From Phycisphaerae bacterium (GTDB taxonomy: Bacteria; Planctomycetota; Phycisphaerae; SM23-33): DNA of 63,590 nt. Where the stretch lies: NCBI GenBank assembly GCA_003551645.1, contig PUND01000065.1, positions 1 to 63,590 of the forward strand, in the 5' to 3' direction. Each line of letters begins with the position of its first letter. Positions within the stretch are counted from its first letter, which is position 1. Shown piece after piece: positions 1 to 63,590 of this stretch. Both the position numbers and the translations under genes were made by a program. Under the pieces are notes generated by a model. The model did no database searches. It was not told where the DNA came from and saw only the letters and a list, made by a program, of their open reading frames with translations.

Positions 1-1100
1 ATCGAGACCGGGATGGCCGCGGCGATGATGCTCGTGCTGCGGAAGTTTCGCAGGAACACCAGCAGCACCAGCACCGCGAACAGTCCGCCGTACATGGCCG
101 CCGAACCCACGTTGCTGATGGACCGCTGTATGAAGTCCGACGTGTCCACGATGGGGATGATTTGAATCTGCGGAATATCCTCGTTGACACGCTCGACCTC
201 CTCCAGCACCCGGCGGGCGACCTCCACGGTGTTGGTGCCGGACTGTTTGTTGACGGTCAGCCGCAGCCCCGGCTGGCCGTCAACACGGACTATCCGCCTG
301 ACCCTCGCCCAGCCGTCGGTGACCTCGGCCACGTCGCCCAGTCGGACTGTCGAATCGCCCTGGCCGGCTATGCTCGTGCCGCGGACCTCATCGAGTGTGA
401 CGAACTCCCCGGGCGTTCGCACCGTCAGCTCGAGGTGCCCTTCCTCGATCACCCCGGCGGGCATGGTGATATTGGCCCGTCTCAGGCGCGAGACTACCTG
501 CTGAACGGGCATGTCCATCGCCTGGAGCTTGCCCGGGTCGAGGTCAACGTGTATTTCCCGCTCCAGGCCGCCCCAGATGTCCATCGCGGCCACGCCGGGG
601 ACACGCTCCAGGCGATACTTGATGTCATCTTCTATGATCTGCCTGGTGGTTATAGGGTCCAGACCGCTGGAGGCGCCCATGATGAGTATGGGAAAGGCCG
701 CCGGGTCGAACTTCCTCAGCATCGGACGCGCGGCGTCGTCGGGCAGGCCCGGGATGACCCTGTCAAGCCGGTCGCGGACGTCGTTGGCCGCGGCGTCCAG
801 GTCCGTTCCCCATGTGAAGCTGACCGAAACGCTGCTGTTTCCCTCGGATGAGACCGACGAGACCTCCTCCACGCCCGGAACAGCGGCCATCGCCTGCTCG
901 ATCGGGCGGGTGATCAACTGCTCGATCTCCTCCGGGCTGGCGTACTCGTAGGAGGTGGAGATGCTCAGCGTCGGGTAGCTGATGTCCGGCATCAGGTCCA
1001 CCGGCAGCCGCATAAGCGCTATTCCGCCCATGATGATAACGCTGAGCGTGGCCATCGCGGTAAAGACCGGCCGGCGTACGGAAAACGGCGCCAGGTTCAC
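1..1100 (-). CDS. RND efflux transporter permease (AcrB/AcrD/AcrF family), 3' part outside the window
   Basis: Manual translation from GTG at 1100: VNLAPFSVRRPVFTAMATLSVIIMGGIALMRLPVDLMPDISYPTLSISTSYEYASPEEIEQLITRPIEQAM, a typical AcrB N-terminus. It lies directly downstream of the membrane fusion protein gene and is absent from the ORF track because the window edge truncates it. Confidence 0.95.
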   Translation of the reverse strand, partial: MNLAPFSVRRPVFTAMATLSVIIMGGIALMRLPVDLMPDISYPTLSISTSYEYASPEEIEQLITRPIEQAMAAVPGVEEVSSVSSEGNSSVSVSFTWGTDLDAAANDVRDRLDRVIPGLPDDAARPMLRKFDPAAFPILIMGASSGLDPITTRQIIEDDIKYRLERVPGVAAMDIWGGLEREIHVDLDPGKLQAMDMPVQQVVSRLRRANITMPAGVIEEGHLELTVRTPGEFVTLDEVRGTSIAGQGDSTVRLGDVAEVTDGWARVRRIVRVDGQPGLRLTVNKQSGTNTVEVARRVLEEVERVNEDIPQIQIIPIVDTSDFIQRSISNVGSAAMYGGLFAVLVLLVFLRNFRSTSIIAAAIPVS

Positions 1101-1103
1101 GAG

Positions 1104-2324
1104 CTATTCCTCCCGGCCGGCCGTCCGGGCCGGCGCCGGGGCCGCGTCGTCGGATACGACGGTCACGGACGCCCCGTCTTCGAGCAGATGATGCCCGAGC
1201 GTTACCACCATTCCGTCAATCTCCGGCTCAATTATCTGAACCCACCCGTCTTCGCTTGCGCCGGTCACCACCGGCACGAACTCGACCGTATCGGCCTGTC
1301 GGTCTATCAGGAAAACACCGGTCTCGTCGTTGCGCCTGCTGACGGCAGAGGCCGGAACCGCAGTGGCGTCCTCGTGGGCCTCCAACTCGATGCTGACCCG
1401 CACGAACATGCCCGGCGCCAGCAGCAAATCTGGATTCGGAACCTCCAGCTCCACCCTCGCCTGTCGGGATTCCTCTTTCAGAACCGGCGCCTTCCGCGCC
1501 ACCTGGCCGCTGAACGTCCGGCCCGGCCAGGCGTCGCTGCGTATGTTGGCCTCCTGCCCGACGGTTATGCCCGGGTAGTCCCGCTCGATGACGTGTATGA
1601 CCGCCGTCAGCGGGTCGGCCTGGACTATCGAGACGATGGGGTCGTTCGCACGCAGCATGCTGCCGGCATCGACGAACCGCTCAGCCACCACTCGCTGCGA
1701 GTCGGCGTCACCTTCGTTCGCCCACGTGGCGTGAATCCGGGTGTACCTCTGCCGAACACGAGCCGCCTCAAGGGCCGCCTCCCGCTGCTTTATCTGCGCC
1801 TTGACCACCTCGTGACCGGCGTCGGCGGCGGCGTATTTGCCCTGCGCCTGGTCCAGGTCCGCCTCGGAAACCACCCTCTCCTCGCGAAGCTCCTGCACAC
1901 GCTCGTACTCCCTGCGCGCCAGCTCCAGGTTGCTGCGCGAGTCGGCGAGGTTGGCCTGGCTGACCTCCAGCTCCGCCTCGGCCTGTGCGACCGCCTGGTC
2001 GTATTCGGCGCTGTCCAGGACCGCCACCAAGTCTTCGCTGTTGACGAAATCGCCTATGTTGACCTTAAGCTCTTCCAGCCGTCCGCTGACGTTCGGCGCC
2101 ACGACTACGCGGCTTTTCGGGCGCAGCGTGCCGGTGAACCCGGCCACGTCGCGAATCGTCCGGGTTTCCACGGGATGGGCCTCCACGGCCACGGCGCGGC
2201 CGTTCCCGCGGCCGCGGCCGGAACCGGAGCCGGCCTCCGTCTGATCAGCGAGCCGCCGCTGAACCAGCAAACCCAGCAGCGCCAGGGCGCCGACCAGGAC
2301 AATAGCGACGAATAGTTTCTTCAT
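1104..2324 (-). CDS. RND efflux periplasmic adaptor (membrane fusion protein)
   Basis: N-terminal membrane anchor, lipoyl-like halves flanking a coiled coil, and the motifs APNVSGRL, LLLAPGMFVRV and AVPASAV. Start taken at MKKLFV (2324). Confidence 0.93.
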   Translation of the reverse strand: MKKLFVAIVLVGALALLGLLVQRRLADQTEAGSGSGRGRGNGRAVAVEAHPVETRTIRDVAGFTGTLRPKSRVVVAPNVSGRLEELKVNIGDFVNSEDLVAVLDSAEYDQAVAQAEAELEVSQANLADSRSNLELARREYERVQELREERVVSEADLDQAQGKYAAADAGHEVVKAQIKQREAALEAARVRQRYTRIHATWANEGDADSQRVVAERFVDAGSMLRANDPIVSIVQADPLTAVIHVIERDYPGITVGQEANIRSDAWPGRTFSGQVARKAPVLKEESRQARVELEVPNPDLLLAPGMFVRVSIELEAHEDATAVPASAVSRRNDETGVFLIDRQADTVEFVPVVTGASEDGWVQIIEPEIDGMVVTLGHHLLEDGASVTVVSDDAAPAPARTAGREE

Positions 2325-2399
2325 GGGGTTACCTTGGTTGTTCGGCGCCGCGGCCGACGGCAAATCGCCGGCGGCCCGCCCGGCGCCATGCAGAAGGAA

Positions 2400-2720
2400 T
2401 CTTACCGCAGTTTGTCACTTATACAGACACCTCTGTCGAGGAGGTAGTTGTGGGTTACCATGCGGGAGCAACCCCGGTGCGCATATCGCTGCACAGGAGT
2501 GTCGGCGTGCTGTGCAGCTAAACGCAGACACCGGCCTTTTATTGCAGACCGGTCGGCCTCTCGACCTGGACCGACGTTTATGTTATCATGGAATGTAGAT
2601 GACTTTGGCGGGCAATCTCGTCGAGCTTTACCTCATGGACACGCCTGGCCGGCAGCAGCCGCTCGACCACACGCATCATGCGTTCGCGTCTCGACAAAGC
2701 GGGCACAACTAAACCGTTAA
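2400..2720 (-). pseudogene. Degraded TetR/AcrR-family regulator
   Basis: Minus-strand translation LSRRERMMRVVERLLPARRVHEVKLDEIARQ resembles TetR helices 1-2. The recognition helix (AGVGKGTIY-like) is missing and the frame breaks soon after. It sits immediately upstream of an RND operon. Confidence 0.45.
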
Positions 2721-2854
2721 GTACTGAAGGGTCTTTCTTATGAAAAGAAAACCGCACCGGCCGTGTCAACAAAACCGAACCCGCATGTGTAAACTTTCAC
2801 TGGCAACCGCGCCTTGCCGATAGATAGAATGGCGACAAAGGAAAATATCGGTTC

Positions 2855-3172
2855 ATGTCAACAGACCCGTATATTTTGGCGGCCCCGCCCTTGGCGTGGT
2901 CCATCGGCTGGCCGGAGATCGTCCTGGTACTGCTGGTGATACTGCTGCTGTTCGGCGGCAGGAAGCTGCCGGAGCTTGCCCGTTCACTCGGAAGGGGGTT
3001 ACGCGAGTTCAAGGAAGAGATGGGCGGAGTCAAGAGGGACCTCGAAGCCGACGACAGCGAGAAGCCGGACGAATCGGACGCGAAGTCCGACCAGCCGGAG
3101 CACCCGGCCGACGAGCGGGGCGACAGCCGGGACCGGGCCGACGACGACCGTCGCGACAACCACAACCCTTAA
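2855..3172 (+). CDS. tatA: Twin-arginine translocase TatA/TatE subunit
   Basis: GWPEIVLVLLVILLLFGGRKLPELARSLGRGLREFK is the canonical TatA TM plus amphipathic helix, followed by an acidic tail. Confidence 0.95.
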   Translation: MSTDPYILAAPPLAWSIGWPEIVLVLLVILLLFGGRKLPELARSLGRGLREFKEEMGGVKRDLEADDSEKPDESDAKSDQPEHPADERGDSRDRADDDRRDNHNP

Positions 3173-3192
3173 TCACCACACACAGCGCCGCA

Positions 3193-3963
3193 TCATGCGC
3201 TTCCCCCGGCCGGCGTTTCATCCACGAAGACCCGCACCAGCAGCACGCCAAGCTCGTACAGCAGCCACATCGGCAGCGCCAGCGCCACCTGGTCCAGCGG
3301 CGAAGGCGACGTCGCCACCGCCCCCAGCAGGAACATGCAGACTATCACGTGCCGGCGGTATTTCGACAACTGCCCGCGGGTAACCACGCCCATCCTCGCC
3401 AGCAACAGCACCACTATCGGCGTCTGAAAAGCCAGGCCGAACACCAGCATCAGCCCGAGCATCATCGAGACGTGATTGTCGAAGGTGATATCCGCACGAA
3501 GGTTCAGCCAGCCGCTGAAGCCGATGAAGAACCTCAGCACCGGAACCGCCACGCCCAGCAGAAAGAACGCCGCCCCGGCCAGAAACAGCCCGGCCGAGAC
3601 CGCCACCGCCGGCAACACCATCCGCCTCTCGCGACGATGCAGCCCGGCCGCCATGAACATCCAGAGCTGGTAAAACACCCACGGGGACGACAGCACCAGT
3701 CCGGCCACAAGTGCGACTTTCAAGTATATGAGAAACCCCTCCGCGGCGTGCAGGACGATAAGCTCCGGCTCCCGGCCCGTCTCGGCCATCGCGCGGATGT
3801 AGGGGTGTTTCAGCGCATCGACCAAGTGGTTCCCGGCCGCCATGGCTATCGCGACCCCCACGGCCAGTCCCAAAAGCGCGCGGATAATCCGCCGACGAAG
3901 CTCCTCCAGATGCTCGCCGACGGTCATTCTGGCTTCATGCGCGGTTGACGGTTCATCGTCCAT
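3193..3963 (-). CDS. tatC: Twin-arginine translocase TatC
   Basis: MTVGEHLEELRRRII, YQLWMFMAAGL, FGLAFQTP, ATSPSPLDQ, LYELG and six hydrophobic segments. Confidence 0.95.
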   Translation of the reverse strand: MDDEPSTAHEARMTVGEHLEELRRRIIRALLGLAVGVAIAMAAGNHLVDALKHPYIRAMAETGREPELIVLHAAEGFLIYLKVALVAGLVLSSPWVFYQLWMFMAAGLHRRERRMVLPAVAVSAGLFLAGAAFFLLGVAVPVLRFFIGFSGWLNLRADITFDNHVSMMLGLMLVFGLAFQTPIVVLLLARMGVVTRGQLSKYRRHVIVCMFLLGAVATSPSPLDQVALALPMWLLYELGVLLVRVFVDETPAGGSA

Positions 3964-4126
3964 ATCGAAGCGACCTCGGACGCCGGCCACGCGGCGGCGG
4001 GGCATTGTAGCAGCCGGAGGAGGTCATTTGCGAAGGGTCTCGGCCGTCACTGAGTCCGCCAGGCCGAAGCGCGGTTCCGGCACCGCCGCCGCGGGCCTCG
4101 CGGGGCCAAGCACCATGGCCGCCCGG

Positions 4127-5692
4127 TCAGCTTGCCTCGTCGCGCATCGCCAGCGCGCCGGTCGGGCACGCGGCCGCGCATTGGCGGGCGGCCGTCTTGA
4201 GGCCCTTCGAAAGCGGCTCGCCGAACGGCACCTGCACGCGGACATCGAAACCCCGCCCGACGAACGTCAGCCCCAGCGGCTCCTTATGCTCGGCCGCGAC
4301 CCGCACGCATACGCCGCACTTGATGCACTTGGTCGGCTCATAGACCACCCCCGCGCCGTCGATGCGAGTATAGGTCCGCCGGTCGCCGTGGAAGCGCCTC
4401 GGCGAGGCCTCGTACTCGGCCGAGTGGAGCCGAAGCTTGCAGGAGCTTTTCTTGCGGCAGTCACACCGCAGGCAGCGGCGCGCCTCGGAGCGGGCCAGCG
4501 AATCGCGAAGCTCTCCCGGCTGGGCAGCCCCGGGAATGCGGGCGACCCTGTTGGCGTGGTTCAGGAAGGTCTCCATCTCCTGCTCGCCGAGCCGCCCCAT
4601 GTGACAGCTCCACTGCCGCCGGGGAGCGTCCGTATTGTCTCCGGCGAGCATAAGGCCGATGGATGCGGCGGCGGCCTTTCCGTCGGCCACCGAACGGACG
4701 GTCATCCGCCGGGCGCGGACCACGTCGCCGCCGGCGAAGACCCTCGCCCGAGACGTAAGCAGACTGTCGCGCGCAACCGAGACCTTGCCGTCGCGCACGT
4801 CCAGCCCGAACGGCCGGGACCCCTCCGACAGCCGACCGACGCCGACGAACACCGCGTCGAAACTCCCAAGCAGCTCCTCCAGCGAGACGGCCTTGCCGAC
4901 CTCCACGCCGAAGCGGAACTCCACCTCCATGTCTCGCACACAGTCCGCCTCGGCGTGCAGTATCCGCCTGGGCAGACGGTCTTCGCCGAGGGCGTAGCGG
5001 AGCATCCCGCCGGGCTGGTCGCGTCTTTCAAAAATGGTGCATGCGTGACCGGCCCGCCGGAGATGCCAGGCGGCCGACAGTCCCGCCGGACCCGCCCCGA
5101 CCACGGCCACGCTCCTGCCGGTATCGGCCGCGGGCTTGGGCGTATAGGGCCTGTGGCCGCCGGTGAGGTCGGCCTCGGCTGCGTAGCCCTTCAGTTGCAT
5201 GATTGATACGGCCTCGTCGGCCGCCGCCCGACGACAGGCCTTCTCGCAAGGCGCCGAGCATATCCGACCCAGCACCGCCGGCAGGGGGATGTCGGTTTTT
5301 ATTACCTCTATTGCCTCGCGGAGCTTGCCCTGGCCGATGTATCGCAGCATTTGGGGTATGTCCAGCCCGGCCGGACACGCGACGGTGCACGGTGCGTCGC
5401 AGTCGCCCAGGTGATCGCTTAGCAGAAGCTCCAGGGCGTTCCCGCGGGCCTCCAGGACCTCCGGGGTGTTGGTGAACACACGCATCCGGTCTTCACAGAC
5501 GGTCCCGCAAGAGGGCATTAGACCTTCCTGTCCGACGACCTTCACCAGACAGACCATGCAGCTCGTCCGGGCCGGCTTGCCCGGCAGGTGACAGAGCGTG
5601 GGTATGTTCACGCCCAACCCGCGGGCCACCTCAAGGACGGTCTGGCCCGGCTTGAACTCCACCTGGTGATTGTCGATTTGAATACTGGGCAT
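4127..5692 (-). CDS. Fe-S/FAD oxidoreductase: NuoG/HydA-like N-terminal 2Fe-2S domain with an inserted GltD/NfnB-like FAD domain (StnC/NsoC-like, shortened)
   Basis: IPTLCH..SCMVC..PSC (2Fe-2S), DCDAPCTVACP, GRICSAPCEKAC, VVGAGPAGLSAA (FAD binding), VFAGGD, CLRCDC..C, CIKCGVC and CPTGAL. Confidence 0.85.
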   Translation of the reverse strand: MPSIQIDNHQVEFKPGQTVLEVARGLGVNIPTLCHLPGKPARTSCMVCLVKVVGQEGLMPSCGTVCEDRMRVFTNTPEVLEARGNALELLLSDHLGDCDAPCTVACPAGLDIPQMLRYIGQGKLREAIEVIKTDIPLPAVLGRICSAPCEKACRRAAADEAVSIMQLKGYAAEADLTGGHRPYTPKPAADTGRSVAVVGAGPAGLSAAWHLRRAGHACTIFERRDQPGGMLRYALGEDRLPRRILHAEADCVRDMEVEFRFGVEVGKAVSLEELLGSFDAVFVGVGRLSEGSRPFGLDVRDGKVSVARDSLLTSRARVFAGGDVVRARRMTVRSVADGKAAAASIGLMLAGDNTDAPRRQWSCHMGRLGEQEMETFLNHANRVARIPGAAQPGELRDSLARSEARRCLRCDCRKKSSCKLRLHSAEYEASPRRFHGDRRTYTRIDGAGVVYEPTKCIKCGVCVRVAAEHKEPLGLTFVGRGFDVRVQVPFGEPLSKGLKTAARQCAAACPTGALAMRDEAS

Positions 5693-5693
5693 G

Positions 5694-8012
5694 TTATTCA
5701 ACTTCCACGGCGTCGGCGGGGCATACATCGCGGCAGGCGCCGCAGCGGATGCATTCTTCCGTGTCGATTTCGTGTTTCTCGTGCGGCCGGGCGACAATCG
5801 CGTCGGCCGGGCAGTCCTGCGCGCATCGTGTGCAGCCGATACAGTTGTCGTTTATGCCGTATGTTATAAGGGCGGTGCACTGCTTCGCCGGGCATCGGCC
5901 CCGGATGTGCGCCTCGTACTCATCTCGAAAATGCTCCAGCGTGGATAGCACCGGGTTGGGGGCGGTCTTGCCAAGTCCGCAGAGACTGTTGTCCCGTATT
6001 GAATGCCCCAGCCGTTCCAGCTCCCGCAGGTCGCCGTCGGCGCCCTCGCCGCCGCAGAGCCGCTCCAACATGCGCAGCATCAGGCGGGTCCCGACGCGAC
6101 AGAAGGTGCATTTGCCGCACGACTGGTCCTGGGTGAACTCCAGGAAGTACCGCGCTATTTCCACCATGCAGTCGTCCTCGTCGAGCACGACCAGCCCGCC
6201 CGAACCCATCATCGCGCCGACGTGGACCAGTGCCTCATAGTCCACCGGCGTATCGGCCAGCGATTCCGGAACGCAGCCGCCGGAAGGCCCGCCGACCTGC
6301 ACGGCCTTGAAGCGCTTACCTTCGCCTATGCCGCCGCCGACCTCGTGAACCACCCTGCGCAGCGTGATACCCATCGGCACTTCGATAAGCGCGTTGCGGT
6401 TCACCTTTCCGGCCAGAGCGAACACCTTGGTGCCCTTGCTGTGCTCGGTGCCAAGTTTGGCGAATTCGTCGGCCCCGTTGCGGAGGATCCACGGCACAAG
6501 CGCGAAGGTCTCCACGTTGTTGACCAGCGTCGGCCTGCCCCACAGCCCGCTCCGCGACGGATACGGCGGCCGAAGCCGGGGGTTGCCGCGACGGCCCATG
6601 ATCGACTCCAGCAGGGCGGTCTCCTCTCCGCAGACGAATGCGCCGGCGCCCTCCATGACCCGCATCTTCAGATCGCCCAGCAGCCCCTCCTGCTCGCAGT
6701 GGGATATCGCTTCGCGCACGCGCGGTATCGCCAGCGGATACTCCTGGCGGATGTACAGAATCGCCTCGCCCGCGCCGATGGTTTGAGCGGCGGCGGCTAT
6801 GCCCTCGATGACGCTGTAGGGATAGCTCTCAAGGATCATCCGGTCCATGAACGCCCCGGGGTCGCCCTCGTCGCCGTTGCACACGACGTATTTGACGTCG
6901 GAGTCCGCCTCGGCGACCTCCCGCCATTTCTCGGCGGTCGGGAACCCGGCGCCGCCCCGGCCGCGAAGCCCGCTGCGTTCGATTTCGCCCAGCACCTGCT
7001 CGGCCGACATATCCTCGCGGCACTTACGAAGCGCCTCGAAGCCGCCCGTTTCCAGGTACTCCCGCAGGTCCAGCGGGTCGCTGCGTCCGGCTCGTTCGGT
7101 GACCAGCAGCACCTGCGGGTCCCAGAAGCTCGAAGCCCGCTGCGTGCTCATATCCAGCCCGTATCGCGTCACCGGCTCCCAGGCGTCGTCGGTCAGCAGA
7201 TGCTCAAGCGCCGTGGAGGCCGTGCGCCGCGCCTTCGCCAGCACGCCGCCGGGATGCAGGTGTCTGCCGAGAATCGCCCTCACATCGTCCGGGCGGACCT
7301 GTGCGTAAAGGTGCGAGCCGTCGTCCGGCGTAACTATCTCCACCAGCGGCGTCTCGTGGCACATGTTCACGCAGCTTACCGGCTTGACCTTCGCGTCGAT
7401 GCCAAGGTCCGCCAGCGCCTTGTCGATGGCCTGCTTGACGTCCCGTGTGCCGCGGGCGACGCAGCAGGAGTCCAGCGTGATTCGGATTTCCGCCTCCCGA
7501 GGCGTGCCCGGCCGGCGCCGGCGCTGCTTGGCGCGGCGTTTCTGAAGCTCAAGGAAGTCATCCAGCGAGCGGGTGATACTCTCGGTGGTAAGGTGTCCGA
7601 AGGTCACGTCGTCTATCTGCATCACCGGCGCCAGCGAGCAGCAGCCCAGGCAGGCGACTCGCTCGACGGTGAAGACCCCTTCGCTGTCGGTATCCTCGTC
7701 GCCCTCGATGCCGAGGTGTTTGCAAAGCGCGTCGGTTACCAGCGGAGCGCCTTTGACGTGGCAGGCGGTGCCGTGGCAGACGCGGACGGTATGCCGCCCG
7801 GCGGGACGGAGCCGAAACTGCGTGTAGAATGTGCTTACGCTTTCGACCGCGGCGGGCGTGATGTCGGCAATCTCGCAGAGCCGGCGCAGCGCCTGCTCGG
7901 GCAGATACCTGTACCTGGCCTGGATCGCCTGAAGCAGCGGTATCAGAGCGTCCTCGCTACGCCCGAGCCGCTCGACCACTTCGTCAACATGTGTCAGGTC
8001 AGGTTCCGCCAC
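5694..8012 (-). CDS. Fused NuoE + thioredoxin-like 2Fe-2S + NuoF + 2x[4Fe-4S] flavoprotein (HydBC/BfuBC-type NADH module)
   Basis: VCHGTACH..CLGCCSLAP (NuoE), SCC..CVNMC (second 2Fe-2S), SGLRGRGGAGFPT, CNGDEGDPGAFMDR, FVCGEET, SCGKCTFCRVG..LCGLG, HIRGRCPAKQC and two C-terminal CxxCxxCxxxCP motifs. GTG start at 8012 follows a purine-rich RBS. Confidence 0.92.
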   Translation of the reverse strand: MAEPDLTHVDEVVERLGRSEDALIPLLQAIQARYRYLPEQALRRLCEIADITPAAVESVSTFYTQFRLRPAGRHTVRVCHGTACHVKGAPLVTDALCKHLGIEGDEDTDSEGVFTVERVACLGCCSLAPVMQIDDVTFGHLTTESITRSLDDFLELQKRRAKQRRRRPGTPREAEIRITLDSCCVARGTRDVKQAIDKALADLGIDAKVKPVSCVNMCHETPLVEIVTPDDGSHLYAQVRPDDVRAILGRHLHPGGVLAKARRTASTALEHLLTDDAWEPVTRYGLDMSTQRASSFWDPQVLLVTERAGRSDPLDLREYLETGGFEALRKCREDMSAEQVLGEIERSGLRGRGGAGFPTAEKWREVAEADSDVKYVVCNGDEGDPGAFMDRMILESYPYSVIEGIAAAAQTIGAGEAILYIRQEYPLAIPRVREAISHCEQEGLLGDLKMRVMEGAGAFVCGEETALLESIMGRRGNPRLRPPYPSRSGLWGRPTLVNNVETFALVPWILRNGADEFAKLGTEHSKGTKVFALAGKVNRNALIEVPMGITLRRVVHEVGGGIGEGKRFKAVQVGGPSGGCVPESLADTPVDYEALVHVGAMMGSGGLVVLDEDDCMVEIARYFLEFTQDQSCGKCTFCRVGTRLMLRMLERLCGGEGADGDLRELERLGHSIRDNSLCGLGKTAPNPVLSTLEHFRDEYEAHIRGRCPAKQCTALITYGINDNCIGCTRCAQDCPADAIVARPHEKHEIDTEECIRCGACRDVCPADAVEVE

Positions 8013-8019
8013 AGGCGAT

Positions 8020-9777
8020 TCATTCCTTTCCCACGGCCCACAGGTGTCGTCGGCCGCGGATGTAGATGCGTCCGTCCACGTACGCCGGAGAGCAGTTGGA
8101 CCGCTCGGACAGATCGGCCGTGCCGAGTTCGTCATACTCATCCGCCGTCGCCGAGAACCGGTGCATCACGCCGTCGGATGTCAGCAGATGCACCTCATCA
8201 CCCACAAGCGTCGGCGAGGAGCGGACGGTCGAGTCGAAGTCGTGCTCGTAGATCATGTCGCCCGTCTCGGCGTCGAGGCAGGTCATCAATCCATAGGTCT
8301 GCACAAGCCAGATGCGATCGTCGGTCGCCAGAGGACTTACGATGTCCGGCAGGTCGTCGTAGGCGATCCATTCGATGTGGGTATCCGTAACGTCGCCTTC
8401 GCCGCCGGTGCGGATGGCCGATAGCTGCGAGTATGCCGTTACCGCGTACACCTTGCCGTCGGCATACGTCGGGGACGGTCCCACGTCGCCTGTCAGACAG
8501 TCGGCCCGCCATATCTCGCCGCCGTCGGCCGGGTCGTAGGCGATTACCCACGGGCTGGAGGTGGTTATCAACTGCTCACCGTCGGGCGTATCCGCCACCA
8601 GCGGCGTGGACCAGGAGTTCATCACCGGGCGTTCCTTAAGATACCGCACCGAGCCGGTCTCCAGGTCCAGCCCGTACAGCTCGCTGTACATGGCTTCCGG
8701 GTCCGTGCCCTGGTCGTACTGGATGATGACCTTGTCGCCGTGAATAATCGGCGAGGAGGCATGGCCGTAGATGTTGTCCGGTGGCCCCAGGTTGCGGGCC
8801 CATGCTCGCTCACCCTCCATATCGGTGCAGATCACGTCGCCGTTGGCGAAAACCGCTACCACATACCTGCCGTCGGTGGCAGGGCTTGGCGCGGCATATC
8901 CGGTGTCGTCCATCACGCTAGGCGCATCGGGCCGGGCGCCGGGGATATTGACCGCCCGGTGGCGCCAGAGCAGCTCGCCTGTGTCGGCGTTATAGCAGTA
9001 AAGCTCGCGATTTTCGGCGTCGGCACCGGTGATAAACACCCTGTGGCCGGCGACGACAGGCGAGTTGTGCCCCGGAAGCGGTATCTGCTCGGACTTCCAG
9101 AGGATGTTCCGCCCGCTCTCGCCGTCCCAGTCGTCGGGAAAGTCCCCGTCGGGCGCGACCCCAAGCCCGCCGGGTCCGCGGAAGCGTGGCCAGTCCGCCG
9201 AGACCTCAACCGCCTCGGGGGCGGGTTCATCCTCGGTATCGACACCCGCAACCGGCTCCGGTTCTTCCGGGGCGACGCGCCTGGCAAGCGGGTCGGGCGA
9301 GACCAGCGCCAGTGCTGTGATGGCGGCCGCCAGTGCTATAGAGGCCGCCCCGATCGACCACCGGGCGGTTTTCCTCCGGGCGATCTCGCGCCTGCTCAAA
9401 TCGCCCGAGCCGCCGGGGACCTTCACCGGACGACCCGAGGCCGCGACGTGTGCGGATATCAGCAGTGCGGCCACGCCGCCGGCAAGCAGCCAGCCGCCGC
9501 GACGCATGAACGCCTGCCGCCGAAAGAACTCCCGCCGCAGCCGAAGGTCCGCTTCGCGAATCCGCTCGCGCAGCTCCCCGTCGCCGGGGGTTCTGTCCAG
9601 CTCCGCCCGGAGTTGCTGGAACCGCGGCGATTCCCAGGGGTCGGCGCCCTCGGCGCCGGACCATTCCCAGACCAGCAGACCGGCCACCATCAAACAGAAC
9701 ATGGCGCAGACCAGGACCATCGACCGGGCGGCCCGGCGACGGGTGGCGAGGCGTTTGTCGTCGGTCGGGGACATCAA
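8020..9777 (-). CDS. Membrane-anchored PQQ/BamB-like beta-propeller protein with three N-terminal TM segments
   Basis: Three hydrophobic segments, then DWPRFRGPGGLG and repeated W..SP/SSP propeller blades. Confidence 0.85.
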   Translation of the reverse strand: MMSPTDDKRLATRRRAARSMVLVCAMFCLMVAGLLVWEWSGAEGADPWESPRFQQLRAELDRTPGDGELRERIREADLRLRREFFRRQAFMRRGGWLLAGGVAALLISAHVAASGRPVKVPGGSGDLSRREIARRKTARWSIGAASIALAAAITALALVSPDPLARRVAPEEPEPVAGVDTEDEPAPEAVEVSADWPRFRGPGGLGVAPDGDFPDDWDGESGRNILWKSEQIPLPGHNSPVVAGHRVFITGADAENRELYCYNADTGELLWRHRAVNIPGARPDAPSVMDDTGYAAPSPATDGRYVVAVFANGDVICTDMEGERAWARNLGPPDNIYGHASSPIIHGDKVIIQYDQGTDPEAMYSELYGLDLETGSVRYLKERPVMNSWSTPLVADTPDGEQLITTSSPWVIAYDPADGGEIWRADCLTGDVGPSPTYADGKVYAVTAYSQLSAIRTGGEGDVTDTHIEWIAYDDLPDIVSPLATDDRIWLVQTYGLMTCLDAETGDMIYEHDFDSTVRSSPTLVGDEVHLLTSDGVMHRFSATADEYDELGTADLSERSNCSPAYVDGRIYIRGRRHLWAVGKE

Positions 9778-11138
9778 CCGTCCTCTCCGGCCGATGCGGC
9801 GGCGTCATTGCGGCGTTTCCGCTCAATAGGACAGACTTCGAAGCATCTCCCGCACGACAGGCACGTGCCTCGGTCGGGCACGTAGTCCGGCCTGCGCCTC
9901 CGGACCGACCATCGCACAAGGCGCATCCCGGCGACAAGGCCGACGAACCCGCCGACGATCATCGCTCCGTGTCTGACTCGCGACCGGACCCGGCCGGCTA
10001 TGGCGTGTATCTCATCCGCACCGAGCGGTTGTCTGTCATAGGCGGCCGCCAGGTCGTGGTCGGTTTCCTCGCCGGCGTCGGCGCGGCGCAGGTGTTCGGC
10101 CAGGCGGACGTGATGGTCCGTCCGGCTGACTGCCGGACCCGCCAGCCAGCCGGCGCACAGACCGGCCGCAATCATCACCGGCCAGAGCACCAGACACACC
10201 GAGAGTCCGAGCTTGCCGAAATGCCGGCCGGGGTCCGGCGCCGACGGCGCCTCGATCGCGTTGTACGGGCAGGAGTTCTCGCATAGGCGGCACTGCACAC
10301 ATTCGTCGGGTGTTATTGTTACGTGCCACTTGCTCAGCCGGCTCAACGGCCTTAGCAGCACGCTGTACGGGCAGATGTAGCGGCAATACGGCCTGGCGAC
10401 GAAAACGCCCACCAGCAGCATCACCCCGCCCAGAATCAGCAGGTCCACACGCCCGGCGACGGAAAAGCTCACACGGCCGGCTTCGCCCATCGCCACCTGT
10501 TCTATCCATTTGCCCACCGGAACCAGACGGAAGATACTCACGAACGGGTCGAACCGGCAGATGAGGAACACCGTTCCGCTGAAGGCCAGCAGCACCGCCG
10601 CGGCCAGATAAGCCACCGCGAACAAGCTCAGCCCCGCCTCAATCGGACGGGGGATTTTCAGCGCCTTCAGCGCCACCACGTCCTGTATCGCCCCCAGCGG
10701 ACAGACCCCGCCGCAGAATGTCCGCCCGAACAGCAGCGTCCCGAAAAGCGGCAACAGGAGGAACGCGATTATCGGAAAGCTGACCGCGTAGCCGTCGCCG
10801 CCGATGCTCAATGCCGCGTTCTGGACCGCGCCTATCGAGCAGACGCAGCCCAGCCGGTAGAAACCGAAATAAAACAACGAAAGCAGCATCACCACCGCTA
10901 TGCCCCGTCGGGAGCGCCTCTTGAACGCAAACCACGAGGCCGCCACGATGGCGCCGGCGAGCACTGCCGCATCCACGTATTCAATGTGCCGCCAGATGCC
11001 CTGGCGCGGTTCGGGAGTAGTGGTCTCCGGCAGCGGCTCGTCCAGTTCCGGCGTGGGGAAGCGCAGATCCGCCGTCGCTGCCCCCGACAGCAGCATCAGC
11101 AGTATCAGGATAATTCCGGCGTGGCGCGTCGAGGTCAT
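9774..11138 (-). CDS. Polytopic membrane 4Fe-4S protein (NapH/MauN/NosR-C-like)
   Basis: GCVCSIG, RTFCGGVCPLG, RPYCRYICPY, CVQCRLCENSCP, CLSCGRCFEVCP and multiple TM helices. Confidence 0.88.
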   Translation of the reverse strand: MTSTRHAGIILILLMLLSGAATADLRFPTPELDEPLPETTTPEPRQGIWRHIEYVDAAVLAGAIVAASWFAFKRRSRRGIAVVMLLSLFYFGFYRLGCVCSIGAVQNAALSIGGDGYAVSFPIIAFLLLPLFGTLLFGRTFCGGVCPLGAIQDVVALKALKIPRPIEAGLSLFAVAYLAAAVLLAFSGTVFLICRFDPFVSIFRLVPVGKWIEQVAMGEAGRVSFSVAGRVDLLILGGVMLLVGVFVARPYCRYICPYSVLLRPLSRLSKWHVTITPDECVQCRLCENSCPYNAIEAPSAPDPGRHFGKLGLSVCLVLWPVMIAAGLCAGWLAGPAVSRTDHHVRLAEHLRRADAGEETDHDLAAAYDRQPLGADEIHAIAGRVRSRVRHGAMIVGGFVGLVAGMRLVRWSVRRRRPDYVPDRGTCLSCGRCFEVCPIERKRRNDAAASAGEDG

Positions 11139-11140
11139 AA

Positions 11141-11710
11141 TCAGCGTGTCTTAAGCAGGTAGGGCTGGTCGGCGGGAACTCGGCGGAAGGCGTCGGCGGG
11201 ACAGGCAGGTGCTATGGTGCATTTGTTGCAGTTCACACAGCGGTCGTGACGTACCTGCAGAAACAGCGAGCCGTTACCAAACCGCTCGCAGCCGTCAACA
11301 CACTTGCCGCAGCCGATGCAAAGCTCCTCGTCTATGGAATATTCGTAGTAGGGGTCCTTCTTGAACGTCCTGACAATCGCGCCGGTCGGGCAAAGCTGGT
11401 TCTCGGCCGCTGTCGTCAGCTCGGTGGCCTTGGGGTCGAAGTAGCCGGTGCACAGCTCGCAGTAGCCGCATATCTCGTATGCGTGCACGGCCTTGACGGC
11501 CGAGGGGTCCAGCACGCAACGGGTGGCGCAATTCCCACACTTGACGCACTTGTCCGGGTCCAGTTGCCAGACGGTGTCGCCCTTGCCGGCGACGGCCTCG
11601 GATATCAGCCCCGCCGTACCGCCGGCCAGCACGACAACGCCGCCCGCCTGCAGGCCCCGGCGCAGCAGTTCACGCCGGGTGAGCTTGGGTTTGTCGTCGC
11701 GGTCAGTCAC
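11141..11710 (-). CDS. Tat-signal polyferredoxin (NapG/MauM-like, 16 Cys, up to 4x[4Fe-4S])
   Basis: LTRRELL twin-arginine motif with hydrophobic core; CVKCGNC..C, CGYCELC, CP, CIGCGKCVDGC, CVNCNKC, CP. Confidence 0.85.
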   Translation of the reverse strand: MTDRDDKPKLTRRELLRRGLQAGGVVVLAGGTAGLISEAVAGKGDTVWQLDPDKCVKCGNCATRCVLDPSAVKAVHAYEICGYCELCTGYFDPKATELTTAAENQLCPTGAIVRTFKKDPYYEYSIDEELCIGCGKCVDGCERFGNGSLFLQVRHDRCVNCNKCTIAPACPADAFRRVPADQPYLLKTR

Positions 11711-11960
11711 GTTCGGCTCCGCGGGTGTTCTGGCGGTAAGACATCGCCTGCGGCAGTCGGCAGCCGGAGACCGCCGAGCAGTCGCGGCAGATGAATTCGT
11801 TGATGCATGTCTCGGCCTGCCGGTCGCCGCGCCGCAGGAGGTTCTTGCCGGTCATTGTCGCACCGGCGGCCACCAGCGCGCCCGCTGCCAGCCATCGCAG
11901 GCCGCCGGCCAATAGCTCCCGCCTGGTCAGGTTCTTCGCGTCCTCTTTACGTCCGTCCAT
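11703..11960 (-). CDS. Small Tat-motif protein with a four-Cys motif (hypothetical)
   Basis: 85 aa; LTRRELL, a hydrophobic helix and C-x5-C-x2-C-x5-C. It overlaps both neighbouring genes, consistent with translational coupling. Confidence 0.7.
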   Translation of the reverse strand: MDGRKEDAKNLTRRELLAGGLRWLAAGALVAAGATMTGKNLLRRGDRQAETCINEFICRDCSAVSGCRLPQAMSYRQNTRGAERD

Positions 11961-12964
11961 CAGTCGCTCCGTTGTTTCGGCTCGAAAATGCGCACCTCGG
12001 CTTTGATGGCATCCAGCACGTGGATTCGGTCGCGGCTGTCCACAGCCAGTTCCAGCCGCTCGGTGTCGGCGTCGAATTCCGTGGCCAACGCGACCACGGA
12101 CAGGAACCGCCCGTGCGGGTCATAGAGTTTAACGCGCGGCAGGCCCTTTTCGGCCGTAACTACCCGGCCGTCGGACAGGACCGCCACGTTGGTGGGGTTG
12201 CAGCAGCCGCAGAAGCCCTCGATATCCCGCATGGACGGCTCGCCCCAGCTCAGCTCCAGACCTCCGTCGGGCGTATAGGTCTCCACCCGCCATCGGCCGG
12301 GGTTGGTCACACGAATCAGCCCGTCCGCTCCGGCGGCGATATCCAGGCACAGCGCCCGGACCAGCAGGCCTGGTATATCCCACTGCTCATCCGCCTCGCC
12401 GAGCCGGCCGATCGGATTTCCGGACAGGTCCAGTCGATGCACTACCGCGTTGCCGGCGTCGGCCGCAAAGACATCTTCGCCCATCACCGCCAGGCCGGTC
12501 AGCATTGTCCGTTCGTCGAACGGCTCCCATTCATCGAGCATGTCGCCGTCCGGGCCGTACACCTCCACCCGGTCTATCATCCCGACGTACACCGTGCCTT
12601 CGTCCGCCACGGCCAGGCACGTCGCCTGTCCGCCGGTTTCAAACCGTCGGATGGTTTCACCGTCCGGATTGACGCTCCGCAGTTCGGCATCCCCGGCGAT
12701 ATACAGGACATCGTCCGGGCCGACAGCGATTGCCCGCGGGGTTTCCACACCGGCCGGAATCGCATCGACCTGCCGGTAACCCACGCGGTCGGCGCCGAGG
12801 TCTTTCAGCTCCGAGATGTCGTAGCGGAACTCCTGACCGACCCGGCCGCCCGGCCGACCGGTGCCTTCGCCGGTGAATATCACCCATAGCGTCACCCCCA
12901 GGGCCACGCCCACCACGGCCGCCGGCAGGGCAATCTTCACCAGTCTGTTTAGCGATTCGGACAT
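11960..12964 (-). CDS. Membrane-anchored NHL-repeat beta-propeller with an FCGCCNP motif
   Basis: N-terminal TM segment, NHL-like repeats (PRAIAVGPDDVLYIAG, GLAVMGEDVFAADAGN) and GFCGCCNPTNVAV. Confidence 0.8.
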   Translation of the reverse strand: MSESLNRLVKIALPAAVVGVALGVTLWVIFTGEGTGRPGGRVGQEFRYDISELKDLGADRVGYRQVDAIPAGVETPRAIAVGPDDVLYIAGDAELRSVNPDGETIRRFETGGQATCLAVADEGTVYVGMIDRVEVYGPDGDMLDEWEPFDERTMLTGLAVMGEDVFAADAGNAVVHRLDLSGNPIGRLGEADEQWDIPGLLVRALCLDIAAGADGLIRVTNPGRWRVETYTPDGGLELSWGEPSMRDIEGFCGCCNPTNVAVLSDGRVVTAEKGLPRVKLYDPHGRFLSVVALATEFDADTERLELAVDSRDRIHVLDAIKAEVRIFEPKQRSD

Positions 12965-13039
12965 CCTGTCTCACCAGTCAGCCGGCGGAACACAAACGCC
13001 GGCAGGCACGACGGCTCCTGTCTTCAAACATCCGTGTAT

Positions 13040-13055
13040 ATCCGCGTTCATCCCT
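13040..13055. repeat. Dispersed 16-bp intergenic repeat ATCCGCGTTCATCCCT, copy 1
   Basis: Exact match at 49059-49074. Preceded here by the related unit ATCCGTGTAT. Confidence 0.75.
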
Positions 13056-13096
13056 GCTCAGCTTCCAGCAAATGCCGCCAGGGTTCTGTCTCGGTA

Positions 13097-14497
13097 TCAC
13101 GGCTGCGCCTCGGCCGACACATCCAGGCAACGCATCCGCCCGAGGTCTCTTACCAGCAGCTTCCCGCCGGCCAGCGCGGGCGGGCCCCACGCCTCCGGGC
13201 CGGGCAGCACCCGGGCCTGCGCGATCTGCCGATACCCCTTCGGCGTCGCCTCCACCATCGTAAGCGTTCCGTCATCGTCAATAAGGTATATAACGCCGTC
13301 GGCGAGCAGGTATCCGCCCAGTCCGAAGCGATGCTCCCTGCCGCTGGTCCAGATGATATTGCCGTCAAGGTCCAGACAGACCAGCCGGCCGTCGGCTCGG
13401 ACACCGTAAATGTGGTCCTCATAAAGGACAGGCGTCTGCTGTTCGGCGCCGAATTCACTCGCCGACAGACGCCATTTCTCGACTGGTTCAATCCCACCGT
13501 CGTTCTGTCGGAGCTGGAGCATCATGCTGCCGGCGTTGTACCCGCCGGTAAGCAGAATCCGCCCGTCGGGAACGATAACCGGGCTGGGCACGGTTGCGAT
13601 GCTGATGCGCCAGGCGTCCGTGTGCCAGAGTATCTCGCCGTCGTCGGCACATACCCCGACGACGCCCCCGCTGCCGCAGTACACGTACATCCGCCTGTCG
13701 GCGAAGTCCATCGGCATCACCGAGCTGTGGGTCATGTCCCAGCCGAACTCGTTCGGTGTCTCCCATACCTTCTCGCCGCTTTCGGCGTCGATCGCCGTCA
13801 GCAGCACATCATCGCCGGCGGGGGCAAGTATAACTCGACCATCATCGATGAGCGGGCACTGTCCGGCGTACCAGGGGGGGACCCTGGTGCCGTATTCGGA
13901 GACCATGTCGATGCCCCAGAGGTACTCGCCGGTCTCGGCCTCCAGGGCCATGACGTGGCACTTCGGCCCCAGCGTTACCAGCACACCGTCGGCCAGGGCG
14001 GGCACGGTCCTGCTCATGCCGTGATTGCGGCGGATGTCCACCGGCACCGACCGGCGGTAGATTTCCCTGCCGTCGTCGAGGTTGATGCAGCGAAGGGCAT
14101 TGGCGCGGTTCTCCACGTCGTAGTCCAGCACGTAGGCCCTGCCGTCTTTGACCGCGGCCGCGGCGTAACCCTCCCCCAGCGAAACCTCCCAGAGTACAGG
14201 CGGGCCGTCGTCGGGCCAGTCTCTAGCCAGTTCGGCGGCCGATCGCGCTATGCCGTCGCGCGCCGGTCCGCGGAACTGCGGCCAGGCGTCCGCCGTGGGT
14301 TCCCCGGGCGGTACGTCGAAGGTCTCCAGCGTACCGGGCAGGGCCGGCTCGGCCGGCGCATCCTGACGGGGGGCTTCGTCTATACCCGGCTCGCGCCGTA
14401 CCAGCTCCGGGGCGCCGTCGCCGGCGGCGAGCAGCCAGAAAGACAGCACCGCTATTAGCACGGCTGCTGCGAAGATTGGGAGTATCCGGGCGAGCAC
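13097..14497 (-). CDS. Membrane-anchored PQQ/BamB-like beta-propeller protein
   Basis: N-terminal TM segment, AWPQFRGPARDG and blades ending in W..P/SSP. Confidence 0.88.
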   Translation of the reverse strand: MLARILPIFAAAVLIAVLSFWLLAAGDGAPELVRREPGIDEAPRQDAPAEPALPGTLETFDVPPGEPTADAWPQFRGPARDGIARSAAELARDWPDDGPPVLWEVSLGEGYAAAAVKDGRAYVLDYDVENRANALRCINLDDGREIYRRSVPVDIRRNHGMSRTVPALADGVLVTLGPKCHVMALEAETGEYLWGIDMVSEYGTRVPPWYAGQCPLIDDGRVILAPAGDDVLLTAIDAESGEKVWETPNEFGWDMTHSSVMPMDFADRRMYVYCGSGGVVGVCADDGEILWHTDAWRISIATVPSPVIVPDGRILLTGGYNAGSMMLQLRQNDGGIEPVEKWRLSASEFGAEQQTPVLYEDHIYGVRADGRLVCLDLDGNIIWTSGREHRFGLGGYLLADGVIYLIDDDGTLTMVEATPKGYRQIAQARVLPGPEAWGPPALAGGKLLVRDLGRMRCLDVSAEAQP

Positions 14498-14650
14498 TGA
14501 TGTTCCGGTGCGGTCTGTCGGCTTGAACCTCGACAGGCGGCAGTGTACATTAATCTACCCACCATTTTTGTCTTTATGCTCCTGAAAACCAAGAGATTTT
14601 GCGGGCCGACCGGCCCTGAAACAGGTTCAACCCCGATAAGGGGGCCGATT

Positions 14651-15889
14651 ATGCCAAAGATTGCGGCTTTGCTGTGCGCGTTTCTGTGTGTCGGTGTTCT
14701 GATGCACTTGTATCCCCCCGCGGCAAGCGCCGAGGATAGCGCCGTGTCCGACTGGCCGCAGTTCCTCGGCCCGAACCGCGACGGCACCACCCCGGAAAGC
14801 GGCTGGCGAACCGACTGGGACGACCAACCGCCCGAAAAGCTCTGGGAAAGAGACGTCGGCACCGGCTACGGCAGCGTGGCCGTCCGCGACGGCCGGGTGT
14901 ACACCATGGGCAACGCGGACCGAACACAGGACGTGGTCTGGTGTCTTGACGCCTCCTCCGGCGAGGTTATCTGGAGGCACAGCTATCGGCAGCGGGGCGC
15001 CGGCGCCGGCTACCCAGGCCCGAGGGCGACGCCGACACTCGACGGCGACCACGTTTACTCCTTCAGCATTGAGGGCAAACTGCTGTGTCTGGACGATTCC
15101 CGCGACGGCGAGGTCGTCTGGAGCAGGGACGTGGTGGACGATTTTTCCGGAACAGCCGGGCAGTGGGGCTTCGCCTCGTCGCCGCTGGTGCTGGGTGAGA
15201 AGCTCATCGTGGACGCCGGGACGGTCCTCGCACTGGACAAGAACACGGGCGAGCTTATATGGCGGACCGGCGACTACCGGGCCGGCTACAGCTCCCCTGT
15301 GGCGTTCGAACGAGACGGCGAGACGCTGCTGGCGATATTCAACGCCTCCGGCCTGGTGATCCTCAACGCCGAGGACGGCGAGAAGATCGCCGAGCACCGC
15401 TGGCGGACCGCCCATGACGTCAACGCGGCCCTGCCCCTGATTGACGGGGACCACATCTTCATCACCTCCGGCTACCGAAGCGGCGGGGCGCTGCTGAAGC
15501 TGACCGATGAGGGGCTTGAGGAAATCTGGCAAAACCGTGCCCTGGGCAGCCAGTTCTCCAGCGTGATACTCAGGGACGGCTACCTCTACGGCTTCGACGG
15601 CAACGTCGGTGGCGCGCGGATGAAGTGCGTGGAGCTGGAGACCGGCCGGGAGGTCTGGCAGCACCGCGAGTCCGGCGCGATGATACTCGCCGGCGACAAG
15701 TTCCTCATACAGGGCCACGCGGGCCGACTGGCCGTGGCCAGGCCGACGCCCGAGGAGTACGAAGAACTGTCGTCGTTTACTCTGCCGCGCGACCGATGGT
15801 GGAATATCGCCGTACTCGCCGAAGGCCGCATATACGCGCGTAGCCACGGCGGAAAACTGGTCTGCCTGGACGTCAGCGAAGAACAGTAA
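14651..15889 (+). CDS. Secreted PQQ/BamB-like beta-propeller protein
   Basis: Sec signal (ASA-ED), DWPQFLGPNRDG, ATPTLDG and FASSPLV. ATG at 14651. Confidence 0.88.
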   Translation: MPKIAALLCAFLCVGVLMHLYPPAASAEDSAVSDWPQFLGPNRDGTTPESGWRTDWDDQPPEKLWERDVGTGYGSVAVRDGRVYTMGNADRTQDVVWCLDASSGEVIWRHSYRQRGAGAGYPGPRATPTLDGDHVYSFSIEGKLLCLDDSRDGEVVWSRDVVDDFSGTAGQWGFASSPLVLGEKLIVDAGTVLALDKNTGELIWRTGDYRAGYSSPVAFERDGETLLAIFNASGLVILNAEDGEKIAEHRWRTAHDVNAALPLIDGDHIFITSGYRSGGALLKLTDEGLEEIWQNRALGSQFSSVILRDGYLYGFDGNVGGARMKCVELETGREVWQHRESGAMILAGDKFLIQGHAGRLAVARPTPEEYEELSSFTLPRDRWWNIAVLAEGRIYARSHGGKLVCLDVSEEQ

Positions 15890-15923
15890 AACACCCCACA
15901 ACCCCAAACGCGAGGAACACAAA

Positions 15924-17306
15924 ATGAGAACTAACACCGTCGCCCTGTGTCTGGCTGCCCTGGTCGCCTCCTGCGCCGCGGCCAGCCCGCCTGTTGGCTG
16001 GCGGGGCGACGGAACCGGGCGCTACCCGGACTCCGAAGCGCCGAAGGAATGGTCCGCTGAGCGGAACGTATTGTGGTTTGCGGAAACCTCTGAATGGTCC
16101 AACACGATGCCGACCATCGTGGGCGACCGGATTTTCATAACCGCCGAGCCGGCGACCCTGATATGCCTAGACGCATCGGACGGCTCGGTCCTCTGGCAGG
16201 CCGAGAACGATTACGAAAGCATTCTCCGCGAGGAGGAACTGGCCCGCGCCGAAAAGGCCCGGGAGCTTAACCGTGAGCTTTCCAGTCTGCGAGGCGAACA
16301 CCGCCGCACCCGCCGGGAGGCCGAACGCGCCGAGGATGAGCCGGAAAAGGCCGCCGAACTCGCACAGCAGGTCGAGAAACTCCAGGAGCAGGTGGATGAG
16401 TTGCAGCAGCGCCTGGCGTCCTACAGGGAATACCTCAAGCCCGACACCCACGGCACCAACGGCTATTCCTCGGCGACCGTCGTCAGCGACGGCCGATACG
16501 TTCACGCGCTTTTCGGCATCGGTGTGGCCGTCTCTTACGACATGGAAGGTAACCGCCGCTGGGCAAGGCGCGTCGATAAGCCCCGCAGCGGCTGGGGCCA
16601 CAGTGCATCTCCGGTTTTGGCGGACGGCAAGCTGATAGTGCATGTTACCGACGTGGTTGCGCTGAATACCGACGACGGTGAAGAGATATGGCGCACGCCC
16701 GCCAAGGCCAGCTTCGGCACACCCGTGGTGGCCTCGGCCGACGGCGGCGACGTGATCATCACACCCCGCGGCGACTTCATCAGGGCCTCGGACGGCGAGA
16801 AACTCGGCTCGGTCGCCGCGGGCCTTGAGTACAACTCACCCGTAATCCAGGACGGAGTGGTGTATTTCGTCGCCAACCAAAGAGGCAGGGCAACAGCCGT
16901 CAAGCTTCCGGAAAAGCCGGAGCCATTCGACGCGGAACCCCTCTGGCAGGTGGATATCACACGCAATCGGTACTACGGGTCGCCGGTTTACCGCGACGGC
17001 AGGATTTACGCCGTCACACAGAGCCACCAGTTGACCGTCCTGGACGCCTCCAACGGCGAGGCCATATACGAGATGAGGATCCCCGATATGCCCGGCCTGG
17101 TCTATTCAAGCATCACCATGACACGCAACGCACTGCTGATAAGCACCGAGCGGGGCGCGACCGTTCTGCTCGCGCCCGGTGATGAATACGAGGAACTCGG
17201 CCGGGGCCGCCTGGATACCTTCCGCAGCACTCCGGTGTTCGACTCCGGAAGGATGTACATACGCACACGGTCGGGGCTGTACTGCATCGCACCCGAGGAC
17301 AATTGA
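15924..17306 (+). CDS. Secreted PQQ/BamB-like beta-propeller with a coiled-coil insertion
   Basis: Signal peptide, GWRGDGTGRY, a ~70 aa Glu/Arg-rich helical insert, HSASPVL and STPVF. Confidence 0.82.
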   Translation: MRTNTVALCLAALVASCAAASPPVGWRGDGTGRYPDSEAPKEWSAERNVLWFAETSEWSNTMPTIVGDRIFITAEPATLICLDASDGSVLWQAENDYESILREEELARAEKARELNRELSSLRGEHRRTRREAERAEDEPEKAAELAQQVEKLQEQVDELQQRLASYREYLKPDTHGTNGYSSATVVSDGRYVHALFGIGVAVSYDMEGNRRWARRVDKPRSGWGHSASPVLADGKLIVHVTDVVALNTDDGEEIWRTPAKASFGTPVVASADGGDVIITPRGDFIRASDGEKLGSVAAGLEYNSPVIQDGVVYFVANQRGRATAVKLPEKPEPFDAEPLWQVDITRNRYYGSPVYRDGRIYAVTQSHQLTVLDASNGEAIYEMRIPDMPGLVYSSITMTRNALLISTERGATVLLAPGDEYEELGRGRLDTFRSTPVFDSGRMYIRTRSGLYCIAPEDN

Positions 17307-18163
17307 CCATGGAATCACCCGCGGATGTGTTGTTTTGCCGCTGCGCATACGCCGGCCTCACAGACCCCGCCGAATGTGAACGTCTGCTCGCTGGGCTGCG
17401 GGCGGCGGGGCTTTCCTGCAGCCCTATACCTGACCTGTGCTCGCTGGTCGAAAGACGCGACCCGATACTGAGCGAGACCGCCGGGCGGCGGCGGCCGGTG
17501 ATCGTCGCCTGTCGGCCGAGGGCGGTGCGGGCACTGTTCGCGTACGCCGGGGCGGAGCTTCCCGAAGATGCGGCCGTGACAGACCTTCGCAACACGCCCG
17601 TTGAGGAGGCGCTTGCGGAAATAGTGCCGCCGGAAACACTCCCGGCCGCCCGCGCCGCGGCCGAGGCGGCCGGCGTCGCCGAGCCAAGGCAAGACCCCGA
17701 AGACGGCTGGCTGCCGTGGTTTCCGGTCATCGACTACACACGCTGCACCCACTGCGGTAAGTGCCGTAACTTCTGTCTGTTCGACGTTTACACCACCACC
17801 GACGACGGCCGGGTCGCCGTCTCGGCGCCGCGAAACTGCAAGACCTTCTGCCCGGCCTGTGCCCGCACGTGCCCGGCCGGCGCGATCATCTTCCCCAAAC
17901 ACCCCGATCCGCCCATCGACGGCGGCGAGCCGGACAAACCCTCCAAGGCCGAAGATGCGCCTACACTGGTGCAACAGGATGTGTTCGAGGCATTGAAGGC
18001 CCGCAACCGCCGCCGGCAAGACCCTTGCGAATGCGACTGCGAGAAGGGCGCGGCTGATCCGTCGGAGCAGTTGAAACAGGCCGGGCTTTCCCCCGACAAG
18101 ATAGCCGAGATTTCCCGACGTATTCATGAACATGCCCGGGACAATGAGACCCCCGACAAATAA
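17303..18163 (+). CDS. Ferredoxin-family protein: HdrA-N-like Cys domain plus 2x[4Fe-4S]
   Basis: FCRC..LC..ACRPR N-terminal domain, [24 protein letters not shown] and C-terminal CECDC. Confidence 0.8.
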
Positions 18164-19709
18164 CCGCCTCACACCTGCGGTCGTCCTGGTGGCCGACAGG
18201 ACCCTCAGCGCCCGCTACAACGTGCTGTTCGAGGGCATCCTCGCGACTATGCAGACAACTCAGGTCCCGTCGGTGGCGATGCGGCGGCTTCTGTCTCCCT
18301 CGGCGCCGACCGACCGCGACGGCCGGGCCGTAGTCGCTCCGCTGGGGCTGCGAAGGGTGGAAGCCGCGCTGCTGGACGACGGCCTGGACAACGCCGACGT
18401 TGTCGTCACCACACCGGAACGGCTCGAAGACCTGCTCGGCCCGTGGACCATGGTCGTCGCGGTCAGCTCCAGCGACTTCCTCGGCCGGGGCATGAGCAAC
18501 ACCACAACGAGCAATTTCTGGTCCGGCGAGCTTTATACGCGCCGCTGGACACGTCGGATGATGCAACGGATCCTCGATGCGAAACGTCGTTTCGGCTTCT
18601 CGGTCATCGCCGGCGGGGCGGGCGCCTGGCAGTTGGCCCAGAGGCCGCAAGAGGCAGGGCGACTGGGCATTGATACCGTCTTTCAGGGTTACTTCGAATC
18701 CGGCGGCCCGGACACTGTCCGCGATCTCCTGCGGGGCCGCGAAGCCCCGTTCCACATACACCAGCTGCGGACCCGCGCGGCCTGGGCACGGCCGATTCGC
18801 GCGGCGTCCTCGATGGGCGTGGTGGAGCTTTCCCGCGGCTGCGGCAACGGCTGCCAATACTGCACCATGGGCCGGCATGCGATGGAGCACCTGCCGCCGG
18901 AGACCATACTCAGCGACCTTCGGACCAACTGCGAGGCCGGACTACGAAGCGCCGTCAGCAGCAGTGAGGACTTCTTCCGCTACGGCGCCGACCGCGGCCG
19001 GGTCAACTTCGACGCCCTTACAGGCCTGCTCGAACAGGTCCGCCGGATCCCGGTGCGGTTCATGCAGATAGACCACGCCAACATCAGCTCGGTTCTGGAG
19101 TTCTCCGACTCGCAACTGCGGGAAATCCGCCGACTCCTGACGTGGTCGCCCTCGACTCGCTACCTGTGGGTGAACCTCGGCGCCGAGAGCGCGAACGGCG
19201 AGCTGGTCGCGGCCAACGGACCGGGCAAGCTAGGCGGCATCCCGCCGGCCGACTGGCCCGAAGCCGTCATCGAGGCCGCCGACAAGCTCGACCGCACCGG
19301 CTTTTTCCCCGTGTTCAGTCTGGTCCTTGGGCTTCCCGGCGAGACACCCGCCGACGTCCGTGCTACGCTGGACATGGTGCGGCGGCTCGCCAACGGCCGG
19401 GCTGTCATATTCCCGGTGTTCCACGAGCCGATCATGCCCGGCCAGAAGCGATTCGGCATGGCCGAGATGACATCCGAGCACCTGCAACTGTACCGTACTT
19501 GTTACGAGCTGAATTTCCGATGGGTACCGCGGCTGTTCCGCGACAACCAGAGAGTGGGCGGCGTCGGCGGCGTTCGTCGGACGCTGTTCCAGTTGCTGGG
19601 CAGGGCGGAAGTTGTGTCCTGGAGGCGGAACTTCGCTCGCCTTGGCCGGAAACTGCCCGAAAGCCCCACAACCCGCCATCGGCCGGCCGAGATCGCCGCC
19701 GGCGGTTAG
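18144..19709 (+). CDS. Radical SAM enzyme with B12-binding-like N-domain, resembling the GDGT ring synthase (GrsA/B) family
   Basis: CxxxCxxC ([11 protein letters not shown]), [11 protein letters not shown] and LGLPGET. N-terminal VLVADRT..Y and [19 protein letters not shown] match my recollection of the Grs-family pattern. Confidence 0.8.
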
Positions 19710-19716
19710 AATCGCC

Positions 19717-21399
19717 ATGACCGAACCGCAACCCAGACACGCACCCGCCGACGCGGCCACCCGGCGCAAGCTGGAGGCGCTGGCGGCGGAGACCGCCACC
19801 CGCGAGGCGCTGGTCCCGCCGGTGTCGCTGGAGCGGCTCCGCACACTGGCCGCCGGGCTGCTCCGCGAAGCCGGCGCGCCCGACCGCTGGCGCGACTACG
19901 TCATGGTGATCCTCAGCAACGCCGCCTGGCGCGACGCCTTCGCCGACGTGCCCATGAACAAACGCCTGCTTATGCTGCCGCAGTGCCTGCGGCACGATCG
20001 CGACGCCTGCCCGGCGGAAATGGACGGCTTCGGCCTGCTGTGCGGCGACTGCGGCCGATGCCGGATAGGCGAGCTGCGGGCCGTAGCAGAGGCGCTGGGA
20101 TACGTCGTCCTGGTCGCCGAGGGCACAACCGTCGTAACCTCGCTGATAGCGGACGGGCAGGTCGAGGCGATACTCGGCGTAAGCTGCATGAGCGTGCTCG
20201 AGAAGGTCTTCCCATACATCCAGGCGGCAGCGATTCCGGGCATCGCCGTCCCGCTGCTGACGGACGGCTGCTCCGGCACCGAGGTGGACATCGCCGGGGT
20301 GCACGAGGCGATCAACCTCAGCGGCGACGGCGCCACCCGCCGGCTGGACATCGAGGCCGTCCGCCGGGAGGTGCTCGGCTGGTTCAGCGAACGGCGGCTG
20401 GAGGAGATGATGGGCGAGGCCGGCGGCTCGGCCGAGCGCATCGCGCGAGACTGGCTCCTCGCCGGCGGCAAGCGTTGGCGCCCCCTGCTGACGGCCTGCG
20501 CCTACCAGTCGCTGCGCGACGACGAACGAGACGACCTGCCGGTGGAACTCGAAAAAACCGCACTGTCCGTCGAATGCTTCCACAAGGCCTCGCTGATACA
20601 CGACGACATCGAGGACGCCGACGACCAACGTTACGGCCGCGAGACTCTGCACAAGACACACGGAGTCGCGGTGGCGCTGAACGCCGGGGATTTGCTCATC
20701 GGGGAGGGCTACCGGCTGCTCGCCGAGAGCGGCCTGGACGCCGCGAGAACCGCCCGCATGGTCCGCTCGGCGGCCGAGGCCCACCGCCGGCTGTGCGGCG
20801 GACAGGGAGATGAGCTTTCCTGGGCCAGCCGGCCCGGACCGCTGCCGGTGGAGAAGATGCTGGACATCTTCTCGCGAAAGACCTCACCGAGTTTCTACCT
20901 CGCACTGCACCTCGGCGCGATATGCGCCGGCGGGGACCGTGAAATCGACCCACACCTCCGCCTGTACAGCGACTCGGTCGGCATCGCCTACCAGATTCAC
21001 GACGACCTGCGGGACCTCCACTCGCCAGGCGGCGCCGGCGACCTGGACGCGAATCGGCTGTCGGTGGTCCTGGCGGCCGCGTGGGAGCACGCCGACGAAC
21101 AGGGCAGAACACAGCTGGAGGCGGCGCTTCGCAAACCCGCCTCCGACGCCGGCCGCGGCCGGGAGATGTCGCGGCTGCTGAACCGGACACGCGCCGTCCA
21201 TACCGCCCGGCAACTGCTGCAAATGCACAAGCAACAGGCGATCCGCTCGCTGGACGGCCTGCGATGCGCCCCGCTTAAGGCGCTTTTGAGACGACTACTG
21301 GGCAAGATATTCGGCGACGCCGAGGAACTGGGCTGGTGTGCTGACCATTCGGCTGCAAATGCTCCACTGGGCGAGCTTGGCTCGCAACAGACTGCCTGA
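19717..21399 (+). CDS. DUF116-like Cys-rich domain fused to a trans-isoprenyl diphosphate (polyprenyl) synthase
   Basis: N-terminal LPQCLR..CP..CGDCGRC..VAEG..GVSC; C-terminal GGKRWRP, FARM HKASLIHDDIED, RKT and SARM YQIHDDLRD. Confidence 0.9.
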   Translation: MTEPQPRHAPADAATRRKLEALAAETATREALVPPVSLERLRTLAAGLLREAGAPDRWRDYVMVILSNAAWRDAFADVPMNKRLLMLPQCLRHDRDACPAEMDGFGLLCGDCGRCRIGELRAVAEALGYVVLVAEGTTVVTSLIADGQVEAILGVSCMSVLEKVFPYIQAAAIPGIAVPLLTDGCSGTEVDIAGVHEAINLSGDGATRRLDIEAVRREVLGWFSERRLEEMMGEAGGSAERIARDWLLAGGKRWRPLLTACAYQSLRDDERDDLPVELEKTALSVECFHKASLIHDDIEDADDQRYGRETLHKTHGVAVALNAGDLLIGEGYRLLAESGLDAARTARMVRSAAEAHRRLCGGQGDELSWASRPGPLPVEKMLDIFSRKTSPSFYLALHLGAICAGGDREIDPHLRLYSDSVGIAYQIHDDLRDLHSPGGAGDLDANRLSVVLAAAWEHADEQGRTQLEAALRKPASDAGRGREMSRLLNRTRAVHTARQLLQMHKQQAIRSLDGLRCAPLKALLRRLLGKIFGDAEELGWCADHSAANAPLGELGSQQTA

Positions 21400-22219
21400 A
21401 GGGCCTGAGCCGGTCCGGGCGTTCCTGGAATCCAGGCGACTCGCCGGCGGCGGGTTCTCCGGCCGGGACGACAAGCCGGACCTGTACTACACGTCCTTCG
21501 CAGCAGATCTGTTCCGGGCGCTGGGCGGCGACGACCCGCCGCCCGGGCTTACCGACTATCTCGATCGCGCCCTGACCGGCACAGCCGATATGGACCTGGT
21601 CCACCTGTGCTGTCTCATCAGGTCCCGGCGGTCGCTGGGGCTTGCCTGCGACGGACGGTTCGCCGACCGGCTGGCCGAGTTTCGCAGCGCGGACGGCGGG
21701 TTCGCGACCTCCCCGAACGCCAGGACCGGAAGCAGCTACGGGGCGTTCCTGGCTGTGGGGGCGTGGGAGGAACTGGACTCTCCCCCCGAAGACATCAACG
21801 CCGTCGCCGAGAGCGTCCTTGCTCTTCGCTGCCGGGGCGGAAGCTTCGCCAACGACTCCCACCTGCGGATCGGCTCGGTACCCGGCACGGCCGCGGCGGT
21901 GGTGGCTTTGAGACACATGGACCGGCCCGCGGACCCTGAAAGCGCCGATTGGCTGAGCAAACGGCAACTCGCCTCCGGCGGGTTTGAACCGGTCGCCGGA
22001 CTGGGCCGCGCCGATTTGCTTTCGACCGCAACGGCGATGGCCGCCCTCGCCGGCGAAGGGCGGCTGACCGGCGAACAGGCCGAAGCGGCCGTGCCGTTCG
22101 TACACCGGCTGTATCGCGGCGGCGGGTTCGCGGCCTCCGAAGACGACCGCGGCGCCGACTGCGAATACACCTGGTATGCGCTGCTGGCACTGGGTCTTCT
22201 GGAGGAGGACCAGGCGTGA
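21338..22219 (+). CDS. Prenyltransferase/squalene oxidase repeat protein (GGTase-beta-like alpha-alpha barrel)
   Basis: Repeated GGF motifs (AGGGF, ADGGFA, GGSFA, ASGGFE), DLYYT, DLLSTATA and DCEYTWYAL. Confidence 0.85.
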   Translation: MLTIRLQMLHWASLARNRLPEGPEPVRAFLESRRLAGGGFSGRDDKPDLYYTSFAADLFRALGGDDPPPGLTDYLDRALTGTADMDLVHLCCLIRSRRSLGLACDGRFADRLAEFRSADGGFATSPNARTGSSYGAFLAVGAWEELDSPPEDINAVAESVLALRCRGGSFANDSHLRIGSVPGTAAAVVALRHMDRPADPESADWLSKRQLASGGFEPVAGLGRADLLSTATAMAALAGEGRLTGEQAEAAVPFVHRLYRGGGFAASEDDRGADCEYTWYALLALGLLEEDQA

Positions 22220-24030
22220 CCGTACCGCACCTGAAAGAGACCCTCGATACGCTCCGCGACCGGCTGCTGGCCGAGCGGTCCGCCCGCGGATGCTGGACCG
22301 GCCGGCTCTCCACCAGCGCCCTTGCGACGGCCACGGCGGTTACCGCTCTGACCATCGCCGAGCCGGAGACCGCCGGCGAGCAAATAGAAGGCGGACTCGA
22401 CTGGCTCCGGACCAACGCCAACAGCGACGGCGGTTGGGGCGACAGCCCGGAAAGCCCGAGTAACCTCTCTACCACCGTGCTGGGCTGGTCCGCATTCGCC
22501 GCGGCCGGCAGGGCGGACGACGAGTGCGCCGCCGCTGCCGAGTCGTGGATAGACCGCGCCGTCGGCGGGCTGGATACGGACAAGCTTCTCGGCGCGATTG
22601 TCGGCTCATACGGCGGCGACCGGACCTTCTCGACGCCGATCCTGGCAATGACCGCGCTTGCCGGACGGCTCGGCCCCGGCCGGGACACCTGGCGGCACGT
22701 GCCACCTCTGCCATACGAACTCGGCGCGCTTTCGCACCGCTGGCTGCGCCGCCTGCGGCTGCCGGTGGTCAGCTATGCGTTGCCGGCGCTTATCGCGGTC
22801 GGCCGGCTGAGGCGATGCCGGCTGCGGCCGCGAAACCCGATAACACGGCTGGTCCGCCGGCTCGCCGATGGCCCGGCCCTGCGGAAGCTCGAACACATCC
22901 AGCCCGAAAGCGGCGGCTACCTGGAGGCCCCGCCGCTGACGGCGTTCGTGGTGATGTCGCTGGTCTCCTGCGGAGCGGCGGAGCACCCCGCGGTGCCGCG
23001 GGGGCTGCGGTTTCTGCACGATACGGTCCGGCCCGACGGCGGCTGGCCCATCGACACCGACCTGGCGACCTGGCTTACGTCCCTGTCGGTCCGCGCGCTT
23101 GCCGCCGACGGGTGTCCTCCGCCGCGATTCACGGCCGAAGACCGCCGTACGACACTTCAATGGCTGCTGGACTGCCAACTGCGACGCGTGCATCGCTACA
23201 CCGAGGCCCCGCCCGGCGGCTGGGCTTGGACCGACCGCTCAGGCGGGGTCCCCGACGCCGACGACACCTCCGGCGCCATGCTCGCCCTGCGACTGCTGGA
23301 CGGCGACGACCCGAGCCGCGCCCGGGCGGCCGAGTTCGCCGCCGACTGGCTCGGAGGGCTGCAGAACCGCGACGGGGGAATCCCGACGTTCTGCCGCGGG
23401 TGGGGCCGGCTTCCGTTCGACCGCAGCGCGGCCGACCTGACCGCCCACGCCGTCGCCGCATGGTCCGCCTGGCCGCCTGCCGGCGACCGGGCCGGCGAGA
23501 GGATGTCCCGCATCAAGCGGGCGGTCGCATACCTGGCGCGGGCACAACGAGCCGACGGCGCCTGGCTGCCGCTGTGGTTCGGCAACCAGCACACGCCTGA
23601 TATGACCAACCCGGTTTACGGGACCGCTCGCGTGCTGATAGGGCTTTGCGGCGCGGACGCCGCGAACAACACGCCCGACGCGCTGAGCCGTGGGGCCGGA
23701 TGGCTGCTGTCGGTCCAGCGGTCCGACGGCGGATTCGGCGGCGACTCGGACGGGCCTTGTTCCATCGAGGAGACCGCGGTAGCCGTATCGGCCCTGTCGG
23801 CCGTCGGCCTGCGTATGCCGGATGAGCCGCGGCTGCCCGATGCCGTGCGGCGCGGAGCGATGTGGCTTATCGAACACACAGACGGCGGAAACGTAACGCC
23901 CGCCACGCCCATAGGGCTTTACTTCGCCAGACTGTGGTATTCCGAGAAGCTGTACCCGCTTATTTTCTCCACTGAGGCCCTGGCACGGGCCGGGGCATTG
24001 CTGCATCGTCGCTACGAAGGCGATACGTGA
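22216..24030 (+). CDS. Class II terpene cyclase (squalene-hopene cyclase-like)
   Basis: Catalytic DxDD motif (PDADDTS) and at least six QW-type repeats (NANSDGGWG, VRPDGGW, LQNRDGG, AQRADGAW, VQRSDGGFG). Confidence 0.88.
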   Translation: MTVPHLKETLDTLRDRLLAERSARGCWTGRLSTSALATATAVTALTIAEPETAGEQIEGGLDWLRTNANSDGGWGDSPESPSNLSTTVLGWSAFAAAGRADDECAAAAESWIDRAVGGLDTDKLLGAIVGSYGGDRTFSTPILAMTALAGRLGPGRDTWRHVPPLPYELGALSHRWLRRLRLPVVSYALPALIAVGRLRRCRLRPRNPITRLVRRLADGPALRKLEHIQPESGGYLEAPPLTAFVVMSLVSCGAAEHPAVPRGLRFLHDTVRPDGGWPIDTDLATWLTSLSVRALAADGCPPPRFTAEDRRTTLQWLLDCQLRRVHRYTEAPPGGWAWTDRSGGVPDADDTSGAMLALRLLDGDDPSRARAAEFAADWLGGLQNRDGGIPTFCRGWGRLPFDRSAADLTAHAVAAWSAWPPAGDRAGERMSRIKRAVAYLARAQRADGAWLPLWFGNQHTPDMTNPVYGTARVLIGLCGADAANNTPDALSRGAGWLLSVQRSDGGFGGDSDGPCSIEETAVAVSALSAVGLRMPDEPRLPDAVRRGAMWLIEHTDGGNVTPATPIGLYFARLWYSEKLYPLIFSTEALARAGALLHRRYEGDT

Positions 24031-24377
24031 AACTGATATACTCAAACGTGAAGGGCTTTCAGCCGGCAGCGAAACGGCCGGCGGCTTTGAGACGCCTTAA
24101 TTCGCGACCCATTGACAGGGCCGAGCGGAAAAGCCGTTCAAGCAGCCACTGTCATACGCGGCTGTGCGTCGCGTGTGCGAACGTTTTGCGTTGCGATGGG
24201 CCGAGTACCGAGGCCGTCCGGAAATGCGTGGCAAGTGAGTTAATGACTTACGACAGAAGTACGGAACTGTTTGGGGCTGATGCTTCAACAGCGGCCGACC
24301 GGAGGTCCGAAGGACCGGCAGTCATCAGCCGGAGCCGTGAGGCCCCGGAGCACTAACGATTGCGGAAACAAGCCGAC

Positions 24378-25574
24378 ATGAAGCAGGCAATCATCCTGGT
24401 CCTGATAATGGGCGCCGCGTTCGCGGCGCTGCTCCTGTTGCGGATGCGCGACGACAGCGACGCTGATGCCGATCCGCCTCGGCCGCGGGAGGAACCCGCG
24501 CAAATCAACGCCCGTGGAGACTGGCCGATCTTCCGGGGCGATGCGGCGCTGCAGGCCCACAGCCCGACCGAGCTGCCCCGGCGGCTGCGGCTTATCTGGC
24601 GACAGGACACCGCAGCGCCGATCAACAGCTCGCCGGTAATCGCCGACGGTCTGGTCTTCGTCGGCAACGACGACGGAAAGCTGCTGGCCCTTCGGCTCAG
24701 CGACGGCCGGGAGCAATGGTCGTTCGCCGCGGCCGACCCGATAGTCGCGCCGCCGATGGTCGCGGACGGCTCGGTCTATGTCGGCACGCTTGCCGGGGAC
24801 CTGCTGCGGCTGGACGCCGCCGACGGCGAGAAGCTCTGGTCATACGCCACCGGCGGTGAGATTCACGGCTCGGCCAACTCCGCCGGCAGCGGCGACCAAC
24901 TGCGGATACTGGTGGGCAGCTACGACGGCAAGCTGCACTGCGTGCGCGCCTCCGACGGGCACGGGCTTTGGACGTACCAGACCGACAACTACGTTCACGG
25001 CGCCCCGGCCGTCGCCGACGGGCTGGCCGTCTTCGGCGGCTGTGACTTCAACATCCACACCGTCGGCATCGAAGACGGACAACCCGCCGGGAGCGTCCAT
25101 CTGGGGCAGGGTTCATACGTCGCCGCCTCCGTCGCCGTCGCCGACGGCAGGGCCTACGCGGGCACGCACGACAACAGCTTCGTGGCCGTTGAACTTCCAG
25201 AAGGCCCGATCCGATGGGAACAGACCGCCGGCGGCGCCTTTTTCAGCCCGCCGGCGATAGCCGACGGCATGCTGGTTATCGGCTGCCGCGACCGGAACGT
25301 TTACTGCTTCGACGCCCGGACCGGAGAGCTTGTCTGGAGCTTCCTGACAGGCGGCGATGTTGACGGCGGGGCGGTTGTCGCCGGCCGGCGCGTGGTGGTC
25401 GGCTCGGCCGGCGGCAAGCTGTACCTGCTGGACCTCGCCGACGGCCGCGAGATATGGTCCCACACGCTGGGCGGGCCGATAAAGACCACGCCGGCGGTGG
25501 TCGAGGGCGCAGTCGTGGTCGGCTGCGAGGACGGCTTCGTGTACGCCTTCGCCCCCGAGGAGCCGGAGCAATGA
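24378..25574 (+). CDS. Membrane-anchored PQQ/BamB-like beta-propeller protein
   Basis: N-terminal TM segment, DWPIFRGD and eight regular blades (SSPVIADGLVFVG..GKLLAL..W). Confidence 0.9.
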   Translation: MKQAIILVLIMGAAFAALLLLRMRDDSDADADPPRPREEPAQINARGDWPIFRGDAALQAHSPTELPRRLRLIWRQDTAAPINSSPVIADGLVFVGNDDGKLLALRLSDGREQWSFAAADPIVAPPMVADGSVYVGTLAGDLLRLDAADGEKLWSYATGGEIHGSANSAGSGDQLRILVGSYDGKLHCVRASDGHGLWTYQTDNYVHGAPAVADGLAVFGGCDFNIHTVGIEDGQPAGSVHLGQGSYVAASVAVADGRAYAGTHDNSFVAVELPEGPIRWEQTAGGAFFSPPAIADGMLVIGCRDRNVYCFDARTGELVWSFLTGGDVDGGAVVAGRRVVVGSAGGKLYLLDLADGREIWSHTLGGPIKTTPAVVEGAVVVGCEDGFVYAFAPEEPEQ

Positions 25575-26278
25575 ACAACGATGCGCAAATCGCACAGATG
25601 GAGCATGTGGCGCGGTGGTTCCAGCAGCCGGACCGGACAGAGCGGCTGGAGGTGCTGCGGGATGTGTCGCTGCAAGTCGCGGCGGGCGAGTCGCTGGCTG
25701 TCGTGGGCCCCAGCGGGTCGGGCAAAAGCACGCTGCTGAACCTTCTGGCCGGGCTGGACAGGCCCAGTTCCGGGCGGGTGACTGTGGACGGCCGGGAGGT
25801 GTCCGGCCTCGACGACGATGCCCGCAGCCGGCTGAGATGCGAGCGGATCGGCATAGTCTTCCAGCTACACCATCTCCTGCCACAGTGCAGCGTGATGGAG
25901 AACGTCCTCATCCCCACGCTGGCGCCGGGGGCGCCGGAAGCGGCGTCGGCGCCGCGGCGCGCGAGCGACCTTCTGGAGCGCGTCGGCCTGGCCGACCGGC
26001 TGGACCACCGCCCGGGGCAGCTATCCGGCGGTGAGCGCCAGCGCGTGGCGGTGGTGCGGGCGCTGATAAACCGTCCGGCGCTGCTGCTTGCGGATGAGCC
26101 GACCGGATCGCTGGATCGTGCGGCGTCGGAGTCGCTGGCGGACCTGCTGGCGGAGCTGAACCGCGAGCAGGGCGTGGCGATGGTGACGGTCACCCACTCC
26201 ATGCGGCTGGCCGAGCGCATGGGTCGAGTGCTGCAACTGGACGACGGGACGCTTCGGACCGACGGGGAGCGGGCGTGA
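25571..26278 (+). CDS. ABC transporter ATP-binding protein (LolD/MacB-type)
   Basis: GPSGSGKST, LSGGERQRVA, LLADEPTGSLD and VTH. Confidence 0.95.
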   Translation: MNNDAQIAQMEHVARWFQQPDRTERLEVLRDVSLQVAAGESLAVVGPSGSGKSTLLNLLAGLDRPSSGRVTVDGREVSGLDDDARSRLRCERIGIVFQLHHLLPQCSVMENVLIPTLAPGAPEAASAPRRASDLLERVGLADRLDHRPGQLSGGERQRVAVVRALINRPALLLADEPTGSLDRAASESLADLLAELNREQGVAMVTVTHSMRLAERMGRVLQLDDGTLRTDGERA

Positions 26279-29200
26279 ATTATTCCCGGATATGGCTTCG
26301 TTCACTGCGGTTCTACCGGCGGACGCACCTCGGCGTGCTGGCGGCGGTGGCTGTGGCCACGGCCGTGCTGGTCGGCGCGCTTGTAACCGGCGACACCGTC
26401 CGCCACAGCATGCGCCGCATGGCCGAACAACGGCTGGGCGAGGTCGAGTTCGCGGTCGTATCTCCGCATCGGCTGTTCGCCGCGGACCTGGCGGGTCGGC
26501 TGGACCCCGGCTGCTCGGCCGTGCTGGAGCTTGCCGCGGCCGCACAGAGACCCGACGGCGCGGCCCGCGCCGCCGGCGTACGGGTGCTGGGAGTCGATGA
26601 GCGGTTCCGGCGTTTGTCCGCGTCGGCCGATGAGCGGATGCGGCCGGAAGGCAACGAGGCCGTCGTCAACGCCCGCCTGGCCGAGCGGCTGGAAATCGCG
26701 CCCGGCGATGAGCTTGTGCTGCGGCTCGAGACTCCGGGTGTGCTGCCGCTTGATGCGCCGCTGGCGGGGCCGGTGGACGGGACACACCTGTCGGTCCGCA
26801 TCCGGGCGGTGGTCGAGGCCGACAATCTTGGCGATTTCGCACTGACGGCCGACCAGCAGACGCCGCTGAACGTGTTCGTCAGTCGAGAGCTGCTTGCCGA
26901 GCGGATCGGCCGCCCGGGCATGGCGAACCTGCTGCTTATGCCGCGGGGCCTGGCCGACGACGCGGCCGATGCGGATGCACTGGTTCGCCAGAACTGGCGG
27001 CCGGCGGACTCCGGGCTGGAACTGCACCGGCCCGGCGAAGATACGGTCGAGCTGCGCAGCGAGAGGGTATTTCTCGATGCGGCCGTGGTGCGGGCGGCGG
27101 CGGAGCTTGGACCCGCCGCCGGCGTGCTGACATACTTTGTGAACACCTTCGCCACCGACGATGCGGAAGCTCCATACGCCTTCGCGGCCGGAGTCGGACC
27201 GCTAGGCGGCAGGCCGGACGACTGCCCGCTGCTGGATGCGCTGGGGGAGTTGGACGACGATGAGGCGGTCGTCAACGAATGGCTCGCCGAACGCGACCTG
27301 CAGGCGACGCCGGGCGATACGCTGCGAATGAGCTATTACGTTGAGGGCGTGGGCGGGCGGCTAGTCGAGCGGACAAGGGAGTTTGGCATATCGGCCGTGG
27401 TTCCGCTTGCCGGCGCGACCGGCGATTCGACGCTGATGCCGGAGTTTCCCGGCCTGGCCGGCGTCGAGGACTGCCGCAACTGGGACCCCGGCGTGCCGAT
27501 GGACCTGTCGCGCATACGCGACCTCGACCAGAGGTACTGGGACAACCACGGCGGCACGCCCAAGGTATTCGTGAACCTGCCGGCGGCGCGGGAGATGTGG
27601 GGCAACCGCTTCGGCGAGCTGACGGCCATCCGCTGGCCGGCGGCCGACGGAAGCCCGGACGGCATTGCCGAACGCCTCGGGTATCTGATAGACCCGGCCG
27701 AGCTTGGGCTGTACTTCCAGCCGGTGCGGATGCGGGCGATTGACGCGGTCGAGCAGGGCCAGGACTTCGGGCAGTTGTTCCTGGGCTTCAGCATGTTCCT
27801 TATCGGCTCGGCGGTGCTGCTGACGGGGCTGTTGTTCGTATTCGGCGTTCAGCAGCGGAGGGAGGAGGTCGGCACGCTGCTTGCCGTCGGCTGGACCAAG
27901 GACCAGGTCCGGCGGCTGCTGCTGACAGAGGGCGCCGTTGTGGCGGTCGTCGGCGGACTTATCGGCGCCCCGGCCGGGCTTGGCTATACGGCGGCGGTCG
28001 CCTGGGCGATGGAGACGTTCTGGCCGCGTGCGGTCGCCGGCGGAAGGCTTGCGCTGCATGCCGGCTGGGTGTCGCTGGTGCTGGGAACGGTCTCGGCGGT
28101 GACGATAGCGGTACTTGCCATGTGGCTTACGCTGCTGCGGCAGATGCGCCGCGATGTGCGTGAGTTGCTGGCCGAAGCGGCCGAGCCGCCTCCACCGCCT
28201 CGGCTGCGGCGGCTGGGATATCTGCCGGCGCCTCTGTGTGCGGCGGCGGCTGGTGTGCTGCTGGCGGCCGGGCCTGGGCTTGGCCCGCAGGCGGCGGCGT
28301 GGTTCTTTGCGGCGGGCGCGTTGCTGCTGGCGGCCTTCGTGACCGGCCTGTATGCGGCTCTGGGACGGCTGTCGGGGAGGTCGCGCCGGTCGCTTGGCTG
28401 GTGGTCGCTGGCGGCCCGCAATGTCGCGCGTCGTCGCGGGCGGAGCGTGGCGGTGGCGGCGCTGCTGGGCTGTGCGAGTTTCATGGTAGTCGCCGTGGGG
28501 GCGAACCGACTCGGCGTCGGCGAGGATGTGTCTGAGCGGTCCGGTCCTGCCGGCGGGTTCGAGCTTATGGCGCGTTCGTCACTGCCGATTGCGGAAGACC
28601 TGCACACCGCCGATGGCAGGAGGGAATTCGGGCTGGACGCCGAGACGGCGGAGTCGGCCGAGGCAGTGGCCTTTCGCGTACACGACGGCGATGAGGCGAG
28701 TTGCCTGAACATAGGCAGGGCGCAGCGGCCGCGACTGCTGGGCGTCCGTCCGGAGGTGCTGGACGGCCGGGGGGCATTTCGCTTTGTGGAGCTTGCCGAG
28801 CAGGCCGATGTGGAAAGCCCGTGGGGCGTGCTGGATATGGAGCTTGCCGAGGGCGAGATCCCGGTCATCGGCGACCAGCCGACGCTGCGATGGTCCCTCA
28901 ACAAGGGACTCGGCGACACCGTCGAGTACACTGATGAGCATGGCGGGCCTTTCCGGCTGAGGATTGTCGGCGTCATCGCATCTTCGGTGCTCCAGGGCAA
29001 TCTGGTGATATCGGAGGAGCATTTCCGGCAGCGGTTCGGGTCCGTCGGCGGCTACCGGATGGCGCTTTTCGACGCCCCGGCCGGCGATACCGACCGGCTA
29101 GCTGAGATGCTCACACGCGCCGGCGAGCCGGTGGGCCTGGAGGTGACGACTACGGCTGAGCACCTCGCGGAGTTCCGCCGGGTGGAGAACACTTACCTGT

Positions 29201-29571
29201 CGATTTTTCAGATACTCGGCGGGCTTGGGCTGCTGCTGGGCACGGTGGCGGTGGGCGTGGTGACGGCCCGGAACGTGCTGGAGCGGCGGACTGAGCTTGC
29301 CCTTCTGCGGGCGGTGGGGCATCCGCCTGCGGGAGTGCGGCGACTGGTGATAGCCGAGCACTGGATGCTACTGACCGCGGGCGTGGGCGTCGGGGCGGCG
29401 GCCGGGCTGCTGGCTGTGATGCCGGCGATGGCCCAGCGGGACGGGCAATTCCCCGCTGTTTCACTGGCCCTTACGCTTCTGGCGATCCTCGCCGGTGGGC
29501 TGGTATGGACATACCTGGCCGCGTCGGCGTCGATGCGCGGCGACCTGCTGCCGGCGCTGAGGAACGAATAA
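26275..29571 (+). CDS. Large FtsX/MacB-family ABC permease (duplicated, 1098 aa)
   Basis: Two repeats of TM, large periplasmic domain and FtsX TM block (QRREEVGTLLAVG; ERRTELALLRAVG). Confidence 0.92.
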   Translation: MNYSRIWLRSLRFYRRTHLGVLAAVAVATAVLVGALVTGDTVRHSMRRMAEQRLGEVEFAVVSPHRLFAADLAGRLDPGCSAVLELAAAAQRPDGAARAAGVRVLGVDERFRRLSASADERMRPEGNEAVVNARLAERLEIAPGDELVLRLETPGVLPLDAPLAGPVDGTHLSVRIRAVVEADNLGDFALTADQQTPLNVFVSRELLAERIGRPGMANLLLMPRGLADDAADADALVRQNWRPADSGLELHRPGEDTVELRSERVFLDAAVVRAAAELGPAAGVLTYFVNTFATDDAEAPYAFAAGVGPLGGRPDDCPLLDALGELDDDEAVVNEWLAERDLQATPGDTLRMSYYVEGVGGRLVERTREFGISAVVPLAGATGDSTLMPEFPGLAGVEDCRNWDPGVPMDLSRIRDLDQRYWDNHGGTPKVFVNLPAAREMWGNRFGELTAIRWPAADGSPDGIAERLGYLIDPAELGLYFQPVRMRAIDAVEQGQDFGQLFLGFSMFLIGSAVLLTGLLFVFGVQQRREEVGTLLAVGWTKDQVRRLLLTEGAVVAVVGGLIGAPAGLGYTAAVAWAMETFWPRAVAGGRLALHAGWVSLVLGTVSAVTIAVLAMWLTLLRQMRRDVRELLAEAAEPPPPPRLRRLGYLPAPLCAAAAGVLLAAGPGLGPQAAAWFFAAGALLLAAFVTGLYAALGRLSGRSRRSLGWWSLAARNVARRRGRSVAVAALLGCASFMVVAVGANRLGVGEDVSERSGPAGGFELMARSSLPIAEDLHTADGRREFGLDAETAESAEAVAFRVHDGDEASCLNIGRAQRPRLLGVRPEVLDGRGAFRFVELAEQADVESPWGVLDMELAEGEIPVIGDQPTLRWSLNKGLGDTVEYTDEHGGPFRLRIVGVIASSVLQGNLVISEEHFRQRFGSVGGYRMALFDAPAGDTDRLAEMLTRAGEPVGLEVTTTAEHLAEFRRVENTYLSIFQILGGLGLLLGTVAVGVVTARNVLERRTELALLRAVGHPPAGVRRLVIAEHWMLLTAGVGVGAAAGLLAVMPAMAQRDGQFPAVSLALTLLAILAGGLVWTYLAASASMRGDLLPALRNE

Positions 29572-29624
29572 TCGCGTCGGCAAGTCGCAAACGGTACAAC
29601 TGGCACGACCCTACGATTCATCGC

Positions 29625-29664
29625 TTGATCGGTTGAGCCGTCAAACCGTTGAGCCGTTGACCCG
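29625..29664. repeat. Five degenerate 8-bp tandem repeats (TTGAGCCG-like)
   Basis: TTGATCGG TTGAGCCG TCAAACCG TTGAGCCG TTGACCCG, between convergent genes. Confidence 0.75.
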
Positions 29665-29733
29665 GCGGAACGGCTACTTGCTAAGCTGCCCCGCGAAGCC
29701 CGATACGCAGGGTGAAGCAGAGCCGGCTGCTGG

Positions 29734-31233
29734 TTACGGGTTACGGGTGCTGCTCACTACCTCAAGCTCGCAGTTTTCCATGGAGATCGTATCAACGGTG
29801 TCGGCCGATGCGCGGAGGCCTCGCGCCTCGATCAATCCGCTTACGTTCCTCGCCCAGACGGCCGTGAACGGCGGGGCGGACCGGCCGCTGATGACGGCGT
29901 CCATGTCGCCGTAGTATTCCGGATTCTGGAGCCGGTTGGACGAACGAAGCAGCTCGACCTTGTCCTCATCCACCGGGTAACTCGGCCAGTGGATGCGGTA
30001 GTCGGTTACTCGCAGGTCGGCGATGTTCTCGGCGACCAGCGCGGCCCGGGCTGTTCGCAGGTCTTCGAGGTCGCCGAAGAAGGAGTTACCGCCGGCCCTT
30101 TTGCCGACCGGCTTGGGGTCGTCGATCATCGGGTAGCGCAAGCGGATATGGTCCAGCGATATGTCCTCGACCGTCGCATCTCCGCCGGCGCCCATCATTA
30201 TCCGGCCGCAGGTCTCGATGTCGAGGTTGGTCACGGTTATCCCGCGGATTCGCCCCGGCGGCCGGGCCGGATAGGTCTTCCCGCAGTTCGGGTGCTCCGG
30301 GATGCACACCTTGTACGGGTCGTCGGTGATGGAGGCGTAGATTTCTATCGGTCGGTCGAACAGCCAGCCGCTCATGCATCGGCCGACGATGTTGGTGAAG
30401 CTGATGTTCTCTATGTTGCCGCCGGCGAACGTGACCAGGTCTATTCCTCGGGAGCAGTTCCTGATGGTGATATTGCTGAACGAGCAGTTCAGGAAGGCCT
30501 GGTCGGACTCGAACCCCAGCCGCATCGCCGCGCACGAGGTCTCCAGGACGCAGTTTGTGACGGTGATGTATTCGCAGCTCCGGCTGTCTTCGGTGGTCTT
30601 CAGCGCGATGGCGTCGTCGCCGGTGTGGATGTAGCAATCGCTGATGATGGTGTGGTGACAGCCGGTGAGGTCGATGCCGTCGCTGTTCGGCCAGAACAGC
30701 GAGTTGTCGATGGTTATGGCGTGTACGAACGCCTTGTCGCAGTCGTGCAGGTGGAGCGTCCAGCCGGCCGGGTCGCACAGGCGGACCTTCTCGACGCGGA
30801 CGTCCGTGCACCGGCTGATCTCGACCATGGGGCTTGGCCGCATGGGGATTTCCCGCCAGAAGGCCCATTCGTGCTCGCGGTCGGGGTGCTGGAAGTGCTT
30901 TCCGTTGCCGTTTATCTCGCCCTCGCCGGCGATGGTGATGTGGTGGGCGTCCTCGGCGAATATCAGGTGGTAGGGGGTGCGGTCGTCGTGGTGGCCCCAG
31001 GAGTGGGCTGCGTAGTCGGAAAGATTCCGCGAGCCGACAATCCGCGCGCCCTGTGAAAGGTGCAGCGTGACGCGGCTCTTAAGCTCGACTGTACCGGTGA
31101 CAAAGTCGCCAGCGGGCACGAGCACCGTGCCGCCGCGCTCGGCGGCGGCGTCCACCGCGCTCTGGAATGCGACGGTATTCAGCGTCTTGCCGTCGGCGAC
31201 GGCGCCGTAATCGAGAACGTTGTGCGTGTTCAT
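29734..31233 (-). CDS. Glycoside hydrolase family 28 / pectate lyase superfamily beta-helix protein
   Basis: NVLDYGAVADG..NT.AFQ.A, NSDGID and GDDAIALK. Confidence 0.85.
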   Translation of the reverse strand: MNTHNVLDYGAVADGKTLNTVAFQSAVDAAAERGGTVLVPAGDFVTGTVELKSRVTLHLSQGARIVGSRNLSDYAAHSWGHHDDRTPYHLIFAEDAHHITIAGEGEINGNGKHFQHPDREHEWAFWREIPMRPSPMVEISRCTDVRVEKVRLCDPAGWTLHLHDCDKAFVHAITIDNSLFWPNSDGIDLTGCHHTIISDCYIHTGDDAIALKTTEDSRSCEYITVTNCVLETSCAAMRLGFESDQAFLNCSFSNITIRNCSRGIDLVTFAGGNIENISFTNIVGRCMSGWLFDRPIEIYASITDDPYKVCIPEHPNCGKTYPARPPGRIRGITVTNLDIETCGRIMMGAGGDATVEDISLDHIRLRYPMIDDPKPVGKRAGGNSFFGDLEDLRTARAALVAENIADLRVTDYRIHWPSYPVDEDKVELLRSSNRLQNPEYYGDMDAVISGRSAPPFTAVWARNVSGLIEARGLRASADTVDTISMENCELEVVSSTRNP

Positions 31234-31331
31234 CCAGGCAAATCCCTGTTCGTTTTGTCCGCGGCGATGTAAGGCGGCCAATCATAGGTCTCTGCACCTC
31301 CGGTGGCAACGGCCGGCGGGGTTTGCCGGAA

Positions 31332-31871
31332 CTACGGCTCGTCGTCGGGCGTGTGTTCGCCGGCGTCTTCGGGGCAGTCGGCGTTCAGCGGCTCTCGCGG
31401 GCCGTGGGGACCTCTCTGATTGGTGCGGAAACCGGGACCACGGCCTTGCTCACCGGCGCGGCGTCGTTCGCGGAAGGTGGGGAAGTGCTCGTCGAGCCGG
31501 TCAAGCTTCTCCCGCCAGCGCCGGGCCTGATCTTCATCCAGTACGTTGGCGACCTCGTCGTCCAGCTCGATCAGTTGGGCGACGATTCTCGGCCTGGCCT
31601 CGGTGCGGATATCGCGCAACGCGCGATAGTGGTCCTGGAGTATCGGCTCAAGTTGCTCTCGCTGCCGCGCGGTCAGGTCCAGTTCCCTTGTCAGCCGGCG
31701 GAGCATCTGCTCGGCGAACTCTTCCGGTTCCGGTTCGCCGGTGTCATGTGGACCGCCGGTAACGATAAGCGTGGCGCTCACGCCGATGGCGATGCCCGCG
31801 ACCAGTATGACAAGCCCCGGCAGGATCGCCTTCCAGACGGAACGTTTCTGATGAGGTAAGTCCGTATTCAT
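31332..31871 (-). CDS. Membrane-anchored Spy/CpxP-like (heavy-metal-sensor-like) periplasmic helical protein
   Basis: N-terminal TM segment, LDLTARQREQL and VLDEDQ..W helical repeats; last gene of the ECF operon. Confidence 0.6.
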   Translation of the reverse strand: MNTDLPHQKRSVWKAILPGLVILVAGIAIGVSATLIVTGGPHDTGEPEPEEFAEQMLRRLTRELDLTARQREQLEPILQDHYRALRDIRTEARPRIVAQLIELDDEVANVLDEDQARRWREKLDRLDEHFPTFRERRRAGEQGRGPGFRTNQRGPHGPREPLNADCPEDAGEHTPDDEP

Positions 31872-32131
31872 TGTGCGGCCCAGATAACGACTTCCAGAAT
31901 ATCGTTCATGGAGTCTGCTCGCTGTTGCCAGAAAGACAGAGCCAGCAGCACCAGCGCCGCGGCGGCCGCCGAGGACGCCACAGAGAACCACAGCAGTGAC
32001 CGCTGCACGCGATTGCCCTGGTCAGCGCCCCGCGCGTTCAGTGTCTTCATCACCTGCTCGGTCACGTCCACATCGGGGACGGCCTCGTTACGCGCTCCGG
32101 CGAAGAGGTTGTTAAGTTTGACGCGTTTCAT
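31868..32131 (-). CDS. Small single-TM protein, putative anti-sigma factor
   Basis: 87 aa with one C-terminal TM segment; overlaps the stop of the ECF sigma gene. Confidence 0.6.
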   Translation of the reverse strand: MKRVKLNNLFAGARNEAVPDVDVTEQVMKTLNARGADQGNRVQRSLLWFSVASSAAAAALVLLALSFWQQRADSMNDILEVVIWAAQ

Positions 32132-32748
32132 TACCGCTCCAGTCGGATGTTCGCTTTGGCGGCGAGTTTCTGCAGTTTCTTCATGGCCCGGTGCGTCCGC
32201 ACGCGTACGCTCGTCTTCGACCAGCCGGTGAGGTAGGCGGTTTGCTCGGTGTCGTGCTGTTGCAGATACCGCAGAGTGATCACCAGCCGGTCTCGCGCCG
32301 GCAATCGCGACAGCAGATGGCGAACCAGTTCGGCGGCCTCCTGCCTGTCGCGGTCGTCTTCGGAGTCACCGGCGATGCGCTGCCAGGCGTCGTCGCCGAG
32401 CGAGTCGGCCTGCCGGTCGCAGCTTTTGTCACACCAGTATCGGTAGCCGACCCGAGTGGCTATGCGGGCCAGCCAGTGCTCGAACGGCGCCTTGTGCTTG
32501 TAGCCGGCGATGCTCATATATGCCTCAACGAACACATTGTGCGTCAGCTCTTCGTGTTCCAGCCGGTCCCGCGTGAACCGCCACATGATCTTCGCAACGG
32601 CCTGCTGATGGCGCTCCACCAGGCGCCTGTATGCTTCGGGGTCGCCGTTTTGGCTCAGCCGGACGTCCTCGGCGTCGGCCCCGACGGGCCGGAAAACTTC
32701 GGCGCTCGGGCGGGGCGGCGCATCGGCGAGCATGGCAAGAAGCTCCAT
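32131..32748 (-). CDS. ECF RNA polymerase sigma-70 factor
   Basis: GDPEAYRRLVERH, EELTHNVFVEAY, FEHWLARIA, LPARDRLVITLRY and SVRVRTHRA. Start uncertain (32748-32811). Confidence 0.9.
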   Translation of the reverse strand: MELLAMLADAPPRPSAEVFRPVGADAEDVRLSQNGDPEAYRRLVERHQQAVAKIMWRFTRDRLEHEELTHNVFVEAYMSIAGYKHKAPFEHWLARIATRVGYRYWCDKSCDRQADSLGDDAWQRIAGDSEDDRDRQEAAELVRHLLSRLPARDRLVITLRYLQQHDTEQTAYLTGWSKTSVRVRTHRAMKKLQKLAAKANIRLER

Positions 32749-32892
32749 CACTGTGTAGCGAATCTCGCCGAAGGCAATCGAGCCGCCCGAATGTGCCGTC
32801 GCAGGGTTCATCTCATCCCGATCAGTACGCGGTTGACAGGCCTTGCCCGCGGCGTGCGGGCAAGACCTGTCGCCATAACGTCATTATCCGCA

Positions 32893-33303
32893 TTACCGGC
32901 AGTCGGGTCCACTGCCGTCGCGCGGGCCTTGCCGGGCGCCGCCGCCTCTGGCCTGGCCTCTGCCCCGGCCGCTGCCGTCACGAGGGCCTTCACCTTCCCC
33001 GCGACCTTCGCCATGACCCAGCCCACGCCGGGCGCCGGAACCGTCACGCGCGCCTTCGCCTTCGCCGCGACCTTCGCCGCGATTCTCACGCCGGCGGGCC
33101 CCGCGGCCGTCACGAGGGGCGTTTTCGCCGCGGGTCCCATCGCGCGGACCAACCTGATCGCCCTGGGGGTCTTCCGCGTCGCACGCCGGCTCGGCCGTCT
33201 CTGTGGTGACCGCATCTTCGGCCTCGGCCGAGACGGTCCCGACCGTTACGGCCAGGCCCAGGAGCAGCACCAGTCCGAAACCCGTCAGTAGCATCGCCTT
33301 CAT
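32893..33303 (-). CDS. Secreted low-complexity Gly/Arg/Glu protein with RDGSG repeats
   Basis: Signal peptide (VSA-EA), duplicated GEGRGEGEG(A/P)RDGSG unit and two Cys. First gene of the ECF operon with an RBS. Confidence 0.7.
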   Translation of the reverse strand: MKAMLLTGFGLVLLLGLAVTVGTVSAEAEDAVTTETAEPACDAEDPQGDQVGPRDGTRGENAPRDGRGARRRENRGEGRGEGEGARDGSGARRGLGHGEGRGEGEGPRDGSGRGRGQARGGGARQGPRDGSGPDCR

Positions 33304-33467
33304 CGTTCTGTCCTTTCTGTCAGGGACTTAACTCTTCACAGGCCCGCCGATGGGCCTGTCCACCCCTGTAGTGGGCGCGACGGCCGCCGGCGTTACACGG
33401 TTTCCGGATTTTTTGCCGCCTGCGGCCTTACAGCGGCACGACCGGCGCCTCAAGCTCGGGTGGAGGT

Positions 33468-33926
33468 TTGGGCCTCAAAGGACCGATAAATGCACCGGAG
33501 ACAAATATCGTGGAATTGCTCGGACATAACATCGGCGACATCGTCGCCCTGCTGGCCGATATATGCGTCTCAGTCGTCGAGGCGATCGGGCTGGTGGTGA
33601 TCGTCGGCATCACCATCCACTCCCTGATAATAGCCTGCGGCGGCCTGCTGAAACGCCTCAAGGGCGGCGTGGTCTTTCGCGATGTGCGTCTGCGCCTGAC
33701 ACGCGGCATTCTGCTGGGGCTGGAGTTGCTGGTGGCCGCGGACATCATCCGCACCATCGCCATCGACATGACTTTCAAGAGCATCGGCGGACTGGCACTG
33801 ATAATCGCCATCCGCACATTCCTGAACTTCACGCTTGAAGTGGAGATGACCGGCCATTGGCCGTGGCAGCAGAAGGGTCGGTTATCCGGCCCGAAGCCAC
33901 CTCAGGAGACATCTGCCAACGGCTGA
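33468..33926 (+). CDS. DUF1622 family membrane protein
   Basis: RLRLTRGILLGLELLVAADIIRTI..IRTFLNFTLEVE. Start uncertain. Confidence 0.88.
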   Translation: MGLKGPINAPETNIVELLGHNIGDIVALLADICVSVVEAIGLVVIVGITIHSLIIACGGLLKRLKGGVVFRDVRLRLTRGILLGLELLVAADIIRTIAIDMTFKSIGGLALIIAIRTFLNFTLEVEMTGHWPWQQKGRLSGPKPPQETSANG

Positions 33927-34038
33927 GGCCCCCATGCAGGGCGGCTTTGGATTGATCGCGGGGACAAGCGCTTGGGTTTCGATCATAAACCCGCATCTGC
34001 TTCAACCGGCGAACACGCCAAGCTGAGCAGACCCCCCT

Positions 34039-34200
34039 CCGCACGCTCCCACGCATAAACTGGCCAAGGGCGGCACATATTTCGTAACGGCCGGAACATA
34101 CCAGAAAGATAATCATTTCCGCTCTCGCCGCCGCCCGGACGTGCTTAAACGCGGGCTTCTGACGGTGGCCCGGGATTTCGACTGGTCCATCGAGGCATGA
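34039..34200 (+). pseudogene. N-terminal fragment of a REP-associated tyrosine transposase (RAYT/Y1 HUH)
   Basis: Manual translation PHAPTHKLAKGGTYFVTAGTYQKDNHFRSRRRPDVLKRGLLTVARDFDWSIEA*. TGA stands where Trp is expected just before the HUH motif, and there is no in-frame start (stop at 34024). Confidence 0.7.
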
Positions 34201-34307
34201 GCACGGAGAGGCGTGCATGTGTCTTGCCCCCCTTCAGGAAGCGATTGAAATCCGATAGCCCGCACGCGTCGTCGGGGGCGGCTGCCGCTCAGCCAAGGTT
34301 TCCCGCA

Positions 34308-34601
34308 CTAATGCGGCGGCATTTTATCTTTGCCTTCGGATTCTTGGATGGCCCGGCCGATTTCGCCGGCTGTCTGCTCGACGCGCTCGTCGGCCCGCAC
34401 CGCGGCCTTCCAGAACCAGAACGCAATCGCCCCCAGCACAAACGTCAGCACAAGAACCGCCGCCCATATCGCCTTGTCATGCCTGCCCGCAAAGGCCTTA
34501 TCCGGCATGCGCATCAAGCTGACGACCTGGAAGATCCAGAATATCAGCGCACCGACCACCAAAACGACGAGCAGGAGCCCAAAGAAATTCATTATTACCA
34601 C
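34308..34601 (-). CDS. Small membrane protein with a PLDc_N-like two-TM domain
   Basis: WIFQVVSLMR..DKAIWAAVLVLTFVLGAIAFW pattern. Confidence 0.7.
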   Translation of the reverse strand: MVIMNFFGLLLVVLVVGALIFWIFQVVSLMRMPDKAFAGRHDKAIWAAVLVLTFVLGAIAFWFWKAAVRADERVEQTAGEIGRAIQESEGKDKMPPH

Positions 34602-34732
34602 ATCTGCCTCCTTCCCAGTACGCCACCGCCCCTGCTGGCCGGAAGCGCCCGCAAACCCGGTTGATAAGTCACTATCCCCAGTCTGTCCCGCGCCGTCAAG
34701 CCAGAATAACTCCGATGGTCGGGCTGATCGGG

Positions 34733-35500
34733 TCAGAGCGACCAGTCTCGTCCGGTGAGGTCGTCTAGCCGGCGGCGGTCGGTCATATCCACGTGCAGGG
34801 GCGTTACGGTGATATAGCCGTCGGCCAGGGCGACAACGTCGGTGTTTTCCTGCTCGTCGGCGAAGGAGTAGTCGTCTGTCAGCCGGTAGCTTTCGGCGCC
34901 GTCGCGGCCGACGTCGCGGTGGTATGCATCCTCGATGCCCGCGGTGGACTGCGCCGCCACCCGCACGCCCGCGGGCCTGCCCTCACCGAGCAGCGGCACG
35001 TTTACGTTGATAAGCTCGCCCGGCCCCACACCGGCACCGAGCAGATTGTCCAGGACGCGCCTGCACAGGCGGGCCGCCGCGGGAAAGTCCGTCTCGCCGT
35101 TTACGGTCTCGGCCGAGAAGGCCACCGCGGGCAGGCCGAGCATGGCCGCCTCCGCCGCCGCGGCGACTGTGCCGGAGTAGAAGACGTTTATACCGACGTT
35201 GCTGCCGGCGTTCAGCCCGGCGATGACCAGTTCCGGCGGCGAGTCCATCAAGCTGCGGACGGCCAGGCGAACGCAGTCGGCCGGTCGGCCGGCGACCGAG
35301 AAGCCGGCGAACCCCGGCGGCCCGTCCACCTCCACGCGGTGCACGGTCAGCGGCCGGCGGATGGTGATGGCGTGCCCGGCGGCCGACTGGGGCGAATCCG
35401 GCGCCGCGACCGTAACGTCGCCCATATCCGCCACGGCGCCGTACATCGCCGCCAGCCCGGGCGCGAGTATGCCGTCGTCGTTGCTCAGCAGGATTCTCAT
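34733..35500 (-). CDS. surE: 5'/3'-nucleotidase SurE
   Basis: MRILLSNDDGI, AP..QSAAGHA, GLNAGSNVG..YSGTVAAA and VTPL. Confidence 0.96.
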   Translation of the reverse strand: MRILLSNDDGILAPGLAAMYGAVADMGDVTVAAPDSPQSAAGHAITIRRPLTVHRVEVDGPPGFAGFSVAGRPADCVRLAVRSLMDSPPELVIAGLNAGSNVGINVFYSGTVAAAAEAAMLGLPAVAFSAETVNGETDFPAAARLCRRVLDNLLGAGVGPGELINVNVPLLGEGRPAGVRVAAQSTAGIEDAYHRDVGRDGAESYRLTDDYSFADEQENTDVVALADGYITVTPLHVDMTDRRRLDDLTGRDWSL

Positions 35501-35619
35501 TGCCGATGAGTCTATCGCACCCGCCGTCGGGGGCAAGCCGGCATTCCATTGATGTCTGTGAGGTATGTGGCGCATTGGCCCCGACCGGAGCGTTCACGGC
35601 CGGGACGGCCGTGCCACAT

Positions 35620-36513
35620 CTACCGTCCGGCGTCAAAAAACTGCCAAACCCGCTCGGCGTAGGTGGCGTAATGGAGGTCGTCCTCGGGCAGCTCGCCGCC
35701 CGGCGGCAGCGTGTTGGCCTTAACAGTGCCGTCGTCTTCCAGCGTCCGCACGGCACCGCCGCCGAACAGCACGTTGAACCTTCCACGATGGCCCCAGCCC
35801 GCGCGTACGGGATATGCCCCCTCGCCGGCCGGAGCGGAATAGTCCCGTCGCCAGAACTGGTCGCTGAGTATCGCATTCCGCATCGGGTCGAACTCGCCGC
35901 CTATCGGCTCGGCCAGGCGGTACGTCCTGTCCATCCGCACCAGCGGCACACGGGGCCGATACCCGCCGGTCGGCATCACCTGCCCGCCGGCACTGACGAC
36001 ATAGGCCTGGAGCAGCCCGCCGCGCCGATAGTACGCCAGCTCCGGCGCCGAAGAGAACAGGTCCTCACTCGGCGGAAACCGCAGGCAATAGCTGCTGAAC
36101 CGCGATGTGTCGGGAAAGTAGCTTGCGTCGCCGCCGCGCAGCGACCCGTCCTCGGCCGGGCATATAAGCCGGCGCCTGGCTATGCGGTCCTGATCCGCAA
36201 CCGTCCAGAGGTTCACGCTTTCCGTGCCGGGCCGGCCGAAGTCGCCACCCTCGCCGGCGCCGCCCCAGTGCCCCGACAGCGGCAGGTTCGCGTCGCGATA
36301 GTCGCTGAACGCGAAGGGGGGCAGGCGCCTGTCATTCTCGGCCGCGTAGCCCAGAAGCGCCTGATGGGCCCCCCGCATGGACGCCGCGCAGCCGACCAGC
36401 CGGGCCTGGGCACGCGCCGCACCCAGAACAGGCAGAAGAATCCCCGCCAGAAGCGCAATTATGGCCACCACGGCCAGCAACTCGACCAGCGTAAAACCCT
36501 TGCGCGACAACAT
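35620..36513 (-). CDS. Prepilin-type N-terminal cleavage/methylation domain protein (planctomycete DUF1559-like)
   Basis: KGFTLVELLAVVAIIALLAGILLPVLGAAR, LICPA and C-terminal GHRGRFNVLFGGGAV. Confidence 0.88.
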   Translation of the reverse strand: MLSRKGFTLVELLAVVAIIALLAGILLPVLGAARAQARLVGCAASMRGAHQALLGYAAENDRRLPPFAFSDYRDANLPLSGHWGGAGEGGDFGRPGTESVNLWTVADQDRIARRRLICPAEDGSLRGGDASYFPDTSRFSSYCLRFPPSEDLFSSAPELAYYRRGGLLQAYVVSAGGQVMPTGGYRPRVPLVRMDRTYRLAEPIGGEFDPMRNAILSDQFWRRDYSAPAGEGAYPVRAGWGHRGRFNVLFGGGAVRTLEDDGTVKANTLPPGGELPEDDLHYATYAERVWQFFDAGR

Positions 36514-36704
36514 ACCCGTCTGCCCTTACCTGTTCCGATATGACCGTAAGGCGAACGGGCCGGAGTGTTACAGACATCCAAGCCGCTGTCAACTACCGGT
36601 TTGGCGGGTTTCCGGCGGCCGTGGCGCCGCATTCCCCGCGGTTCACACGGCCGGCTGGGGTTGCTGATTGGTCTGGTTTTGTCGTACTGCCGCGGCCTGG
36701 GTGG

Positions 36705-37667
36705 TCAGAACCACCACGCCTCGCCGGCTTTCTCGCGGAGGATGATCGGCTTGAGGTACTCGACGGCCTTCTCGAAGCCCTCTGACATGCTCATCAGCGC
36801 ATCCTCGTGCTCGATGCTGATGACGCCGTCGTAGTCGTACCGCCGCAGCATGGACAGGAACGGCCGCCAGAAATCGTCGCCGTGGCCGTAGCCGACCGTG
36901 CGGAAGACCCACGCGCGGGCGTTTATCTCGCCGTAGCTCTTGATATCAAGGTTGCCGGTGATGCGGCTGTTGCGGTCGTCTATCTCGCAGTCCTTGGCGT
37001 GGACGTGGAAGATGCACTTGTTCTCGCCGAGGTACCGCGCCGCCTCGATGGGGTCGATGCCCTGCCAGAAGAAGTGGCTGGGGTCGAGGTTCGCGCCGAG
37101 GGCGTTTCCCGCGGCCTTTCGCAGCCGGACGACATCCTCGGGGTTGTGCACCGTCATGCCCGGATGGGCCTCGAAGGCGATCTTGACGCCGTGCTTTTTG
37201 GCGAACTCCGCCTCCTTGGACCAGTAGGGGATGATGACCTTGTTCCACTGGTAGTCGGCTATCTGCTCAAAATCCGGCGGCCAGGGGCAGGTCACCCAGT
37301 TGGGCGTGCGGTCGTTCGGCCCGCCGCCGGGGCAGCCGGAGAAGTTGATGACCACCGTGTTGAACTCCGCCGCCAGGCGAACCGCGTTGCGATGGGCCTT
37401 GTGGTGGGCGTTGGCGGTGCGCTTGTCAGGATGGACCGGGTTGCCGTGGGCGGCGATGCCGCGGACATTCAATCCGTGGTCGGCGATCTTGGCCTTCAGC
37501 TCCTTGACCTTGGTCTTGCTGGTGTGGATGCCGCCGAGGTTCCACGGATCGCCGGGATAGGCCCCGCAGGGCAGCTCGACGGCGTCCAGCCCGAGCTTCT
37601 GGCAGTAGCCCAGCGCCTCATCCAGCGACATCCCGCCGAACATTGCTCCCATCACGCCAAGTTCCAT
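36705..37667 (-). CDS. Sugar phosphate isomerase/epimerase (xylose isomerase-like TIM barrel)
   Basis: FEAHPG, ANLDPSHFFWQG, FHVHAKD and SIEHED metal ligands. Confidence 0.92.
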   Translation of the reverse strand: MELGVMGAMFGGMSLDEALGYCQKLGLDAVELPCGAYPGDPWNLGGIHTSKTKVKELKAKIADHGLNVRGIAAHGNPVHPDKRTANAHHKAHRNAVRLAAEFNTVVINFSGCPGGGPNDRTPNWVTCPWPPDFEQIADYQWNKVIIPYWSKEAEFAKKHGVKIAFEAHPGMTVHNPEDVVRLRKAAGNALGANLDPSHFFWQGIDPIEAARYLGENKCIFHVHAKDCEIDDRNSRITGNLDIKSYGEINARAWVFRTVGYGHGDDFWRPFLSMLRRYDYDGVISIEHEDALMSMSEGFEKAVEYLKPIILREKAGEAWWF

Positions 37668-37790
37668 GGTCTTTCTCCTGCTTGTGTTCGGGACTTGCTA
37701 ATTCATACGGCCGTGCCGTCATTATGCCGCCCGTTGCGCACGATGCAAGCGCGGCTTGTCCACGACTCCCGGGGCGTCTATCCTGCCGGT

Positions 37791-38438
37791 ATGGGCAGCC
37801 AGTCTTCAAGGAATGTCGGTCGTCGCAAGCGGTACGAGCCGGGCGAGGTCCTGCTGGATGTGTCGGCCTTCCGCGGGCCGGTGGACCTGCGCGAGGTGTT
37901 CGGGAACTCCCGGCCGGTGGAGGTGGAGATAGGCACGGGCAAGGGGACGTTTCTCATCGCCCGCGCCGCGGCCCGGCCGGATGTGAACCTGCTGGGCATC
38001 GAGTACGCCAAGCCGTACTGCTACTACACAGCCGACCGCGCCCGCCGGCGCGGCCTGGCCAATGTGCGGATGCTCCACGCCGACGCCGCGACGGTCTTTG
38101 CCCGGGCGCTGGCCGACGCGGGCTTGCGGCGCGTGCACATCTACTTCCCGGACCCCTGGCCGAAGCGGAGGCACCACCGGCGGCGGCTGATTCAGCCCGC
38201 GTTTGTCGAGCATCTCCGCCGGGTCCTGGTTCCGGGCGGGCAACTGCTTGTGGTAACCGACCATATGGACTACTTCGGGCATATCAGCCGGGTGCTGACC
38301 GATGTGCCTGGGCTTGCGAGAATCCCCTTCCCGCGGATGGCCGACGCCGACGCGGAGGTAGTGGGCACGAATTTCGAGCGAAAGTACATCGGCCAGGGCC
38401 GGCGGTTCTACTCGCTGGCCCGGCTGCGCTATGTCTGA
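37791..38438 (+). CDS. trmB: tRNA (guanine-N7)-methyltransferase
   Basis: EIGTGKG, LGIE, FPDPWPKRRH.RRRL, TDH and TNFERKY. Start taken at ATG 37791, well inside the track ORF. Confidence 0.95.
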   Translation: MGSQSSRNVGRRKRYEPGEVLLDVSAFRGPVDLREVFGNSRPVEVEIGTGKGTFLIARAAARPDVNLLGIEYAKPYCYYTADRARRRGLANVRMLHADAATVFARALADAGLRRVHIYFPDPWPKRRHHRRRLIQPAFVEHLRRVLVPGGQLLVVTDHMDYFGHISRVLTDVPGLARIPFPRMADADAEVVGTNFERKYIGQGRRFYSLARLRYV

Positions 38439-38446
38439 GCCGGCAG

Positions 38447-39508
38447 TCAGCCCTGCTCGGCCTGCAGCTTCTGCACGGCGTCGCTGGCACCTCGCTGGCC
38501 GATAAAAATCAGCGTATCACCCGGAGCCGGGTGCAGATCGGAGGTGGGGTTGTAAACCGTCTCGCCGTTGGCCCGACGAACCGCCACCACGTGGGCGCCT
38601 ACGCGCCGGGGCAGTTCCAGCTCCCGCAGCGTCTTGCCTGCTAGCTTGCTGTCGGCCGAGAGCACCATCTGGTCCATTTCCAGCTCGACGCCTTTCTGCG
38701 CCATTTCGACGAAGTCCACCACTGCCGGCCGAAGGATCACATCCACCATCCGCGAAGTTCCAAGCTCGCTGGGGCATATCACGCGCGTGGCACCGGCACG
38801 GCGGAGCTTGCCCACCGACGACGGGCCTTGTGCCCGGACAATAACCGACACACGCGGGTTGACCGCGCAGGCCGTCAGGGTCACGAAGACATTGGCCGCA
38901 TCCGTCGGCAGGGCGGCCACCAGGGCCGACGCCCGCTCAAGCCCGGCGTCCCGTAAAGTGTCCTCTTCCTGCGCATCCGCACGGAGGTAGAGCAGTCCGG
39001 CCCGGTCGGCCAGCTCCGTCCTGTCTTGGTCAGGGTCCACCACGACGACCGGTTTGCCCGCCGCCGCCAGCTCCAGAGCGACGTTCTGGCCGAGCATGCC
39101 GTAGCCGCAAATTACGACGTGGTTCGACAGGTTTTGTATTTTCCGCTCCAAGTGACGCCTCCCGAATATCCGTCGCACCTCGCCCTCAATCAGCGAGGAT
39201 GCGACAAGTGTTATCAGCACCGCCCCGCTGATAAGTCCCGTCAGTACGATGAGGATAGTCCAGACCATCGTCGCTTCAGACGGCGGGTGGATTTCCCGAT
39301 AGCCCACCGTCGCGACGGTGATGACCGTCATGTACAACGCCTCCAGGGCGCTGTATTGCGGCTGAATAATCCGATAGCCGGCGCTGCCGCCGAGAATAAC
39401 TATCACGAAAATAGTCAGCGGAAGCCCTATGCGCAAGCCGAACCATCGGCCCGACTGGTCCCGGTCGATCTGCCTGCGCGGCGTCGTTGGTTTCCGGCTA
39501 CTGGTCAT
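38447..39508 (-). CDS. Two-TM potassium channel with RCK (TrkA-N/TrkA-C) domains
   Basis: TM-pore (ITVATVGYRE)-TM, HVVICGYGMLG and a C-terminal TrkA-C domain. Confidence 0.9.
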   Translation of the reverse strand: MTSSRKPTTPRRQIDRDQSGRWFGLRIGLPLTIFVIVILGGSAGYRIIQPQYSALEALYMTVITVATVGYREIHPPSEATMVWTILIVLTGLISGAVLITLVASSLIEGEVRRIFGRRHLERKIQNLSNHVVICGYGMLGQNVALELAAAGKPVVVVDPDQDRTELADRAGLLYLRADAQEEDTLRDAGLERASALVAALPTDAANVFVTLTACAVNPRVSVIVRAQGPSSVGKLRRAGATRVICPSELGTSRMVDVILRPAVVDFVEMAQKGVELEMDQMVLSADSKLAGKTLRELELPRRVGAHVVAVRRANGETVYNPTSDLHPAPGDTLIFIGQRGASDAVQKLQAEQG

Positions 39509-39869
39509 GTTCCGGTGTGATTATAGGCGGCTGGGGGCGTGGAGCAAACCTCGCCATTACCCACACCGTTATTAGTAAGAGGTAGTAAGAGATTAATCTT
39601 CTATCACAGCAGTAATCAGTCGTGTGGGTTGTGTGTTGGCTCATTCTGGCTTCGAAGAAGTCCTTGCATTGAGTGACCTTGCGGGTAATGGGTCAGGCGG
39701 TGTGGGTGTGGAAAAGCTGTCGGCCGGGTTGTCCGCCGCTGATGCTCGCATCGGGCCTGGCCGCCACGGCGCCGCCGGTGGGGCTGCTCGCCGGTGGGCT
39801 GATGTGCGTCGGTGACTGATTCATGACGGGGAACCGTCAGGATATCCACAATCGGCTGTGGGCGAGTGG
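39509..39869. promoter_or_regulatory. Candidate replication origin (oriC) downstream of dnaA
   Basis: DnaA-box-like 9-mers TTACCCACA (39557-39565), TGTGGAAAA (39707-39715; exact TTWTNCACA on the minus strand) and ATATCCACA (39842-39850). AT-rich tract 39568-39620 with TAGTAAGAG x2. Confidence 0.5.
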
Positions 39870-41201
39870 TCACTGGGTCAGCTGGACGTGCTGGGAGAGC
39901 CGTTCGAGCATAGCGCGGAATTGGGGGTCATTCTCGCGGAGCGCATCGACGGCACGGTTGGCGTGAAGGACCGTGGTGTGGTCGCGCCCGCCGAAATAGC
40001 CGCCTATTTCCTCCAAGCTGTGCCGGGTGAAGTTGCGGGCCAGGTACATGCAGACCTGCCGGGGCAGCGCGATGGAGCGGCTGCGCTTCTTGCTCTGCAG
40101 GTCGGCCAGGCGAACGTCGTAGCACGAGGTAACGGCCTTGAGGATGTCCTCGATGGTCACCTCCCGCTGTCTCGGCCGGGCCTCGTTGCCGATGGCGTCC
40201 TGGGCGACGGCAAGGTTGATGGGCCGGTCGCTGACCCGGGCCAGCATGGCCACCTTGGCTATCGCGCCTTCAAGCTCGCGGATGTTGGAATCGATGCAGC
40301 CGGCGATGTAGCAGACGACATCCTCGGGAAGCTCCAGTCCGCGGAGGCGGGCCTTCTTGCGGACGATCGCGACGCGCGTCTCGTAGCACGGGCGGTCCAG
40401 CCGGGCGACAAGCCCCCAGTTGAACCGGCTTACCAGCCGCTCCTCCAGCCCGGGGATATCCGAGGGGCTGCGGTCCGACGACAGGATAATCTGCTTCTGC
40501 GACTGATACAGCGTGTTGAAGGTGTGGAAAAACTCCTCCTGGCTCTGCTCGTGGTCGGACAGGAACTGGATATCGTCGATTACCAGCATGTCCACATGGC
40601 GGTACCGGTAGCGGAACGCGTGCTGGTCGCCCTGTTCCACGGACGTTATGAAGTGATTGACAAACGTCTCGCAGCTCAGCACCGCTATGCCGCCTTCGCC
40701 AACGGATTCACCGACCTTCCGGCTGGTTGCGTGGAGCAGGTGGGTCTTGCCAAGCCCGACGCTGCCGTGGATGAACAGGGGGTTGTAGCTCTTTCCGGGC
40801 GATTCGGCGACGGCCTGAGAGGCCGCGTGGGCCAGGCGGTTGCTGGGTCCGCGGACAAAGCTCTCGAAGGTGTAATCGGGGTTCAGTACTACGGTGGACA
40901 CATCGTCCGCGTTCGCCGATGAAGCCGCCTCCTGTTCCGGCTGTGACGACGCCTGCTCCGGCGTCACGAAGACCACGCTTATCAGCCGTCCGGTGGCCGA
41001 CTGCGCCGCCTCGGTGAAGATACGGCCGGCGTGGCGCGTGCAGTAGTCGCGCTCGGCAGGCCCGGGAGTCAACACCTCGAGCACGCCGTGCTCCAGGCAG
41101 ACCGGCTCAAGCTCCGTGAACCAGGGGCGTATCACCTGCCCGGCGCTCGAAACGACCTGCTCGATGATTCTTTGCCACACTGCGGAGTCCATCATCGGCA
41201 T
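39870..41201 (-). CDS. dnaA: Chromosomal replication initiator DnaA
   Basis: YTFESFV.G.SN, YNPLFIHGSVGLGKTHLL, LVIDDIQF, RLVSRF..GL, NIRELEGA and GGRDHTTVLHA. Confidence 0.98.
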   Translation of the reverse strand: MPMMDSAVWQRIIEQVVSSAGQVIRPWFTELEPVCLEHGVLEVLTPGPAERDYCTRHAGRIFTEAAQSATGRLISVVFVTPEQASSQPEQEAASSANADDVSTVVLNPDYTFESFVRGPSNRLAHAASQAVAESPGKSYNPLFIHGSVGLGKTHLLHATSRKVGESVGEGGIAVLSCETFVNHFITSVEQGDQHAFRYRYRHVDMLVIDDIQFLSDHEQSQEEFFHTFNTLYQSQKQIILSSDRSPSDIPGLEERLVSRFNWGLVARLDRPCYETRVAIVRKKARLRGLELPEDVVCYIAGCIDSNIRELEGAIAKVAMLARVSDRPINLAVAQDAIGNEARPRQREVTIEDILKAVTSCYDVRLADLQSKKRSRSIALPRQVCMYLARNFTRHSLEEIGGYFGGRDHTTVLHANRAVDALRENDPQFRAMLERLSQHVQLTQ

Positions 41202-41521
41202 CAGCCGTCTCCCTAAACAAAAAAGCGCCGAAGATTTGATCCAAGGACTGCCAACTGCGACCACGAGTGCGAAACCCTCCGTGGTTTGCCGGCCGCACCC
41301 TTAGTTCGACCGAAGTTTAAGACCGGATAGGGCGCAAGTCAAAGGCAAAATCGCCGCCGTCGCGAAAACTCCCGGCCCGGCCGGCAGGGGCAGTGGAGGG
41401 CTGTTACAAACCCGTTGCGCAGGTTCCGCTGGCCGGGTGCGATACTGTCTGTGGAAGCGGCGAGAACCCCGTCCGCGGAGGCGGGGAAGGGCCGCGGGAA
41501 ACCCAATCCGAGGAGCGCACC

Positions 41522-43117
41522 ATGAACAATCGCACGCTGACAATCATCTTGGCACTCGCGGCATTGATGCTGTGGACGGCGGCCTCATCCGCCGACGACC
41601 AGACCGTCCTGTCCGACGAAAAACCCGACCACCCCCACGTCTGGGACGGGCAGGTCAGCCGGGTGGCGGTATTCAAGAACGGGCTTGGCTTCTTCATGCG
41701 AGAAGGGGAAGTCGAATACCACGACGGCTGGGCGCTGGCTGGGCAGGTTCCGCCGGCGCTGTTCGGAACACTGTCGATATACTCGCACGAGCCGGACCAG
41801 ATGGTGGACATCGTCGGCTCCGGGCCTGGCGAGATTGTCGCCTTCGACGGCGTGGACGCACCCGACACCGTCGAGGCCAGGCGTCGCCGGCTGGAGGCGT
41901 GGAAGGGGCTGAAAGTGCAGGTCGAATACCGCCACGAGCGGGAGCCGCGAACGGCCGTCGGCAAGCTGGCGTCCGTTGCGGAGAATTTCGTCATCGTCGC
42001 CGGTCCGGACAATCATTTCGCCGTGCCGCTGGAGGCCGTGACCAAGGTGCAGGTGCTGGAGCTGCCGCTGCGCGTGCACGTATCGGGAGAAAACGGCCAG
42101 GTCCCCGCCTCCGGCCGGCTGGGAATGGCGTATCTGCGCAAGGGCATCACCTGGATACCGGATTACAACCTGGAGATTATCGACGAGGACACGGCCGAGC
42201 TTACGCTACGCGGGACGCTGGTGAACGAGGCCGAGGATATCGTCGGCTGTGATGTGAGCTTCGTTGTCGGCGTGCCGCACTTCGTTCACACCGATTACCT
42301 CGCCCCCCTGGCCGTGGGGCAGGTTATCCGCTCGGTGAGCACTTCGGTGGCGCCCGACGAAGTGAGGACCCAGATAAGGACCCGGGCTGCGCTGGTATCC
42401 AACGTGGCCGGCAGCAGGCAGTTCGACGTCGTGGACCAGCCGGTGGACCGGGATGCCGGCCGGGAGGTGACCGAGCTTATGGGCAACCTGCCCCGCATGG
42501 ACGGCGCTGCCGGGACCGACTACACGGTCTATACCAAGGAGAACCTCACGCTGCGCCGCGGCGAAAAGGCCATCGTCACGCTGTTCCGCGTGCGGATAAA
42601 CTACGATCACGTGTACCGCTGGGATGCCTGCGGCGGCGGCATGAGGCACTACCTGGTGCTCCATAACGACACCGACACCGCCTGGACGACAGGCCCCTGC
42701 CTGACGGTTGAGGACTCCAACCCGCTCAGCCAGGACCTGCTGAAGTACGTGCCGCGCGGCGGGACGGGCGAGATTCCCGTATCCACCGCCATCAACATCG
42801 CGCACGAAAAGAGTGAGAGCGAGGTTGATCGCAAGCTCAAGGCCCACAGCCCCCGTCACAACCGCCACCTTGATCTGGTGACGCTGGAAGGCCGGCTCCG
42901 GCTGCGGAACTTCGAGGACCGCACAGTGCGGGTGGTGATTACCAACAGCGTGCCCGGCCGGCCGATAAGGGCGGACAAAGACGGCTCCATAAGCGTGGAC
43001 ACCGACGCCCTGAAACTGCAGGAGCGGGCCGGCTCGATAAGATGGGAAATAAAACTCGAGCCAGGCGAGAGCAAGACGTTGACTTATCAGTACGAAAGGT
43101 ACGTGCCGTCAATGTAA
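41522..43117 (+). CDS. Secreted DUF4139/DUF4140-like protein
   Basis: Signal peptide, VAVFKNG.GFF, an Sm-like insert, YLRKGITWIPDY and WTTGP. Confidence 0.72.
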   Translation: MNNRTLTIILALAALMLWTAASSADDQTVLSDEKPDHPHVWDGQVSRVAVFKNGLGFFMREGEVEYHDGWALAGQVPPALFGTLSIYSHEPDQMVDIVGSGPGEIVAFDGVDAPDTVEARRRRLEAWKGLKVQVEYRHEREPRTAVGKLASVAENFVIVAGPDNHFAVPLEAVTKVQVLELPLRVHVSGENGQVPASGRLGMAYLRKGITWIPDYNLEIIDEDTAELTLRGTLVNEAEDIVGCDVSFVVGVPHFVHTDYLAPLAVGQVIRSVSTSVAPDEVRTQIRTRAALVSNVAGSRQFDVVDQPVDRDAGREVTELMGNLPRMDGAAGTDYTVYTKENLTLRRGEKAIVTLFRVRINYDHVYRWDACGGGMRHYLVLHNDTDTAWTTGPCLTVEDSNPLSQDLLKYVPRGGTGEIPVSTAINIAHEKSESEVDRKLKAHSPRHNRHLDLVTLEGRLRLRNFEDRTVRVVITNSVPGRPIRADKDGSISVDTDALKLQERAGSIRWEIKLEPGESKTLTYQYERYVPSM

Positions 43118-43133
43118 ACCGGCCCGTGTCGGC

Positions 43134-43170
43134 GGGTCGGGCGCCGCGACCGCTGTCGCCCGCCCGACCC
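43134..43170 (+). terminator. GC-rich hairpin (possible terminator or RNA stem)
   Basis: Perfect 10-bp inverted repeat GGGTCGGGCG/CGCCCGACCC after the stop at 43117; no U-tract. Confidence 0.3.
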
Positions 43171-43236
43171 ATGCCGGACGGCGAGGCGCTACGGCGCCGA
43201 CAGCGGCTGAACAAACCGTTTTAAGGAGACCCTGCC

Positions 43237-44406
43237 ATGACAAAACAAGGCCTGCTCAACGTGATGATCACAGTCGGATTGATCCTGCCGGCCGCGGCCT
43301 GCGGCGCGAGCGAGCCGGCGAATGAGGCGGCGGAACCGCCGGAGATTGACAATGCCGCGATCCGAGCATCAATCGAGTCGCTGGACTTGGATATGGAGAA
43401 CTTCCCCCGGCTGGACTGCTCTACCTCGGCCCAGCCACTGATGATGACCGTACTCGGGGCGATTTTCGACCAGCAGATATCCTGGCGTATGAGTCCTCGT
43501 GACGGCGAATGGCGAATGCGCGGACTGCCCCCCGGCAAAGGGCCGATTGCCGTCTGGGGCGCTGACCTGCTCCAGGCCCTGGACGAGGAGCATATCCGTC
43601 GGTTGCGGGCCGTCGAGTCACACCTGTCGGTTTCGGGGACACACGGCGCCTACGGCAGAGTCATCGAGGGGCGCTGCGACCTGGCGGCCATAGCACGCAA
43701 GCCCAGTGAGGACGAAAAGAAGGCGATGGAACAAGCGGGCGTCGAACTCGATGTTGTTCCGGTCGCGTTGGACGCCTTCGTCTTCATCGTGCATCCGGAC
43801 AACCCGGTCGAGGGGCTGACGCTCGAACAGGTCCGAGGCATCTTTACCGGGGAAATCACCAACTGGAAGGAGGTCGGCGGCCCGGACCACCGCATAAATC
43901 CCTACACTCGGCAGCGCAACAGCGGCAGTCAGGAACTGATGATCGACCTGGTGATGGGAGATCGCACCTTCGCGCCCCATGCCGGCAGCGCTATCACGTA
44001 TGCCATGTTTGGTCCGATGGATATGATGAGCCACGACCGCCACGGAATCAGCTACACCGTTCATTACTACAACCGTTATATGGCCCCGCCCCTGGCCAGG
44101 CGCGGTTTACCCGTTCAGGAAACACCGCGCGAGGCCCTGCCGCCGGCCGAGGCCGAGCGGCGGGAGGATGAGGACATCGAACTGCCGCCTCGCGCGCGAA
44201 TGCTGGCCATAGACGGCTTGGAGCCGGGTCCGGAAAGCATAGCCGACGGTACCTACCCGCTGATCGAGCCGGTTTATCTAGTCACGCGCAAGGACCTCGC
44301 CGAAGATGCGCCGGCCGCGCGACTGCGCGACTGGCTGCTTTCGCCCGAGGGTCAGGCGGTGGTGCGGCGGAGCTTGTATGTGGACCGAAAGGGCAACGCG
44401 CCGTAG
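43237..44406 (+). CDS. PstS-like periplasmic substrate-binding protein (possible lipoprotein)
   Basis: DCSTSAQPL, SGTHGAY, ARKPS, VALDAFVFIVHPDNPV..LTLEQVRGIFTG.ITNW, RQRNSGSQ and YPL; possible lipobox AAAC. Confidence 0.85.
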   Translation: MTKQGLLNVMITVGLILPAAACGASEPANEAAEPPEIDNAAIRASIESLDLDMENFPRLDCSTSAQPLMMTVLGAIFDQQISWRMSPRDGEWRMRGLPPGKGPIAVWGADLLQALDEEHIRRLRAVESHLSVSGTHGAYGRVIEGRCDLAAIARKPSEDEKKAMEQAGVELDVVPVALDAFVFIVHPDNPVEGLTLEQVRGIFTGEITNWKEVGGPDHRINPYTRQRNSGSQELMIDLVMGDRTFAPHAGSAITYAMFGPMDMMSHDRHGISYTVHYYNRYMAPPLARRGLPVQETPREALPPAEAERREDEDIELPPRARMLAIDGLEPGPESIADGTYPLIEPVYLVTRKDLAEDAPAARLRDWLLSPEGQAVVRRSLYVDRKGNAP

Positions 44407-44495
44407 GGCGACCCGCTACCGCGGGCGCGGAAGCGAGGCCGCAACGGCGCCGCACTGGCCATCGCGAAATGGCCATGCGATGGTATATTGGATAC

Positions 44496-45200
44496 GTGAG
44501 CCACTCCCGGAAAATCCTGATTGTCGAGGATGACTCGGCCATCCGCCGCGGGCTTGCCGACGCGGTGGCGGTGGCGGGTTTCTCGGCCGTCGAGGCGGCA
44601 GACGGAAAGACCGGGCTTGAGCTGGCACTTACCGTCGATTGCGACCTGGTGCTGCTGGACCTTGTCCTGCCCGGCGGCGACGGGCTGGAGATACTCAGGG
44701 AGGTCCGCATCAGCCGGCCGACGCTGCCGGTCATCATACTCACCGCCCGCGGAGCCGACCGCGACCGGGTAACCGGCCTGCAACTGGGAGCCGACGACTA
44801 CGTGGTCAAGCCCTTCAGTTTGGCCGAGCTTCTGGCCCGCATAAAGGCGGTGCTGCGACGAAGCCCGGAAAGGCCCGCCGACGTTACGCGGCTTCGGGCC
44901 GGCTCTGCCGAGGTCCGGCTGGACGCCCGCCGCATCCGCCACGAAAACGGCGAAGAAACCGAGCTTACCGAGACCGAGTCGCACCTGCTGCGCTACCTCG
45001 CCGCAAACGCCGGCAGGTGCGTCGGCCGGGACGAGATACTCCATCGCGTCTGGCGGCTGGACCCTACGCACCTGAGCACCCGCGCGGTGGATATGACCAT
45101 AGCCCGGCTGCGCGAGAAGCTGCGGGACGATTCCGGGAAACCGAGGATACTCATTACCGTCCGCGGTAAGGGATACCTGTTCGCGGAGGGCCAATCATGA
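44496..45200 (+). CDS. OmpR-family response regulator
   Basis: ILIVEDD, LVLLDLVLP, GADDYVVKPF and a winged-helix domain (TVRGKGY). Confidence 0.95.
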   Translation: MSHSRKILIVEDDSAIRRGLADAVAVAGFSAVEAADGKTGLELALTVDCDLVLLDLVLPGGDGLEILREVRISRPTLPVIILTARGADRDRVTGLQLGADDYVVKPFSLAELLARIKAVLRRSPERPADVTRLRAGSAEVRLDARRIRHENGEETELTETESHLLRYLAANAGRCVGRDEILHRVWRLDPTHLSTRAVDMTIARLREKLRDDSGKPRILITVRGKGYLFAEGQS

Positions 45201-46813
45201 AGCGACCGCTGACAATCTGGCTTGTCTATGCCGCGTGCCTGGCCGGCGTGTTGGGTGCGATGGGCTACGTCACGCTGCGGGTGGTCCGACTGGAGCGGGC
45301 CGCCGAGGACGCCCGACAACACGCCGCGGCAGAGGAGACGGTCCGCCTGGCGCTTTGGCGGCTGGATTCGACGGCCATGCCGCTTATCGCCCTGGAAAAC
45401 GGCATGCCCTTCCACGCCTACATGCCGAACGAGGCCGGCCCGCGGGTTGCCCTCGCGGCCGAGGCGGACGGCGCAGGCCCCTTCGACGCCGTGCGCCTGC
45501 GGTTCACCGTCATGCAGGATGGACAATTCCTTGCCGGTGGGCCTGACCCGGACGCCGAGGCGGAGTTGCTGGAGGTGGCCGGCCCGGCGGAGCTGCTCTC
45601 GGCCGCGCGTACGGCCCCGTTGGTCCGCCAGGAGCAGTGGGTCGTCGGGCCGACCGGCCGGGAGCAGGACGCATCCAACATAAAGGAAGTCAGGGCCAGG
45701 GGGCAGGCCCGCAGTCAGTGGGACATGGCCAACGTGGCGGTGCAGGCCGGCGACCGTGTGGTGCAGCAGCCGGTGGAGGCGGTCTGGCTGGGCGGGCAGA
45801 TGCTGCTGCTGCGTCGCGTGCGGATAGGCGAGCGGTCCGGTGTGCAGGGCGCCTGGCTTGACTGGCCGGTGCTGCGCGAGTCGCTTCTGGATGCGGTCGC
45901 GGATTTGCTGGGCGACGCCGACCTGAAGCCCCGCCCCGCGGATGCGGTGAGTTGGGACCGGGCGATGGCTGCCTTGCCGGTGGAACTGGCGCCCGGAGAA
46001 GTCGCAGTCGAGCCGGCGGCCGCCGGCGCAGGACTGGCCTGGCCGCTGTCGCTGGCGTGGTCGGCGACGCTGGCCGCCGCCTGCGGCGCTGCGGCGCTGC
46101 TGCACGGCGCGATGTCGCTGAGCAGGCGGCGTGGCAGGTTCGTATCGGCCGTAACGCACGAGCTGCGCACGCCGCTGACGACCTTCCGTCTGTACTCCGA
46201 CCTGCTCGCCGAAGACGCCTTCGACGAACCCGAAAAGCGGCGGATGTATCTGCGGCGGCTCCAGGACGAGGCCGACCGGCTGGGGCGGCTGGTGGAGAAT
46301 GTGCTCTCATACGCGCGGCTGGACGGACGGGCGGCCCGGCGGGTCGAGGCGGTTCGGCTGGACGGCGTGCTCGACCGGTGCGCCGGCCGACTGGAGGAAC
46401 GCGCGGCACAGGCCGAGATGAAAATCCGGACCGAGCTGACGGACGAGGCGAGTCGGGCGATCGTCAGCGTCGATGGCGAGGCGGTCGAACAGATACTGAT
46501 GAACCTTGTGGATAACGCCTGCAAGTACGCCGCCGACGGCGACGGGACGATTCGCATAACCGCCGACGCGGGCCGGCACCGCGCGACTATACGCGTGGCC
46601 GACACAGGCCCGGGCATCGACGCGGGGCAGGCGAAGCGGCTGTTTCAGCCGTTCTCGCGCTCCGACCGCGAGGCGGCCGGCTCGGCCCCCGGTGTTGGGC
46701 TGGGTCTGGCTCTATCGCGGCAACTCGCCAGGCGGATGGGGGCCAAACTCCGCCACGAACCGGCCGAGCGAGGCGCCGTCTTCGCCGTCGAAATCAAGCG
46801 GGCCGACGCCTGA
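45197..46813 (+). CDS. Sensor histidine kinase
   Basis: Two TM segments with a periplasmic domain, H-box VTHELRTPL, NLVDNACKY, DTGPGI and GVGLGL. Confidence 0.95.
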   Translation: MKRPLTIWLVYAACLAGVLGAMGYVTLRVVRLERAAEDARQHAAAEETVRLALWRLDSTAMPLIALENGMPFHAYMPNEAGPRVALAAEADGAGPFDAVRLRFTVMQDGQFLAGGPDPDAEAELLEVAGPAELLSAARTAPLVRQEQWVVGPTGREQDASNIKEVRARGQARSQWDMANVAVQAGDRVVQQPVEAVWLGGQMLLLRRVRIGERSGVQGAWLDWPVLRESLLDAVADLLGDADLKPRPADAVSWDRAMAALPVELAPGEVAVEPAAAGAGLAWPLSLAWSATLAAACGAAALLHGAMSLSRRRGRFVSAVTHELRTPLTTFRLYSDLLAEDAFDEPEKRRMYLRRLQDEADRLGRLVENVLSYARLDGRAARRVEAVRLDGVLDRCAGRLEERAAQAEMKIRTELTDEASRAIVSVDGEAVEQILMNLVDNACKYAADGDGTIRITADAGRHRATIRVADTGPGIDAGQAKRLFQPFSRSDREAAGSAPGVGLGLALSRQLARRMGAKLRHEPAERGAVFAVEIKRADA

Positions 46814-46822
46814 GACTGTGGC

Positions 46823-47512
46823 TCAGGCCGATGGGTACTCGTTGCACAGCAGGTGCAGGGGCGGCTCATCCTCGTCGATTTCGGGGAACCGGGGCAGCGG
46901 TTCGAAGAACCGGTTGTCGTGCTCATCGTCGTTGACTCGCGAGACCTCACCAGCCAGGACGGCCCCGCGGCCGGCCTCTGCGTAGAAGGTGTGGTACATG
47001 TAGGGCATCAGGCAGATGGACTCGCCGGGGGCGAGCACCACTTTGCCGCCGGCGGGCACGGTTCGCCGTATGCCGTCGATGCTTACGGTGACATCGGACT
47101 TCTCGTCACGTGATTCATCCTCGCGGCGGGCGTTCCATAGCTCGATTACCAGCCGCCCGCCGGAACGGTTGATGATGTCCTCCATCTTCTGCCAGTGGAA
47201 GTGGATGGGGGTGACCTGTTCGGGCTTGATGACCATGATCTTCTCGCAGTAGTCCTTGGTCATGTCGTCGCGGTCGGCGTCGGCCGGGCCGTTGCGGAGC
47301 GTGAACAGGACCAGCCCGAGCCGGTCGAAGTCGCCGGAGCCGAAGTCGGTGAGGTCCCATCCGAGGGCGCGCCGGCGGATTTCATCGGCTTCGGGTCCCG
47401 CGGCGGCCCAGTCGTCCGGTGTCCAGAACGCCCAGGGCGGCAGGTTGAAATTGCCTTCGTTCAGCAGCCCGGTCGCCTCGCGCAGGTGCGCGTTTATCTC
47501 GCTACGTTTCAT
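46823..47512 (-). CDS. D-lyxose/D-mannose family sugar isomerase (cupin)
   Basis: YCEKIM, TPIHFHWQKMEDIINR, GESICL..YH.F and EVSRVNDDEHDNRF. Confidence 0.92.
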   Translation of the reverse strand: MKRSEINAHLREATGLLNEGNFNLPPWAFWTPDDWAAAGPEADEIRRRALGWDLTDFGSGDFDRLGLVLFTLRNGPADADRDDMTKDYCEKIMVIKPEQVTPIHFHWQKMEDIINRSGGRLVIELWNARREDESRDEKSDVTVSIDGIRRTVPAGGKVVLAPGESICLMPYMYHTFYAEAGRGAVLAGEVSRVNDDEHDNRFFEPLPRFPEIDEDEPPLHLLCNEYPSA

Positions 47513-47575
47513 GTCGCCTCCTCTATGGTATTGAGCTTATCGGCTCCTCCGGGCCGCGCCAAGCCGCGTTCGGCT

Positions 47576-48958
47576 CTACCGCTTCTTCGGTCCGCGGCCG
47601 CGCTTGCGGACTGGTTCATCCCGCTGGAGCGTCGCACGTCGGCGGAGGATGTGGTGGTAATGCTGGGCGAAGCGGTGCGCCTCGTCGCGTACGCTCTGGA
47701 GTATGCGCAGTCCCGGGTCGCGCCGCGGCAGCCGAAGCGGCTCGTCGCGCCCCAGCACGTAAACGACCTCCTCCTGTTTCGCAAGCGACGCCAGCACCGG
47801 CGGGGCAAGCTCCAGCGGTTCGAACGCCTCGTGTGCCGCGGATAGCTGGCCCGGCCCGCCGTCGATGAGGACGATGTCGGGGAAGACCTCCTCGGCCATT
47901 CCGGCGGCCTTGTAGCGACGCCAGACCACCTCGCGGATGGAGGCGTAGTCGTCGTTGCGGTCGTGTGACTTTATCTTGTAGCGGCGGTAGGCGCTCTTGA
48001 GGGGCTTGCCGTCGATGAAGCACACCAGCGACCCGCAGCTTTCGCCGCCGGCGAGGTGGGCGACGTCGATGGCCTCGATGATCCTCGGCTGGCGGCTCAG
48101 ACCGAGCACGTCGGCCAGCCGCTGCAACCCCTCGCCGGGGTCGATGAAGAACGCCTCCGGCTGGACGTGCTCATCGACCAGTCCGCGTTTCTGAAGCCCG
48201 TCCAGCGCCCGCAACTCGTCGCGCAGCTCGGCCGCCCGTTCGTATTCCAGCGCCTCGGCGGCTTCCCGCATCTGCTTTTGCAGCACGCGGCGGAGCTGCG
48301 TGCCCTTGCTTTCCAGGAACTGACGGAAGCTGCGTATCTGGCGGGCGTAGTCGTCCTTGCCCACGCGCGCGGCGCAGGGGGCGGTGCACTGTTTGATGCT
48401 GTGGAGTATGCACGGCCGGAAGTGCCGCCGCGACTCGTCGCCCTCGGAGATATCCAGGTTGCACGTGCGGAACTTGAACACCCGCTGGAGCAGCGGAAGC
48501 GCCGCCCGCAGGTCCGCCACCGAGACGAAAGGCCCGTACAGGCGGGCGTTCTTCGACTTCGGCTCGCGCGTGATGCCCACACGCGGGAAGTCCTCCCGCG
48601 TGGTCACCTGCAGGTAGGGGTAGGTCTTCTCGTCGCGGAGCTGGGCGTTGTAGGGCGGCTGAACGTCCTTTATCAGCCGGCTTTCCCGCAGCAGCGCATC
48701 GACCTCCGACTCGCACTCGATATAGTCCACGTCGGCGGCCTCGCGGGCCATCCTGTCGATGCGGGGTCCCCTGCTGGCCGACAGGTTCGCGCCCGGCTGG
48801 AGATAGCTCGATACCCGCGACCGCAGGTTCGCGGCCTTGCCGATGTACAGCACACGGCCCTCGGCGTCCTTGAACAGATACACCCCGGGCGCCGCCGGCA
48901 ACTCCGCCGCCTTGCCGAGAATCTGTCGCTGAGCTTCATTCCGGTCCGACTCGCTCAT
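47576..48958 (-). CDS. uvrC: Excinuclease ABC subunit C (lacks the C-terminal HhH domain)
   Basis: PGVYLFKD..LYIGKA.NLR.RV (GIY-YIG), UVR domain, IEAIDVAH, YRRYKI, DDYA, LIDGG.GQL and RDEAHRFA. Confidence 0.92.
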   Translation of the reverse strand: MSESDRNEAQRQILGKAAELPAAPGVYLFKDAEGRVLYIGKAANLRSRVSSYLQPGANLSASRGPRIDRMAREAADVDYIECESEVDALLRESRLIKDVQPPYNAQLRDEKTYPYLQVTTREDFPRVGITREPKSKNARLYGPFVSVADLRAALPLLQRVFKFRTCNLDISEGDESRRHFRPCILHSIKQCTAPCAARVGKDDYARQIRSFRQFLESKGTQLRRVLQKQMREAAEALEYERAAELRDELRALDGLQKRGLVDEHVQPEAFFIDPGEGLQRLADVLGLSRQPRIIEAIDVAHLAGGESCGSLVCFIDGKPLKSAYRRYKIKSHDRNDDYASIREVVWRRYKAAGMAEEVFPDIVLIDGGPGQLSAAHEAFEPLELAPPVLASLAKQEEVVYVLGRDEPLRLPRRDPGLRILQSVRDEAHRFAQHYHHILRRRATLQRDEPVRKRGRGPKKR

Positions 48959-49058
48959 ACGGACCATTCTACAGCGCACGACCGTCCCGGCACACAGACA
49001 CACTTAGAGCACAGAGGCACCGAAGACATGCACAGTTGACGGCAAGCCAACCTGAGGA

Positions 49059-49074
49059 ATCCGCGTTCATCCCT
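49059..49074. repeat. Dispersed 16-bp intergenic repeat ATCCGCGTTCATCCCT, copy 2
   Basis: Exact match at 13040-13055. Confidence 0.75.
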
Positions 49075-49076
49075 CC

Positions 49077-50264
49077 TCATTTGAGCAGCTTGCGCAGCTC
49101 GCGGTCGGCGGCCTGTCGCAGTGCGCCGCCCCGGCCGGTGGCTCGCTCGCGCTCGAGCTTGCGGATGAGCCGGTCGATTGCGCCGGCGTCGAGCGGCAGG
49201 TCCACGAACTTGCCGCCGAAGCCGCTGACGTACGCGGCGTTGGAAAGCTCCAGCTCTCCCAGGGCGTCGTCGCCGGTGGCGTAGATGCCCTTGCCGGTCT
49301 GTATCTGCCGGACGAAGCCGCGGACGATCTCCAGGTGTCCGACCTTGCCTCTGCGCGCGGGATAGGTGACGTCGGACCAGGTGGCCTTCTGCTTGCCGCC
49401 GGAGGCGTCCGCTACCGCGTCGGCGGAGGCGCCGGCGTGGATGTGGTCGTGCACGCTCATCCTGAGCTTGCCGAGCCGGAGCTTGTCGTGCTCGATGACC
49501 AGCGTGCCCTTCTCGCCGCAGAAGGTTAGCTGTTCGCCGCCCGGCTCGTGAGCGGTGGATGCGTAGATATAGCCGTTCCTGCCGTCGCCGTAGTCCAGCA
49601 GGATGTTGGCGGTGTCCTCGACCTCGATGTCGTGGTCGCGCGTCGCGAGCAGGGCCACCAGGCGCTTCGGCATCCCGCCTATCCACTGGAACAGGTCCAG
49701 GTGGTGGGGCATCTGGTTTATCAGCACGCCGCCGCCCTCGCCGTCCCAGGTGCCGCGCCACTCGCCGCGGTTGTAGTAGGCCTGGGTCCGGAACCAGTTG
49801 GAGCAGATCATCCGGGTGTGGAATATCTCACCGATCTGCCCGGACTCGACTATCTGCCGGGCCTTTATCATGATTCCGCGCGTGCGGTGCTGGAAGACGG
49901 TGCCCAGTACGCGGTGGCGCTTCTTGCATTCTTTGACCATCGCACGTGCTGGCCCGATGCGGCTTTCCAGCGGCTTCTCGCAGAGGATGTGCAGACCGGC
50001 CCGGGCGGCCATGATGACCTGCGGGCCGTGCAGATAATGCGGCGTGGCTATTATGACCGCGTCGCACAGCCCGGAGTCGTACAACTCGGCCGTGTCGGTG
50101 AAGTGCGGAACGTGGTGCTTATCGCCCGCCTCGGCGGCCTTTTCGGCGTCGATGTCGCAGACGGCCGACAACTCGAAATCCCTGGCATTCGCGCCGGTGA
50201 TATTCCCGGCGTGCCCGTTTCCCATCGCTCCCATGCCGACGATGCCGATGCGAACCTTGCTCAT
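49077..50264 (-). CDS. Gfo/Idh/MocA family oxidoreductase
   Basis: IGIVGMG.MG, AVIIATPH..H, LCEKPL and GGGVLINQ.PH.LD. Confidence 0.95.
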   Translation of the reverse strand: MSKVRIGIVGMGAMGNGHAGNITGANARDFELSAVCDIDAEKAAEAGDKHHVPHFTDTAELYDSGLCDAVIIATPHYLHGPQVIMAARAGLHILCEKPLESRIGPARAMVKECKKRHRVLGTVFQHRTRGIMIKARQIVESGQIGEIFHTRMICSNWFRTQAYYNRGEWRGTWDGEGGGVLINQMPHHLDLFQWIGGMPKRLVALLATRDHDIEVEDTANILLDYGDGRNGYIYASTAHEPGGEQLTFCGEKGTLVIEHDKLRLGKLRMSVHDHIHAGASADAVADASGGKQKATWSDVTYPARRGKVGHLEIVRGFVRQIQTGKGIYATGDDALGELELSNAAYVSGFGGKFVDLPLDAGAIDRLIRKLERERATGRGGALRQAADRELRKLLK

Positions 50265-50366
50265 GGATGCTCTCCTGTTAAAGCGGACAATAACCTATCT
50301 CGACGGGAGCATAGACCCCCGCCGGGCGCATTGCAAGCGGCGGTGCGGCGCACTATAGTTGCGCAC

Positions 50367-51047
50367 ATGCAGAGAGTGCGGGTAAAAATAGAGGGCCTTC
50401 GCGACCCGGCCGAGGCGCTGCAGGTAGCACAGATCGGCGCCGACGCCGTGGGTGTTGTCTTCGCCGAAAGCCCCCGCTGGGTATCGCCGGAACAGGCCCG
50501 GGCGATAGTGGAGGCCCTTCCGTTGTGGGTGGCGACGGTGGGGGTGTTTGTCAATGCCGACGCCGAGTCCATCAACCGCGTGGTCTCCCGTACGGGCATC
50601 GATACTGTTCAACTGCACGGCGACGAGCCGCCGGAACTCGTCGCCGGGATAGACGCCCCGGTCATCAAGGCTTTCCGCATCCGCGACGAGCACTGGCTGG
50701 ACGAGATCCGACGCTGGCTCGACGGTGTCGAAGCCGGTCGACTGGCGGCCGTGGTGCTGGACGCCTACAGTCCGCGAGCGAGGGGCGGCACCGGGGAGGC
50801 GTTCAACTGGCAGGTAGTCGCCGAGGCGCGGGCGGCCGGCGCGATGGCCGGGCTGGATCCGATTGTCCTGGCCGGCGGGCTGACCCCCGGAAACGTCGGC
50901 GGCGCCATCGACCTGGTGCAGCCCTGGGCCGTGGACGTCGCCAGCGGCGTGGAAAAGGCCCCCGGCGTCAAAGACCTCAAAAAGGTCGAGAAGTTCATCC
51001 GCGCCACGAGAGAAGGCGACCAGCTCAAGACGGAATTCTGGTTGTGA
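50367..51047 (+). CDS. trpF: Phosphoribosylanthranilate isomerase
   Basis: GADAVGVVF..SPR.V, VGVFVN, VQLHGDE, VLDAY..GGTG..FNW and LAGGLTP.NV..AI....PWAVDVASGVE. The N-terminal motif is VKIEG rather than VKICG. Confidence 0.93.
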   Translation: MQRVRVKIEGLRDPAEALQVAQIGADAVGVVFAESPRWVSPEQARAIVEALPLWVATVGVFVNADAESINRVVSRTGIDTVQLHGDEPPELVAGIDAPVIKAFRIRDEHWLDEIRRWLDGVEAGRLAAVVLDAYSPRARGGTGEAFNWQVVAEARAAGAMAGLDPIVLAGGLTPGNVGGAIDLVQPWAVDVASGVEKAPGVKDLKKVEKFIRATREGDQLKTEFWL

Positions 51048-51058
51048 AACGGCCCTTG

Positions 51059-51218
51059 GCCACTAGCCACGAACAGCAGAAGCGGAACAAGGAACAAGTA
51101 ACCAGTAACCGGTAACCAGTCGCCGGGCTTGCCGCCACGCAGCCGGAGGCGAAGACGGGAGCCACGAGCCACGACTTATGCCTAGTGGCTAATGGCTAGT
51201 GGCTAGTGGCTCATGGCT
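51059..51218. repeat. Composite 7-bp tandem-repeat element with inverted ends
   Basis: GGAACAA x2, (A/G)GTAACC x3, AGCCACG x2 and CTAGTGG-like x5 (51182-51216). The left CCACTAGCCAC is the reverse complement of GTGGCTAGTGG at 51199-51209. Confidence 0.8.
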
Positions 51219-51257
51219 GAGTTCAAGTTTTCCTCCCCGTTTTGCCGATAAGTCGGC

Positions 51258-51263
51258 TATAAT
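51258..51263 (+). promoter_or_regulatory. Sigma70 -10 box (TATAAT) upstream of the putative 6S RNA
   Basis: A perfect TATAAT about 8 nt before the predicted RNA 5' end; no convincing -35 box at canonical spacing. Confidence 0.45.
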
Positions 51264-51270
51264 CTCACAT

Positions 51271-51443
51271 GAAGAAGTTGCCTCTGCCGTGTTCGACAGG
51301 CGGCCCACAATAAAAGAACCGTTACCCCATTACTCAGGGAAGCGTAGTCCGCGGCGCCGAGGCGTCCGGCAGCTGCCCACTTAGACGAGATTGGGTTCTT
51401 TTCGTCGGCCGTCACCGGCACCTGGCGGAGGCCTTCTTTTTTT
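51271..51443 (+). ncRNA. ssrS: 6S RNA (probable)
   Basis: ~170 nt rod. Pairings: GCCTCTGCC/GGCGGAGGC, GTGTTCG/CGGCAC (the typical 6S closing-stem motif), GGCGGCC/GGCCGTC and AAAAGAACC/GGTTCTTTT. A ~40-nt closing stem is followed by a central bubble and an apical stem (GGGAAGC/GCTGCCC), and the RNA ends in a U-tract. Confidence 0.72.
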
Positions 51444-51658
51444 CACCGCGGGCGGCCCGCCGCGTCGGGCCGCCGGCGCATGCCTTCGGCGGGCAAGGGT
51501 CTTGCAAACACGTCCGCCAAATCCGCATAATACCGCAATCGCGGGATTTGTACGCCGCCGGGTCCGATACGTGCCGCCGCAGTGTGTGGCGGGGTCGGTT
51601 CCGGCCGTGGCCGCGACTGCAACGCCCCAGCGCCGGGGCCTTTCCAACCGGAGTGATT

Positions 51659-54600
51659 ATGAGCTGCTACGTCGGAATCGATATTGGCGCGGTAAGCGCA
51701 ACGGCCGCACTGCTGGACAACGGCGAGAACCCGGTTTCTTTCACTGACGGCGATACGCTGCGTGAGATGTCCGGCTCGCGAGTCGGGCGTGTCTATCTCA
51801 GCAACTACCGCCGCACCCAGGGCAGGCCCATAGCGGCCGCGACCGAACTGCTCGAAGAGGTCATCGCCGCGGTTGGGGCGGAGAACATATCGGGTGTTTG
51901 CCTTACCGGCAGCGGCTCGAAGCTGGCGGCCCGGAAGCTCGAAACCTCCGTCGTCAACGAGTTCAAGGCCCTTGCCACAGGCGTCGCCGCGGCGGGCATC
52001 GAGGCCAACACCGTCTTCGAGATGGGCGGCGAGGCCAGCAAGTACCTCCGTCTGGAGCACCACGACGACGGATCCTGCGGGATAATTGATTACGCCACCA
52101 ACGGCGACTGCGCCGCGGGTACCGGAAGCTTCCTGGACCAGCAGGCCGGGCGACTGAAGTTCAGCGTCGAGGAGATAGGCCCGAATTCGCTGTCGGCCGA
52201 CCGGGCGGCCCAGATTGCCGGACGATGCAGCGTCTTCGCCAAGAGCGACATGATCCACGCCCAGCAGAAGGGCTACGGTCCGGCGGAGGTGCTTCGCGGG
52301 CTTTGCGACGCGGTTGCCCGGAACTTCCGCTCCGCGGTCGTCCGCAGCCATCCGGTCGAGCCGCCGGTTGTGCTGGTCGGCGGGGTGGCGGCCAACGAGG
52401 CGGTCGTCCGCTCCATGCGGGACGCCTTTGAGCTGGATGATACTCAGCTTATCTTGCCGGAAAACTACGCGCACCTGCCGGCGATAGGCGCGGCTGTGAC
52501 GGCCTCGCGGACTGCCGACGCCGCGGACCTCTCGCACATGTCCGACCTGCGGTCGGCCAGCGACACGGCCGCTTCGGACGCATTCCCCACCACCGCCCCG
52601 CTGAGCATGGACCGCGTTGTGCTGCTGCGGGACCAGGTGCTGCCGTATGAGCCGCCGTTCTCTGATGAGCCGATAGACGCCTACCTCGGCCTGGACGTCG
52701 GCAGCGTATCGACAAACCTGGTGGTAATCGATTCCGACGGGCAGGTCATCACCGAAATCTACACGCGCACCCAGGGCAGGCCCATCGAGGTAGTCTCCGA
52801 AGGCCTCAAGCAGATACGCTCCGAATGGGGCGATAAGCTGAATATCCGCGGGGTCGGGACTACCGGTTCGGGGCGCGAGCTTATCGGGATACTGGTCGGC
52901 GCGGACACCATCAACGATGAAATCACCGCCCACAAGACCGGTGCCACCTTCATCGGACACAAGATGCTCGACGGCCGGGTGCCCGACACAATCTTCGAAA
53001 TCGGCGGCCAGGACTCCAAGTTCATCTCGCTTCAGGACGGCATTGTGGTGGATTTCACCATGAACGACGCCTGCGCCGCCGGCACCGGCAGCTTTCTGGA
53101 AGAACGGGCCGAGGAGCTTGGCATCGCGATCAAGGAGGAGTTCGCCAACTTCGCGCTTTCCAGCGAAGCGCCCACCCGCCTCGGCGAGCGGTGCACCGTG
53201 TTCATGGAACGCGACGTGAACAGCTACCTCCAGAAGGGCGCCGAAAAGCCGGACCTGGTCGCGGGGCTGGCGTACTCGGTGGTGTATAACTACATCAACC
53301 GCGTCGTCCGCGGCCGCAAGATTGGCGACAGCATCTATTTCCAGGGCGGCACCGCCTATAACGACTCGGTGGCGGCCGCGTTCGCGGCGGTCTGCGGCAA
53401 GGATATAATCGTGCCGCCGCACAACGGCGTCATGGGCGCCATCGGGGCGGCCCTGCTGGCCCGGGACAAAATGAACGCCGAGATGACGCCCGAGGAGGCC
53501 GCCGCCGTCGGCGGCGAGGGCGGCCAGGGCGGAACTTACCTCGCAGAATCCGACCGCGAACCGGCGAGCAGGACCAGCCAGTTCCGCGGCTACGACCTGT
53601 CGCAGGTCAACTACACGCTCCGGGAGTTCACCTGCAAGGCGTGCTCGAACCACTGCCGTATACAGGAGTTCAACGTCGAGGGCGAGAAGACCTACTGGGG
53701 CGACAAGTGCTCGTCCCGCTACCGCAGCCAGTCCGCCAGCGCCCGTGAGCCGGTGATCGACGACCTGCTGTCTCTGCGTACAGAGCTGCTGCTGGACGAG
53801 TCGCATCTGCCGGAGGTCCCCGAAGGCGCCGCCTCGGTCGGCATACCCATGTGCATGTTCGCCTACGATCAGTTGCCGTTCTGGCGGACCATGCTCGCCC
53901 ACTGCGGGCTGCGGGTGGAGCTGTCCGAGACCACCAACAACAGTATCATCACTCTCGGCGGCGAGACCGCGGTGGCCGAGCCGTGCTTCCCTATCATCGT
54001 CGCTCACGGGCACGTCCGTCGGCTCGTCGAGCGGGACGACCTCGACTGGGTCTTTCTGCCGAACATCGTCTCGCTGCGGACGCGCTGGATGGATACCGAA
54101 AGCCACCTTTGCCCGTGGCATCAGACGTTGCCGTTCGTCTGCCGGCAGGCGCCGGCCATCGCCCCGAACGCGGGCAAACTGCTGGAGCCGATAGTGCATT
54201 TCCGTGAGGGAAAGAAGTTCGTCACGCGCGAGCTTCAGGACTATTTCGCCAGGAAGCTGAATCTGCCGAAGCGGCGGGTGGCTCGTGCCGTCGAAGCCGG
54301 CTTCGAGGCCCAGGAGCGGTTCCGCGGCAAGCTGCTGGCCGCGGGGCAAAAGGCGCTGGACACGCTCGACAGGACCGGCGAGACGGGCATCGTGCTGGTC
54401 GGCCGGCCCTACAACATCCACGACGCCGGCGTGAACCTCTCGGTCGGATACAAACTCCGCAAGACCTACGGCGTCAACGTCATACCGATGGACTTCCTCG
54501 ATACCGAGGCCGTCGATATCCGCGATATCAACGAGAACATGTACTGGCCGCTGGGCCAGCGAATACTCGGCGCCGCCAAGATAGTGGCCGAGCGGCCGAA

Positions 54601-54817
54601 TCTGCATATCATCCACATAACCAACTTCAAGTGCGGGCCGGATTCGTTCGTCAAGCACTTCATCCGACCGGCTGCGGGGCAGAACCCGTTCCTGTCCATC
54701 CAGTTCGACGCACACAGCAACGACGCCGGTATCATGACGCGCTGCGAGGCATACCTCGACAGCAAGGGCGTGCTCCGGCCGTGGCGATCCGAACAACCCG
54801 CCGCGGCTACGGCGTAG
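51659..54817 (+). CDS. Double ASKHA activase + DUF2229-like protein (CoA-substrate activase; PlsA/Ger-like)
   Basis: Two BcrAD/BadFG domains (GIDIG..NGDCAAGTGSFLD..CSVFA; GLDVGS..NDACAAGTGSFLE..CTVF), C..C.N.C, EPCFP, CPW, GRPYN, NFKCGPD and RCEA. Confidence 0.9.
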   Translation: MSCYVGIDIGAVSATAALLDNGENPVSFTDGDTLREMSGSRVGRVYLSNYRRTQGRPIAAATELLEEVIAAVGAENISGVCLTGSGSKLAARKLETSVVNEFKALATGVAAAGIEANTVFEMGGEASKYLRLEHHDDGSCGIIDYATNGDCAAGTGSFLDQQAGRLKFSVEEIGPNSLSADRAAQIAGRCSVFAKSDMIHAQQKGYGPAEVLRGLCDAVARNFRSAVVRSHPVEPPVVLVGGVAANEAVVRSMRDAFELDDTQLILPENYAHLPAIGAAVTASRTADAADLSHMSDLRSASDTAASDAFPTTAPLSMDRVVLLRDQVLPYEPPFSDEPIDAYLGLDVGSVSTNLVVIDSDGQVITEIYTRTQGRPIEVVSEGLKQIRSEWGDKLNIRGVGTTGSGRELIGILVGADTINDEITAHKTGATFIGHKMLDGRVPDTIFEIGGQDSKFISLQDGIVVDFTMNDACAAGTGSFLEERAEELGIAIKEEFANFALSSEAPTRLGERCTVFMERDVNSYLQKGAEKPDLVAGLAYSVVYNYINRVVRGRKIGDSIYFQGGTAYNDSVAAAFAAVCGKDIIVPPHNGVMGAIGAALLARDKMNAEMTPEEAAAVGGEGGQGGTYLAESDREPASRTSQFRGYDLSQVNYTLREFTCKACSNHCRIQEFNVEGEKTYWGDKCSSRYRSQSASAREPVIDDLLSLRTELLLDESHLPEVPEGAASVGIPMCMFAYDQLPFWRTMLAHCGLRVELSETTNNSIITLGGETAVAEPCFPIIVAHGHVRRLVERDDLDWVFLPNIVSLRTRWMDTESHLCPWHQTLPFVCRQAPAIAPNAGKLLEPIVHFREGKKFVTRELQDYFARKLNLPKRRVARAVEAGFEAQERFRGKLLAAGQKALDTLDRTGETGIVLVGRPYNIHDAGVNLSVGYKLRKTYGVNVIPMDFLDTEAVDIRDINENMYWPLGQRILGAAKIVAERPNLHIIHITNFKCGPDSFVKHFIRPAAGQNPFLSIQFDAHSNDAGIMTRCEAYLDSKGVLRPWRSEQPAAATA

Positions 54818-54856
54818 TCATCGGTTAATCGGTTGATTCGTTGATTGGTTGACTGG
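54817..54856. repeat. Five degenerate 8-bp tandem repeats (TTGATTGG-like)
   Basis: GTCATCGG TTAATCGG TTGATTCG TTGATTGG TTGACTGG immediately after the activase stop codon. Confidence 0.75.
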
Positions 54857-55039
54857 TGAAGCTCGGCTGGCAGTTCCGCACTATTAGAACGGCAACGATG
54901 CCTCTGCTCTAGGCATAGTCCGCCCCAATTCGATCGCCAAGCGAAGGCCGGATTGTTCCAGCGAATACCCATTTCGGCTTTTTCTTTTTGTCACTCGGAT
55001 CAGGTCGACAGGCCCTTTCGTCGCCGCTAGAAGAACCCC

Positions 55040-55270
55040 ATGGGCAGACGCCGGGACATAACTGAACGATTGGGTTGGGTCGTGCGTGAGCGCCGGATTG
55101 AGCTAGGCATGTCTCAGGAGCGGTTGGCTGGAACTGCCGGAATAAACAGAAGCTATATCGGTGACATCGAACGAGGGGCTAGAAATCCGGCCTTGGGGAC
55201 GTTGGTCAAGCTTGCGCGTGCATTGGAGCTTGATGTTGCTGAGCTTATTCGTCGGGCAGAGGGGAGTTGA
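55040..55270 (+). CDS. XRE-family HTH regulator, restriction-modification controller (C-protein)-like
   Basis: 76 aa; MSQERLA..AGINRSYIGDIERG.RNP.L..L.KLA.AL. Confidence 0.85.
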   Translation: MGRRRDITERLGWVVRERRIELGMSQERLAGTAGINRSYIGDIERGARNPALGTLVKLARALELDVAELIRRAEGS

Positions 55271-55271
55271 T

Positions 55272-56297
55272 ATGTGCCCCACTGTTTTCGAGTTACTCGA
55301 TGGGCAGGACGACAGAATTGACTACGAGCAGGTTCTGTCAGCATATCCATGGGTTGTTGAGCAGGGACATGACTGCATTGTAAGCCCGGATAGCGACGGA
55401 TTGCTCTGCGGTTTGCTGATGACCAATGCATTGAACTGGCGAGTGCGTGGCTTCTACGATGGCAAGGCCCTTGTCGCCGATCACAGAATTGCTCCATCGG
55501 AATGCGTCTTCCTTGATATGGAGATATTTCGAAGTGGTGTAAGGAGTGTCGGGCACCACATGTTGCTGTACAACAAGAACCAGGTCCCTGGCTCCTGGGG
55601 CCAGTTCAGTGACGCCCTGTCCGTAAACGACCTCCGCAATCGTGACGGACTTCACGATTTCCGTCTTAAGTATCCGTTCGGAACGATACACTTTTTACTG
55701 GCGGTTGTGGCCCGCCAGACGGAAGTACCCTTTGAGCCAACGGCGGTAGCGCCGCTGCTGTTCACGGACGGTACCTACAAGAACCTGTTTGGATATACCG
55801 AAAACTGCCTCAACTGGCTCCGGTATCTGCGCGCCGACGAAAAGCGCAGTCCGCTACGAACCTTATTCTACGAGGATACCTACACGATAGAGAAGCTGAT
55901 GCGCGGAATGAACGACTTCTGGCGCACCAGAGATGAGATCAGCGTGTCCGGCCAGCGCGGCGATAGGGTAGGGATCACGAACCGAGGCGGGCGGGGAGAG
56001 GTTATCAACATGGTCGCCAATGGTGACTGGTTTGACTTCGACGCGCAGGCTAGGGCGAGGGCCGAACGCTTTCTTGAACTTTTGGCCGAGAAAACCGGCT
56101 GGCGATACGAGCGGAGCTGGTGGACCTGGGGCCCTTGGCGGCTTCGGAGGTTCACGAAGAGGGATTTCAAACAGACCAAAAAGAGCGTGCGAGGAGAGAC
56201 CTTTGCCGAAATGCTTGCTTCGGAACCTTTGTCGTTTGCCATGACGTCGAACGACAACTACGAGTATACCCTCGAACAGCCGGACACTTTCGAATAG
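55272..56297 (+). CDS. Hypothetical protein with DHH-phosphoesterase-like motifs
   Basis: SPDSDG, VFLD, GHH and FTDG in DHH motif order. ATG lies 1 nt after the HTH stop codon. Confidence 0.6.
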   Translation: MCPTVFELLDGQDDRIDYEQVLSAYPWVVEQGHDCIVSPDSDGLLCGLLMTNALNWRVRGFYDGKALVADHRIAPSECVFLDMEIFRSGVRSVGHHMLLYNKNQVPGSWGQFSDALSVNDLRNRDGLHDFRLKYPFGTIHFLLAVVARQTEVPFEPTAVAPLLFTDGTYKNLFGYTENCLNWLRYLRADEKRSPLRTLFYEDTYTIEKLMRGMNDFWRTRDEISVSGQRGDRVGITNRGGRGEVINMVANGDWFDFDAQARARAERFLELLAEKTGWRYERSWWTWGPWRLRRFTKRDFKQTKKSVRGETFAEMLASEPLSFAMTSNDNYEYTLEQPDTFE

Positions 56298-56300
56298 GCG

Positions 56301-57128
56301 TCAGAACAACCGAGGTAATTCCCGGGTGAGGCGTTTCTCCACAAGCTGACAGTATTCCCGGCTGATTTCAAAACCGATGAAGTGACGGCCCAATCGTTTC
56401 GCCGCGACGGCGGTTGTGCCACAGCCCATAAAAGGATCAACCACCAAGCCGCCTTCTGGGCAGAAACACCTAATGATATCCTCGGGTATGGCGTCGGGGA
56501 AGGGCGCTGGATGTTGCCGCTTGATGGGATCCTTGTCTCCGGCCATTAGGTAGTCCCATACGGTCCCACGGCATTTCATCTCATTGATTGGCCTTCGGAC
56601 CGTTTCCCCGGTAGTGCCATCTGTCCGTCTGTTGCCGCTGCCGCTCAAGACCTTGCCGCCGTGCTTTGACGGGACCTTCAGCGGTTCTTTGTCAAAGTGG
56701 GCTGGACGATCCCCCTTCAGGAACAGCGGTATATACTCGTGATCGACTCTAAACCGGTGTTTCCACCACGCGCCCTCGGTTCCATGCTTCCGATATATCA
56801 CACACTCAAACAGCTTAAACCCAATGTTGTCGCACCAGTCGACGATTGTACGGAAAGAGGTCAGGGTTTTGCCGAAATTCTGGGTTTGGTCCTGTATGAC
56901 CATTGCTGCGATAGATCCCTGCTTAAGGACTCTATATAACTGTTCGCCAGTGGCATGCAGATCATACTGGAATCCCGTATATGTCCTTACGCCGTCGTAG
57001 GGGGGAGAGGTGACAGCCATATCAACGGACTCATCGGGCAACGCGGCAAGACCTTCCAGGCAATCCATGCACTGGACGGTATCTATCCAGTCAGCGTGTG
57101 TCGAAGTGTCTGTCTGTGCGTGGCTCAT
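56301..57128 (-). CDS. DNA methyltransferase, beta class, N4-cytosine type
   Basis: DCLEGL..LPDESVD..VTSPPY (motif IV), HPAPFP and VVDPFMGCGTT..AA..LGR.FIG.E (motif I, C-terminal). Confidence 0.93.
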   Translation of the reverse strand: MSHAQTDTSTHADWIDTVQCMDCLEGLAALPDESVDMAVTSPPYDGVRTYTGFQYDLHATGEQLYRVLKQGSIAAMVIQDQTQNFGKTLTSFRTIVDWCDNIGFKLFECVIYRKHGTEGAWWKHRFRVDHEYIPLFLKGDRPAHFDKEPLKVPSKHGGKVLSGSGNRRTDGTTGETVRRPINEMKCRGTVWDYLMAGDKDPIKRQHPAPFPDAIPEDIIRCFCPEGGLVVDPFMGCGTTAVAAKRLGRHFIGFEISREYCQLVEKRLTRELPRLF

Positions 57129-57409
57129 TCGGGAGTATCCTATCAGCCAAATTGCCGTGCTGTGTTTTGGCCACTCGCTCAATCCGGAAGCCGCCAGTAC
57201 ACGGAAGCATCGCCCGTGGCGGCAAAACGATCATGTGTCCTTATACACCACGGAACGGGTATGGGCAACTCAGAGGTATGTTTTTCACCAGATCCGGCCG
57301 CTTTTGTCGCCGGTCGGTGCGAAACCGAAGGGATGAGCGAGTGTTGTAGCTAAAGAGCAGGTGAGGAAGCTTTGTCCCGTCCGGGCCAGGCAAGGAAAGG
57401 ATTTTAGAC

Positions 57410-58135
57410 ATGTTGCGTAATTTTCGTGATGCGGCGGCCACGGCGTTGTTCGGCGGCGTTGTGGTTTCGGCAGCGGTCGCTGTGTCGGCGGTTGTGGCTT
57501 TGGGGGCTTCGGGGGATGCGCCGTCGGCTGACCGGCGGTCGGATGCGGTGGTTGTGGCTGCGTACGATTTTGAGAATCCCGACGCCAGGCCCGCCCCCAC
57601 CGAGGTCCACGCGGACGTTGAGGCGGGGCTTTTCATGCACATGGGCTTTTTCCCGCCGACGTCCTGTTTCTTCGACGGCTCGCGGGATGGCGATGAGGGC
57701 GAGGCCGTCGTGGACGGACACTGGCCGGAGTATTACGAGTTCACCGTCGAGGGGCTTGACCTGTTCGAGCGGCTGGATGCGCTGCGGTTCAACGTGGTCA
57801 CGCGCCGGCGCCACGCGTCGGCCGCTCATACGATCTCGGTCAAAGCGGTCGAGGATGAAGGCCGGACCATCGTGCCGCTGAAGTTTGACTTTTACGACCG
57901 CGGCGACGACACCGACCAGGACGAGCCGGCCGAGGCGGGCGTGGAGTCCGTCCGCGTCGGCGAGGCAAGCCCGTACCTCGGCTTTACCGGCAATACAGGG
58001 ACCATAGTGGTTGACCTGTCCGACCTGCCGGCCGCCGATGAACGGACCCTCCGAATCGTCTTCGACGCCTACAGCCACCGCTCTCGCACCGCGGTGGACA
58101 ACGTGGAACTGACCGCCACACCCGCATCCGATTGA
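57410..58135 (+). CDS. Secreted acidic hypothetical protein (beta-sandwich-like)
   Basis: Signal-like N-terminus, Asp/Glu-rich body ending VDNVELTA, and host-like codon usage. Confidence 0.6.
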   Translation: MLRNFRDAAATALFGGVVVSAAVAVSAVVALGASGDAPSADRRSDAVVVAAYDFENPDARPAPTEVHADVEAGLFMHMGFFPPTSCFFDGSRDGDEGEAVVDGHWPEYYEFTVEGLDLFERLDALRFNVVTRRRHASAAHTISVKAVEDEGRTIVPLKFDFYDRGDDTDQDEPAEAGVESVRVGEASPYLGFTGNTGTIVVDLSDLPAADERTLRIVFDAYSHRSRTAVDNVELTATPASD

Positions 58136-58163
58136 CACCCCTGAACGCAAGAGGAATGGAATT

Positions 58164-60872
58164 TTGAATCCGACTAATACGACAAGAGCATATTTGCGGC
58201 AGCTACGAAATCCGGCGACGATCGTTACGCTTGTGCTGGCCCTTGTGGCCCACGCAGCCGCCTACGGCGCCGATCCGGTCTCGCTGGTCGATGAGACCAC
58301 GCCGTGGCGTGTTCACCTGACGGCCGGGCCGAACCTGGTCCGCAACGATGACGGAGAGTTCGAGTTCAGCAGGACCCGGCATTCCCCCGAAGAGTTCCGC
58401 CGCCTGCCTCGCGACCGGCGCCTGCCGCCGGCGGGCTGGACAGACGAGGACTTCGACGATTTCCACTGGCCTCAGTACCAGCCGGAGGAACTGGACGACT
58501 TTATCGGCGGCTACGGCTCCTGGCTGATGGACGGCGGCCACGTGTGGCTGACCACGCTGAGCTTGCGGACGCGCTTCGGTATCGCCGACCCCAGCCGGGT
58601 CGAGGACCTCAAGCTCACCGTTACCTGCCTCGGCGGCGCCGTGGTGTACGTCAACGGCGTCGAGGTCGGCCGGGGATACATGCCCGACGGCGAATTGCAT
58701 CCGGTAACGCCGGCCGACGACTACCCCTCGGAGGCCTACGTTGACGAATACGACGAAGCGCTGCCGCGCGTCGATATTGGCGAGCAGCCGGAGGAGGAAT
58801 GGAAAGACCGCTACGAGAAGCGCATACGCACCTTCACCGTCGATATCCCCTCCGACGTTCTGCGTGAAGGGTCCAACGTGCTGGCCGTTGACCTCCGCCG
58901 CGCGCCGGCGACCGGGCCTTTCGACGAGCAGTGGGACCACGTGGGATTCCGCGAGATCAAACTTACCGGCCGCGGCGACGGCGTAATCGCATACAACAGC
59001 GCCGTCGGCGAGACCCGCATCACCACGCTGCCGGCCCAGCAGCAGGTGGCCCAGACGCTGCCCGACCAATCGCTTATCCAGCGTGGCTGGTTCTGGACCA
59101 TGTACTGGGCACGCGGCATGCCCGTCCAGGGCGTCTCGGTTCCGAACCCCTTCGACCCGCCCCGGCCGGTGCGTATGCCGACACCACGAAACGGCACAGG
59201 CAGCGGGCAGGTTGTGATTTCCGACCCGGAGGGACTGAGTGAGATATCGGCGGAGCTTGCGGGCGATCTGACCGGCCCGGACGGCGCGCGTATCCCGTCG
59301 GGCGCGGTGGATATCCGCTACGCCGTCCAGCGGGATGAGCCGCACTACGCAGATGCGCTGATGCCGAATCCGCCGGATGACGCCTCGGTCTTGCCCGTCT
59401 GGCTTCTGGTGGATGTTCCTTCGGATGCGGCTCCGGGATGGTACACCGCCGATCTGAATGTGGCAGCCAACGGCCAGGATTTTCGAGTGCCGGTGGAGGT
59501 TCTGGTTACCGGTTTCGAGATGCCGGGGCCGCGCGACTTCCAGCACACCTCGGTGGTCCTGACGCAGTCGCCGAAGAGCGTCGCGCTCTATTACGACGTC
59601 GAGCCGTGGTCCGAGGAGCACTGGCGACTGCTGGAGCCGTCGCTGGAGCTGCTTGGCCAGCTCGGCAACGACGCGGTGACTGTTCCGGTGATTCTCAGCA
59701 ACTTCCCTGTCGCCGGCAGGCCGCATCCGCCCGGCAGGAGCGGCAACCAGCTCCGCTGGCGGCAGCCGATGGTCCAATGGGTTGACAACGACGGCAATCT
59801 GGAGCCGGATTTCAGCATCCTTGAGCGGTTTCTCGATATGTACGAAAAGCACGCCGGCATGCCCCAGGCACTGTCGCTGTGGGTGTGGGATCCGCCCTCG
59901 TCGCCTGAGCTGGCGCGGGCGTACGAGGGCCAGCAGGAGGCGGGCTTCGAACACGACGCGTCCGAACCGGTGCTGGTGGAGGTACTTGACCCGGAAACCG
60001 GTGAAATCGAGCACAGGGAGGTCCCGGCCTTCCTCGACGACGGGGCCGAGGATTTCTGGAAGCCGTTTTTCGACGATGTTCGCGATCTGGTTACAGACCG
60101 GGGCTGGGACGAGGAGATAATCATGCTCGGTCTGGGCAGCGATATTCGCCCCGGCAAAGAAACCGGCGAGCTTCTGCGGGAGTGGGCGCCTTATGCGAGG
60201 TGGGATATCCTGTCGCACTTCAGCGGCGACCCGGGCAGCCATCATTACGACGGCAACGACTACACGAGAGAGCAACTCGAAAAAGGCCGGCTTATCGCCC
60301 TGGGCGACCTGGAGGTCGGCGTCAAACGCTGGCCTCACACCGGTTCCGGTCTTGGCGCCGACGGCATCGAGGAAATGCTCGAAAGCCCGCTGGAGTATCT
60401 TAAGGTGCCAACGATTCGCTGGCGTCATCAGAGGTGGTCCCCGCCGCACCTGTTCCGGACCATCCCGCAACTGACGGGCAGGTTCGGACATATGGGACTG
60501 GATTTCTGGATGCCGTCGGACGAAGGCCCGAGTACCCGCACGTTCTTTTCCCACATAAACGCCCTGACGGCGCCGGGGCCGGACGGCGCCGAGCCGACCC
60601 TGCGTTTGCGGATGCTGCGGGAGGGCGTGCAGGACATGGAGCTGCGGATGGCCATCGTGCGCATGTATATGGACCTGCCCGAAGACGAGCGACAGCCATA
60701 CCGCGACCTGCTGGACGATCTGCCCGATTACATCAACTGGAGCAGAGCTTACATGAGCCAGCACGAGCTTTCTTACGATTACCAGGACTATATTGCCCGG
60801 ATCCAGCAGGCGGCCGCCGAGCTTGCCGGCGTGGAGAGCGACGCCGAATGGGACCAACCGCCTAGCAAATAG
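58164..60872 (+). CDS. Secreted glycoside-hydrolase-like protein (galactose-binding-like domain + GH123/DUF4091-like region)
   Basis: Signal peptide, GGAVVYVNGVEVGR beta-sandwich, PVWLLVDVP..AAPG.Y and C-terminal LRLRMLREGVQD.E. Confidence 0.65.
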   Translation: MNPTNTTRAYLRQLRNPATIVTLVLALVAHAAAYGADPVSLVDETTPWRVHLTAGPNLVRNDDGEFEFSRTRHSPEEFRRLPRDRRLPPAGWTDEDFDDFHWPQYQPEELDDFIGGYGSWLMDGGHVWLTTLSLRTRFGIADPSRVEDLKLTVTCLGGAVVYVNGVEVGRGYMPDGELHPVTPADDYPSEAYVDEYDEALPRVDIGEQPEEEWKDRYEKRIRTFTVDIPSDVLREGSNVLAVDLRRAPATGPFDEQWDHVGFREIKLTGRGDGVIAYNSAVGETRITTLPAQQQVAQTLPDQSLIQRGWFWTMYWARGMPVQGVSVPNPFDPPRPVRMPTPRNGTGSGQVVISDPEGLSEISAELAGDLTGPDGARIPSGAVDIRYAVQRDEPHYADALMPNPPDDASVLPVWLLVDVPSDAAPGWYTADLNVAANGQDFRVPVEVLVTGFEMPGPRDFQHTSVVLTQSPKSVALYYDVEPWSEEHWRLLEPSLELLGQLGNDAVTVPVILSNFPVAGRPHPPGRSGNQLRWRQPMVQWVDNDGNLEPDFSILERFLDMYEKHAGMPQALSLWVWDPPSSPELARAYEGQQEAGFEHDASEPVLVEVLDPETGEIEHREVPAFLDDGAEDFWKPFFDDVRDLVTDRGWDEEIIMLGLGSDIRPGKETGELLREWAPYARWDILSHFSGDPGSHHYDGNDYTREQLEKGRLIALGDLEVGVKRWPHTGSGLGADGIEEMLESPLEYLKVPTIRWRHQRWSPPHLFRTIPQLTGRFGHMGLDFWMPSDEGPSTRTFFSHINALTAPGPDGAEPTLRLRMLREGVQDMELRMAIVRMYMDLPEDERQPYRDLLDDLPDYINWSRAYMSQHELSYDYQDYIARIQQAAAELAGVESDAEWDQPPSK

Positions 60873-60887
60873 ACAGGAGCTTCACGC

Positions 60888-62807
60888 ATGCGCAACAGTA
60901 ACCTAATGGCGACCGCGTGTCTGAGGACCGCTGTTATGTTAGCGGCAGTGCTGATTCCGCCGACGGCCGCGCGGGCGATCATCAACCCGCAGTTTACACC
61001 GCGCGACCTTGTCCGAGGCAGCGAGCGGATCATGCTGCTGGAGGTCCGCTCGCCCGAGGAGGGTGTTATTGCCGCGGAGGTGAAGGAAGTCCTGCGTGGC
61101 GAGTCCGCCAAGGAGGATTTTGACCTGCACGTTTATGAGTATCTGGATTCCGGCGATTTGGCGCGTGGCTTCGGCGGCCGGCAGACGGTCACGGCCGTGC
61201 TGCTGCTGGTTCCGGAGACCCCGGGACACGCCAGAATGGGCGAGCCGGACGGCATGCTGCTAGTCGGCACGCAGTGGTTCGCCATGCACCGCGAGAACGG
61301 CCGGAAGGTACTCCGGGAGGATGAGCAGCAGATGTTCTCGGTCTGGGGAGGAAGCGCCCGACTGCTTGCCGAGGCCACGCTATACGCAAAGGCCGACCCG
61401 CGGGCGACGTTCCCGGTCCGCTCGGAGCTGATCTGGGAGTCGGATATCAAGCTTGCCGAGCTGTCTGCGGCGCCGCAAGCCGCACTGGCGATAGACCTTG
61501 GCGAGCCGACAGGCCGGGGCGTGCTGCTGGCCTCAGAGGCGGGCGACCGGTTCTTCGCCGTTACCGACGAAGACGGCCCGGAGGATGTGACCGAGCAGTT
61601 GAACCTGAAAACCGCGTCCAAGCTGGCCGTCCCCGCGGACCTGACCGGAGACGGGCGGCTGGACCTGGTGACGTGGGACGGCGAAAAGCTGAACCTGTCC
61701 GAGCGGACGGACGCGGGCGGATTTGCCGAGCCGCGCGCGATAGCGACCGTCGAGGATTGCGTTTCACTGAGCGCGGCCGTCGCCGAAGACGGCCGGGCCG
61801 GACTTGTCGTCGGCACCGCGGACGGGCCGATGTTGCTGGCGCCGGGGGGAGACGGCTACCGGCTGCGCCCGATTGTTGATACGTCCGAAGATGCCGACCC
61901 GGCGGCGGAACTGGGCGAAGGCGGGCTTTGCGTCACCGGCGACTTCACCGGTAACGGATTTGCCGACGTGATGCGGCTGCACAGCGGCGGCGCGCTGCTG
62001 TACGAGGCGGCGGAGCCGGGCCGATACGAGCAGCCGGTGCTTATTGAGGTCCGCATGCCGGACAGTCCTCGTTCGGCGGTCTGCGGTGACTTCATCCACG
62101 ACGGCCGGCTCGACGTGATGATCGGCGGCGACGGCGGCGTGGTTTTGCTGGCTCGCGACGCCGACGGCGACTGGGCCGACCTGACCGATGTGACCTACGA
62201 ACTGAACCATCACGGCAATCAGCACGCTCCGGTGGTCTCGGCGCTGTCGGCCGCCGACGTCAACAGCGACGGCCGACAGGGCCTGGCGATGTTCTACGCC
62301 GACCGCAAACCGATGCTGTTCTTCAATCGCGGCTTCGGCTGTTTCGGCTGGGCGCGCGAGCTGGATGTGGATGCGGCCACCCACATCATTGCGGGTATGG
62401 GCGGCGACGAGTTGGACGAGCCGCTGGAGGGTATTCGGTCGCTGCAGCGGGGCCAGTCGGCCGCAGTGGTGGCGGACCTCGACGGCAGCGGCCTGGACGA
62501 CCTTTTCGCCGTCACGGCCGATACTCACGAGGCGTGGATGGTCTTCGGCAGCCACGGCGACGATCCGCGCCTGCGCCGGGTGGAGCTGACGCTTCCGGAT
62601 GCGGCGGCCGGGGCGGTGACGGTGACGGTTATAGACGCCAACCGCACCGAGGCCCCGGGCGGGGTGCATGTGGTCCGGCCGGGGATGCCGGTCTCGGTCA
62701 CCAGAGGCCGCGCGGGTCCGGTGGAGCTTCGCTGGGTCGGCCCGGACGGTCGCGAGCGAACCGAGGAGGTAGTCGTCGTCGGCGAGCACCGGGTCGTGCT
62801 GGAATAG
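60888..62807 (+). CDS. Secreted FG-GAP/VCBS repeat protein
   Basis: DLTGDGRLDL, GDFTGNGFADV, GDFIHDGRLDV, ADVNSDG and DLDGSGLDDL. Confidence 0.85.
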   Translation: MRNSNLMATACLRTAVMLAAVLIPPTAARAIINPQFTPRDLVRGSERIMLLEVRSPEEGVIAAEVKEVLRGESAKEDFDLHVYEYLDSGDLARGFGGRQTVTAVLLLVPETPGHARMGEPDGMLLVGTQWFAMHRENGRKVLREDEQQMFSVWGGSARLLAEATLYAKADPRATFPVRSELIWESDIKLAELSAAPQAALAIDLGEPTGRGVLLASEAGDRFFAVTDEDGPEDVTEQLNLKTASKLAVPADLTGDGRLDLVTWDGEKLNLSERTDAGGFAEPRAIATVEDCVSLSAAVAEDGRAGLVVGTADGPMLLAPGGDGYRLRPIVDTSEDADPAAELGEGGLCVTGDFTGNGFADVMRLHSGGALLYEAAEPGRYEQPVLIEVRMPDSPRSAVCGDFIHDGRLDVMIGGDGGVVLLARDADGDWADLTDVTYELNHHGNQHAPVVSALSAADVNSDGRQGLAMFYADRKPMLFFNRGFGCFGWARELDVDAATHIIAGMGGDELDEPLEGIRSLQRGQSAAVVADLDGSGLDDLFAVTADTHEAWMVFGSHGDDPRLRRVELTLPDAAAGAVTVTVIDANRTEAPGGVHVVRPGMPVSVTRGRAGPVELRWVGPDGRERTEEVVVVGEHRVVLE

Positions 62808-62875
62808 GCGGCCTGGCCGCCGCTCCGGATAGCACACTCGGCCCGCCGGCGGCGGTGACAGCCGCCGCAAGGCCA

Positions 62876-62907
62876 ATTCGCGACTCGCGATTCGCCACTC
62901 GCGATTC
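62876..62907. repeat. 7-bp tandem repeats A(T/C)TCGC(G/C) x4+
   Basis: ATTCGCG ACTCGCG ATTCGCC ACTCGCG ATTC, between convergent genes. Confidence 0.8.
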
Positions 62908-62918
62908 TTATGCCGGGC

Positions 62919-63590
62919 CTACGGGCCGTTGAGTATGGCGTCGGCCTTGCCTTCGTCCAGTTCCATAATGTACCGGATTCCGCTGACCTCGGCGGCCTCT
63001 CGCGTAAGCGCGGCCAGGTCCTCGCGGGACAGATGCTCGAGGGCGAACTTCCGGCTGCCGGCCATCAGTTGCCGCAGGCCCTGGTCGAGCCGTTCATAGT
63101 AGGTGTACAACCCGAGCGCCCCGGCCGGGAGCTTCTCAAATTGCTCGTCGCCAAGTTCCCGCCGCAGATGACCGGCGGTGACGAAGATATCGTCGGTGCT
63201 GTTGCCGAAACGCTCCACGTACACGGGAACCTGCTTTTCCTCAATGGTCCGTCCGATGGTCTTGCCGACCATCGTGGCGGCTATCGGCGCCCTGGCCATG
63301 CCGACGAGCTTGATAAACGGCGAACCCATCGCCAGCGCCTTGAATATCTGGTCCTCGAAGGAGAACCCGCCCGCCACGGCTATCGCCGGCAGATGTTCGC
63401 CGCGGTCGGCGAGCTTCTTGGCGTAGCGATGCAGCAGCGAGTGCAGGTACATCGGCGGAACCCCCCACTCATTCATCATCTTCCAGGGGCTCATGCCGGT
63501 GCCGCCGCCGGCGCCGTCCACGGTCAGCAGGTCCAGCTTGTATCGCGAGGCGAACATTACCGCCCGCGCCAGGTCCGCGGGCCTGTAGGC
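62919..63590 (-). CDS. FMN-binding glutamate synthase family protein (5' part outside the window)
   Basis: TVDGAGGGTGMSP, AVAGGF..EDQIFKALAMG and VGMARA. Confidence 0.88.
   Translation of the reverse strand, partial: AYRPADLARAVMFASRYKLDLLTVDGAGGGTGMSPWKMMNEWGVPPMYLHSLLHRYAKKLADRGEHLPAIAVAGGFSFEDQIFKALAMGSPFIKLVGMARAPIAATMVGKTIGRTIEEKQVPVYVERFGNSTDDIFVTAGHLRRELGDEQFEKLPAGALGLYTYYERLDQGLRQLMAGSRKFALEHLSREDLAALTREAAEVSGIRYIMELDEGKADAILNGP

What the first reader, a model, noticed from the sequence alone, without database searches (positions are those of the whole stretch)
18144..19709. Radical SAM enzyme resembling archaeal GDGT ring synthases inside a bacterial terpene cassette
Segments [61 protein letters not shown] and WPEAVI..A..L...[12 protein letters not shown] follow, in order, the pattern I recall for Sulfolobus GrsA/GrsB. 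Those enzymes form cyclopentane rings in isoprenoid chains by C-H activation. Here the gene is coupled to a ferredoxin and a polyprenyl synthase, suggesting radical C-C ring formation or cross-linking on a bacterial polyprenoid. The similarity is from memory, not an alignment.
Basis: partly seen in the sequence, partly recalled or inferred. Interest (0 to 1): 0.82.

Follow-up and report, generated by a model that had tools for sequence, protein, structure and literature searches.

The report
Bacterial Grs-like radical SAM, terpene operon
This gene encodes a bacterial cousin of the archaeal enzymes that put five-membered rings into membrane lipids; it almost always sits in an operon with an isoprenoid-chain synthase and an orphan terpene cyclase, so it probably tailors an unknown cyclic polyprenoid rather than the branched tetraether lipids it has been linked to.

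Summary
ORF 18144(18126)-19709 (+) is a radical SAM enzyme with one CX3CX2C cluster. All six quoted segments are present and align in order with Sulfolobus acidocaldarius GrsA (27% identity over 395 residues, E 5e-40).

A profile search of 1.8 billion proteins finds only archaeal proteins as the next relatives. They include the Thermoprotei GrsA clade and proteins from Nitrososphaerota genomes. The bacterial proteins form their own well-supported clade beside the archaeal set, so this is a Grs-family homologue, not a GrsA or GrsB orthologue.

The gene belongs to a conserved cassette: ferredoxin-like protein, rSAM, DUF116::polyprenyl synthase, prenyltransferase-like toroid and a DxDD class II "SHC-like" cyclase. 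All four downstream genes are present in 27 of 29 bacterial loci with enough flank, across at least six phyla, and in 0 of 43 archaeal loci.

Bacterial GrsA homologues are already published, read as possible brGDGT ring synthases. The cyclase clade is published as function-unknown. The tight link between the two argues for an isoprenoid substrate.

The chemistry (ring closure, methylation or desaturation) is not resolved. This is a new variant of a known kind, of moderate-to-high interest.

The parts
17303..18163 (+). Ferredoxin-like protein (286 aa): N-terminal Cys-containing domain plus 2x[4Fe-4S] motifs ([11 protein letters not shown] at 17744-17776, [12 protein letters not shown] at 17837-17872). 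Likely the dedicated electron donor. Its 3' end overlaps the rSAM start.
   Evidence: Pfam Fer4_10/Fer4_9 hits are weak and below the gathering score. Motifs read from the translation. A homologue lies directly upstream of the rSAM in nearly all bacterial loci. In L085 it is fused to DUF116.
18144..19709 (+). Grs-family radical SAM enzyme (521 aa from 18144; 527 aa if started at ATG 18126). It has an N-terminal Rossmann-like (B12-type) domain, a radical SAM core with CX3CX2C at 18840-18863, and two long C-terminal amphipathic helices (residues 450-478 and 482-509).
   Evidence: the only invariant Cys are C239, C243, C246 and C459; AF2 model, pLDDT 87; class-B-like fold; 27% identity to GrsA, E 5e-40; trees.
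19717..21399 (+). DUF116 (Cys-rich, predicted Fe-S/flavodoxin-like) fused to a trans-polyprenyl diphosphate synthase. FARM DDIED at 20602-20616 with small residues A/S at -5/-4; SARM DDLRD at 21001-21015.
   Evidence: Pfam DUF116 1e-33 and polyprenyl_synt 2e-42; motifs. The fusion was noted for Pirellula staleyi Psta_0175 in PMC5898192. It is conserved next to the rSAM.
21338..22219 (+). Prenyltransferase-like alpha/alpha-toroid protein (293 aa) with repeated GGF motifs. It overlaps both neighbours.
   Evidence: Pfam Prenyltrans 1.4e-7; translation; conserved in the cassette.
22216..24030 (+). Class II terpene cyclase of the divergent 'SHC-like' type (604 aa). The DxDD protonation motif is kept (DADDT, 23254-23268) and QW-type repeats are present.
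   Evidence: Pfam SQHop_cyclase_C 6e-41 and SQHop_cyclase_N 9e-19. TIGR01507 scores only 131 bits against a cut-off of 431. Motif. The clade is described as function-unknown in PMC7306690 and PMC12414744. Membership of that clade is inferred, not tested with reference sequences.
25454..29571 (+). ABC ATPase plus a large FtsX-type permease, possibly exporting the product. This is an accessory, not part of the core.
   Evidence: Pfam ABC_tran and FtsX. Both ABC and FtsX relatives are found near the cassette in L004, L023 and L028; L033 has ABC only.

Best explanation
The gene encodes a bacterial member of the GDGT-ring-synthase (Grs) family of B12-type radical SAM enzymes. It has one [4Fe-4S] cluster on CX3CX2C, no auxiliary cluster, an N-terminal Rossmann-like domain that probably holds cobalamin, and two C-terminal amphipathic helices that probably dock it on the membrane.

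It works as one step of a conserved, translationally coupled isoprenoid cassette:
- The DUF116::polyprenyl synthase makes a medium- or long-chain all-trans polyprenyl diphosphate.
- The DxDD 'SHC-like' class II cyclase, perhaps with the small toroid protein, cyclises it.
- The rSAM, reduced through the dedicated ferredoxin-like protein and DUF116, abstracts hydrogen from unactivated or allylic C-H bonds of the isoprenoid chain.

The most likely outcome is closure of a C-C bond between a methyl branch and the chain, giving a Grs-type five-membered ring or a cross-link.

Shown here: the family relationship, the domain anatomy and the cross-phylum gene linkage. Inferred: cobalamin binding, the substrate, the order of steps and the reaction outcome.
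For: Homology:
- 27% identity and E 5e-40 to S. acidocaldarius GrsA over the whole available length.
- A profile search of 1.84e9 representatives returns a bacterial clade and then only archaeal full-length relatives among those that carry names: Methanopyrus, Nezha-, Odin-, Bathyarchaeia, Thermoprotei.
- GrsA sequences nest inside that archaeal set. The bacterial proteins form a separate clade with 99-100 SH-aLRT support.

Anatomy shared with published GrsA descriptions:
- A single cluster. Only C239, C243, C246 and C459 are invariant.
- A Rossmann-like N-domain, a partial TIM barrel and two long C-terminal helices. Compare PMC13459092 and PMC11186832.
- Fold matches are to class-B-like rSAMs: MgmA, TsrM, CysS and AprD4.

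Context:
- The same five genes occur in Planctomycetota, Acidobacteriota, Desulfobacterota, Verrucomicrobiota, Armatimonadota and a Chloroflexota-labelled MAG.
- 27 of 29 bacterial loci with at least 6.5 kb downstream carry all four partner domains. None of 43 archaeal loci does.
- The linkage survives gene-order permutation (L026, L029, L034, L036, L086) and domain re-fusion (a Fer4::DUF116 fusion in L085).
- The partners look catalytically competent: FARM and SARM in the synthase, DxDD in the cyclase.
Against: - There is no biochemical or genetic evidence for any member of the bacterial clade.
- The clade lies outside the archaeal set rather than inside GrsA, so function may have diverged.
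- Archaeal lipid B12-rSAMs include methylases and a desaturase as well as ring synthases.
- Pfam does not detect a B12-binding domain (PF02310). It does not detect one in GrsA either.
- Grs acts on saturated chains, yet no reductase is conserved in the cassette. A GGR-like FAD enzyme appears only in L085.
- Two loci (L020, L023) lack the cyclase nearby.
- Published work proposes a different substrate, brGDGTs, for bacterial Grs homologues.
Confidence: 0.55

Rival explanations
1. It is a tailoring enzyme on the cassette's terpenoid, but with different chemistry: cobalamin-dependent C-methylation (as in Gmm/Cgm/Pgm or HpnP/HpnR) or anaerobic desaturation (as in Ted), not ring closure.
For: Archaeal lipid B12-rSAMs show ring-forming, methylating and desaturating activities. 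The best structural matches in the PDB are methylases: MgmA, TsrM and CysS. The bacterial clade lies outside the GrsA clade.
Against: The only characterised proteins placed in the recovered relatives are ring synthases. No hopanoid methylase or other methylase model of NCBIfam reaches significance apart from very weak, sub-threshold hits. The PDB holds no Grs structure, so the fold ranking is uninformative on this point.
Confidence: 0.25
2. It is the bacterial brGDGT (or other membrane-spanning lipid) cyclopentane ring synthase, as proposed in the literature. The terpene neighbours are functionally unrelated.
For: Published proposals for Solibacter usitatus and for Black Sea Planctomycetota. 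The same contig carries a PlsA/Ger-like ether-lipid enzyme at 51548-54817. Planctomycetota and Acidobacteriota often carry Tes and Gms homologues.
Against: Linkage to the polyprenyl synthase and cyclase is near-obligatory and survives rearrangement and re-fusion across at least six phyla. That is not expected for unrelated neighbours. No Tes, Mss or Gms homologue lies in the cassette or its flanks. The Black Sea study found GrsA hits in Cloacimonadota without Tes. An archaeal-type Grs homologue without the cassette exists in an Acidobacteriota MAG next to a ketoacyl synthase (L050) and is a better candidate for that role.
Confidence: 0.12
3. The rSAM does not modify a lipid. With the ferredoxin-like protein and DUF116 it forms a redox or maturation module, for example modifying a protein or cofactor needed by the neighbouring propeller/NapGH-like periplasmic system.
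For: The wider neighbourhood (NuoEF-like, NapGH-like polyferredoxins, PQQ_2 propellers) recurs in L086 and in the window. DUF116 was predicted to act in electron transfer.
Against: The core that stays with the rSAM in all arrangements is the synthase, toroid and cyclase set, not the propellers. The characterised homologues placed here (GrsA) act on isoprenoid lipids. The C-terminal amphipathic helices fit a membrane-lipid substrate.
Confidence: 0.05

Closest known systems
GDGT ring synthases GrsA (Saci_1585, WP_011278400.1) and GrsB (Saci_0240) of Sulfolobus acidocaldarius (Zeng et al. 2019)
   Same: Full-length collinear homology (27% identity, E 5e-40 to GrsA). About 500-530 aa. A single CX3CX2C cluster with no auxiliary cluster. 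A Rossmann-like N-domain not recognised by Pfam B12-binding. Two long C-terminal helices. An isoprenoid lipid context.
   Different: A separate bacterial clade outside the archaeal set. It is encoded with its own ferredoxin-like protein, DUF116, polyprenyl synthase and class II cyclase, none of which accompany archaeal Grs (0 of 43 loci). The substrate cannot be an archaeal GDGT. GrsB could not be compared because no sequence was available.
Bacterial 'GrsA/GrsB homologues' reported in Planctomycetota (Phycisphaerae), Cloacimonadota, Acidobacteriota and Desulfobacterota (PMC11868695; PMC10087280; PMC13023045)
   Same: Very probably the same protein family. The taxa match, and they were found by BLAST with the same GrsA query.
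   Different: Those papers treat them as candidate brGDGT ring synthases. In the texts available here they do not mention the conserved terpene cassette. The gene linkage found here points to an isoprenoid substrate.
'SHC-like' / 'Unk' clade of class II cyclases (Santana-Molina et al. 2020, PMC7306690; PMC12414744)
   Same: The partner cyclase has the published traits: divergent from SHC, catalytic DxDD kept, PVC/Acidobacteriota distribution, and a genomic context that suggests a non-squalene precursor.
   Different: That literature concerns the cyclase. The main texts read here say nothing about the rSAM or its Grs affinity. The window's cyclase was not tested against reference sequences for clade membership.
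Archaeal B12-rSAM lipid modifiers Gmm, Cgm (Saci_1785), Pgm and Ted (PMC11214058; bioRxiv 10.1101/2025.10.20.683597)
   Same: B12-type rSAMs acting on inert isoprenoid chains. They show that such enzymes can methylate or desaturate rather than cyclise.
   Different: No sequences were available, so the relationship could not be measured. They are described as a family distinct from Grs.
Hopanoid rSAMs next to squalene-hopene cyclase (HpnP, HpnR, HpnJ, HpnH)
   Same: The logic of a radical SAM tailoring enzyme encoded beside a class II cyclase.
   Different: No significant sequence match to any Hpn model. There is no squalene synthase or hpn gene in the window. The cyclase is not a bona fide SHC (131 bits against a 431-bit cut-off).
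Tetraether synthase Tes / GDGT-MAS (MJ0619, PDB 7TOL/7TOM)
   Same: A radical SAM enzyme making C-C bonds in isoprenoid lipids.
   Different: No sequence hit at E<=1 and not among the top 50 fold matches. Tes has auxiliary clusters and this protein has none.

Membership tests
Radical SAM superfamily | CX3CX2C motif for the SAM-binding [4Fe-4S] cluster and a partial TIM-barrel core | tested here: met
   CGNGCQYC at residues 239-246, invariant in 24 of 24 family members. Pfam PF04055 scores 37.2 bits against a cut-off of 29.5. The AF2 model shows the barrel.
Class B (cobalamin-binding) radical SAM enzymes | N-terminal Rossmann-like cobalamin-binding domain | tested here: inconclusive
   The model has a Rossmann-like N-domain (strands 19-23, 92-95, 110-114, 159-163, 184-187). 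The fold matches MgmA, TsrM and CysS, but also AprD4 and MiaB/RimO, which do not bind B12. Pfam PF02310 is not detected in this protein or in the available part of GrsA.
Class B (cobalamin-binding) radical SAM enzymes | Actually binds cobalamin | not testable with these tools
   This needs purified protein (UV-vis or ICP). The only hint is a cobW-family gene beside the cassette in 3 loci: L002, L009 and L085.
Grs family (GDGT ring synthases) | Significant full-length collinear homology to GrsA | tested here: met
   BLASTP 27% identity over 395 of the 399 available GrsA residues, E 5e-40. The family profile hits archaeal Grs-type proteins at 160-310 bits.
Grs family (GDGT ring synthases) | Falls inside the GrsA or GrsB clade (orthology) | tested here: not met
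   The bacterial proteins form their own clade (99-100 SH-aLRT), separate from the archaeal set that contains GrsA. GrsB was not available. The root was not determined.
Grs family (GDGT ring synthases) | A single Fe-S cluster with no auxiliary cluster, and elongated C-terminal helices | tested here: met
   Only four invariant Cys, three of them in the rSAM motif. Helices at 450-478 and 482-509. The GrsA traits are as described in PMC13459092 and PMC11186832.
Grs family (GDGT ring synthases) | The organism makes GDGTs (Tes present) and the enzyme forms cyclopentane rings in them | not testable with these tools
No Tes homologue was found among the large ORFs of the 63.6-kb window that were scanned. 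Activity needs experiments.
Hopanoid B12-rSAM methylases (HpnP/HpnR) and HpnJ/HpnH | Match to the family models | tested here: not met
   No Hpn model appears among NCBIfam hits at E<=0.01. The best hit is TIGR04013 at 64.5 bits against a cut-off of 251. Caveat: I did not verify which Hpn models the library holds.
Tes / GDGT-MAS | Sequence or fold similarity to MJ0619 (7TOL), and auxiliary clusters | tested here: not met
   No PDB sequence hit at E<=1 other than MgmA and chance matches. It is absent from the top 50 fold matches. There are no auxiliary Cys.
'SHC-like' terpenoid cassette (bacterial) | rSAM encoded with the ferredoxin-like protein, DUF116, polyprenyl synthase, toroid protein and DxDD cyclase | tested here: met
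   All are present and overlapping or adjacent in the window. The same set occurs in 27 of 29 bacterial loci with enough flank and, rearranged, in L085 and L086.

The most novel reading that the evidence does not exclude
The cassette is an oxygen-independent pathway, widespread in anaerobic Planctomycetota, Verrucomicrobiota, Acidobacteriota, Desulfobacterota and others. It would build a so-far undescribed class of bacterial membrane polyprenoids: a regular polyprenyl chain cyclised at one end by the SHC-like cyclase and given Grs-type five-membered rings or cross-links by this enzyme. If so, bacterial 'GrsA homologue' hits used in environmental surveys as markers of brGDGT cyclisation are misassigned. 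The products would also be candidates for orphan polycyclic or tricyclic terpane biomarkers.
Probability: 0.3. Interest if true: 0.8.

Novelty: new variant of a known kind. Interest (0 to 1): 0.62.

Why it matters
- GDGT ring synthases underpin the TEX86 palaeothermometer. Their bacterial homologues are now being used to infer who makes ring-bearing brGDGTs, another major climate proxy. If the bacterial clade is wedded to a polyprenyl synthase/cyclase cassette, those inferences need revisiting.
- The 'SHC-like' cyclases are a large clade explicitly flagged as function-unknown. Knowing that they travel with a Grs-type rSAM, a dedicated ferredoxin-like protein and their own chain synthase gives a concrete, expressible five-gene set for finding the product.
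- It would extend Grs-type radical C-H chemistry from archaeal tetraethers to bacterial terpenoids.

Tried and rejected
- Curated family models. NCBIfam's best hit is TIGR04013 at 64 bits against a cut-off of 251. The sampled archaeal relatives also fall below every cut-off. No curated family therefore covers either group.
- PDB by sequence and by fold. Only generic class-B-like rSAM architecture comes back, and the PDB holds no Grs structure. This cannot discriminate the chemistry.
- Zeng et al. 2019 (DOI and PMC6842593) is not held. The supplements of PMC11214058 and PMC7306690 are not held. I therefore had no GrsB, Gmm, Cgm, Pgm, Ted or Mss sequences, and could not see whether Santana-Molina's Fig. 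S10 shows the rSAM.
- GrsA sequences came from a spreadsheet that cuts cells at about 400 residues, so the C-terminal helices could not be aligned directly.
- Whole-genome search (genome search) was shut. I could not ask whether this genome has Tes, Mss, Gms or cobalamin genes.
- Sequencing runs: only the source salt-lake metagenome and a weak soda-lake hit, with no RNA. There is no expression evidence.
- A conserved chain reductase in the cassette: a GGR-like FAD enzyme is found only in L085 and beside two archaeal Grs genes. I rejected it as a core component.
- HpnP/HpnR-type methylase and Tes-type readings were rejected for lack of any significant similarity.
Full report
**1. The observation**

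The + strand carries an ORF at 18126-19709 (527 aa). Pfam recognises only a Radical_SAM core, at 37.2 bits against a cut-off of 29.5. The motif CGNGCQYC (CX3CX2C) lies at residues 239-246, nt 18840-18863.

In an alignment of 24 family members (56-72% identical to the window's protein) the only invariant cysteines are the three of this motif plus C459. An auxiliary Fe-S cluster is therefore unlikely.

**2. Is the resemblance to GrsA/GrsB real?**

The source data file of PMC11186832 holds twenty archaeal GrsA sequences, each cut at about 400 residues. One is S. acidocaldarius WP_011278400.1.

BLASTP of the window's protein against it gives 27% identity over 395 columns, E 5e-40. It covers the N-terminal domain and the whole radical SAM core.
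- [22 protein letters not shown] on KTDDLGRPVQAPYGLRKVEASL
- [11 protein letters not shown] on IIAGGPSVWQW
- [16 protein letters not shown] on GLIEIMRGCARSCRFC
- [10 protein letters not shown] on TMIVGLPEET

The resemblance is genuine homology, not chance.

**3. Where it sits among relatives**

A word-indexed search finds more than 1,000 close homologues at 56-72% identity. Those that carry names come from Phycisphaerae, Sedimentisphaerales, Brocadiia, other Planctomycetota and Acidobacteriota.

A profile search of 1.84 billion representative proteins gives 1,282 hits. The bacterial family collapses to about 16-18 full-length representatives. The next 87 full-length hits (160-310 bits) are archaeal wherever a name exists: Methanopyrus kandleri, Nezhaarchaeales, Odinarchaeota, Bathyarchaeia, Thermoprotei and a Euryarchaeota MAG. 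The Methanopyrus protein is 35% identical to GrsA, E 7e-80.

In a FastTree of 114 rows and an IQ-TREE (LG+C20) of 64 rows, two things hold:
- The Thermoprotei GrsA sequences, and proteins from Nitrososphaerota genomes, nest inside the archaeal set.
- All bacterial cassette-type proteins form one clade with 99-100 SH-aLRT support, on the other side of a 99-supported branch.

The protein is therefore a member of the Grs superfamily but not a GrsA orthologue. It is a bacterial sister family, or at least a distinct clade, since the root was not determined.

It does not group with other lipid rSAMs:
- No HpnP/HpnR/HpnJ/HpnH model appears among NCBIfam hits. The best hit is TIGR04013 at 64 bits against a cut-off of 251.
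- There is no sequence or fold match to the tetraether synthase structure.

**4. Anatomy**

An AlphaFold2 model (mean pLDDT 87, pTM 0.87) shows three parts: a Rossmann-like N-terminal domain (about residues 19-212), the partial TIM barrel, and two long C-terminal helices at 450-478 and 482-509, rich in Arg, Trp and Phe.

Published descriptions of GrsA models list the same three parts. They suggest that the two C-terminal hydrophobic helices anchor the enzyme at the membrane, and they note the lack of an auxiliary cluster (PMC13459092; PMC11186832).

Foldseek against the PDB returns MgmA, TsrM, CysS, AprD4 and MiaB/RimO at TM about 0.5. That is the class-B-like 'flavodoxin/Rossmann plus rSAM' architecture, with no close solved relative.

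Pfam's B12-binding model detects neither this protein nor the available part of GrsA. Cobalamin binding is therefore inferred by analogy, not shown.

**5. The surroundings**

The gene is the second of five overlapping or abutting genes on the + strand:
- A ferredoxin-like protein at 17303-18163 with two 4Fe-4S motifs. Its end overlaps the rSAM start.
- The rSAM.
- A DUF116::polyprenyl synthase fusion at 19717-21399. FARM is DDIED with small A/S residues at -5/-4. By the established chain-length rule this favours products longer than C20. SARM is DDLRD.
- A 293-aa prenyltransferase-like alpha/alpha toroid at 21338-22219.
- A 604-aa class II cyclase at 22216-24030 that keeps DxDD (DADDT). It scores only 131 bits against the squalene-hopene cyclase model, whose cut-off is 431.

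PQQ_2 beta-propellers, an ABC ATPase and a large FtsX permease flank the cassette.

**6. Is the linkage conserved?**

Three loci fetched by exact protein carry the same five genes in the same order: a 5.8-Mb genome, an Acidobacteriota MAG and a Brocadiia MAG.

A scan of one genome per GTDB species returned 80 loci. Of these, 33 are bacterial cassette-type loci (39-61% identity) from Planctomycetota, Desulfobacterota, Verrucomicrobiota, Armatimonadota and a MAG labelled Anaerolineales. A further 46 are archaeal (28-34%), and one (L050) is a bacterial locus with an archaeal-type protein.

tblastn with the window's proteins shows the following:
- 27 of the 29 bacterial cassette-clade loci (from both fetches) with at least 6.5 kb downstream of the rSAM carry DUF116, the synthase, the toroid protein and the cyclase.
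- The ferredoxin-like gene lies upstream of the rSAM in almost all of them.
- None of the archaeal loci has any of these, apart from one unrelated prenyl synthase hit.

The linkage survives rearrangement:
- The Verrucomicrobiota loci and the Armatimonadota locus have the order Fer4-rSAM-cyclase-DUF116::PPS (followed by the toroid protein where the contig extends far enough); L086 has Fer4-rSAM-toroid-cyclase-DUF116::PPS.
- The deepest-branching bacterial member (L085) has a separate prenyl synthase, a short cyclase-like protein and a GGR-like FAD enzyme. It also has a single 408-aa protein whose N-half matches the cassette's ferredoxin-like protein and whose C-half matches DUF116. The toroid protein and the rSAM follow.

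DUF116 is thus fused to the synthase in most genomes and to the ferredoxin-like protein in one. This argues that ferredoxin-like protein, DUF116 and synthase work together physically, and that the Fe-S components feed the rSAM.

Exceptions: L020 lacks the toroid and cyclase genes nearby, and L023 has only the rSAM followed by propeller/ABC/FtsX genes.

**7. What is already known**

- Bacterial GrsA/GrsB homologues have been reported. A Black Sea study found GrsA hits in 94 of 684 Planctomycetota MAGs (Phycisphaerae), and in Cloacimonadota, Acidobacteria and Desulfobacterota. It proposed brGDGTs with rings, while noting that Cloacimonadota lack Tes (PMC11868695).
- Halamka et al. proposed the same role in Solibacter usitatus (PMC10087280; see also PMC13023045).
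- Separately, the 'SHC-like' cyclases of Planctomycetes were noted to keep catalytic residues and to have a context suggesting a non-squalene precursor (PMC7306690). In 2025 they were still described as a clade of unknown function found in PVC, FCB, Spirochaetota and Acidobacteriota (PMC12414744).
- Makarova et al. noted the DUF116-polyprenyl synthetase fusion in Pirellula staleyi (Psta_0175) and predicted an electron-transfer role for DUF116 (PMC5898192).
- None of the texts I could read joins these threads. The supplements that might were not available.
- Earlier agents of this scan reached similar readings on other genomes. Those are not independent evidence, but I re-derived the points myself.

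**8. How it most likely works**

Shown: Grs-family homology, a single rSAM cluster, the class-B-like fold, C-terminal amphipathic helices, translational coupling to a ferredoxin-like protein, and cross-phylum co-inheritance with DUF116, a prenyl-chain synthase, a toroid protein and a DxDD cyclase.

Inferred: the synthase makes a chain longer than C20. The cyclase protonates and cyclises it. The rSAM, reduced through the ferredoxin-like protein and DUF116 and probably using cobalamin to hold or relay the first radical (as proposed for Grs), activates C-H bonds of the isoprenoid chain. The most likely outcome is a methyl-to-chain C-C bond, giving a five-membered ring or a cross-link.

Open points:
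- The order of the steps.
- Whether the chain is saturated. No reductase is conserved in the cassette.
- Whether the outcome is ring closure, methylation or desaturation. Archaeal lipid B12-rSAMs do all three.

My probabilities are about 0.9 for 'Grs-family enzyme of this cassette', about 0.65 for 'the substrate is the cassette's isoprenoid', and about 0.35 for 'ring closure' specifically.

**9. Rivals**

- The brGDGT ring synthase reading has literature support, and a PlsA/Ger-like gene lies 32 kb away on the same contig. It does not explain a linkage that survives permutation and re-fusion across phyla. A cassette-free, archaeal-type Grs homologue next to a ketoacyl synthase in an Acidobacteriota MAG (L050) is a more natural candidate for that job.
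- A methylase or desaturase acting on the same terpenoid is the strongest rival.
- A non-lipid maturation role is unlikely.

**10. Verdict**

Neither the bacterial Grs homologues nor the SHC-like cassette is new by itself. The documented, near-obligatory coupling of the two is new as far as I could check, and so is its consequence: bacterial 'Grs' probably tailors a cyclic polyprenoid rather than brGDGTs. The coupling is directly testable with a five-gene construct.

The window comes from a salt-lake metagenome, and no transcript data exist.

Noticed in passing
window 51548-54817 (+): A PlsA/Ger-like protein: two BcrAD_BadFG activase domains plus DUF2229 (Pfam 6e-70 and 7e-51). The organism probably makes ether lipids. 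It lies 32 kb from the cassette and is not linked to it in other loci.
   Followed up: partly
window 5694-17306 and L086 1-8300: A wider neighbourhood recurs upstream of the cassette in L086 and the window: a NuoEF-like flavoprotein, a NapH-like Fer4_5 membrane protein, a small polyferredoxin and several PQQ_2 beta-propellers (L086 also has a GT4 glycosyltransferase). It may be a redox or periplasmic system linked to the cassette.
   Followed up: partly
window 25454-29571; L004, L023, L028 (L033 has ABC only): An ABC ATPase plus a roughly 1,100-aa double FtsX permease recurs just downstream of the cassette. In L023 it follows the rSAM directly, with no synthase or cyclase. It may export the lipid product.
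   Followed up: partly
L085 3019-4245: In the deepest-branching bacterial member, the cassette's ferredoxin-like protein and DUF116 are fused into one 408-aa protein, and the prenyl synthase is separate. The cluster also holds a GGR-like FAD enzyme and ThiS, PALP, cobW and MIP genes.
   Followed up: yes
L050 7989-9593 (Acidobacteriota, Polarisedimenticolaceae MAG): A bacterial genome carries an archaeal-type Grs homologue. It nests among archaeal sequences in the tree, has no terpene cassette, and has a beta-ketoacyl synthase upstream. It is a possible separate transfer from archaea and a better candidate for ring formation in fatty-acid-derived lipids.
   Followed up: partly
L026, L029, L036 (Verrucomicrobiota), L034 (Armatimonadota), L086: The cassette order is permuted, with the cyclase, or the toroid protein plus the cyclase, placed before DUF116::PPS. 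The gene content is unchanged where the contig is long enough (the toroid protein was not found in the short L034 contig).
   Followed up: yes
L002 7622-8740, L009 ~4360-5439, L085 6714-7838: A CobW-family GTPase gene lies beside the cassette in three loci. This is a weak hint of a cobalt or cobalamin link.
   Followed up: no
L046 ~6047-7063 and L072 ~11076-12047 (archaeal loci): A geranylgeranyl-reductase-like FAD enzyme lies within about 2-4 kb of the archaeal Grs-type gene in two archaeal loci.
   Followed up: no

Follow-up and report, generated by a model that had tools for sequence, protein, structure and literature searches.

What does a class II terpene cyclase act on when it is encoded beside a polyprenyl synthase of its own? 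This question is raised by three forward-strand genes at positions 19717-24030 of the window (the whole 63,590-nt stretch of Phycisphaerae DNA analysed here), which encode a fusion of a DUF116 domain with a polyprenyl synthase, a 293-aa alpha/alpha barrel and a 604-aa class II cyclase. The initial annotation had described a three-gene, non-hopanoid terpene cassette; all the features that it named were found in their places, yet its extent was drawn too short, as a ferredoxin gene and a radical SAM gene located directly upstream had been missed. The locus exemplifies a widespread cassette of five genes, encoding a ferredoxin, a radical SAM enzyme, the DUF116-polyprenyl synthase, the barrel and the class II cyclase. 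Our preferred reading, to which we give an even chance, is that this cassette cyclises a regular (head-to-tail) polyprenyl chain of its own making, and not squalene, independently of O2 and with radical SAM tailoring. The features concerned are the following.

14543-17306, forward strand: two genes for PQQ_2/BamB-like beta-propellers, the first of the cassette operon (Pfam)
17303-18163, forward strand: ferredoxin-like protein, 286 aa (Fer4 family matches at residues 139-195)
18144-19709, forward strand: 'type 1' radical SAM enzyme of 521 aa (PF04055, E 4.2e-9)
19717-21399, forward strand: fusion of DUF116 (a seven-Cys, flavodoxin-like Fe-S domain) with a trans-polyprenyl diphosphate synthase, 560 aa from the ATG (Pfam: PF01976 DUF116, E 1e-33; PF00348 polyprenyl_synt, E 2.3e-42)
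19870-20313, forward strand: DUF116 domain proper (PF01976 at residues 87-234 of the ORF from 19612)
20602-20616, forward strand: FARM, DDIED, with H-K-A-S-L-I-H in front (sequence motif; Ala at -5, Ser at -4)
21001-21015, forward strand: SARM, DDLRD (sequence motif)
21338-22219, forward strand: stand-alone (alpha/alpha)6 barrel, 293 aa (PF00432, a weak match of 31.7 bits against a cut-off of 26.5)
22216-24030, forward strand: class II (protonation-type) terpene cyclase, 604 aa (PF13249, E 8.7e-19; PF13243, E 6.1e-41)
23254-23265, forward strand: catalytic DADD (DxDD) motif (sequence motif; alignment to SHC)
24360-29571, forward strand: downstream genes for a propeller, an ABC ATPase and a 1098-aa FtsX-type permease (Pfam)

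The cyclase matches the SHC of A. acidocaldarius (phmmer, E 8e-26) and carries equivalents of D374/D376/D377, D447, H451, W489, Y495 and F365; the DxDD motif and the equivalents of D447, H451, W489, Y495 and F365 are invariant in 83 orthologues. As first annotated, DADD is accompanied by QW repeats, three of this type being present (Q383, Q444 and Q501). The retained SHC proton-donor machinery and aromatic cavity speak for an alternative in which the protein, as a divergent triterpene cyclase, converts squalene or some other C30 compound made elsewhere in the genome (by HpnCDE or Sqs), while the synthase merely supplies FPP/GGPP to general metabolism. We consider this alternative improbable. 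Its scores amount to one third of what the SHC family cut-offs demand, and its clade is distinct: the cyclase obtains 131.5 bits against TIGR01507 (SHC, cut-off 431.1) and 130.9 bits against TIGR01787 (cut-off 322.7), and falls below both the SHC and the OSC family cut-offs. A Pfam scan of the 45 window genes, picked by third-position GC, detected no SQS_PSY, HpnC/D/E, HpnH or similar gene, in agreement with the earlier statement that squalene synthase and hpn genes are absent from the window. However, Planctomycetes are reported to carry HpnCDE generally (PMC7306690), so that squalene may be present in the cell. By its described features, which are used here in place of placement on the published tree, the cyclase fits the clade already named 'SHC-like' or 'unknown' (PMC7306690; PMC12324236). 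The gene context of this clade suggests a precursor other than squalene, and the non-squalene proposal is therefore not new, having been made from that context by Santana-Molina et al. 2020 (PMC7306690); the clade's substrate is considered unknown by its authors (PMC12324236), which also tells against assuming squalene.

The genomic neighbourhood of the orthologues bears on the same choice. Planctomycetota, Acidobacteriota, Verrucomicrobiota, Hydrogenedentota, Desulfatiglans and Abditibacteriaceae contribute 66 informative loci, and in 53 of these the gene for the synthase fusion, for the barrel or for each of them is no more than 10 kb away from the cyclase gene. A synthase or barrel gene is found at this distance in Acidobacteriota (9/9), Planctomycetota (27/29), Hydrogenedentota (2/2) and Verrucomicrobiota (11/21). 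Such tight linkage to a dedicated, unusual synthase in at least four phyla argues against squalene supplied from elsewhere, whereas in Verrucomicrobiota roughly every second cyclase lacks a partner inside 10 kb, which counts against our preferred reading and, as many of these cyclases are solitary, favours the squalene alternative. The order ferredoxin, radical SAM enzyme, DUF116-polyprenyl synthase, barrel and cyclase is repeated in two MAGs, one of Phycisphaerae and one of Bryobacteraceae, and the set is reordered at the loci L082 (Brocadiia) and L054 (Schlesneria). Because the same gene order recurs in distant phyla, the arrangement goes beyond chance. Carriers include the anaerobe lineages Sedimentisphaerales, Desulfatiglans and Brocadiia. 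The loci are of two types, in which the radical SAM slot is occupied by either of two unrelated families, so that the radical SAM reaction may differ between loci. Altogether, the failed SHC cut-offs, the synthase linkage across phyla and the lack of squalene genes in the window bear out the description of the cassette as a terpenoid unit that is no canonical hopanoid locus.

The FARM, SARM, GKRxRP and KT motifs are invariant in the synthase family, all elongation motifs being kept. Intact FARM and SARM motifs with Ala and Ser at -5/-4 had been annotated correctly, and these residues are nearly invariant: among the 49 family sequences covering the motif, Ala occupies -5 in 48 and Ser occupies -4 in all. 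The further claim that they favour products longer than C20 is only partly upheld. The sequence before FARM fits H-x-A-S-L-(I/V)-H-D-D, a signature that marks medium- and long-chain synthases, but type III GGPP synthases have an identical Ala-Ser at -5/-4, and the best PDB relatives by sequence, 5jfq and 1wy0 (E ~1e-28), are C20 enzymes, namely GGPP synthases from archaea. A chain longer than C20 is for these reasons plausible, the motifs being suggestive only, and the short-chain nature of the nearest solved relatives lends some support to the squalene alternative. The usual R-R-G is replaced by R-Y-G in 48 of 49 family sequences; as the second Arg of this motif contacts IPP in FPP synthase, the second substrate of the enzyme may not be IPP. 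The fused DUF116 domain displays the motifs PQC, ACP, CxxCxxC, SC and GC, with all seven Cys invariant, and its predicted structure (pLDDT 87.7) had no match among PDB folds at E<1e-3.

The barrel ORF overlaps the 3′ end of the synthase gene by 62 nt, as the description of a second, shorter barrel had it. Its AlphaFold2 model (pLDDT 96.5, pTM 0.93) retrieves RabGGTase/GGTase-III beta subunits as top Foldseek PDB matches (E 2e-7, TM 0.6-0.7, 16-19% identity), followed by single-domain myxobacterial cyclases and drimenyl-PP synthase. The term prenyltransferase barrel is thus justified for the fold but not for the zinc site, since no Cys or His that could bind zinc is invariant in the orthologue alignment. 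The invariant residues are D48, Y50, Y51, F54, F137, D274, E276, Y277 and Y280. The family counts at least 1151 clusters at 50% identity (E<=1e-30), its members are nearly all about 290-300 aa long, and no fusion-length protein occurs among the best 150 matches. From the model, we infer that the barrel binds or hands over a polyprenyl diphosphate. Alternatively, it could be an active prenyltransferase whose acceptor is not an isoprenoid (for example an aromatic or quinone head, a small thiol or the arm of a carrier protein); the cyclase would then act on the acceptor once it carries the polyprenyl chain, a route resembling those of the MstE or Lon15 type. The protein prenyltransferase fold, the conservation of a solely stand-alone family with invariant acidic and aromatic residues, and the action of the sister-clade enzyme Lon15 on a meroterpenoid (PMC12324236) are in line with such coupling. 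Type-2 loci also add genes for a GcvH-like protein (lipoyl-lysine motif kept), a lipoate-ligase-like protein, a cysteine desulfurase and a COG0523 GTPase, which could supply a thiol-bearing acceptor; however, the two locus types share no gene for making an acceptor, and tblastn revealed no GcvH, LplA, IscS or CobW homologue in the window. Given also the lack of conserved zinc ligands and of an alpha-subunit-like gene in the cassette, acceptor prenylation appears doubtful. The overall claim that a long polyprenyl chain or a prenylated acceptor, and not squalene, is cyclised consequently gains from the non-SHC scores and the synthase linkage, and loses on chain length and on the zinc ligands.

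The two upstream genes bring in iron-sulphur chemistry. The ferredoxin begins with a four-Cys domain of about 105 aa (C-x-C ... DLC ... AC) and continues as a 2x[4Fe-4S] PorD-like ferredoxin domain; the N-terminal part is homologous to a separate gene of about 111 aa in other loci (tblastn, 41% identity, E 1e-17). The ferredoxin gene occurs in 49 of 85 loci, and in locus L020 the small domain, the ferredoxin and the radical SAM enzyme form a single 772-aa ORF, a natural fusion that supports their pairing; the ferredoxin would then be the electron donor of the radical SAM enzyme. In the latter, C233, C237 and C240 form a CxxxCxxC core that follows an N-terminal Rossmann-like (B12-binding-like) region. 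Among PDB entries it is matched best by 9ccb (E 5e-4), the B12 radical SAM enzyme MgmA, and it scores 64.5 bits against TIGR04013, under the cut-off of 251. Its family has 1085 relatives, which are named 'B12-binding domain-containing radical SAM' or 'YgiQ/UPF0313' at source. Its role is presumed to be tailoring.

Between the ferredoxin gene and the propeller gene before it there is a 4-nt overlap. Of 11 type-1 loci, 9 have a propeller gene immediately ahead of the ferredoxin gene, and 9 of 29 type-2 loci also encode propellers; these proteins are possibly associated with the cassette. The downstream propeller/ABC ATPase/FtsX-type permease set recurs in L001, L040 and L078 and is a possible exporter, loosely associated. 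Together with the weak likeness of the type-2 radical SAM enzyme to SPASM peptide or cofactor maturases, the adjacent propellers might suggest a role for the Fe-S, radical SAM, barrel and 'cyclase' proteins in maturing a protein or cofactor (e.g., for PQQ-like propellers), with the toroids serving as binding modules. This is highly improbable, as the most conserved members are a polyprenyl synthase that is catalytically complete by its motifs and a cyclase whose DxDD acid is invariant, and no precursor-peptide gene is evident.

In the cyclisation of a dedicated polyprenyl chain, which we prefer, IPP would be added to an allylic diphosphate by the synthase domain; the nearly invariant Ala/Ser in front of FARM points to a product that is probably longer than C20. 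The zinc-less barrel, to judge from its fold and its conserved aromatic and acidic residues, may bind the polyprenyl diphosphate and then pass it on or couple it to an acceptor. By homology with SHC, the DxDD acid of the cyclase, activated by the conserved Asp-His pair, would protonate a terminal C=C, and the chain would fold into several rings within the aromatic-lined cavity. The radical SAM enzyme, reduced by its dedicated ferredoxin, could tailor or couple the chain or the ring system, while the DUF116 domain may give or take electrons at the synthase. The alkene-protonating type of the DxDD acid, the three Fe-S proteins and the carriers from anaerobe lineages suggest that no O2 is needed.

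Comparison with known systems places these elements in context. The RabGGTase, GGTase-III and FTase beta subunits share the (alpha/alpha)6 fold and repeat motifs with the barrel, which differs from them by its low identity, by having no alpha subunit and by lacking conserved Zn ligands; the zinc-ligand Cys of their D-x-C-Y-S-W-W motif presumably corresponds to an invariant Glu. With the 'SHC-like'/'unknown-function' clade (Santana-Molina et al. 2020, PMC7306690; McShea et al. 2025, PMC12324236), the cassette cyclase shares the PVC and Acidobacteriota range, a length of about 600 aa, the catalytic residues and a prenyl synthase neighbour, and nothing contradicts its membership. In the literature searched, the ferredoxin, radical SAM, DUF116 and barrel partners and the two locus types were not found described for this clade. 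SHC itself (A. acidocaldarius, PDB 1gsz; TIGR01507) has the same two-domain fold, DxDD, Asp-His pair, aromatic cavity residues and QW repeats, whereas the cassette cyclase matches it weakly, far under the cut-off, adjoins no hpn or squalene genes and has its own polyprenyl synthase. Hopanoid hpn clusters (HpnH, HpnJ, HpnP/HpnR) likewise combine a class II cyclase with radical SAM tailoring, some of it of the B12-binding type, but neither radical SAM type matches the HpnH, HpnJ or HpnP models among the matches listed, and the squalene synthesis genes are absent. In the sporulenol pathway of Bacillus (HepS/HepT, YtpB, SqhC), as proposed for the cassette, a dedicated long-chain (C35) synthase feeds an SHC-family cyclase that yields a non-hopanoid polycycle; the cassette differs in its DUF116-fused synthase, its barrel and radical SAM enzyme, its cyclase clade and its lack of a YtpB-like gene. 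The epoxy-polyprenyl cyclases Lon15 (longestin) and AtoE (atolypene), reported as a sister clade, act on regular head-to-tail chains from a pathway-specific synthase. They require an epoxidised substrate and hence O2, while the cassette cyclase, compared by description, possesses a full alkene-protonating DxDD motif and oxygen-sensitive Fe-S neighbours.

The + strand of this high-GC contig (about 65%) carries, between 14.5 and 29.6 kb, a run of tightly packed or overlapping genes, whose order was read from Pfam and NCBIfam scans:

14543-15889 and 15924-17306, + strand: two PQQ_2/BamB-like propellers (Pfam/NCBIfam)
17303-18163, + strand: ferredoxin-like protein of 286 aa (Pfam/NCBIfam)
18126-19709, + strand: radical SAM enzyme (ORF from 18126, deposited protein start at 18144)
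19717-21399, + strand: fusion of DUF116 and polyprenyl_synt domains (Pfam/NCBIfam)
21338-22219, + strand: short barrel of 293 aa, with a weak Prenyltrans match
22216-24030, + strand: cyclase of 604 aa, with both squalene-hopene-cyclase domains
following the cyclase, + strand: a propeller, an ABC ATPase and a large FtsX permease

The initial annotation had singled out the last three genes of the cassette, at 19717-24030, and had pointed to the lack of squalene or hpn genes in the window. The three genes and all the motifs it named are found, and among the 45 likely genes of the window, all scanned with Pfam, neither a squalene/phytoene synthase nor an hpn gene appears. The unit is nevertheless larger than the three genes first described, as its Fe-S/radical SAM half, i.e., the ferredoxin and the radical SAM enzyme, had been missed. 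All five genes (ferredoxin, radical SAM enzyme, DUF116-synthase, barrel and cyclase) occur in identical order in two cyclase-bearing loci of distant genomes, L001 from a Phycisphaerae MAG and L003 from a Bryobacteraceae MAG. Scanning a single genome for each species yielded 80 cyclase loci, distributed among Verrucomicrobiota, Planctomycetota (Phycisphaerae, Pirellulales, Planctomycetaceae, Gimesia, Brocadiia and Gemmataceae), Acidobacteriota (Bryobacterales, Vicinamibacterales and Thermoanaerobaculia), Desulfatiglans, Hydrogenedentota, Sumerlaeota and Abditibacteriaceae. Partner genes were sought by tblastn and all-against-all ORF clustering, and loci with enough flank were taken as informative. 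Of the 66 informative loci, 53 have the synthase fusion or the barrel no more than 10 kb from the cyclase, the proportion being 9/9 in Acidobacteriota, 27/29 in Planctomycetota, 11/21 in Verrucomicrobiota and 2/2 in Hydrogenedentota. The conserved set spans at least six phyla, anaerobes included. In the Brocadiia locus L082 and the Schlesneria locus L054, the gene order is rearranged while the set is unchanged, which argues that the linkage is functional and not merely inherited.

Several features of the surroundings can be mentioned. Five PQQ_2/BamB-like propeller genes flank the cassette (8020-9777, 13097-14497, two within 14543-17306, and 24360-25574), and in most related loci of other genera that carry the same radical SAM family as the window, the gene immediately 5′ of the ferredoxin gene encodes a propeller. 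The ABC ATPase and the 1098-aa FtsX-type permease (MacB/LolCDE-like, 25454-29571) are also encoded 3′ of the cassette in L001, L040 and L078; they are a possible exporter of the product. The 330-nt gap 3′ of the cyclase (24031-24359) contains a 109-aa ORF (24027-24356) that is probably non-coding, since it has no Pfam match and a weak coding signal. In a scan of 14.3-29.9 kb, predicted promoters and terminators are no more numerous than in shuffled sequence. Further along the contig are dnaA (39870-41264), which indicates that the contig may cover the chromosomal replication origin region, and a 1089-aa protein of activase-type architecture, with two BcrAD_BadFG ATPase domains and a DUF2229 domain (51548-54817).

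The cyclase belongs to a family of proteins of about 600 aa that number in the thousands, with orthologues at 46-55% identity in Planctomycetota, Verrucomicrobiota, Acidobacteriota and other groups. Its closest relative, from a Phycisphaerae MAG, is 70% identical, and the other relatives are 50-57% identical. Its best solved relative is the squalene-hopene cyclase (SHC) of A. acidocaldarius (E 8e-26). Three QW-type repeats are present, and the DADD motif (residues 347-350, encoded at 23254-23265) aligns with the DxDD proton donor of SHC, D347-A-D349-D350 corresponding to D374-V-D376-D377. The activating Asp-His pair is also found (D407 and H411 for SHC D447 and H451), as are the Trp and Tyr residues (W454 and Y468 for W489 and Y495), and G-G-W-A-W (334-338) takes the place of the SHC G-G-F-A-F segment that includes F365. 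All these residues are invariant in 83 cyclase orthologues, which implies that the enzyme possesses the strong-acid machinery for alkene protonation together with an aromatic cavity. Judging from these residues, the protein is very probably an active polycyclase. It does not, however, fall within the SHC family. The TIGR01507 squalene-hopene cyclase equivalog scores 131.5 bits for a cut-off of 431.1, and the TIGR01787 squalene/oxidosqualene cyclase model 130.9 bits for a cut-off of 322.7; these scores under the curated cut-offs rule out a true hopene cyclase. The catalytic residues shared with SHC would fit squalene as the substrate after all. Set beside the family scores and the gene content of the window, this alternative appears unlikely.

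The neighbouring synthase could provide another substrate. Its synthase domain matches PF00348, the trans-polyprenyl diphosphate synthase family (E 2.3e-42), and the GKRxRP motif, the first DDxxD motif (FARM), the KT motif and the FQ motif with the second DDxxD motif (SARM) are each invariant among the sequences that cover them. In the window, FARM reads DDIED (20602-20616) and is preceded by H-K-A-S-L-I-H, while SARM reads DDLRD (21001-21015). The segment E-C-F-H-K-A-S-L-I-H-D-D-I-E-D is nearly invariant across phyla, with Ala at position -5 before FARM in 48 and Ser at -4 in all 49 of the sequences covering the motif. This A-S stretch matches the signature of medium- and long-chain synthases. 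Ala-Ser at -5/-4 is likewise a feature of type III GGPP synthases, and the chain-specific NCBIfam models all remain far under their cut-offs (the best reaches 124.6 bits vs. 450), so that a product longer than C20 is plausible but unproven. The chain-length argument of the initial annotation thus keeps its motif, which proves near-invariant, and loses part of its force, as the chain-specific models fail and the best solved relatives are GGPP synthases. These relatives, the archaeal enzymes 5jfq and 1wy0, differ in having an aromatic residue at -5. Another peculiarity is the replacement of the canonical R-R-G after FARM by R-Y-G in 48 of 49 members (20629-20637 in the window). The second Arg of R-R-G contacts IPP in FPP synthases, and the substitution may reflect an altered site for the second substrate.

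In the DUF116 domain fused to the synthase, seven cysteines are invariant, some of them forming a CxxCxxC motif. The structural model of this domain (pLDDT 87.7) retrieves no solved relative at E<1e-3, and the fold presents only weak similarity to flavodoxin, B12-binding or REC-like domains. The weak resemblance to flavodoxin is in line with Makarova et al. 2015 (PMC5898192), who predicted an electron-transfer role for DUF116 and had already noted its fusion to a synthase in Pirellula staleyi (Psta_0175).

The short barrel was modelled from 45 orthologues (pLDDT 96.5, pTM 0.93) and is predicted to adopt the (alpha/alpha)6 barrel fold of the protein prenyltransferase beta subunit. Its best PDB matches are the beta subunits of RabGGTase and GGTase-III (Foldseek E 2e-7, TM 0.6-0.7, 16-19% identity), followed by single-domain myxobacterial cyclases and then by drimenyl diphosphate synthase. 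The zinc site of prenyltransferases (Asp, Cys, His) was sought among 45-50 orthologues, which have neither a Cys that is invariant or nearly so nor an invariant His; the single near-invariant His, H89, is distant from the D274/E276 motif. The invariant residues are acidic or aromatic instead (D48, Y50, Y51, F54, F137, D274, E276, Y277 and Y280), and the zinc-ligand Cys of RabGGTase beta (in D-x-C-Y-S-W-W) presumably corresponds to an invariant Glu. A zinc protein prenyltransferase is therefore ruled out. We read the barrel as a candidate partner that binds prenyl diphosphate, or as a metal-independent or Mg-dependent transferase. The second of these functions would suit a meroterpenoid or prenyl-transfer route, with which the prenyltransferase-like fold is compatible; given the lack of a zinc site, we regard such a route as rather improbable, on a par with the use of squalene.

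When 1.8 billion representatives were searched with a profile, the barrel family proved large, comprising at least 1151 clusters at E<=1e-30. The best 150 relatives are mostly about 290-300 aa long (range 240-389) and nearly always stand alone; as none of these 150 is of fusion length, a barrel fused to its partners was discarded. In 24 of 46 loci, the barrel gene begins before the synthase gene has ended: the two share 59-62 nt, and the barrel is invariably read in the +1 frame. This arrangement, found at 21338-21399 in the window and shared by L001 and L003, is common to Acidobacteriota and Planctomycetota, and the N-terminus of the barrel is conserved as (V/M)-S-L-R-L-E-M-L-Q. In several lineages, the overlap is reduced to 4 nt or absent. 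The constant +1 frame and these short or missing overlaps speak against a frameshift fusion of synthase and barrel, and are most simply explained by ordinary translational coupling.

With the ferredoxin and the radical SAM enzyme, the DUF116 fusion brings the number of Fe-S proteins in the cassette to three. The slot between ferredoxin and synthase is filled by two different radical SAM families, which divide the loci into type 1 (11 loci, the window included) and type 2 (29 loci). The type-1 enzyme (18144-19709 in the window) is about 520 aa long and B12-binding-like, and the type-2 enzyme (6237-7430 in L003) is about 397 aa long and SPASM/NirJ/AhbD-like. The two never co-occur, and their comparison by BLASTP reveals nothing shared beyond the CxxxCxxC region (E 1.3), which rules out a single family. 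The type-1 enzyme has the CxxxCxxC core, gives no PF02310 match and scores 64.5 bits vs. 251 with TIGR04013; some sources name its relatives 'B12-binding domain-containing', and its nearest solved relative is MgmA (E 5e-4), while none of the hits is named as a GDGT ring synthase (GrsA/GrsB). Type 1 is found in Phycisphaerae, Pirellulales, Desulfatiglans and Brocadiia, and type 2 in Acidobacteriota, Verrucomicrobiota, some Planctomycetota and Hydrogenedentota. A small 4-Cys domain is fused to the ferredoxin in type 1 and encoded by a separate small gene in type 2. Propeller genes lie nearby in 9/11 type-1 and 9/29 type-2 loci. In L020 (5046-7364), a single 772-aa ORF joins the small 4-Cys domain, a 2x[4Fe-4S] ferredoxin and the type-2 radical SAM enzyme, and this natural fusion makes it most likely that the ferredoxin serves specifically to reduce the radical SAM enzyme.

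Type-2 loci also harbour extra genes (at 1580-7430 in L003; further examples are L026, L029, L036, L052 and L066). These encode a GcvH-like protein that retains the lipoyl-lysine motif (26/29 loci), a COG0523/CobW-like GTPase (24/29) and a DndA/IscS-like cysteine desulfurase (22/29), whose gene lies directly 3′ of the cyclase in several loci. A lipoate-ligase-like (LplA-like) gene joins the cassette in Acidobacteriota (8/29). Each of these extra genes is found in 0/11 type-1 loci. The nearby propellers and the SPASM-like type-2 enzyme could evoke a maturation system unrelated to lipids; with the synthase and cyclase motifs intact, such a system seems highly improbable.

The reading that we favour, at roughly even confidence, is that the cassette makes a dedicated polyprenyl chain that is cyclised and then tailored. 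The synthase would supply a regular polyprenyl diphosphate, probably longer than C20, which the barrel would hand to the DxDD cyclase. The cyclase would form several rings starting at the terminal double bond, and the ferredoxin-driven radical SAM enzyme would then tailor the cyclised product, the entire route being oxygen-independent. A far more specific proposal is that the cassette is a bacterial route to polycyclic regular polyprenoids of the tricyclohexaprenol type, long sought and here built anaerobically from a dedicated C25-C40 chain by a DxDD cyclase, with Fe-S/radical SAM chemistry as a novel type of tailoring or coupling; in this full form it is a distinctly long shot, less probable than the squalene or prenyl-transfer alternatives.

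Hopanes and steranes, which are products of class II cyclases, form the backbone of the molecular fossil record, and the tricyclic terpane 'orphan biomarkers' found in sediments and oils have been proposed to derive from lipids of the tricyclohexaprenol type. If the product of the cassette were a cyclised regular polyprenoid, it would represent a new lipid class in abundant soil and sediment bacteria and could explain orphan biomarkers such as tricyclic terpanes (PMC9247107). The five-gene unit makes the question of the substrate directly testable. It predicts a non-squalene, oxygen-independent product and points to cultured carriers, Pirellula staleyi (Psta_0175 locus) and Gemmata obscuriglobus among them.

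The cyclases of this group have been named 'SHC-like' by Santana-Molina et al. 2020, who reported that the planctomycete members retain catalytic residues and that the gene context suggests a non-squalene precursor (PMC7306690). The non-squalene polyprenyl reading offered by the initial annotation is reasonable, yet it had already been published as a hypothesis. According to McShea et al. (PMC12324236), the clade comprises members of the PVC and FCB groups, Spirochaetota and Acidobacteriota, its function is undemonstrated, and its substrate must be identified before the evolution of substrate use among cyclases can be settled. This 'SHC-like/unknown' clade is the largest cyclase group without a known substrate, and because that substrate is an acknowledged open question, the present finding retains its interest. 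What is added here is the placement of the cyclase in a fixed set with an Fe-S-fused synthase, a zinc-less barrel, a ferredoxin and a radical SAM enzyme. The cyclase of the window matches the clade in gene context, in its taxon range (PVC, Acidobacteriota and others), in its length within 550-700 aa and in the catalytic residues that it retains.

What the first reader, a model, noticed from the sequence alone, without database searches (positions are those of the whole stretch)
54860..57400. RM-like islet in which the expected endonuclease is a DHH-fold protein
The layout is a controller-like HTH coupled to an unknown gene, facing a convergent SPPY beta-class methyltransferase, all at lower GC. 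This is the established C-R / M layout of some type II RM systems. The middle gene shows DHH-superfamily motifs (PDSDG, FLD, GHH, TDG) rather than PD-(D/E)xK, HNH or GIY-YIG. It is a candidate new restriction or anti-phage effector using a DHH phosphoesterase fold.
Basis: partly seen in the sequence, partly recalled or inferred. Interest (0 to 1): 0.7.

Follow-up and report, generated by a model that had tools for sequence, protein, structure and literature searches.

The report
Restriction enzyme candidate with RecJ-like fold
This is a small, horizontally acquired restriction-modification cassette whose DNA-cutting gene belongs to a large unannotated family that most resembles RecJ/DHH phosphoesterases, a fold I found no report of in restriction enzymes, and it probably targets AGSCT.

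Summary
At 54820-57400 a low-GC islet (0.55 against 0.66) holds three genes. They are a controller-type HTH gene (55040-55270), a translationally coupled 341-aa gene X (55272-56297), and a convergent beta-class SPPY methyltransferase (56301-57182).

X matches nothing in Pfam, NCBIfam, PADLOC or PDB sequences. It founds a family of more than 900 proteins (556 clusters at 50% identity) spread patchily over many bacterial and archaeal phyla.

In 94 of 94 loci, including 80 of 80 species genomes, X lies within 63 bp of the same methyltransferase family. No third gene is conserved. One relative is a methyltransferase-X fusion.

Carrier genomes avoid AGSCT: 4 sites against 89 expected in this window, and O/E 0.32 pooled over 80 carriers, the lowest of all 5-mers. 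Six non-carrier replicons give 0.94. X is therefore almost certainly the restriction endonuclease, and AGSCT is its probable target.

The AlphaFold model is confident (pLDDT 91). Its best neighbours in two structure libraries are nearly all DHH proteins (RecJ, Cdc45/GAN, NrnA-like, GdpP). Conserved D-x-D, D, G-H-H and D motifs follow the DHH order. No match is statistically significant, however (best E 8.5e-3, TM at most 0.38), so DHH homology is likely but unproven.

The parts
54820..57400 (.). Low-GC acquired islet that holds the whole cassette
   Evidence: GC is 0.549 against 0.661 for the rest of the window, and GC3 is 0.53-0.67 against 0.80-0.85 in the neighbouring genes. Related cassettes sit between unrelated housekeeping genes in other genomes.
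54989..55010 (+). C-box-like operator candidate, TGTCACTCGGATCAGGTCGACA, ending 30 nt upstream of the C gene ATG
   Evidence: The element is conserved upstream of the orthologous C genes in L001/L015, L016 and L090, although the flanks are unrelated. Other family members carry the canonical TGTGACTTATAGTCCGT-type box at the same place (L078, L092). Binding was not tested.
55040..55270 (+). Controller (C) protein, 76-aa XRE-type HTH
   Evidence: Pfam HTH_3 scores 1.5e-16 and PADLOC Control_protein 5e-14. The best PDB matches are C.AhdI at 8e-12, C.BclI and C.Esp1396I. An HTH gene sits in this position in 41 of 94 related loci.
55272..56297 (+). Gene X (P0001, 341 aa): candidate type II restriction endonuclease. 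It has an N-terminal DHH-like catalytic domain (about residues 1-225) and a C-terminal domain (about 229-341) that is the presumed specificity part.
   Evidence: X has no hit in Pfam, NCBIfam, PADLOC or PDB sequences. It lies next to the methyltransferase in 94 of 94 loci. P0207 is a methyltransferase-X fusion. The AlphaFold2 model has pLDDT 91.4. DHH proteins top the Foldseek lists. Superfamily-invariant residues are D42, D82, H96 and K133, and near-invariant ones are D40, D166 and N119. Distant members share only residues about 12-200.
56301..57182 (-). Beta-class DNA methyltransferase with an SPPY motif IV (N4-cytosine type inferred). The start is either TTG at 57182 or ATG at 57128.
   Evidence: Pfam N6_N4_Mtase scores 5.3e-36 and PADLOC MTase_II 1e-38. 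The best PDB matches are TTHA0409 and N4-cytosine methyltransferases. The partner methyltransferases in all related loci form one tight family, at about 1e-150 after iteration.

Best explanation
The islet is a mobile, controller-regulated type II restriction-modification system.

The beta-class methyltransferase (56301-57182) protects host DNA, probably by N4-methylating the conserved cytosine of AGSCT on both strands.

The C protein (55040-55270) binds a C-box-like operator (54989-55010). This delays and limits transcription of its own gene and of the translationally coupled gene X.

X (55272-56297) is the restriction endonuclease. Its N-terminal domain is a diverged DHH/RecJ-like metal-dependent phosphoesterase. 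The likely active-site residues are D40, D42, D82, E84, H95/H96 and D166. Its C-terminal domain, which is replaced in distant relatives, reads the sequence.

Shown here: the anatomy, obligate R-M linkage across domains of life, alternative regulators, and genome-wide avoidance of AGSCT in carriers.

Inferred: nuclease activity, the m4C chemistry, DHH homology, the catalytic residues, and C-box binding.

My odds for the separate claims: X is the restriction enzyme, about 0.9; the target is AGSCT, possibly with weaker action on AGWCT, about 0.75; the catalytic domain is a true DHH-superfamily derivative, about 0.65. The overall confidence given is for the statement as a whole, DHH-like catalytic domain included.
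For: -
- C and X are coupled: stop TGA at 55268-55270, ATG at 55272, GGGGAG upstream. The convergent stops of X and M are 3 nt apart.
- A methyltransferase of one family lies within 63 bp of X in 94 of 94 loci. It is convergent in 83 and tandem in 11. The 80 species genomes span Planctomycetota, Patescibacteria, Chloroflexota, Bacteroidota, Ignavibacteriota, Elusimicrobiota, DPANN archaea and methanogens.
- Three distant members at about 25% identity are also methyltransferase-linked.
- No third conserved neighbour exists. The largest flank cluster covers 5 of 80 loci.
- P0207 is a methyltransferase-X fusion protein.
- The regulators are interchangeable: a C protein in 41 loci, a LexA+S24 fusion to the methyltransferase (L007, L017, L044), or a LexA DNA-binding-domain fusion (L020). 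This is the pattern expected when the partner gene is toxic.
- AGSCT avoidance: the window has 4 sites against 88.6 expected, the lowest of all 5-mers, and 3 against 85.9 outside the cassette. The 80 carrier loci pooled give O/E 0.32, again the lowest 5-mer (the next is 0.68). 66 of 70 loci fall below expectation and 20 have no site. The effect holds in every GC class.
- Six non-carrier replicons give O/E 0.94. Three loci of a distant subfamily with another C-terminal domain give about 1.0.
- Fold: the model has pLDDT 91.4 and pTM 0.92. The top 9 PDB Foldseek hits are all DHH proteins. The N-domain model's best hit is S. aureus RecJ at E 8.5e-3. The BFVD top hits are RecJ and DHH phosphohydrolases.
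- Motifs I-III fall in register with NrnA in an unconstrained hhalign. The DHH-motif positions are the superfamily invariants.
Against: - No biochemical data exist for any family member.
- No structural or profile match to DHH reaches significance: Foldseek E at least 8.5e-3, TM 0.2-0.38; hhalign P 0.25; no Pfam PF01368 hit for any of 30 members.
- SIS and other Rossmann-like domains are mixed among the N-domain hits.
- The Asp of the DHH triad is an invariant Gly, and the DHHA1 GGGH motif is absent.
- To my knowledge, all characterised DHH nucleases are exonucleases on single strands, so duplex endonuclease action would be new for the fold.
- The cassette looks recently acquired (low GC), yet AGSCT avoidance in the host is extreme. 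This needs long or repeated exposure of the lineage to this specificity, or a second system with the same target.
- AGWCT is also mildly depleted (0.58 in the window, 0.74 pooled), so the exact degeneracy is unsettled.
Confidence: 0.62

Rival explanations
1. X is the restriction endonuclease, but its catalytic domain is not homologous to DHH enzymes. It would be an independent or otherwise-derived Rossmann-like alpha/beta metal nuclease domain whose acidic and histidine motifs only mimic the DHH pattern.
For: All DHH matches are below significance, with TM at most 0.38. SIS-type and other three-layer alpha/beta domains score similarly for the N-domain. There is no Pfam DHH hit, and hhalign gives P 0.25. 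The sequence has G-H-H instead of D-H-H and no GGGH.
Against: DHH proteins take all top 9 places in PDB and most top places in BFVD, although they are a tiny share of either library. Four motifs occur in the DHH order and in matching secondary-structure context, and they are the superfamily invariants.
Confidence: 0.24
2. X is not the nuclease. It would be an accessory phosphoesterase or regulator that travels with an orphan or otherwise-partnered methyltransferase, and restriction, if any, is done elsewhere.
For: No activity data exist. Known DHH enzymes act on single-stranded or small substrates. An earlier scan note (e1-5202679) describes a different DHH-like family as an optional extra gene of R-M loci.
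Against: X is present next to this methyltransferase family in 80 of 80 genomes, and no other conserved gene could be the nuclease. A methyltransferase-X fusion exists. C-protein or LexA control is typical of toxic R genes. Carriers avoid AGSCT, which needs a cutting activity.
Confidence: 0.05
3. The HTH gene and X form a toxin-antitoxin pair that merely sits beside a methyltransferase.
For: The HTH weakly matches HipB/HigA-type antitoxin models. The two genes are translationally coupled.
Against: The HTH gene is absent from 53 of 94 loci, while the methyltransferase is never absent. The best HTH matches are R-M controller proteins. A C-box-like operator is conserved.
Confidence: 0.03
4. X is a cryptic PD-(D/E)xK enzyme that uses P39-D40 ... 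D63-G-K65.
For: The literal pattern PD-x22-DxK is present and invariant within the close family.
Against: D63 and K65 are not conserved in the wider superfamily. The model places a 14-residue helix between them, giving beta-alpha-beta rather than a beta-hairpin. No PD-(D/E)xK structure appears among the Foldseek hits. No restriction-enzyme model matches in Pfam, PADLOC or PDB.
Confidence: 0.02

Closest known systems
C-protein-controlled type IIP restriction-modification systems (Esp1396I, AhdI, BclI, PvuII, BamHI)
   Same: The gene order is a controller HTH followed by a translationally coupled R gene, facing or next to a beta-class methyltransferase. An operator lies upstream of C. The cassette is a small mobile unit of atypical composition, and hosts avoid a short (pseudo)palindromic target.
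   Different: The R protein has no detectable relation to the R proteins of those systems or to any solved or modelled restriction-enzyme family. In relatives the controller can be replaced by LexA fused to the methyltransferase. The inferred target AGSCT is not a specificity I know of (from memory; REBASE was not available).
DHH phosphoesterase superfamily (RecJ, archaeal RecJ/GAN/Cdc45, NrnA, GdpP, DhhP, family II pyrophosphatase)
   Same: These are the best structural neighbours in two libraries. They share a parallel alpha/beta N-domain with D-x-D after strand 1, Asp after a later strand, an H-H pair after the next strand, and an Asp at a helix start (TDG here against GDTG in NrnA). They also share a two-domain architecture of similar size.
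   Different: No match is significant at sequence or profile level. The sequence has Gly in place of the DHH Asp. It lacks the motif I His and the DHHA1 GGGH motif. It has extra invariant NPN and KYP motifs. Known DHH nucleases are exonucleases on single strands, whereas this one would cut duplex DNA at a defined site.
Restriction enzymes with non-PD-(D/E)xK folds (BfiI PLD, PabI half-pipe, KpnI HNH, Eco29kI GIY-YIG)
   Same: They set the precedent that type II restriction enzymes recruit unrelated nuclease folds, often as a catalytic domain joined to a separate recognition domain.
   Different: None of those folds or motifs is found in X.

Membership tests
Type II restriction-modification system | A DNA methyltransferase with intact catalytic (motif IV) and AdoMet (motif I) motifs | tested here: met
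   TSPPY and DPFMGCGTT are present, and Pfam N6_N4_Mtase scores 5.3e-36.
Type II restriction-modification system | A separate endonuclease gene obligately linked to the methyltransferase | tested here: met
   X lies next to the methyltransferase in 94 of 94 loci, no third conserved gene exists, and one M-X fusion is known. Linkage is shown; nuclease activity is not.
Type II restriction-modification system | Sequence-specific cleavage blocked by the cognate methylation | not testable with these tools
   Only indirect evidence is available. AGSCT O/E is 0.045 in the window, 0.32 in 80 carriers and 0.94 in non-carriers.
C-protein (controller) regulated R-M | A small HTH protein of the C family encoded upstream of and co-oriented with R | tested here: met
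   PADLOC Control_protein scores 5e-14, and the best PDB matches are C.AhdI, C.BclI and C.Esp1396I.
C-protein (controller) regulated R-M | A C-box operator upstream of the C gene | tested here: inconclusive
   A conserved 22-nt element at 54989-55010 is shared with L015, L016 and L090. Canonical GACTnnnAGTC-type boxes occur in L078 and L092. The window's version is a degenerate variant, and binding is untested.
DHH phosphoesterase superfamily | Motif I D-x-D, motif II D and motif IV D conserved, in this order | tested here: met
   D42, D82 and H96 are invariant, and D40 and D166 are near-invariant, across 41 sequences down to about 20% identity.
DHH phosphoesterase superfamily | Motif III Asp-His-His | tested here: not met
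   The sequence is S-[IV]-G-H-H. G94 is invariant in place of Asp, H96 is invariant, and H95 varies as H, Q or N.
DHH phosphoesterase superfamily | A significant match to the family profile (Pfam PF01368) or to member profiles | tested here: not met
   None of 30 members hits Pfam DHH even at E up to 10. hhalign against a small NrnA/TmPDE alignment gives P 0.25.
DHH phosphoesterase superfamily | DHH-domain fold | tested here: inconclusive
   The top 9 PDB hits are all DHH proteins, and RecJ and DHH phosphohydrolases top BFVD. However, E is at least 8.5e-3 and TM is 0.2-0.38.
DHH phosphoesterase superfamily | A DHHA1-type second domain with a GGGH motif | tested here: not met
   No GGGH is present in the sequence. 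The C-terminal domain instead conserves the motifs ERGDR and P-L-S-x-A.
PD-(D/E)xK nucleases | A conserved PD...(D/E)xK triad on a beta-hairpin of an alpha-beta-beta-beta-alpha-beta core | tested here: not met
   D63 and K65 are not conserved in the superfamily. A helix lies between D40 and D63. No such structure appears among the Foldseek hits.
HNH, GIY-YIG and PLD nucleases | A family profile match or signature motif | tested here: not met
   No hit in Pfam, NCBIfam, PADLOC or PDB at E up to 1-10.

The most novel reading that the evidence does not exclude
X represents a further catalytic class of restriction endonuclease, built on a diverged DHH/RecJ-type two-metal phosphoesterase domain. 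It would be the first DHH enzyme to cut duplex DNA internally at a defined sequence. Its specificity, AGSCT, is not known among characterised enzymes. The family is widespread, especially in Patescibacteria, DPANN archaea and Planctomycetota, and swaps its C-terminal domain to change target.
Probability: 0.5. Interest if true: 0.85.

Novelty: new variant of a known kind. Interest (0 to 1): 0.74.

Why it matters
Restriction enzymes are known to use only a handful of catalytic folds: PD-(D/E)xK, HNH, GIY-YIG, PLD and half-pipe (PMC2441816). A large, completely unannotated family built on another scaffold would extend that list. It would also show that a DHH-type active site can act as a sequence-specific duplex endonuclease.

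Defence-system annotation tools currently miss hundreds of such systems. PADLOC, Pfam and NCBIfam all return nothing for X.

AGSCT would be a potentially new and useful 5-bp specificity.

The claim is cheap to test. The three short genes can be synthesised and assayed in E. coli.

Tried and rejected
- HMM searches of X against Pfam, NCBIfam and PADLOC returned nothing. Pfam on 30 family members at E up to 10 gave only scattered noise.
- PDB sequence searches with the single protein and with the family profile gave only chance hits.
- tblastn of X against 72,556 plasmids and 50,697 phage records found no match. The family is absent from cultured-organism mobile-element collections, so no annotated homologue could be read.
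- hhalign of the family N-domain against a small DHH alignment (B. subtilis NrnA, two staphylococcal NrnA, TmPDE) was not significant, at P 0.25. Global mode was meaningless. The NrnA homologue search returned only sequences at least 65% identical, so it did not deepen the DHH profile.
- The PD...DxK reading was rejected on conservation and secondary structure.
- I looked for flanking direct or inverted repeats marking an insertion and found nothing convincing. The sigma-70 promoter and terminator scan was uninformative.
- Literature searches for a DHH-fold restriction enzyme or an AGSCT/AGNCT specificity found nothing relevant. REBASE was not available.
Full report
**Anatomy**

The region 54820-57400 is a compositional islet. 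Its GC is 0.549 against 0.661 for the rest of the window. Third-position GC is 0.53-0.67 against 0.80-0.85 in the flanking genes. It holds three genes:

- A 76-aa HTH gene at 55040-55270 (+).
- A 341-aa gene X at 55272-56297 (+). Its ATG follows the HTH stop by one base and is preceded by GGGGAG.
- A 293-aa gene at 56301-57182 (-). Its stop is 3 nt from the stop of X.

The HTH protein matches HTH_3 at 1.5e-16 and the PADLOC R-M 'Control_protein' models at 5e-14. Its best solved relatives are C.AhdI, C.BclI and C.Esp1396I.

The third gene is an N6_N4_Mtase (5.3e-36). Motif IV TSPPY precedes motif I DPFMGCGTT, which is the beta-class order. Its nearest solved relatives include N4-cytosine methyltransferases. 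An SPPY motif points to N4-cytosine methylation by established family knowledge; I did not test this.

That includes the four motifs quoted for X: PDSDG 39-43, FLD 80-82, GHH 94-96 and TDG 165-167.

**What X is by association**

X matches no model in Pfam, NCBIfam or PADLOC and no PDB sequence, either alone or as a family profile.

It is nevertheless a member of a large family:

- 920 proteins in the word-indexed search.
- 556 cluster representatives at 50% identity in the exhaustive profile search, 106 of them below 1e-30.
- No source gives any of them a name other than 'hypothetical protein'.

A scan of one genome per species returned 145 relatives. I kept the best 80. They come from Planctomycetota (closest at 71% and 57% identity), many Patescibacteria, Chloroflexota, Ignavibacteriota, Bacteroidota, Elusimicrobiota, Cloacimonadota, Chlorobi, Proteobacteria and Firmicutes. 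Archaeal carriers include Woese-, Pace- and Aenigmarchaeota and Methanobrevibacter. Identity of about 45-55% across such distances, together with unrelated flanking genes, indicates horizontal spread.

I translated all ORFs in the 94 loci held and searched them with the window's three proteins:

- Every locus (94 of 94, including 80 of 80 species genomes) has a methyltransferase of one tight family within 63 bp of X.
- The methyltransferase is convergent in 83 loci and lies upstream in tandem in 11.
- An HTH gene precedes X in 41 loci.

Among 797 other flanking ORFs, the most widespread cluster occurs in only 5 of 80 loci. No other gene could be the nuclease.

Three distant members at about 25% identity also sit next to N6_N4 methyltransferases, in tandem and overlapping. 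One representative, P0207 (623 aa), is a methyltransferase-X fusion.

Regulation is modular. It can be a C protein, a complete LexA (DNA-binding domain plus S24 peptidase) fused to the methyltransferase (L007, L017, L044; about 23 loci have such 485-514-aa ORFs), the LexA DNA-binding domain alone (L020), or nothing recognisable. Interchangeable timing devices around a constant gene pair are what one expects when one partner is toxic without the other.

**Controller operator**

A 22-nt element, TGTCACTCGGATCAGGTCGACA (54989-55010), ends 30 nt before the C start codon. It is conserved upstream of the orthologous C genes of three other Planctomycetota-type cassettes, although their surroundings are unrelated. 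Other family members carry TGTGACTTATAGTCCGT at the same place (L078, L092). From memory, that is the classical GACT-N3-AGTC C-box type. Binding is inferred.

**Evidence of restriction in vivo and the likely target**

Earlier notes of this scan on relatives in other genomes suggested avoidance of AGNCT. I tested this on my own data, with expectations from a maximal-order Markov model.

In the window:

- AGNCT is the most depleted of the 16 NN-N-NN palindromes, at 28 against 130.
- The effect is carried by the S-centred words. AGCCT/AGGCT occur 4 times against 88.6 expected (O/E 0.045), the lowest of all 5-mers.
- Outside the cassette the count is 3 against 85.9.
- AGACT/AGTCT occur 24 times against 41 (0.58).

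Pooled over the 80 carrier loci (546 kb):

- AGSCT has O/E 0.32, again the lowest of all 5-mers. The next is 0.68.
- AGWCT has O/E 0.74.
- 66 of 70 informative loci fall below expectation, and 20 have no site.
- The effect is present in every GC class: 0.50, 0.29, 0.11 and 0.03.

Controls:

- Six replicons that carry other beta-class methyltransferases but no X (245 kb, GC 0.43-0.66) give 0.94 for AGSCT and 0.92 for AGWCT.
- Three loci of the distant subfamily, whose C-terminal domain differs, show no AGNCT deficit.

I conclude that carriers are under selection against AGSCT. This requires a cutting activity of that specificity and ties it to this cassette. The symmetric cytosine (AGS-C-T) is the obvious m4C target; this is an inference.

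I found no paper mentioning AGSCT or AGNCT as a restriction or methylation motif. REBASE could not be consulted.

**Fold**

With a 30-sequence alignment, AlphaFold2 gives a confident two-domain model: pLDDT 91.4 and pTM 0.92.

- Foldseek against PDB finds nothing at E up to 0.001. The nine best hits are nevertheless all DHH-family proteins: RecJ-Cdc45, RecJ2, S. aureus RecJ, DhhP, GAN and GdpP (E 0.1-0.4, TM 0.2-0.3).
- A separate model of residues 1-228 (pLDDT 88.9) gives S. aureus RecJ as best hit (E 8.5e-3, probability 0.54). Other RecJ, GAN, DhhP and PggH entries follow, interleaved with SIS-type domains.
- The viral library (BFVD) is again led by RecJ and 'DHH family phosphohydrolase' entries, all at E above 0.09.

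In a 41-sequence alignment reaching about 20% identity, the invariant residues are D42, G60, D82, G94, H96, K133, P135 and W182. The near-invariant ones include D40, D166, N119 and S321.

In the model's secondary structure these residues lie as follows:

- strand 34-37, then P-D40-x-D42-G, then a helix;
- strand 78-81, then D82-x-E/D84;
- strand 91-94, then H95-H96;
- helix 156-165, then T-D166-G.

This is the order and context of DHH motifs I-IV. An unconstrained hhalign against NrnA-type sequences puts motifs I, II and III in register. Its score, however, is not significant (P 0.25, thin template).

Four points count against membership:

- No Pfam DHH hit for any member.
- Gly in place of the Asp of 'DHH'.
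- No GGGH motif.
- TM-scores below 0.4.

I rate true DHH ancestry at about 0.65.

The alternative PD-(D/E)xK reading (P39-D40 ... D63-G-K65) fails. D63 and K65 are not conserved in the wider family, and a helix rather than a hairpin separates the two elements.

Distant relatives match only positions about 12-200 of the profile and then diverge. This fits a constant catalytic domain joined to an exchangeable recognition domain.

**Mechanism proposed**

1. After entry of the cassette, the methyltransferase is made first and methylates AGSCT.
2. C protein accumulates, binds its operator, and switches on C-X transcription.
3. X, a metal-dependent phosphodiesterase, then cuts unmethylated AGSCT in incoming DNA.

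The anatomy, the linkage and the avoidance are shown here. The order of expression, the chemistry and the residues are inferred from what is established for C-controlled systems and DHH enzymes.

**An unresolved tension**

The cassette's low GC suggests recent arrival, yet avoidance in the host is extreme. Either the lineage has long been exposed to this specificity (related cassettes sit at other sites in other Planctomycetota), or another system with the same target exists in the genome.

**Novelty**

The system type is classical. The endonuclease family is unannotated in every library I could search. If its nearest fold is confirmed, that fold is unreported for restriction enzymes in the papers available here. 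As of 2008, 56 characterised type II enzymes were unassigned to any fold (PMC2441816), so a match to one of those in REBASE cannot be excluded.

Several earlier reports of this scan reached the same reading for relatives in other genomes. They are not independent evidence. This report adds:

- the 80-of-80 linkage count;
- the absence of any third gene;
- non-carrier controls for the avoidance test;
- the refinement of the likely target from AGNCT to AGSCT.

Noticed in passing
L007 4995-6422; L017 1995-3476; L044 4503-6044; L020 4529-5659: In many relatives (about 23 of 80 loci have 485-514-aa ORFs) the partner methyltransferase is fused at its N-terminus to a complete LexA (LexA_DNA_bind plus Peptidase_S24). 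In L020 only the LexA DNA-binding domain is fused. Some of these loci also keep an upstream HTH gene.
   Followed up: partly
window 54824-54855: Four tandem copies of an 8-nt unit (GTTGATTN) lie directly after the stop of the upstream gene (54817), at the left edge of the low-GC islet. This could be an insertion junction or a binding-site array. I found no counterpart at the right edge.
   Followed up: no
window, whole 63.6 kb: Several 6-bp palindromes are strongly under-represented: GAGCTC 0 against 29, GTCGAC 3 against 31, CAGCTG 4 against 20, CTCGAG 7 against 28, GGGCCC 6 against 23. GATC is at 138 against 294. This suggests a long history of several other restriction systems in this lineage. 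One of the three GTCGAC sites lies inside the C-box-like element.
   Followed up: no
window 54820-57400 versus the rest: The cassette looks recently acquired, about 11 GC points below its host. The same offset is seen in L001, L016 and L090. Yet AGSCT avoidance in the host DNA is near total. The two observations are hard to reconcile without repeated acquisition or a second system.
   Followed up: partly
P0207 (623 aa, from the representative library): This is a single polypeptide with an N-terminal N6_N4 methyltransferase (residues 20-255) and an X-type domain at residues 307-500. It is a fused M-R form of this family.
   Followed up: partly
window 51443-54796 (-): A 1117-aa antisense ORF mirrors the real 1089-aa gene at 51548-54817 (+). 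It is most likely a high-GC artefact and not a gene.
   Followed up: no
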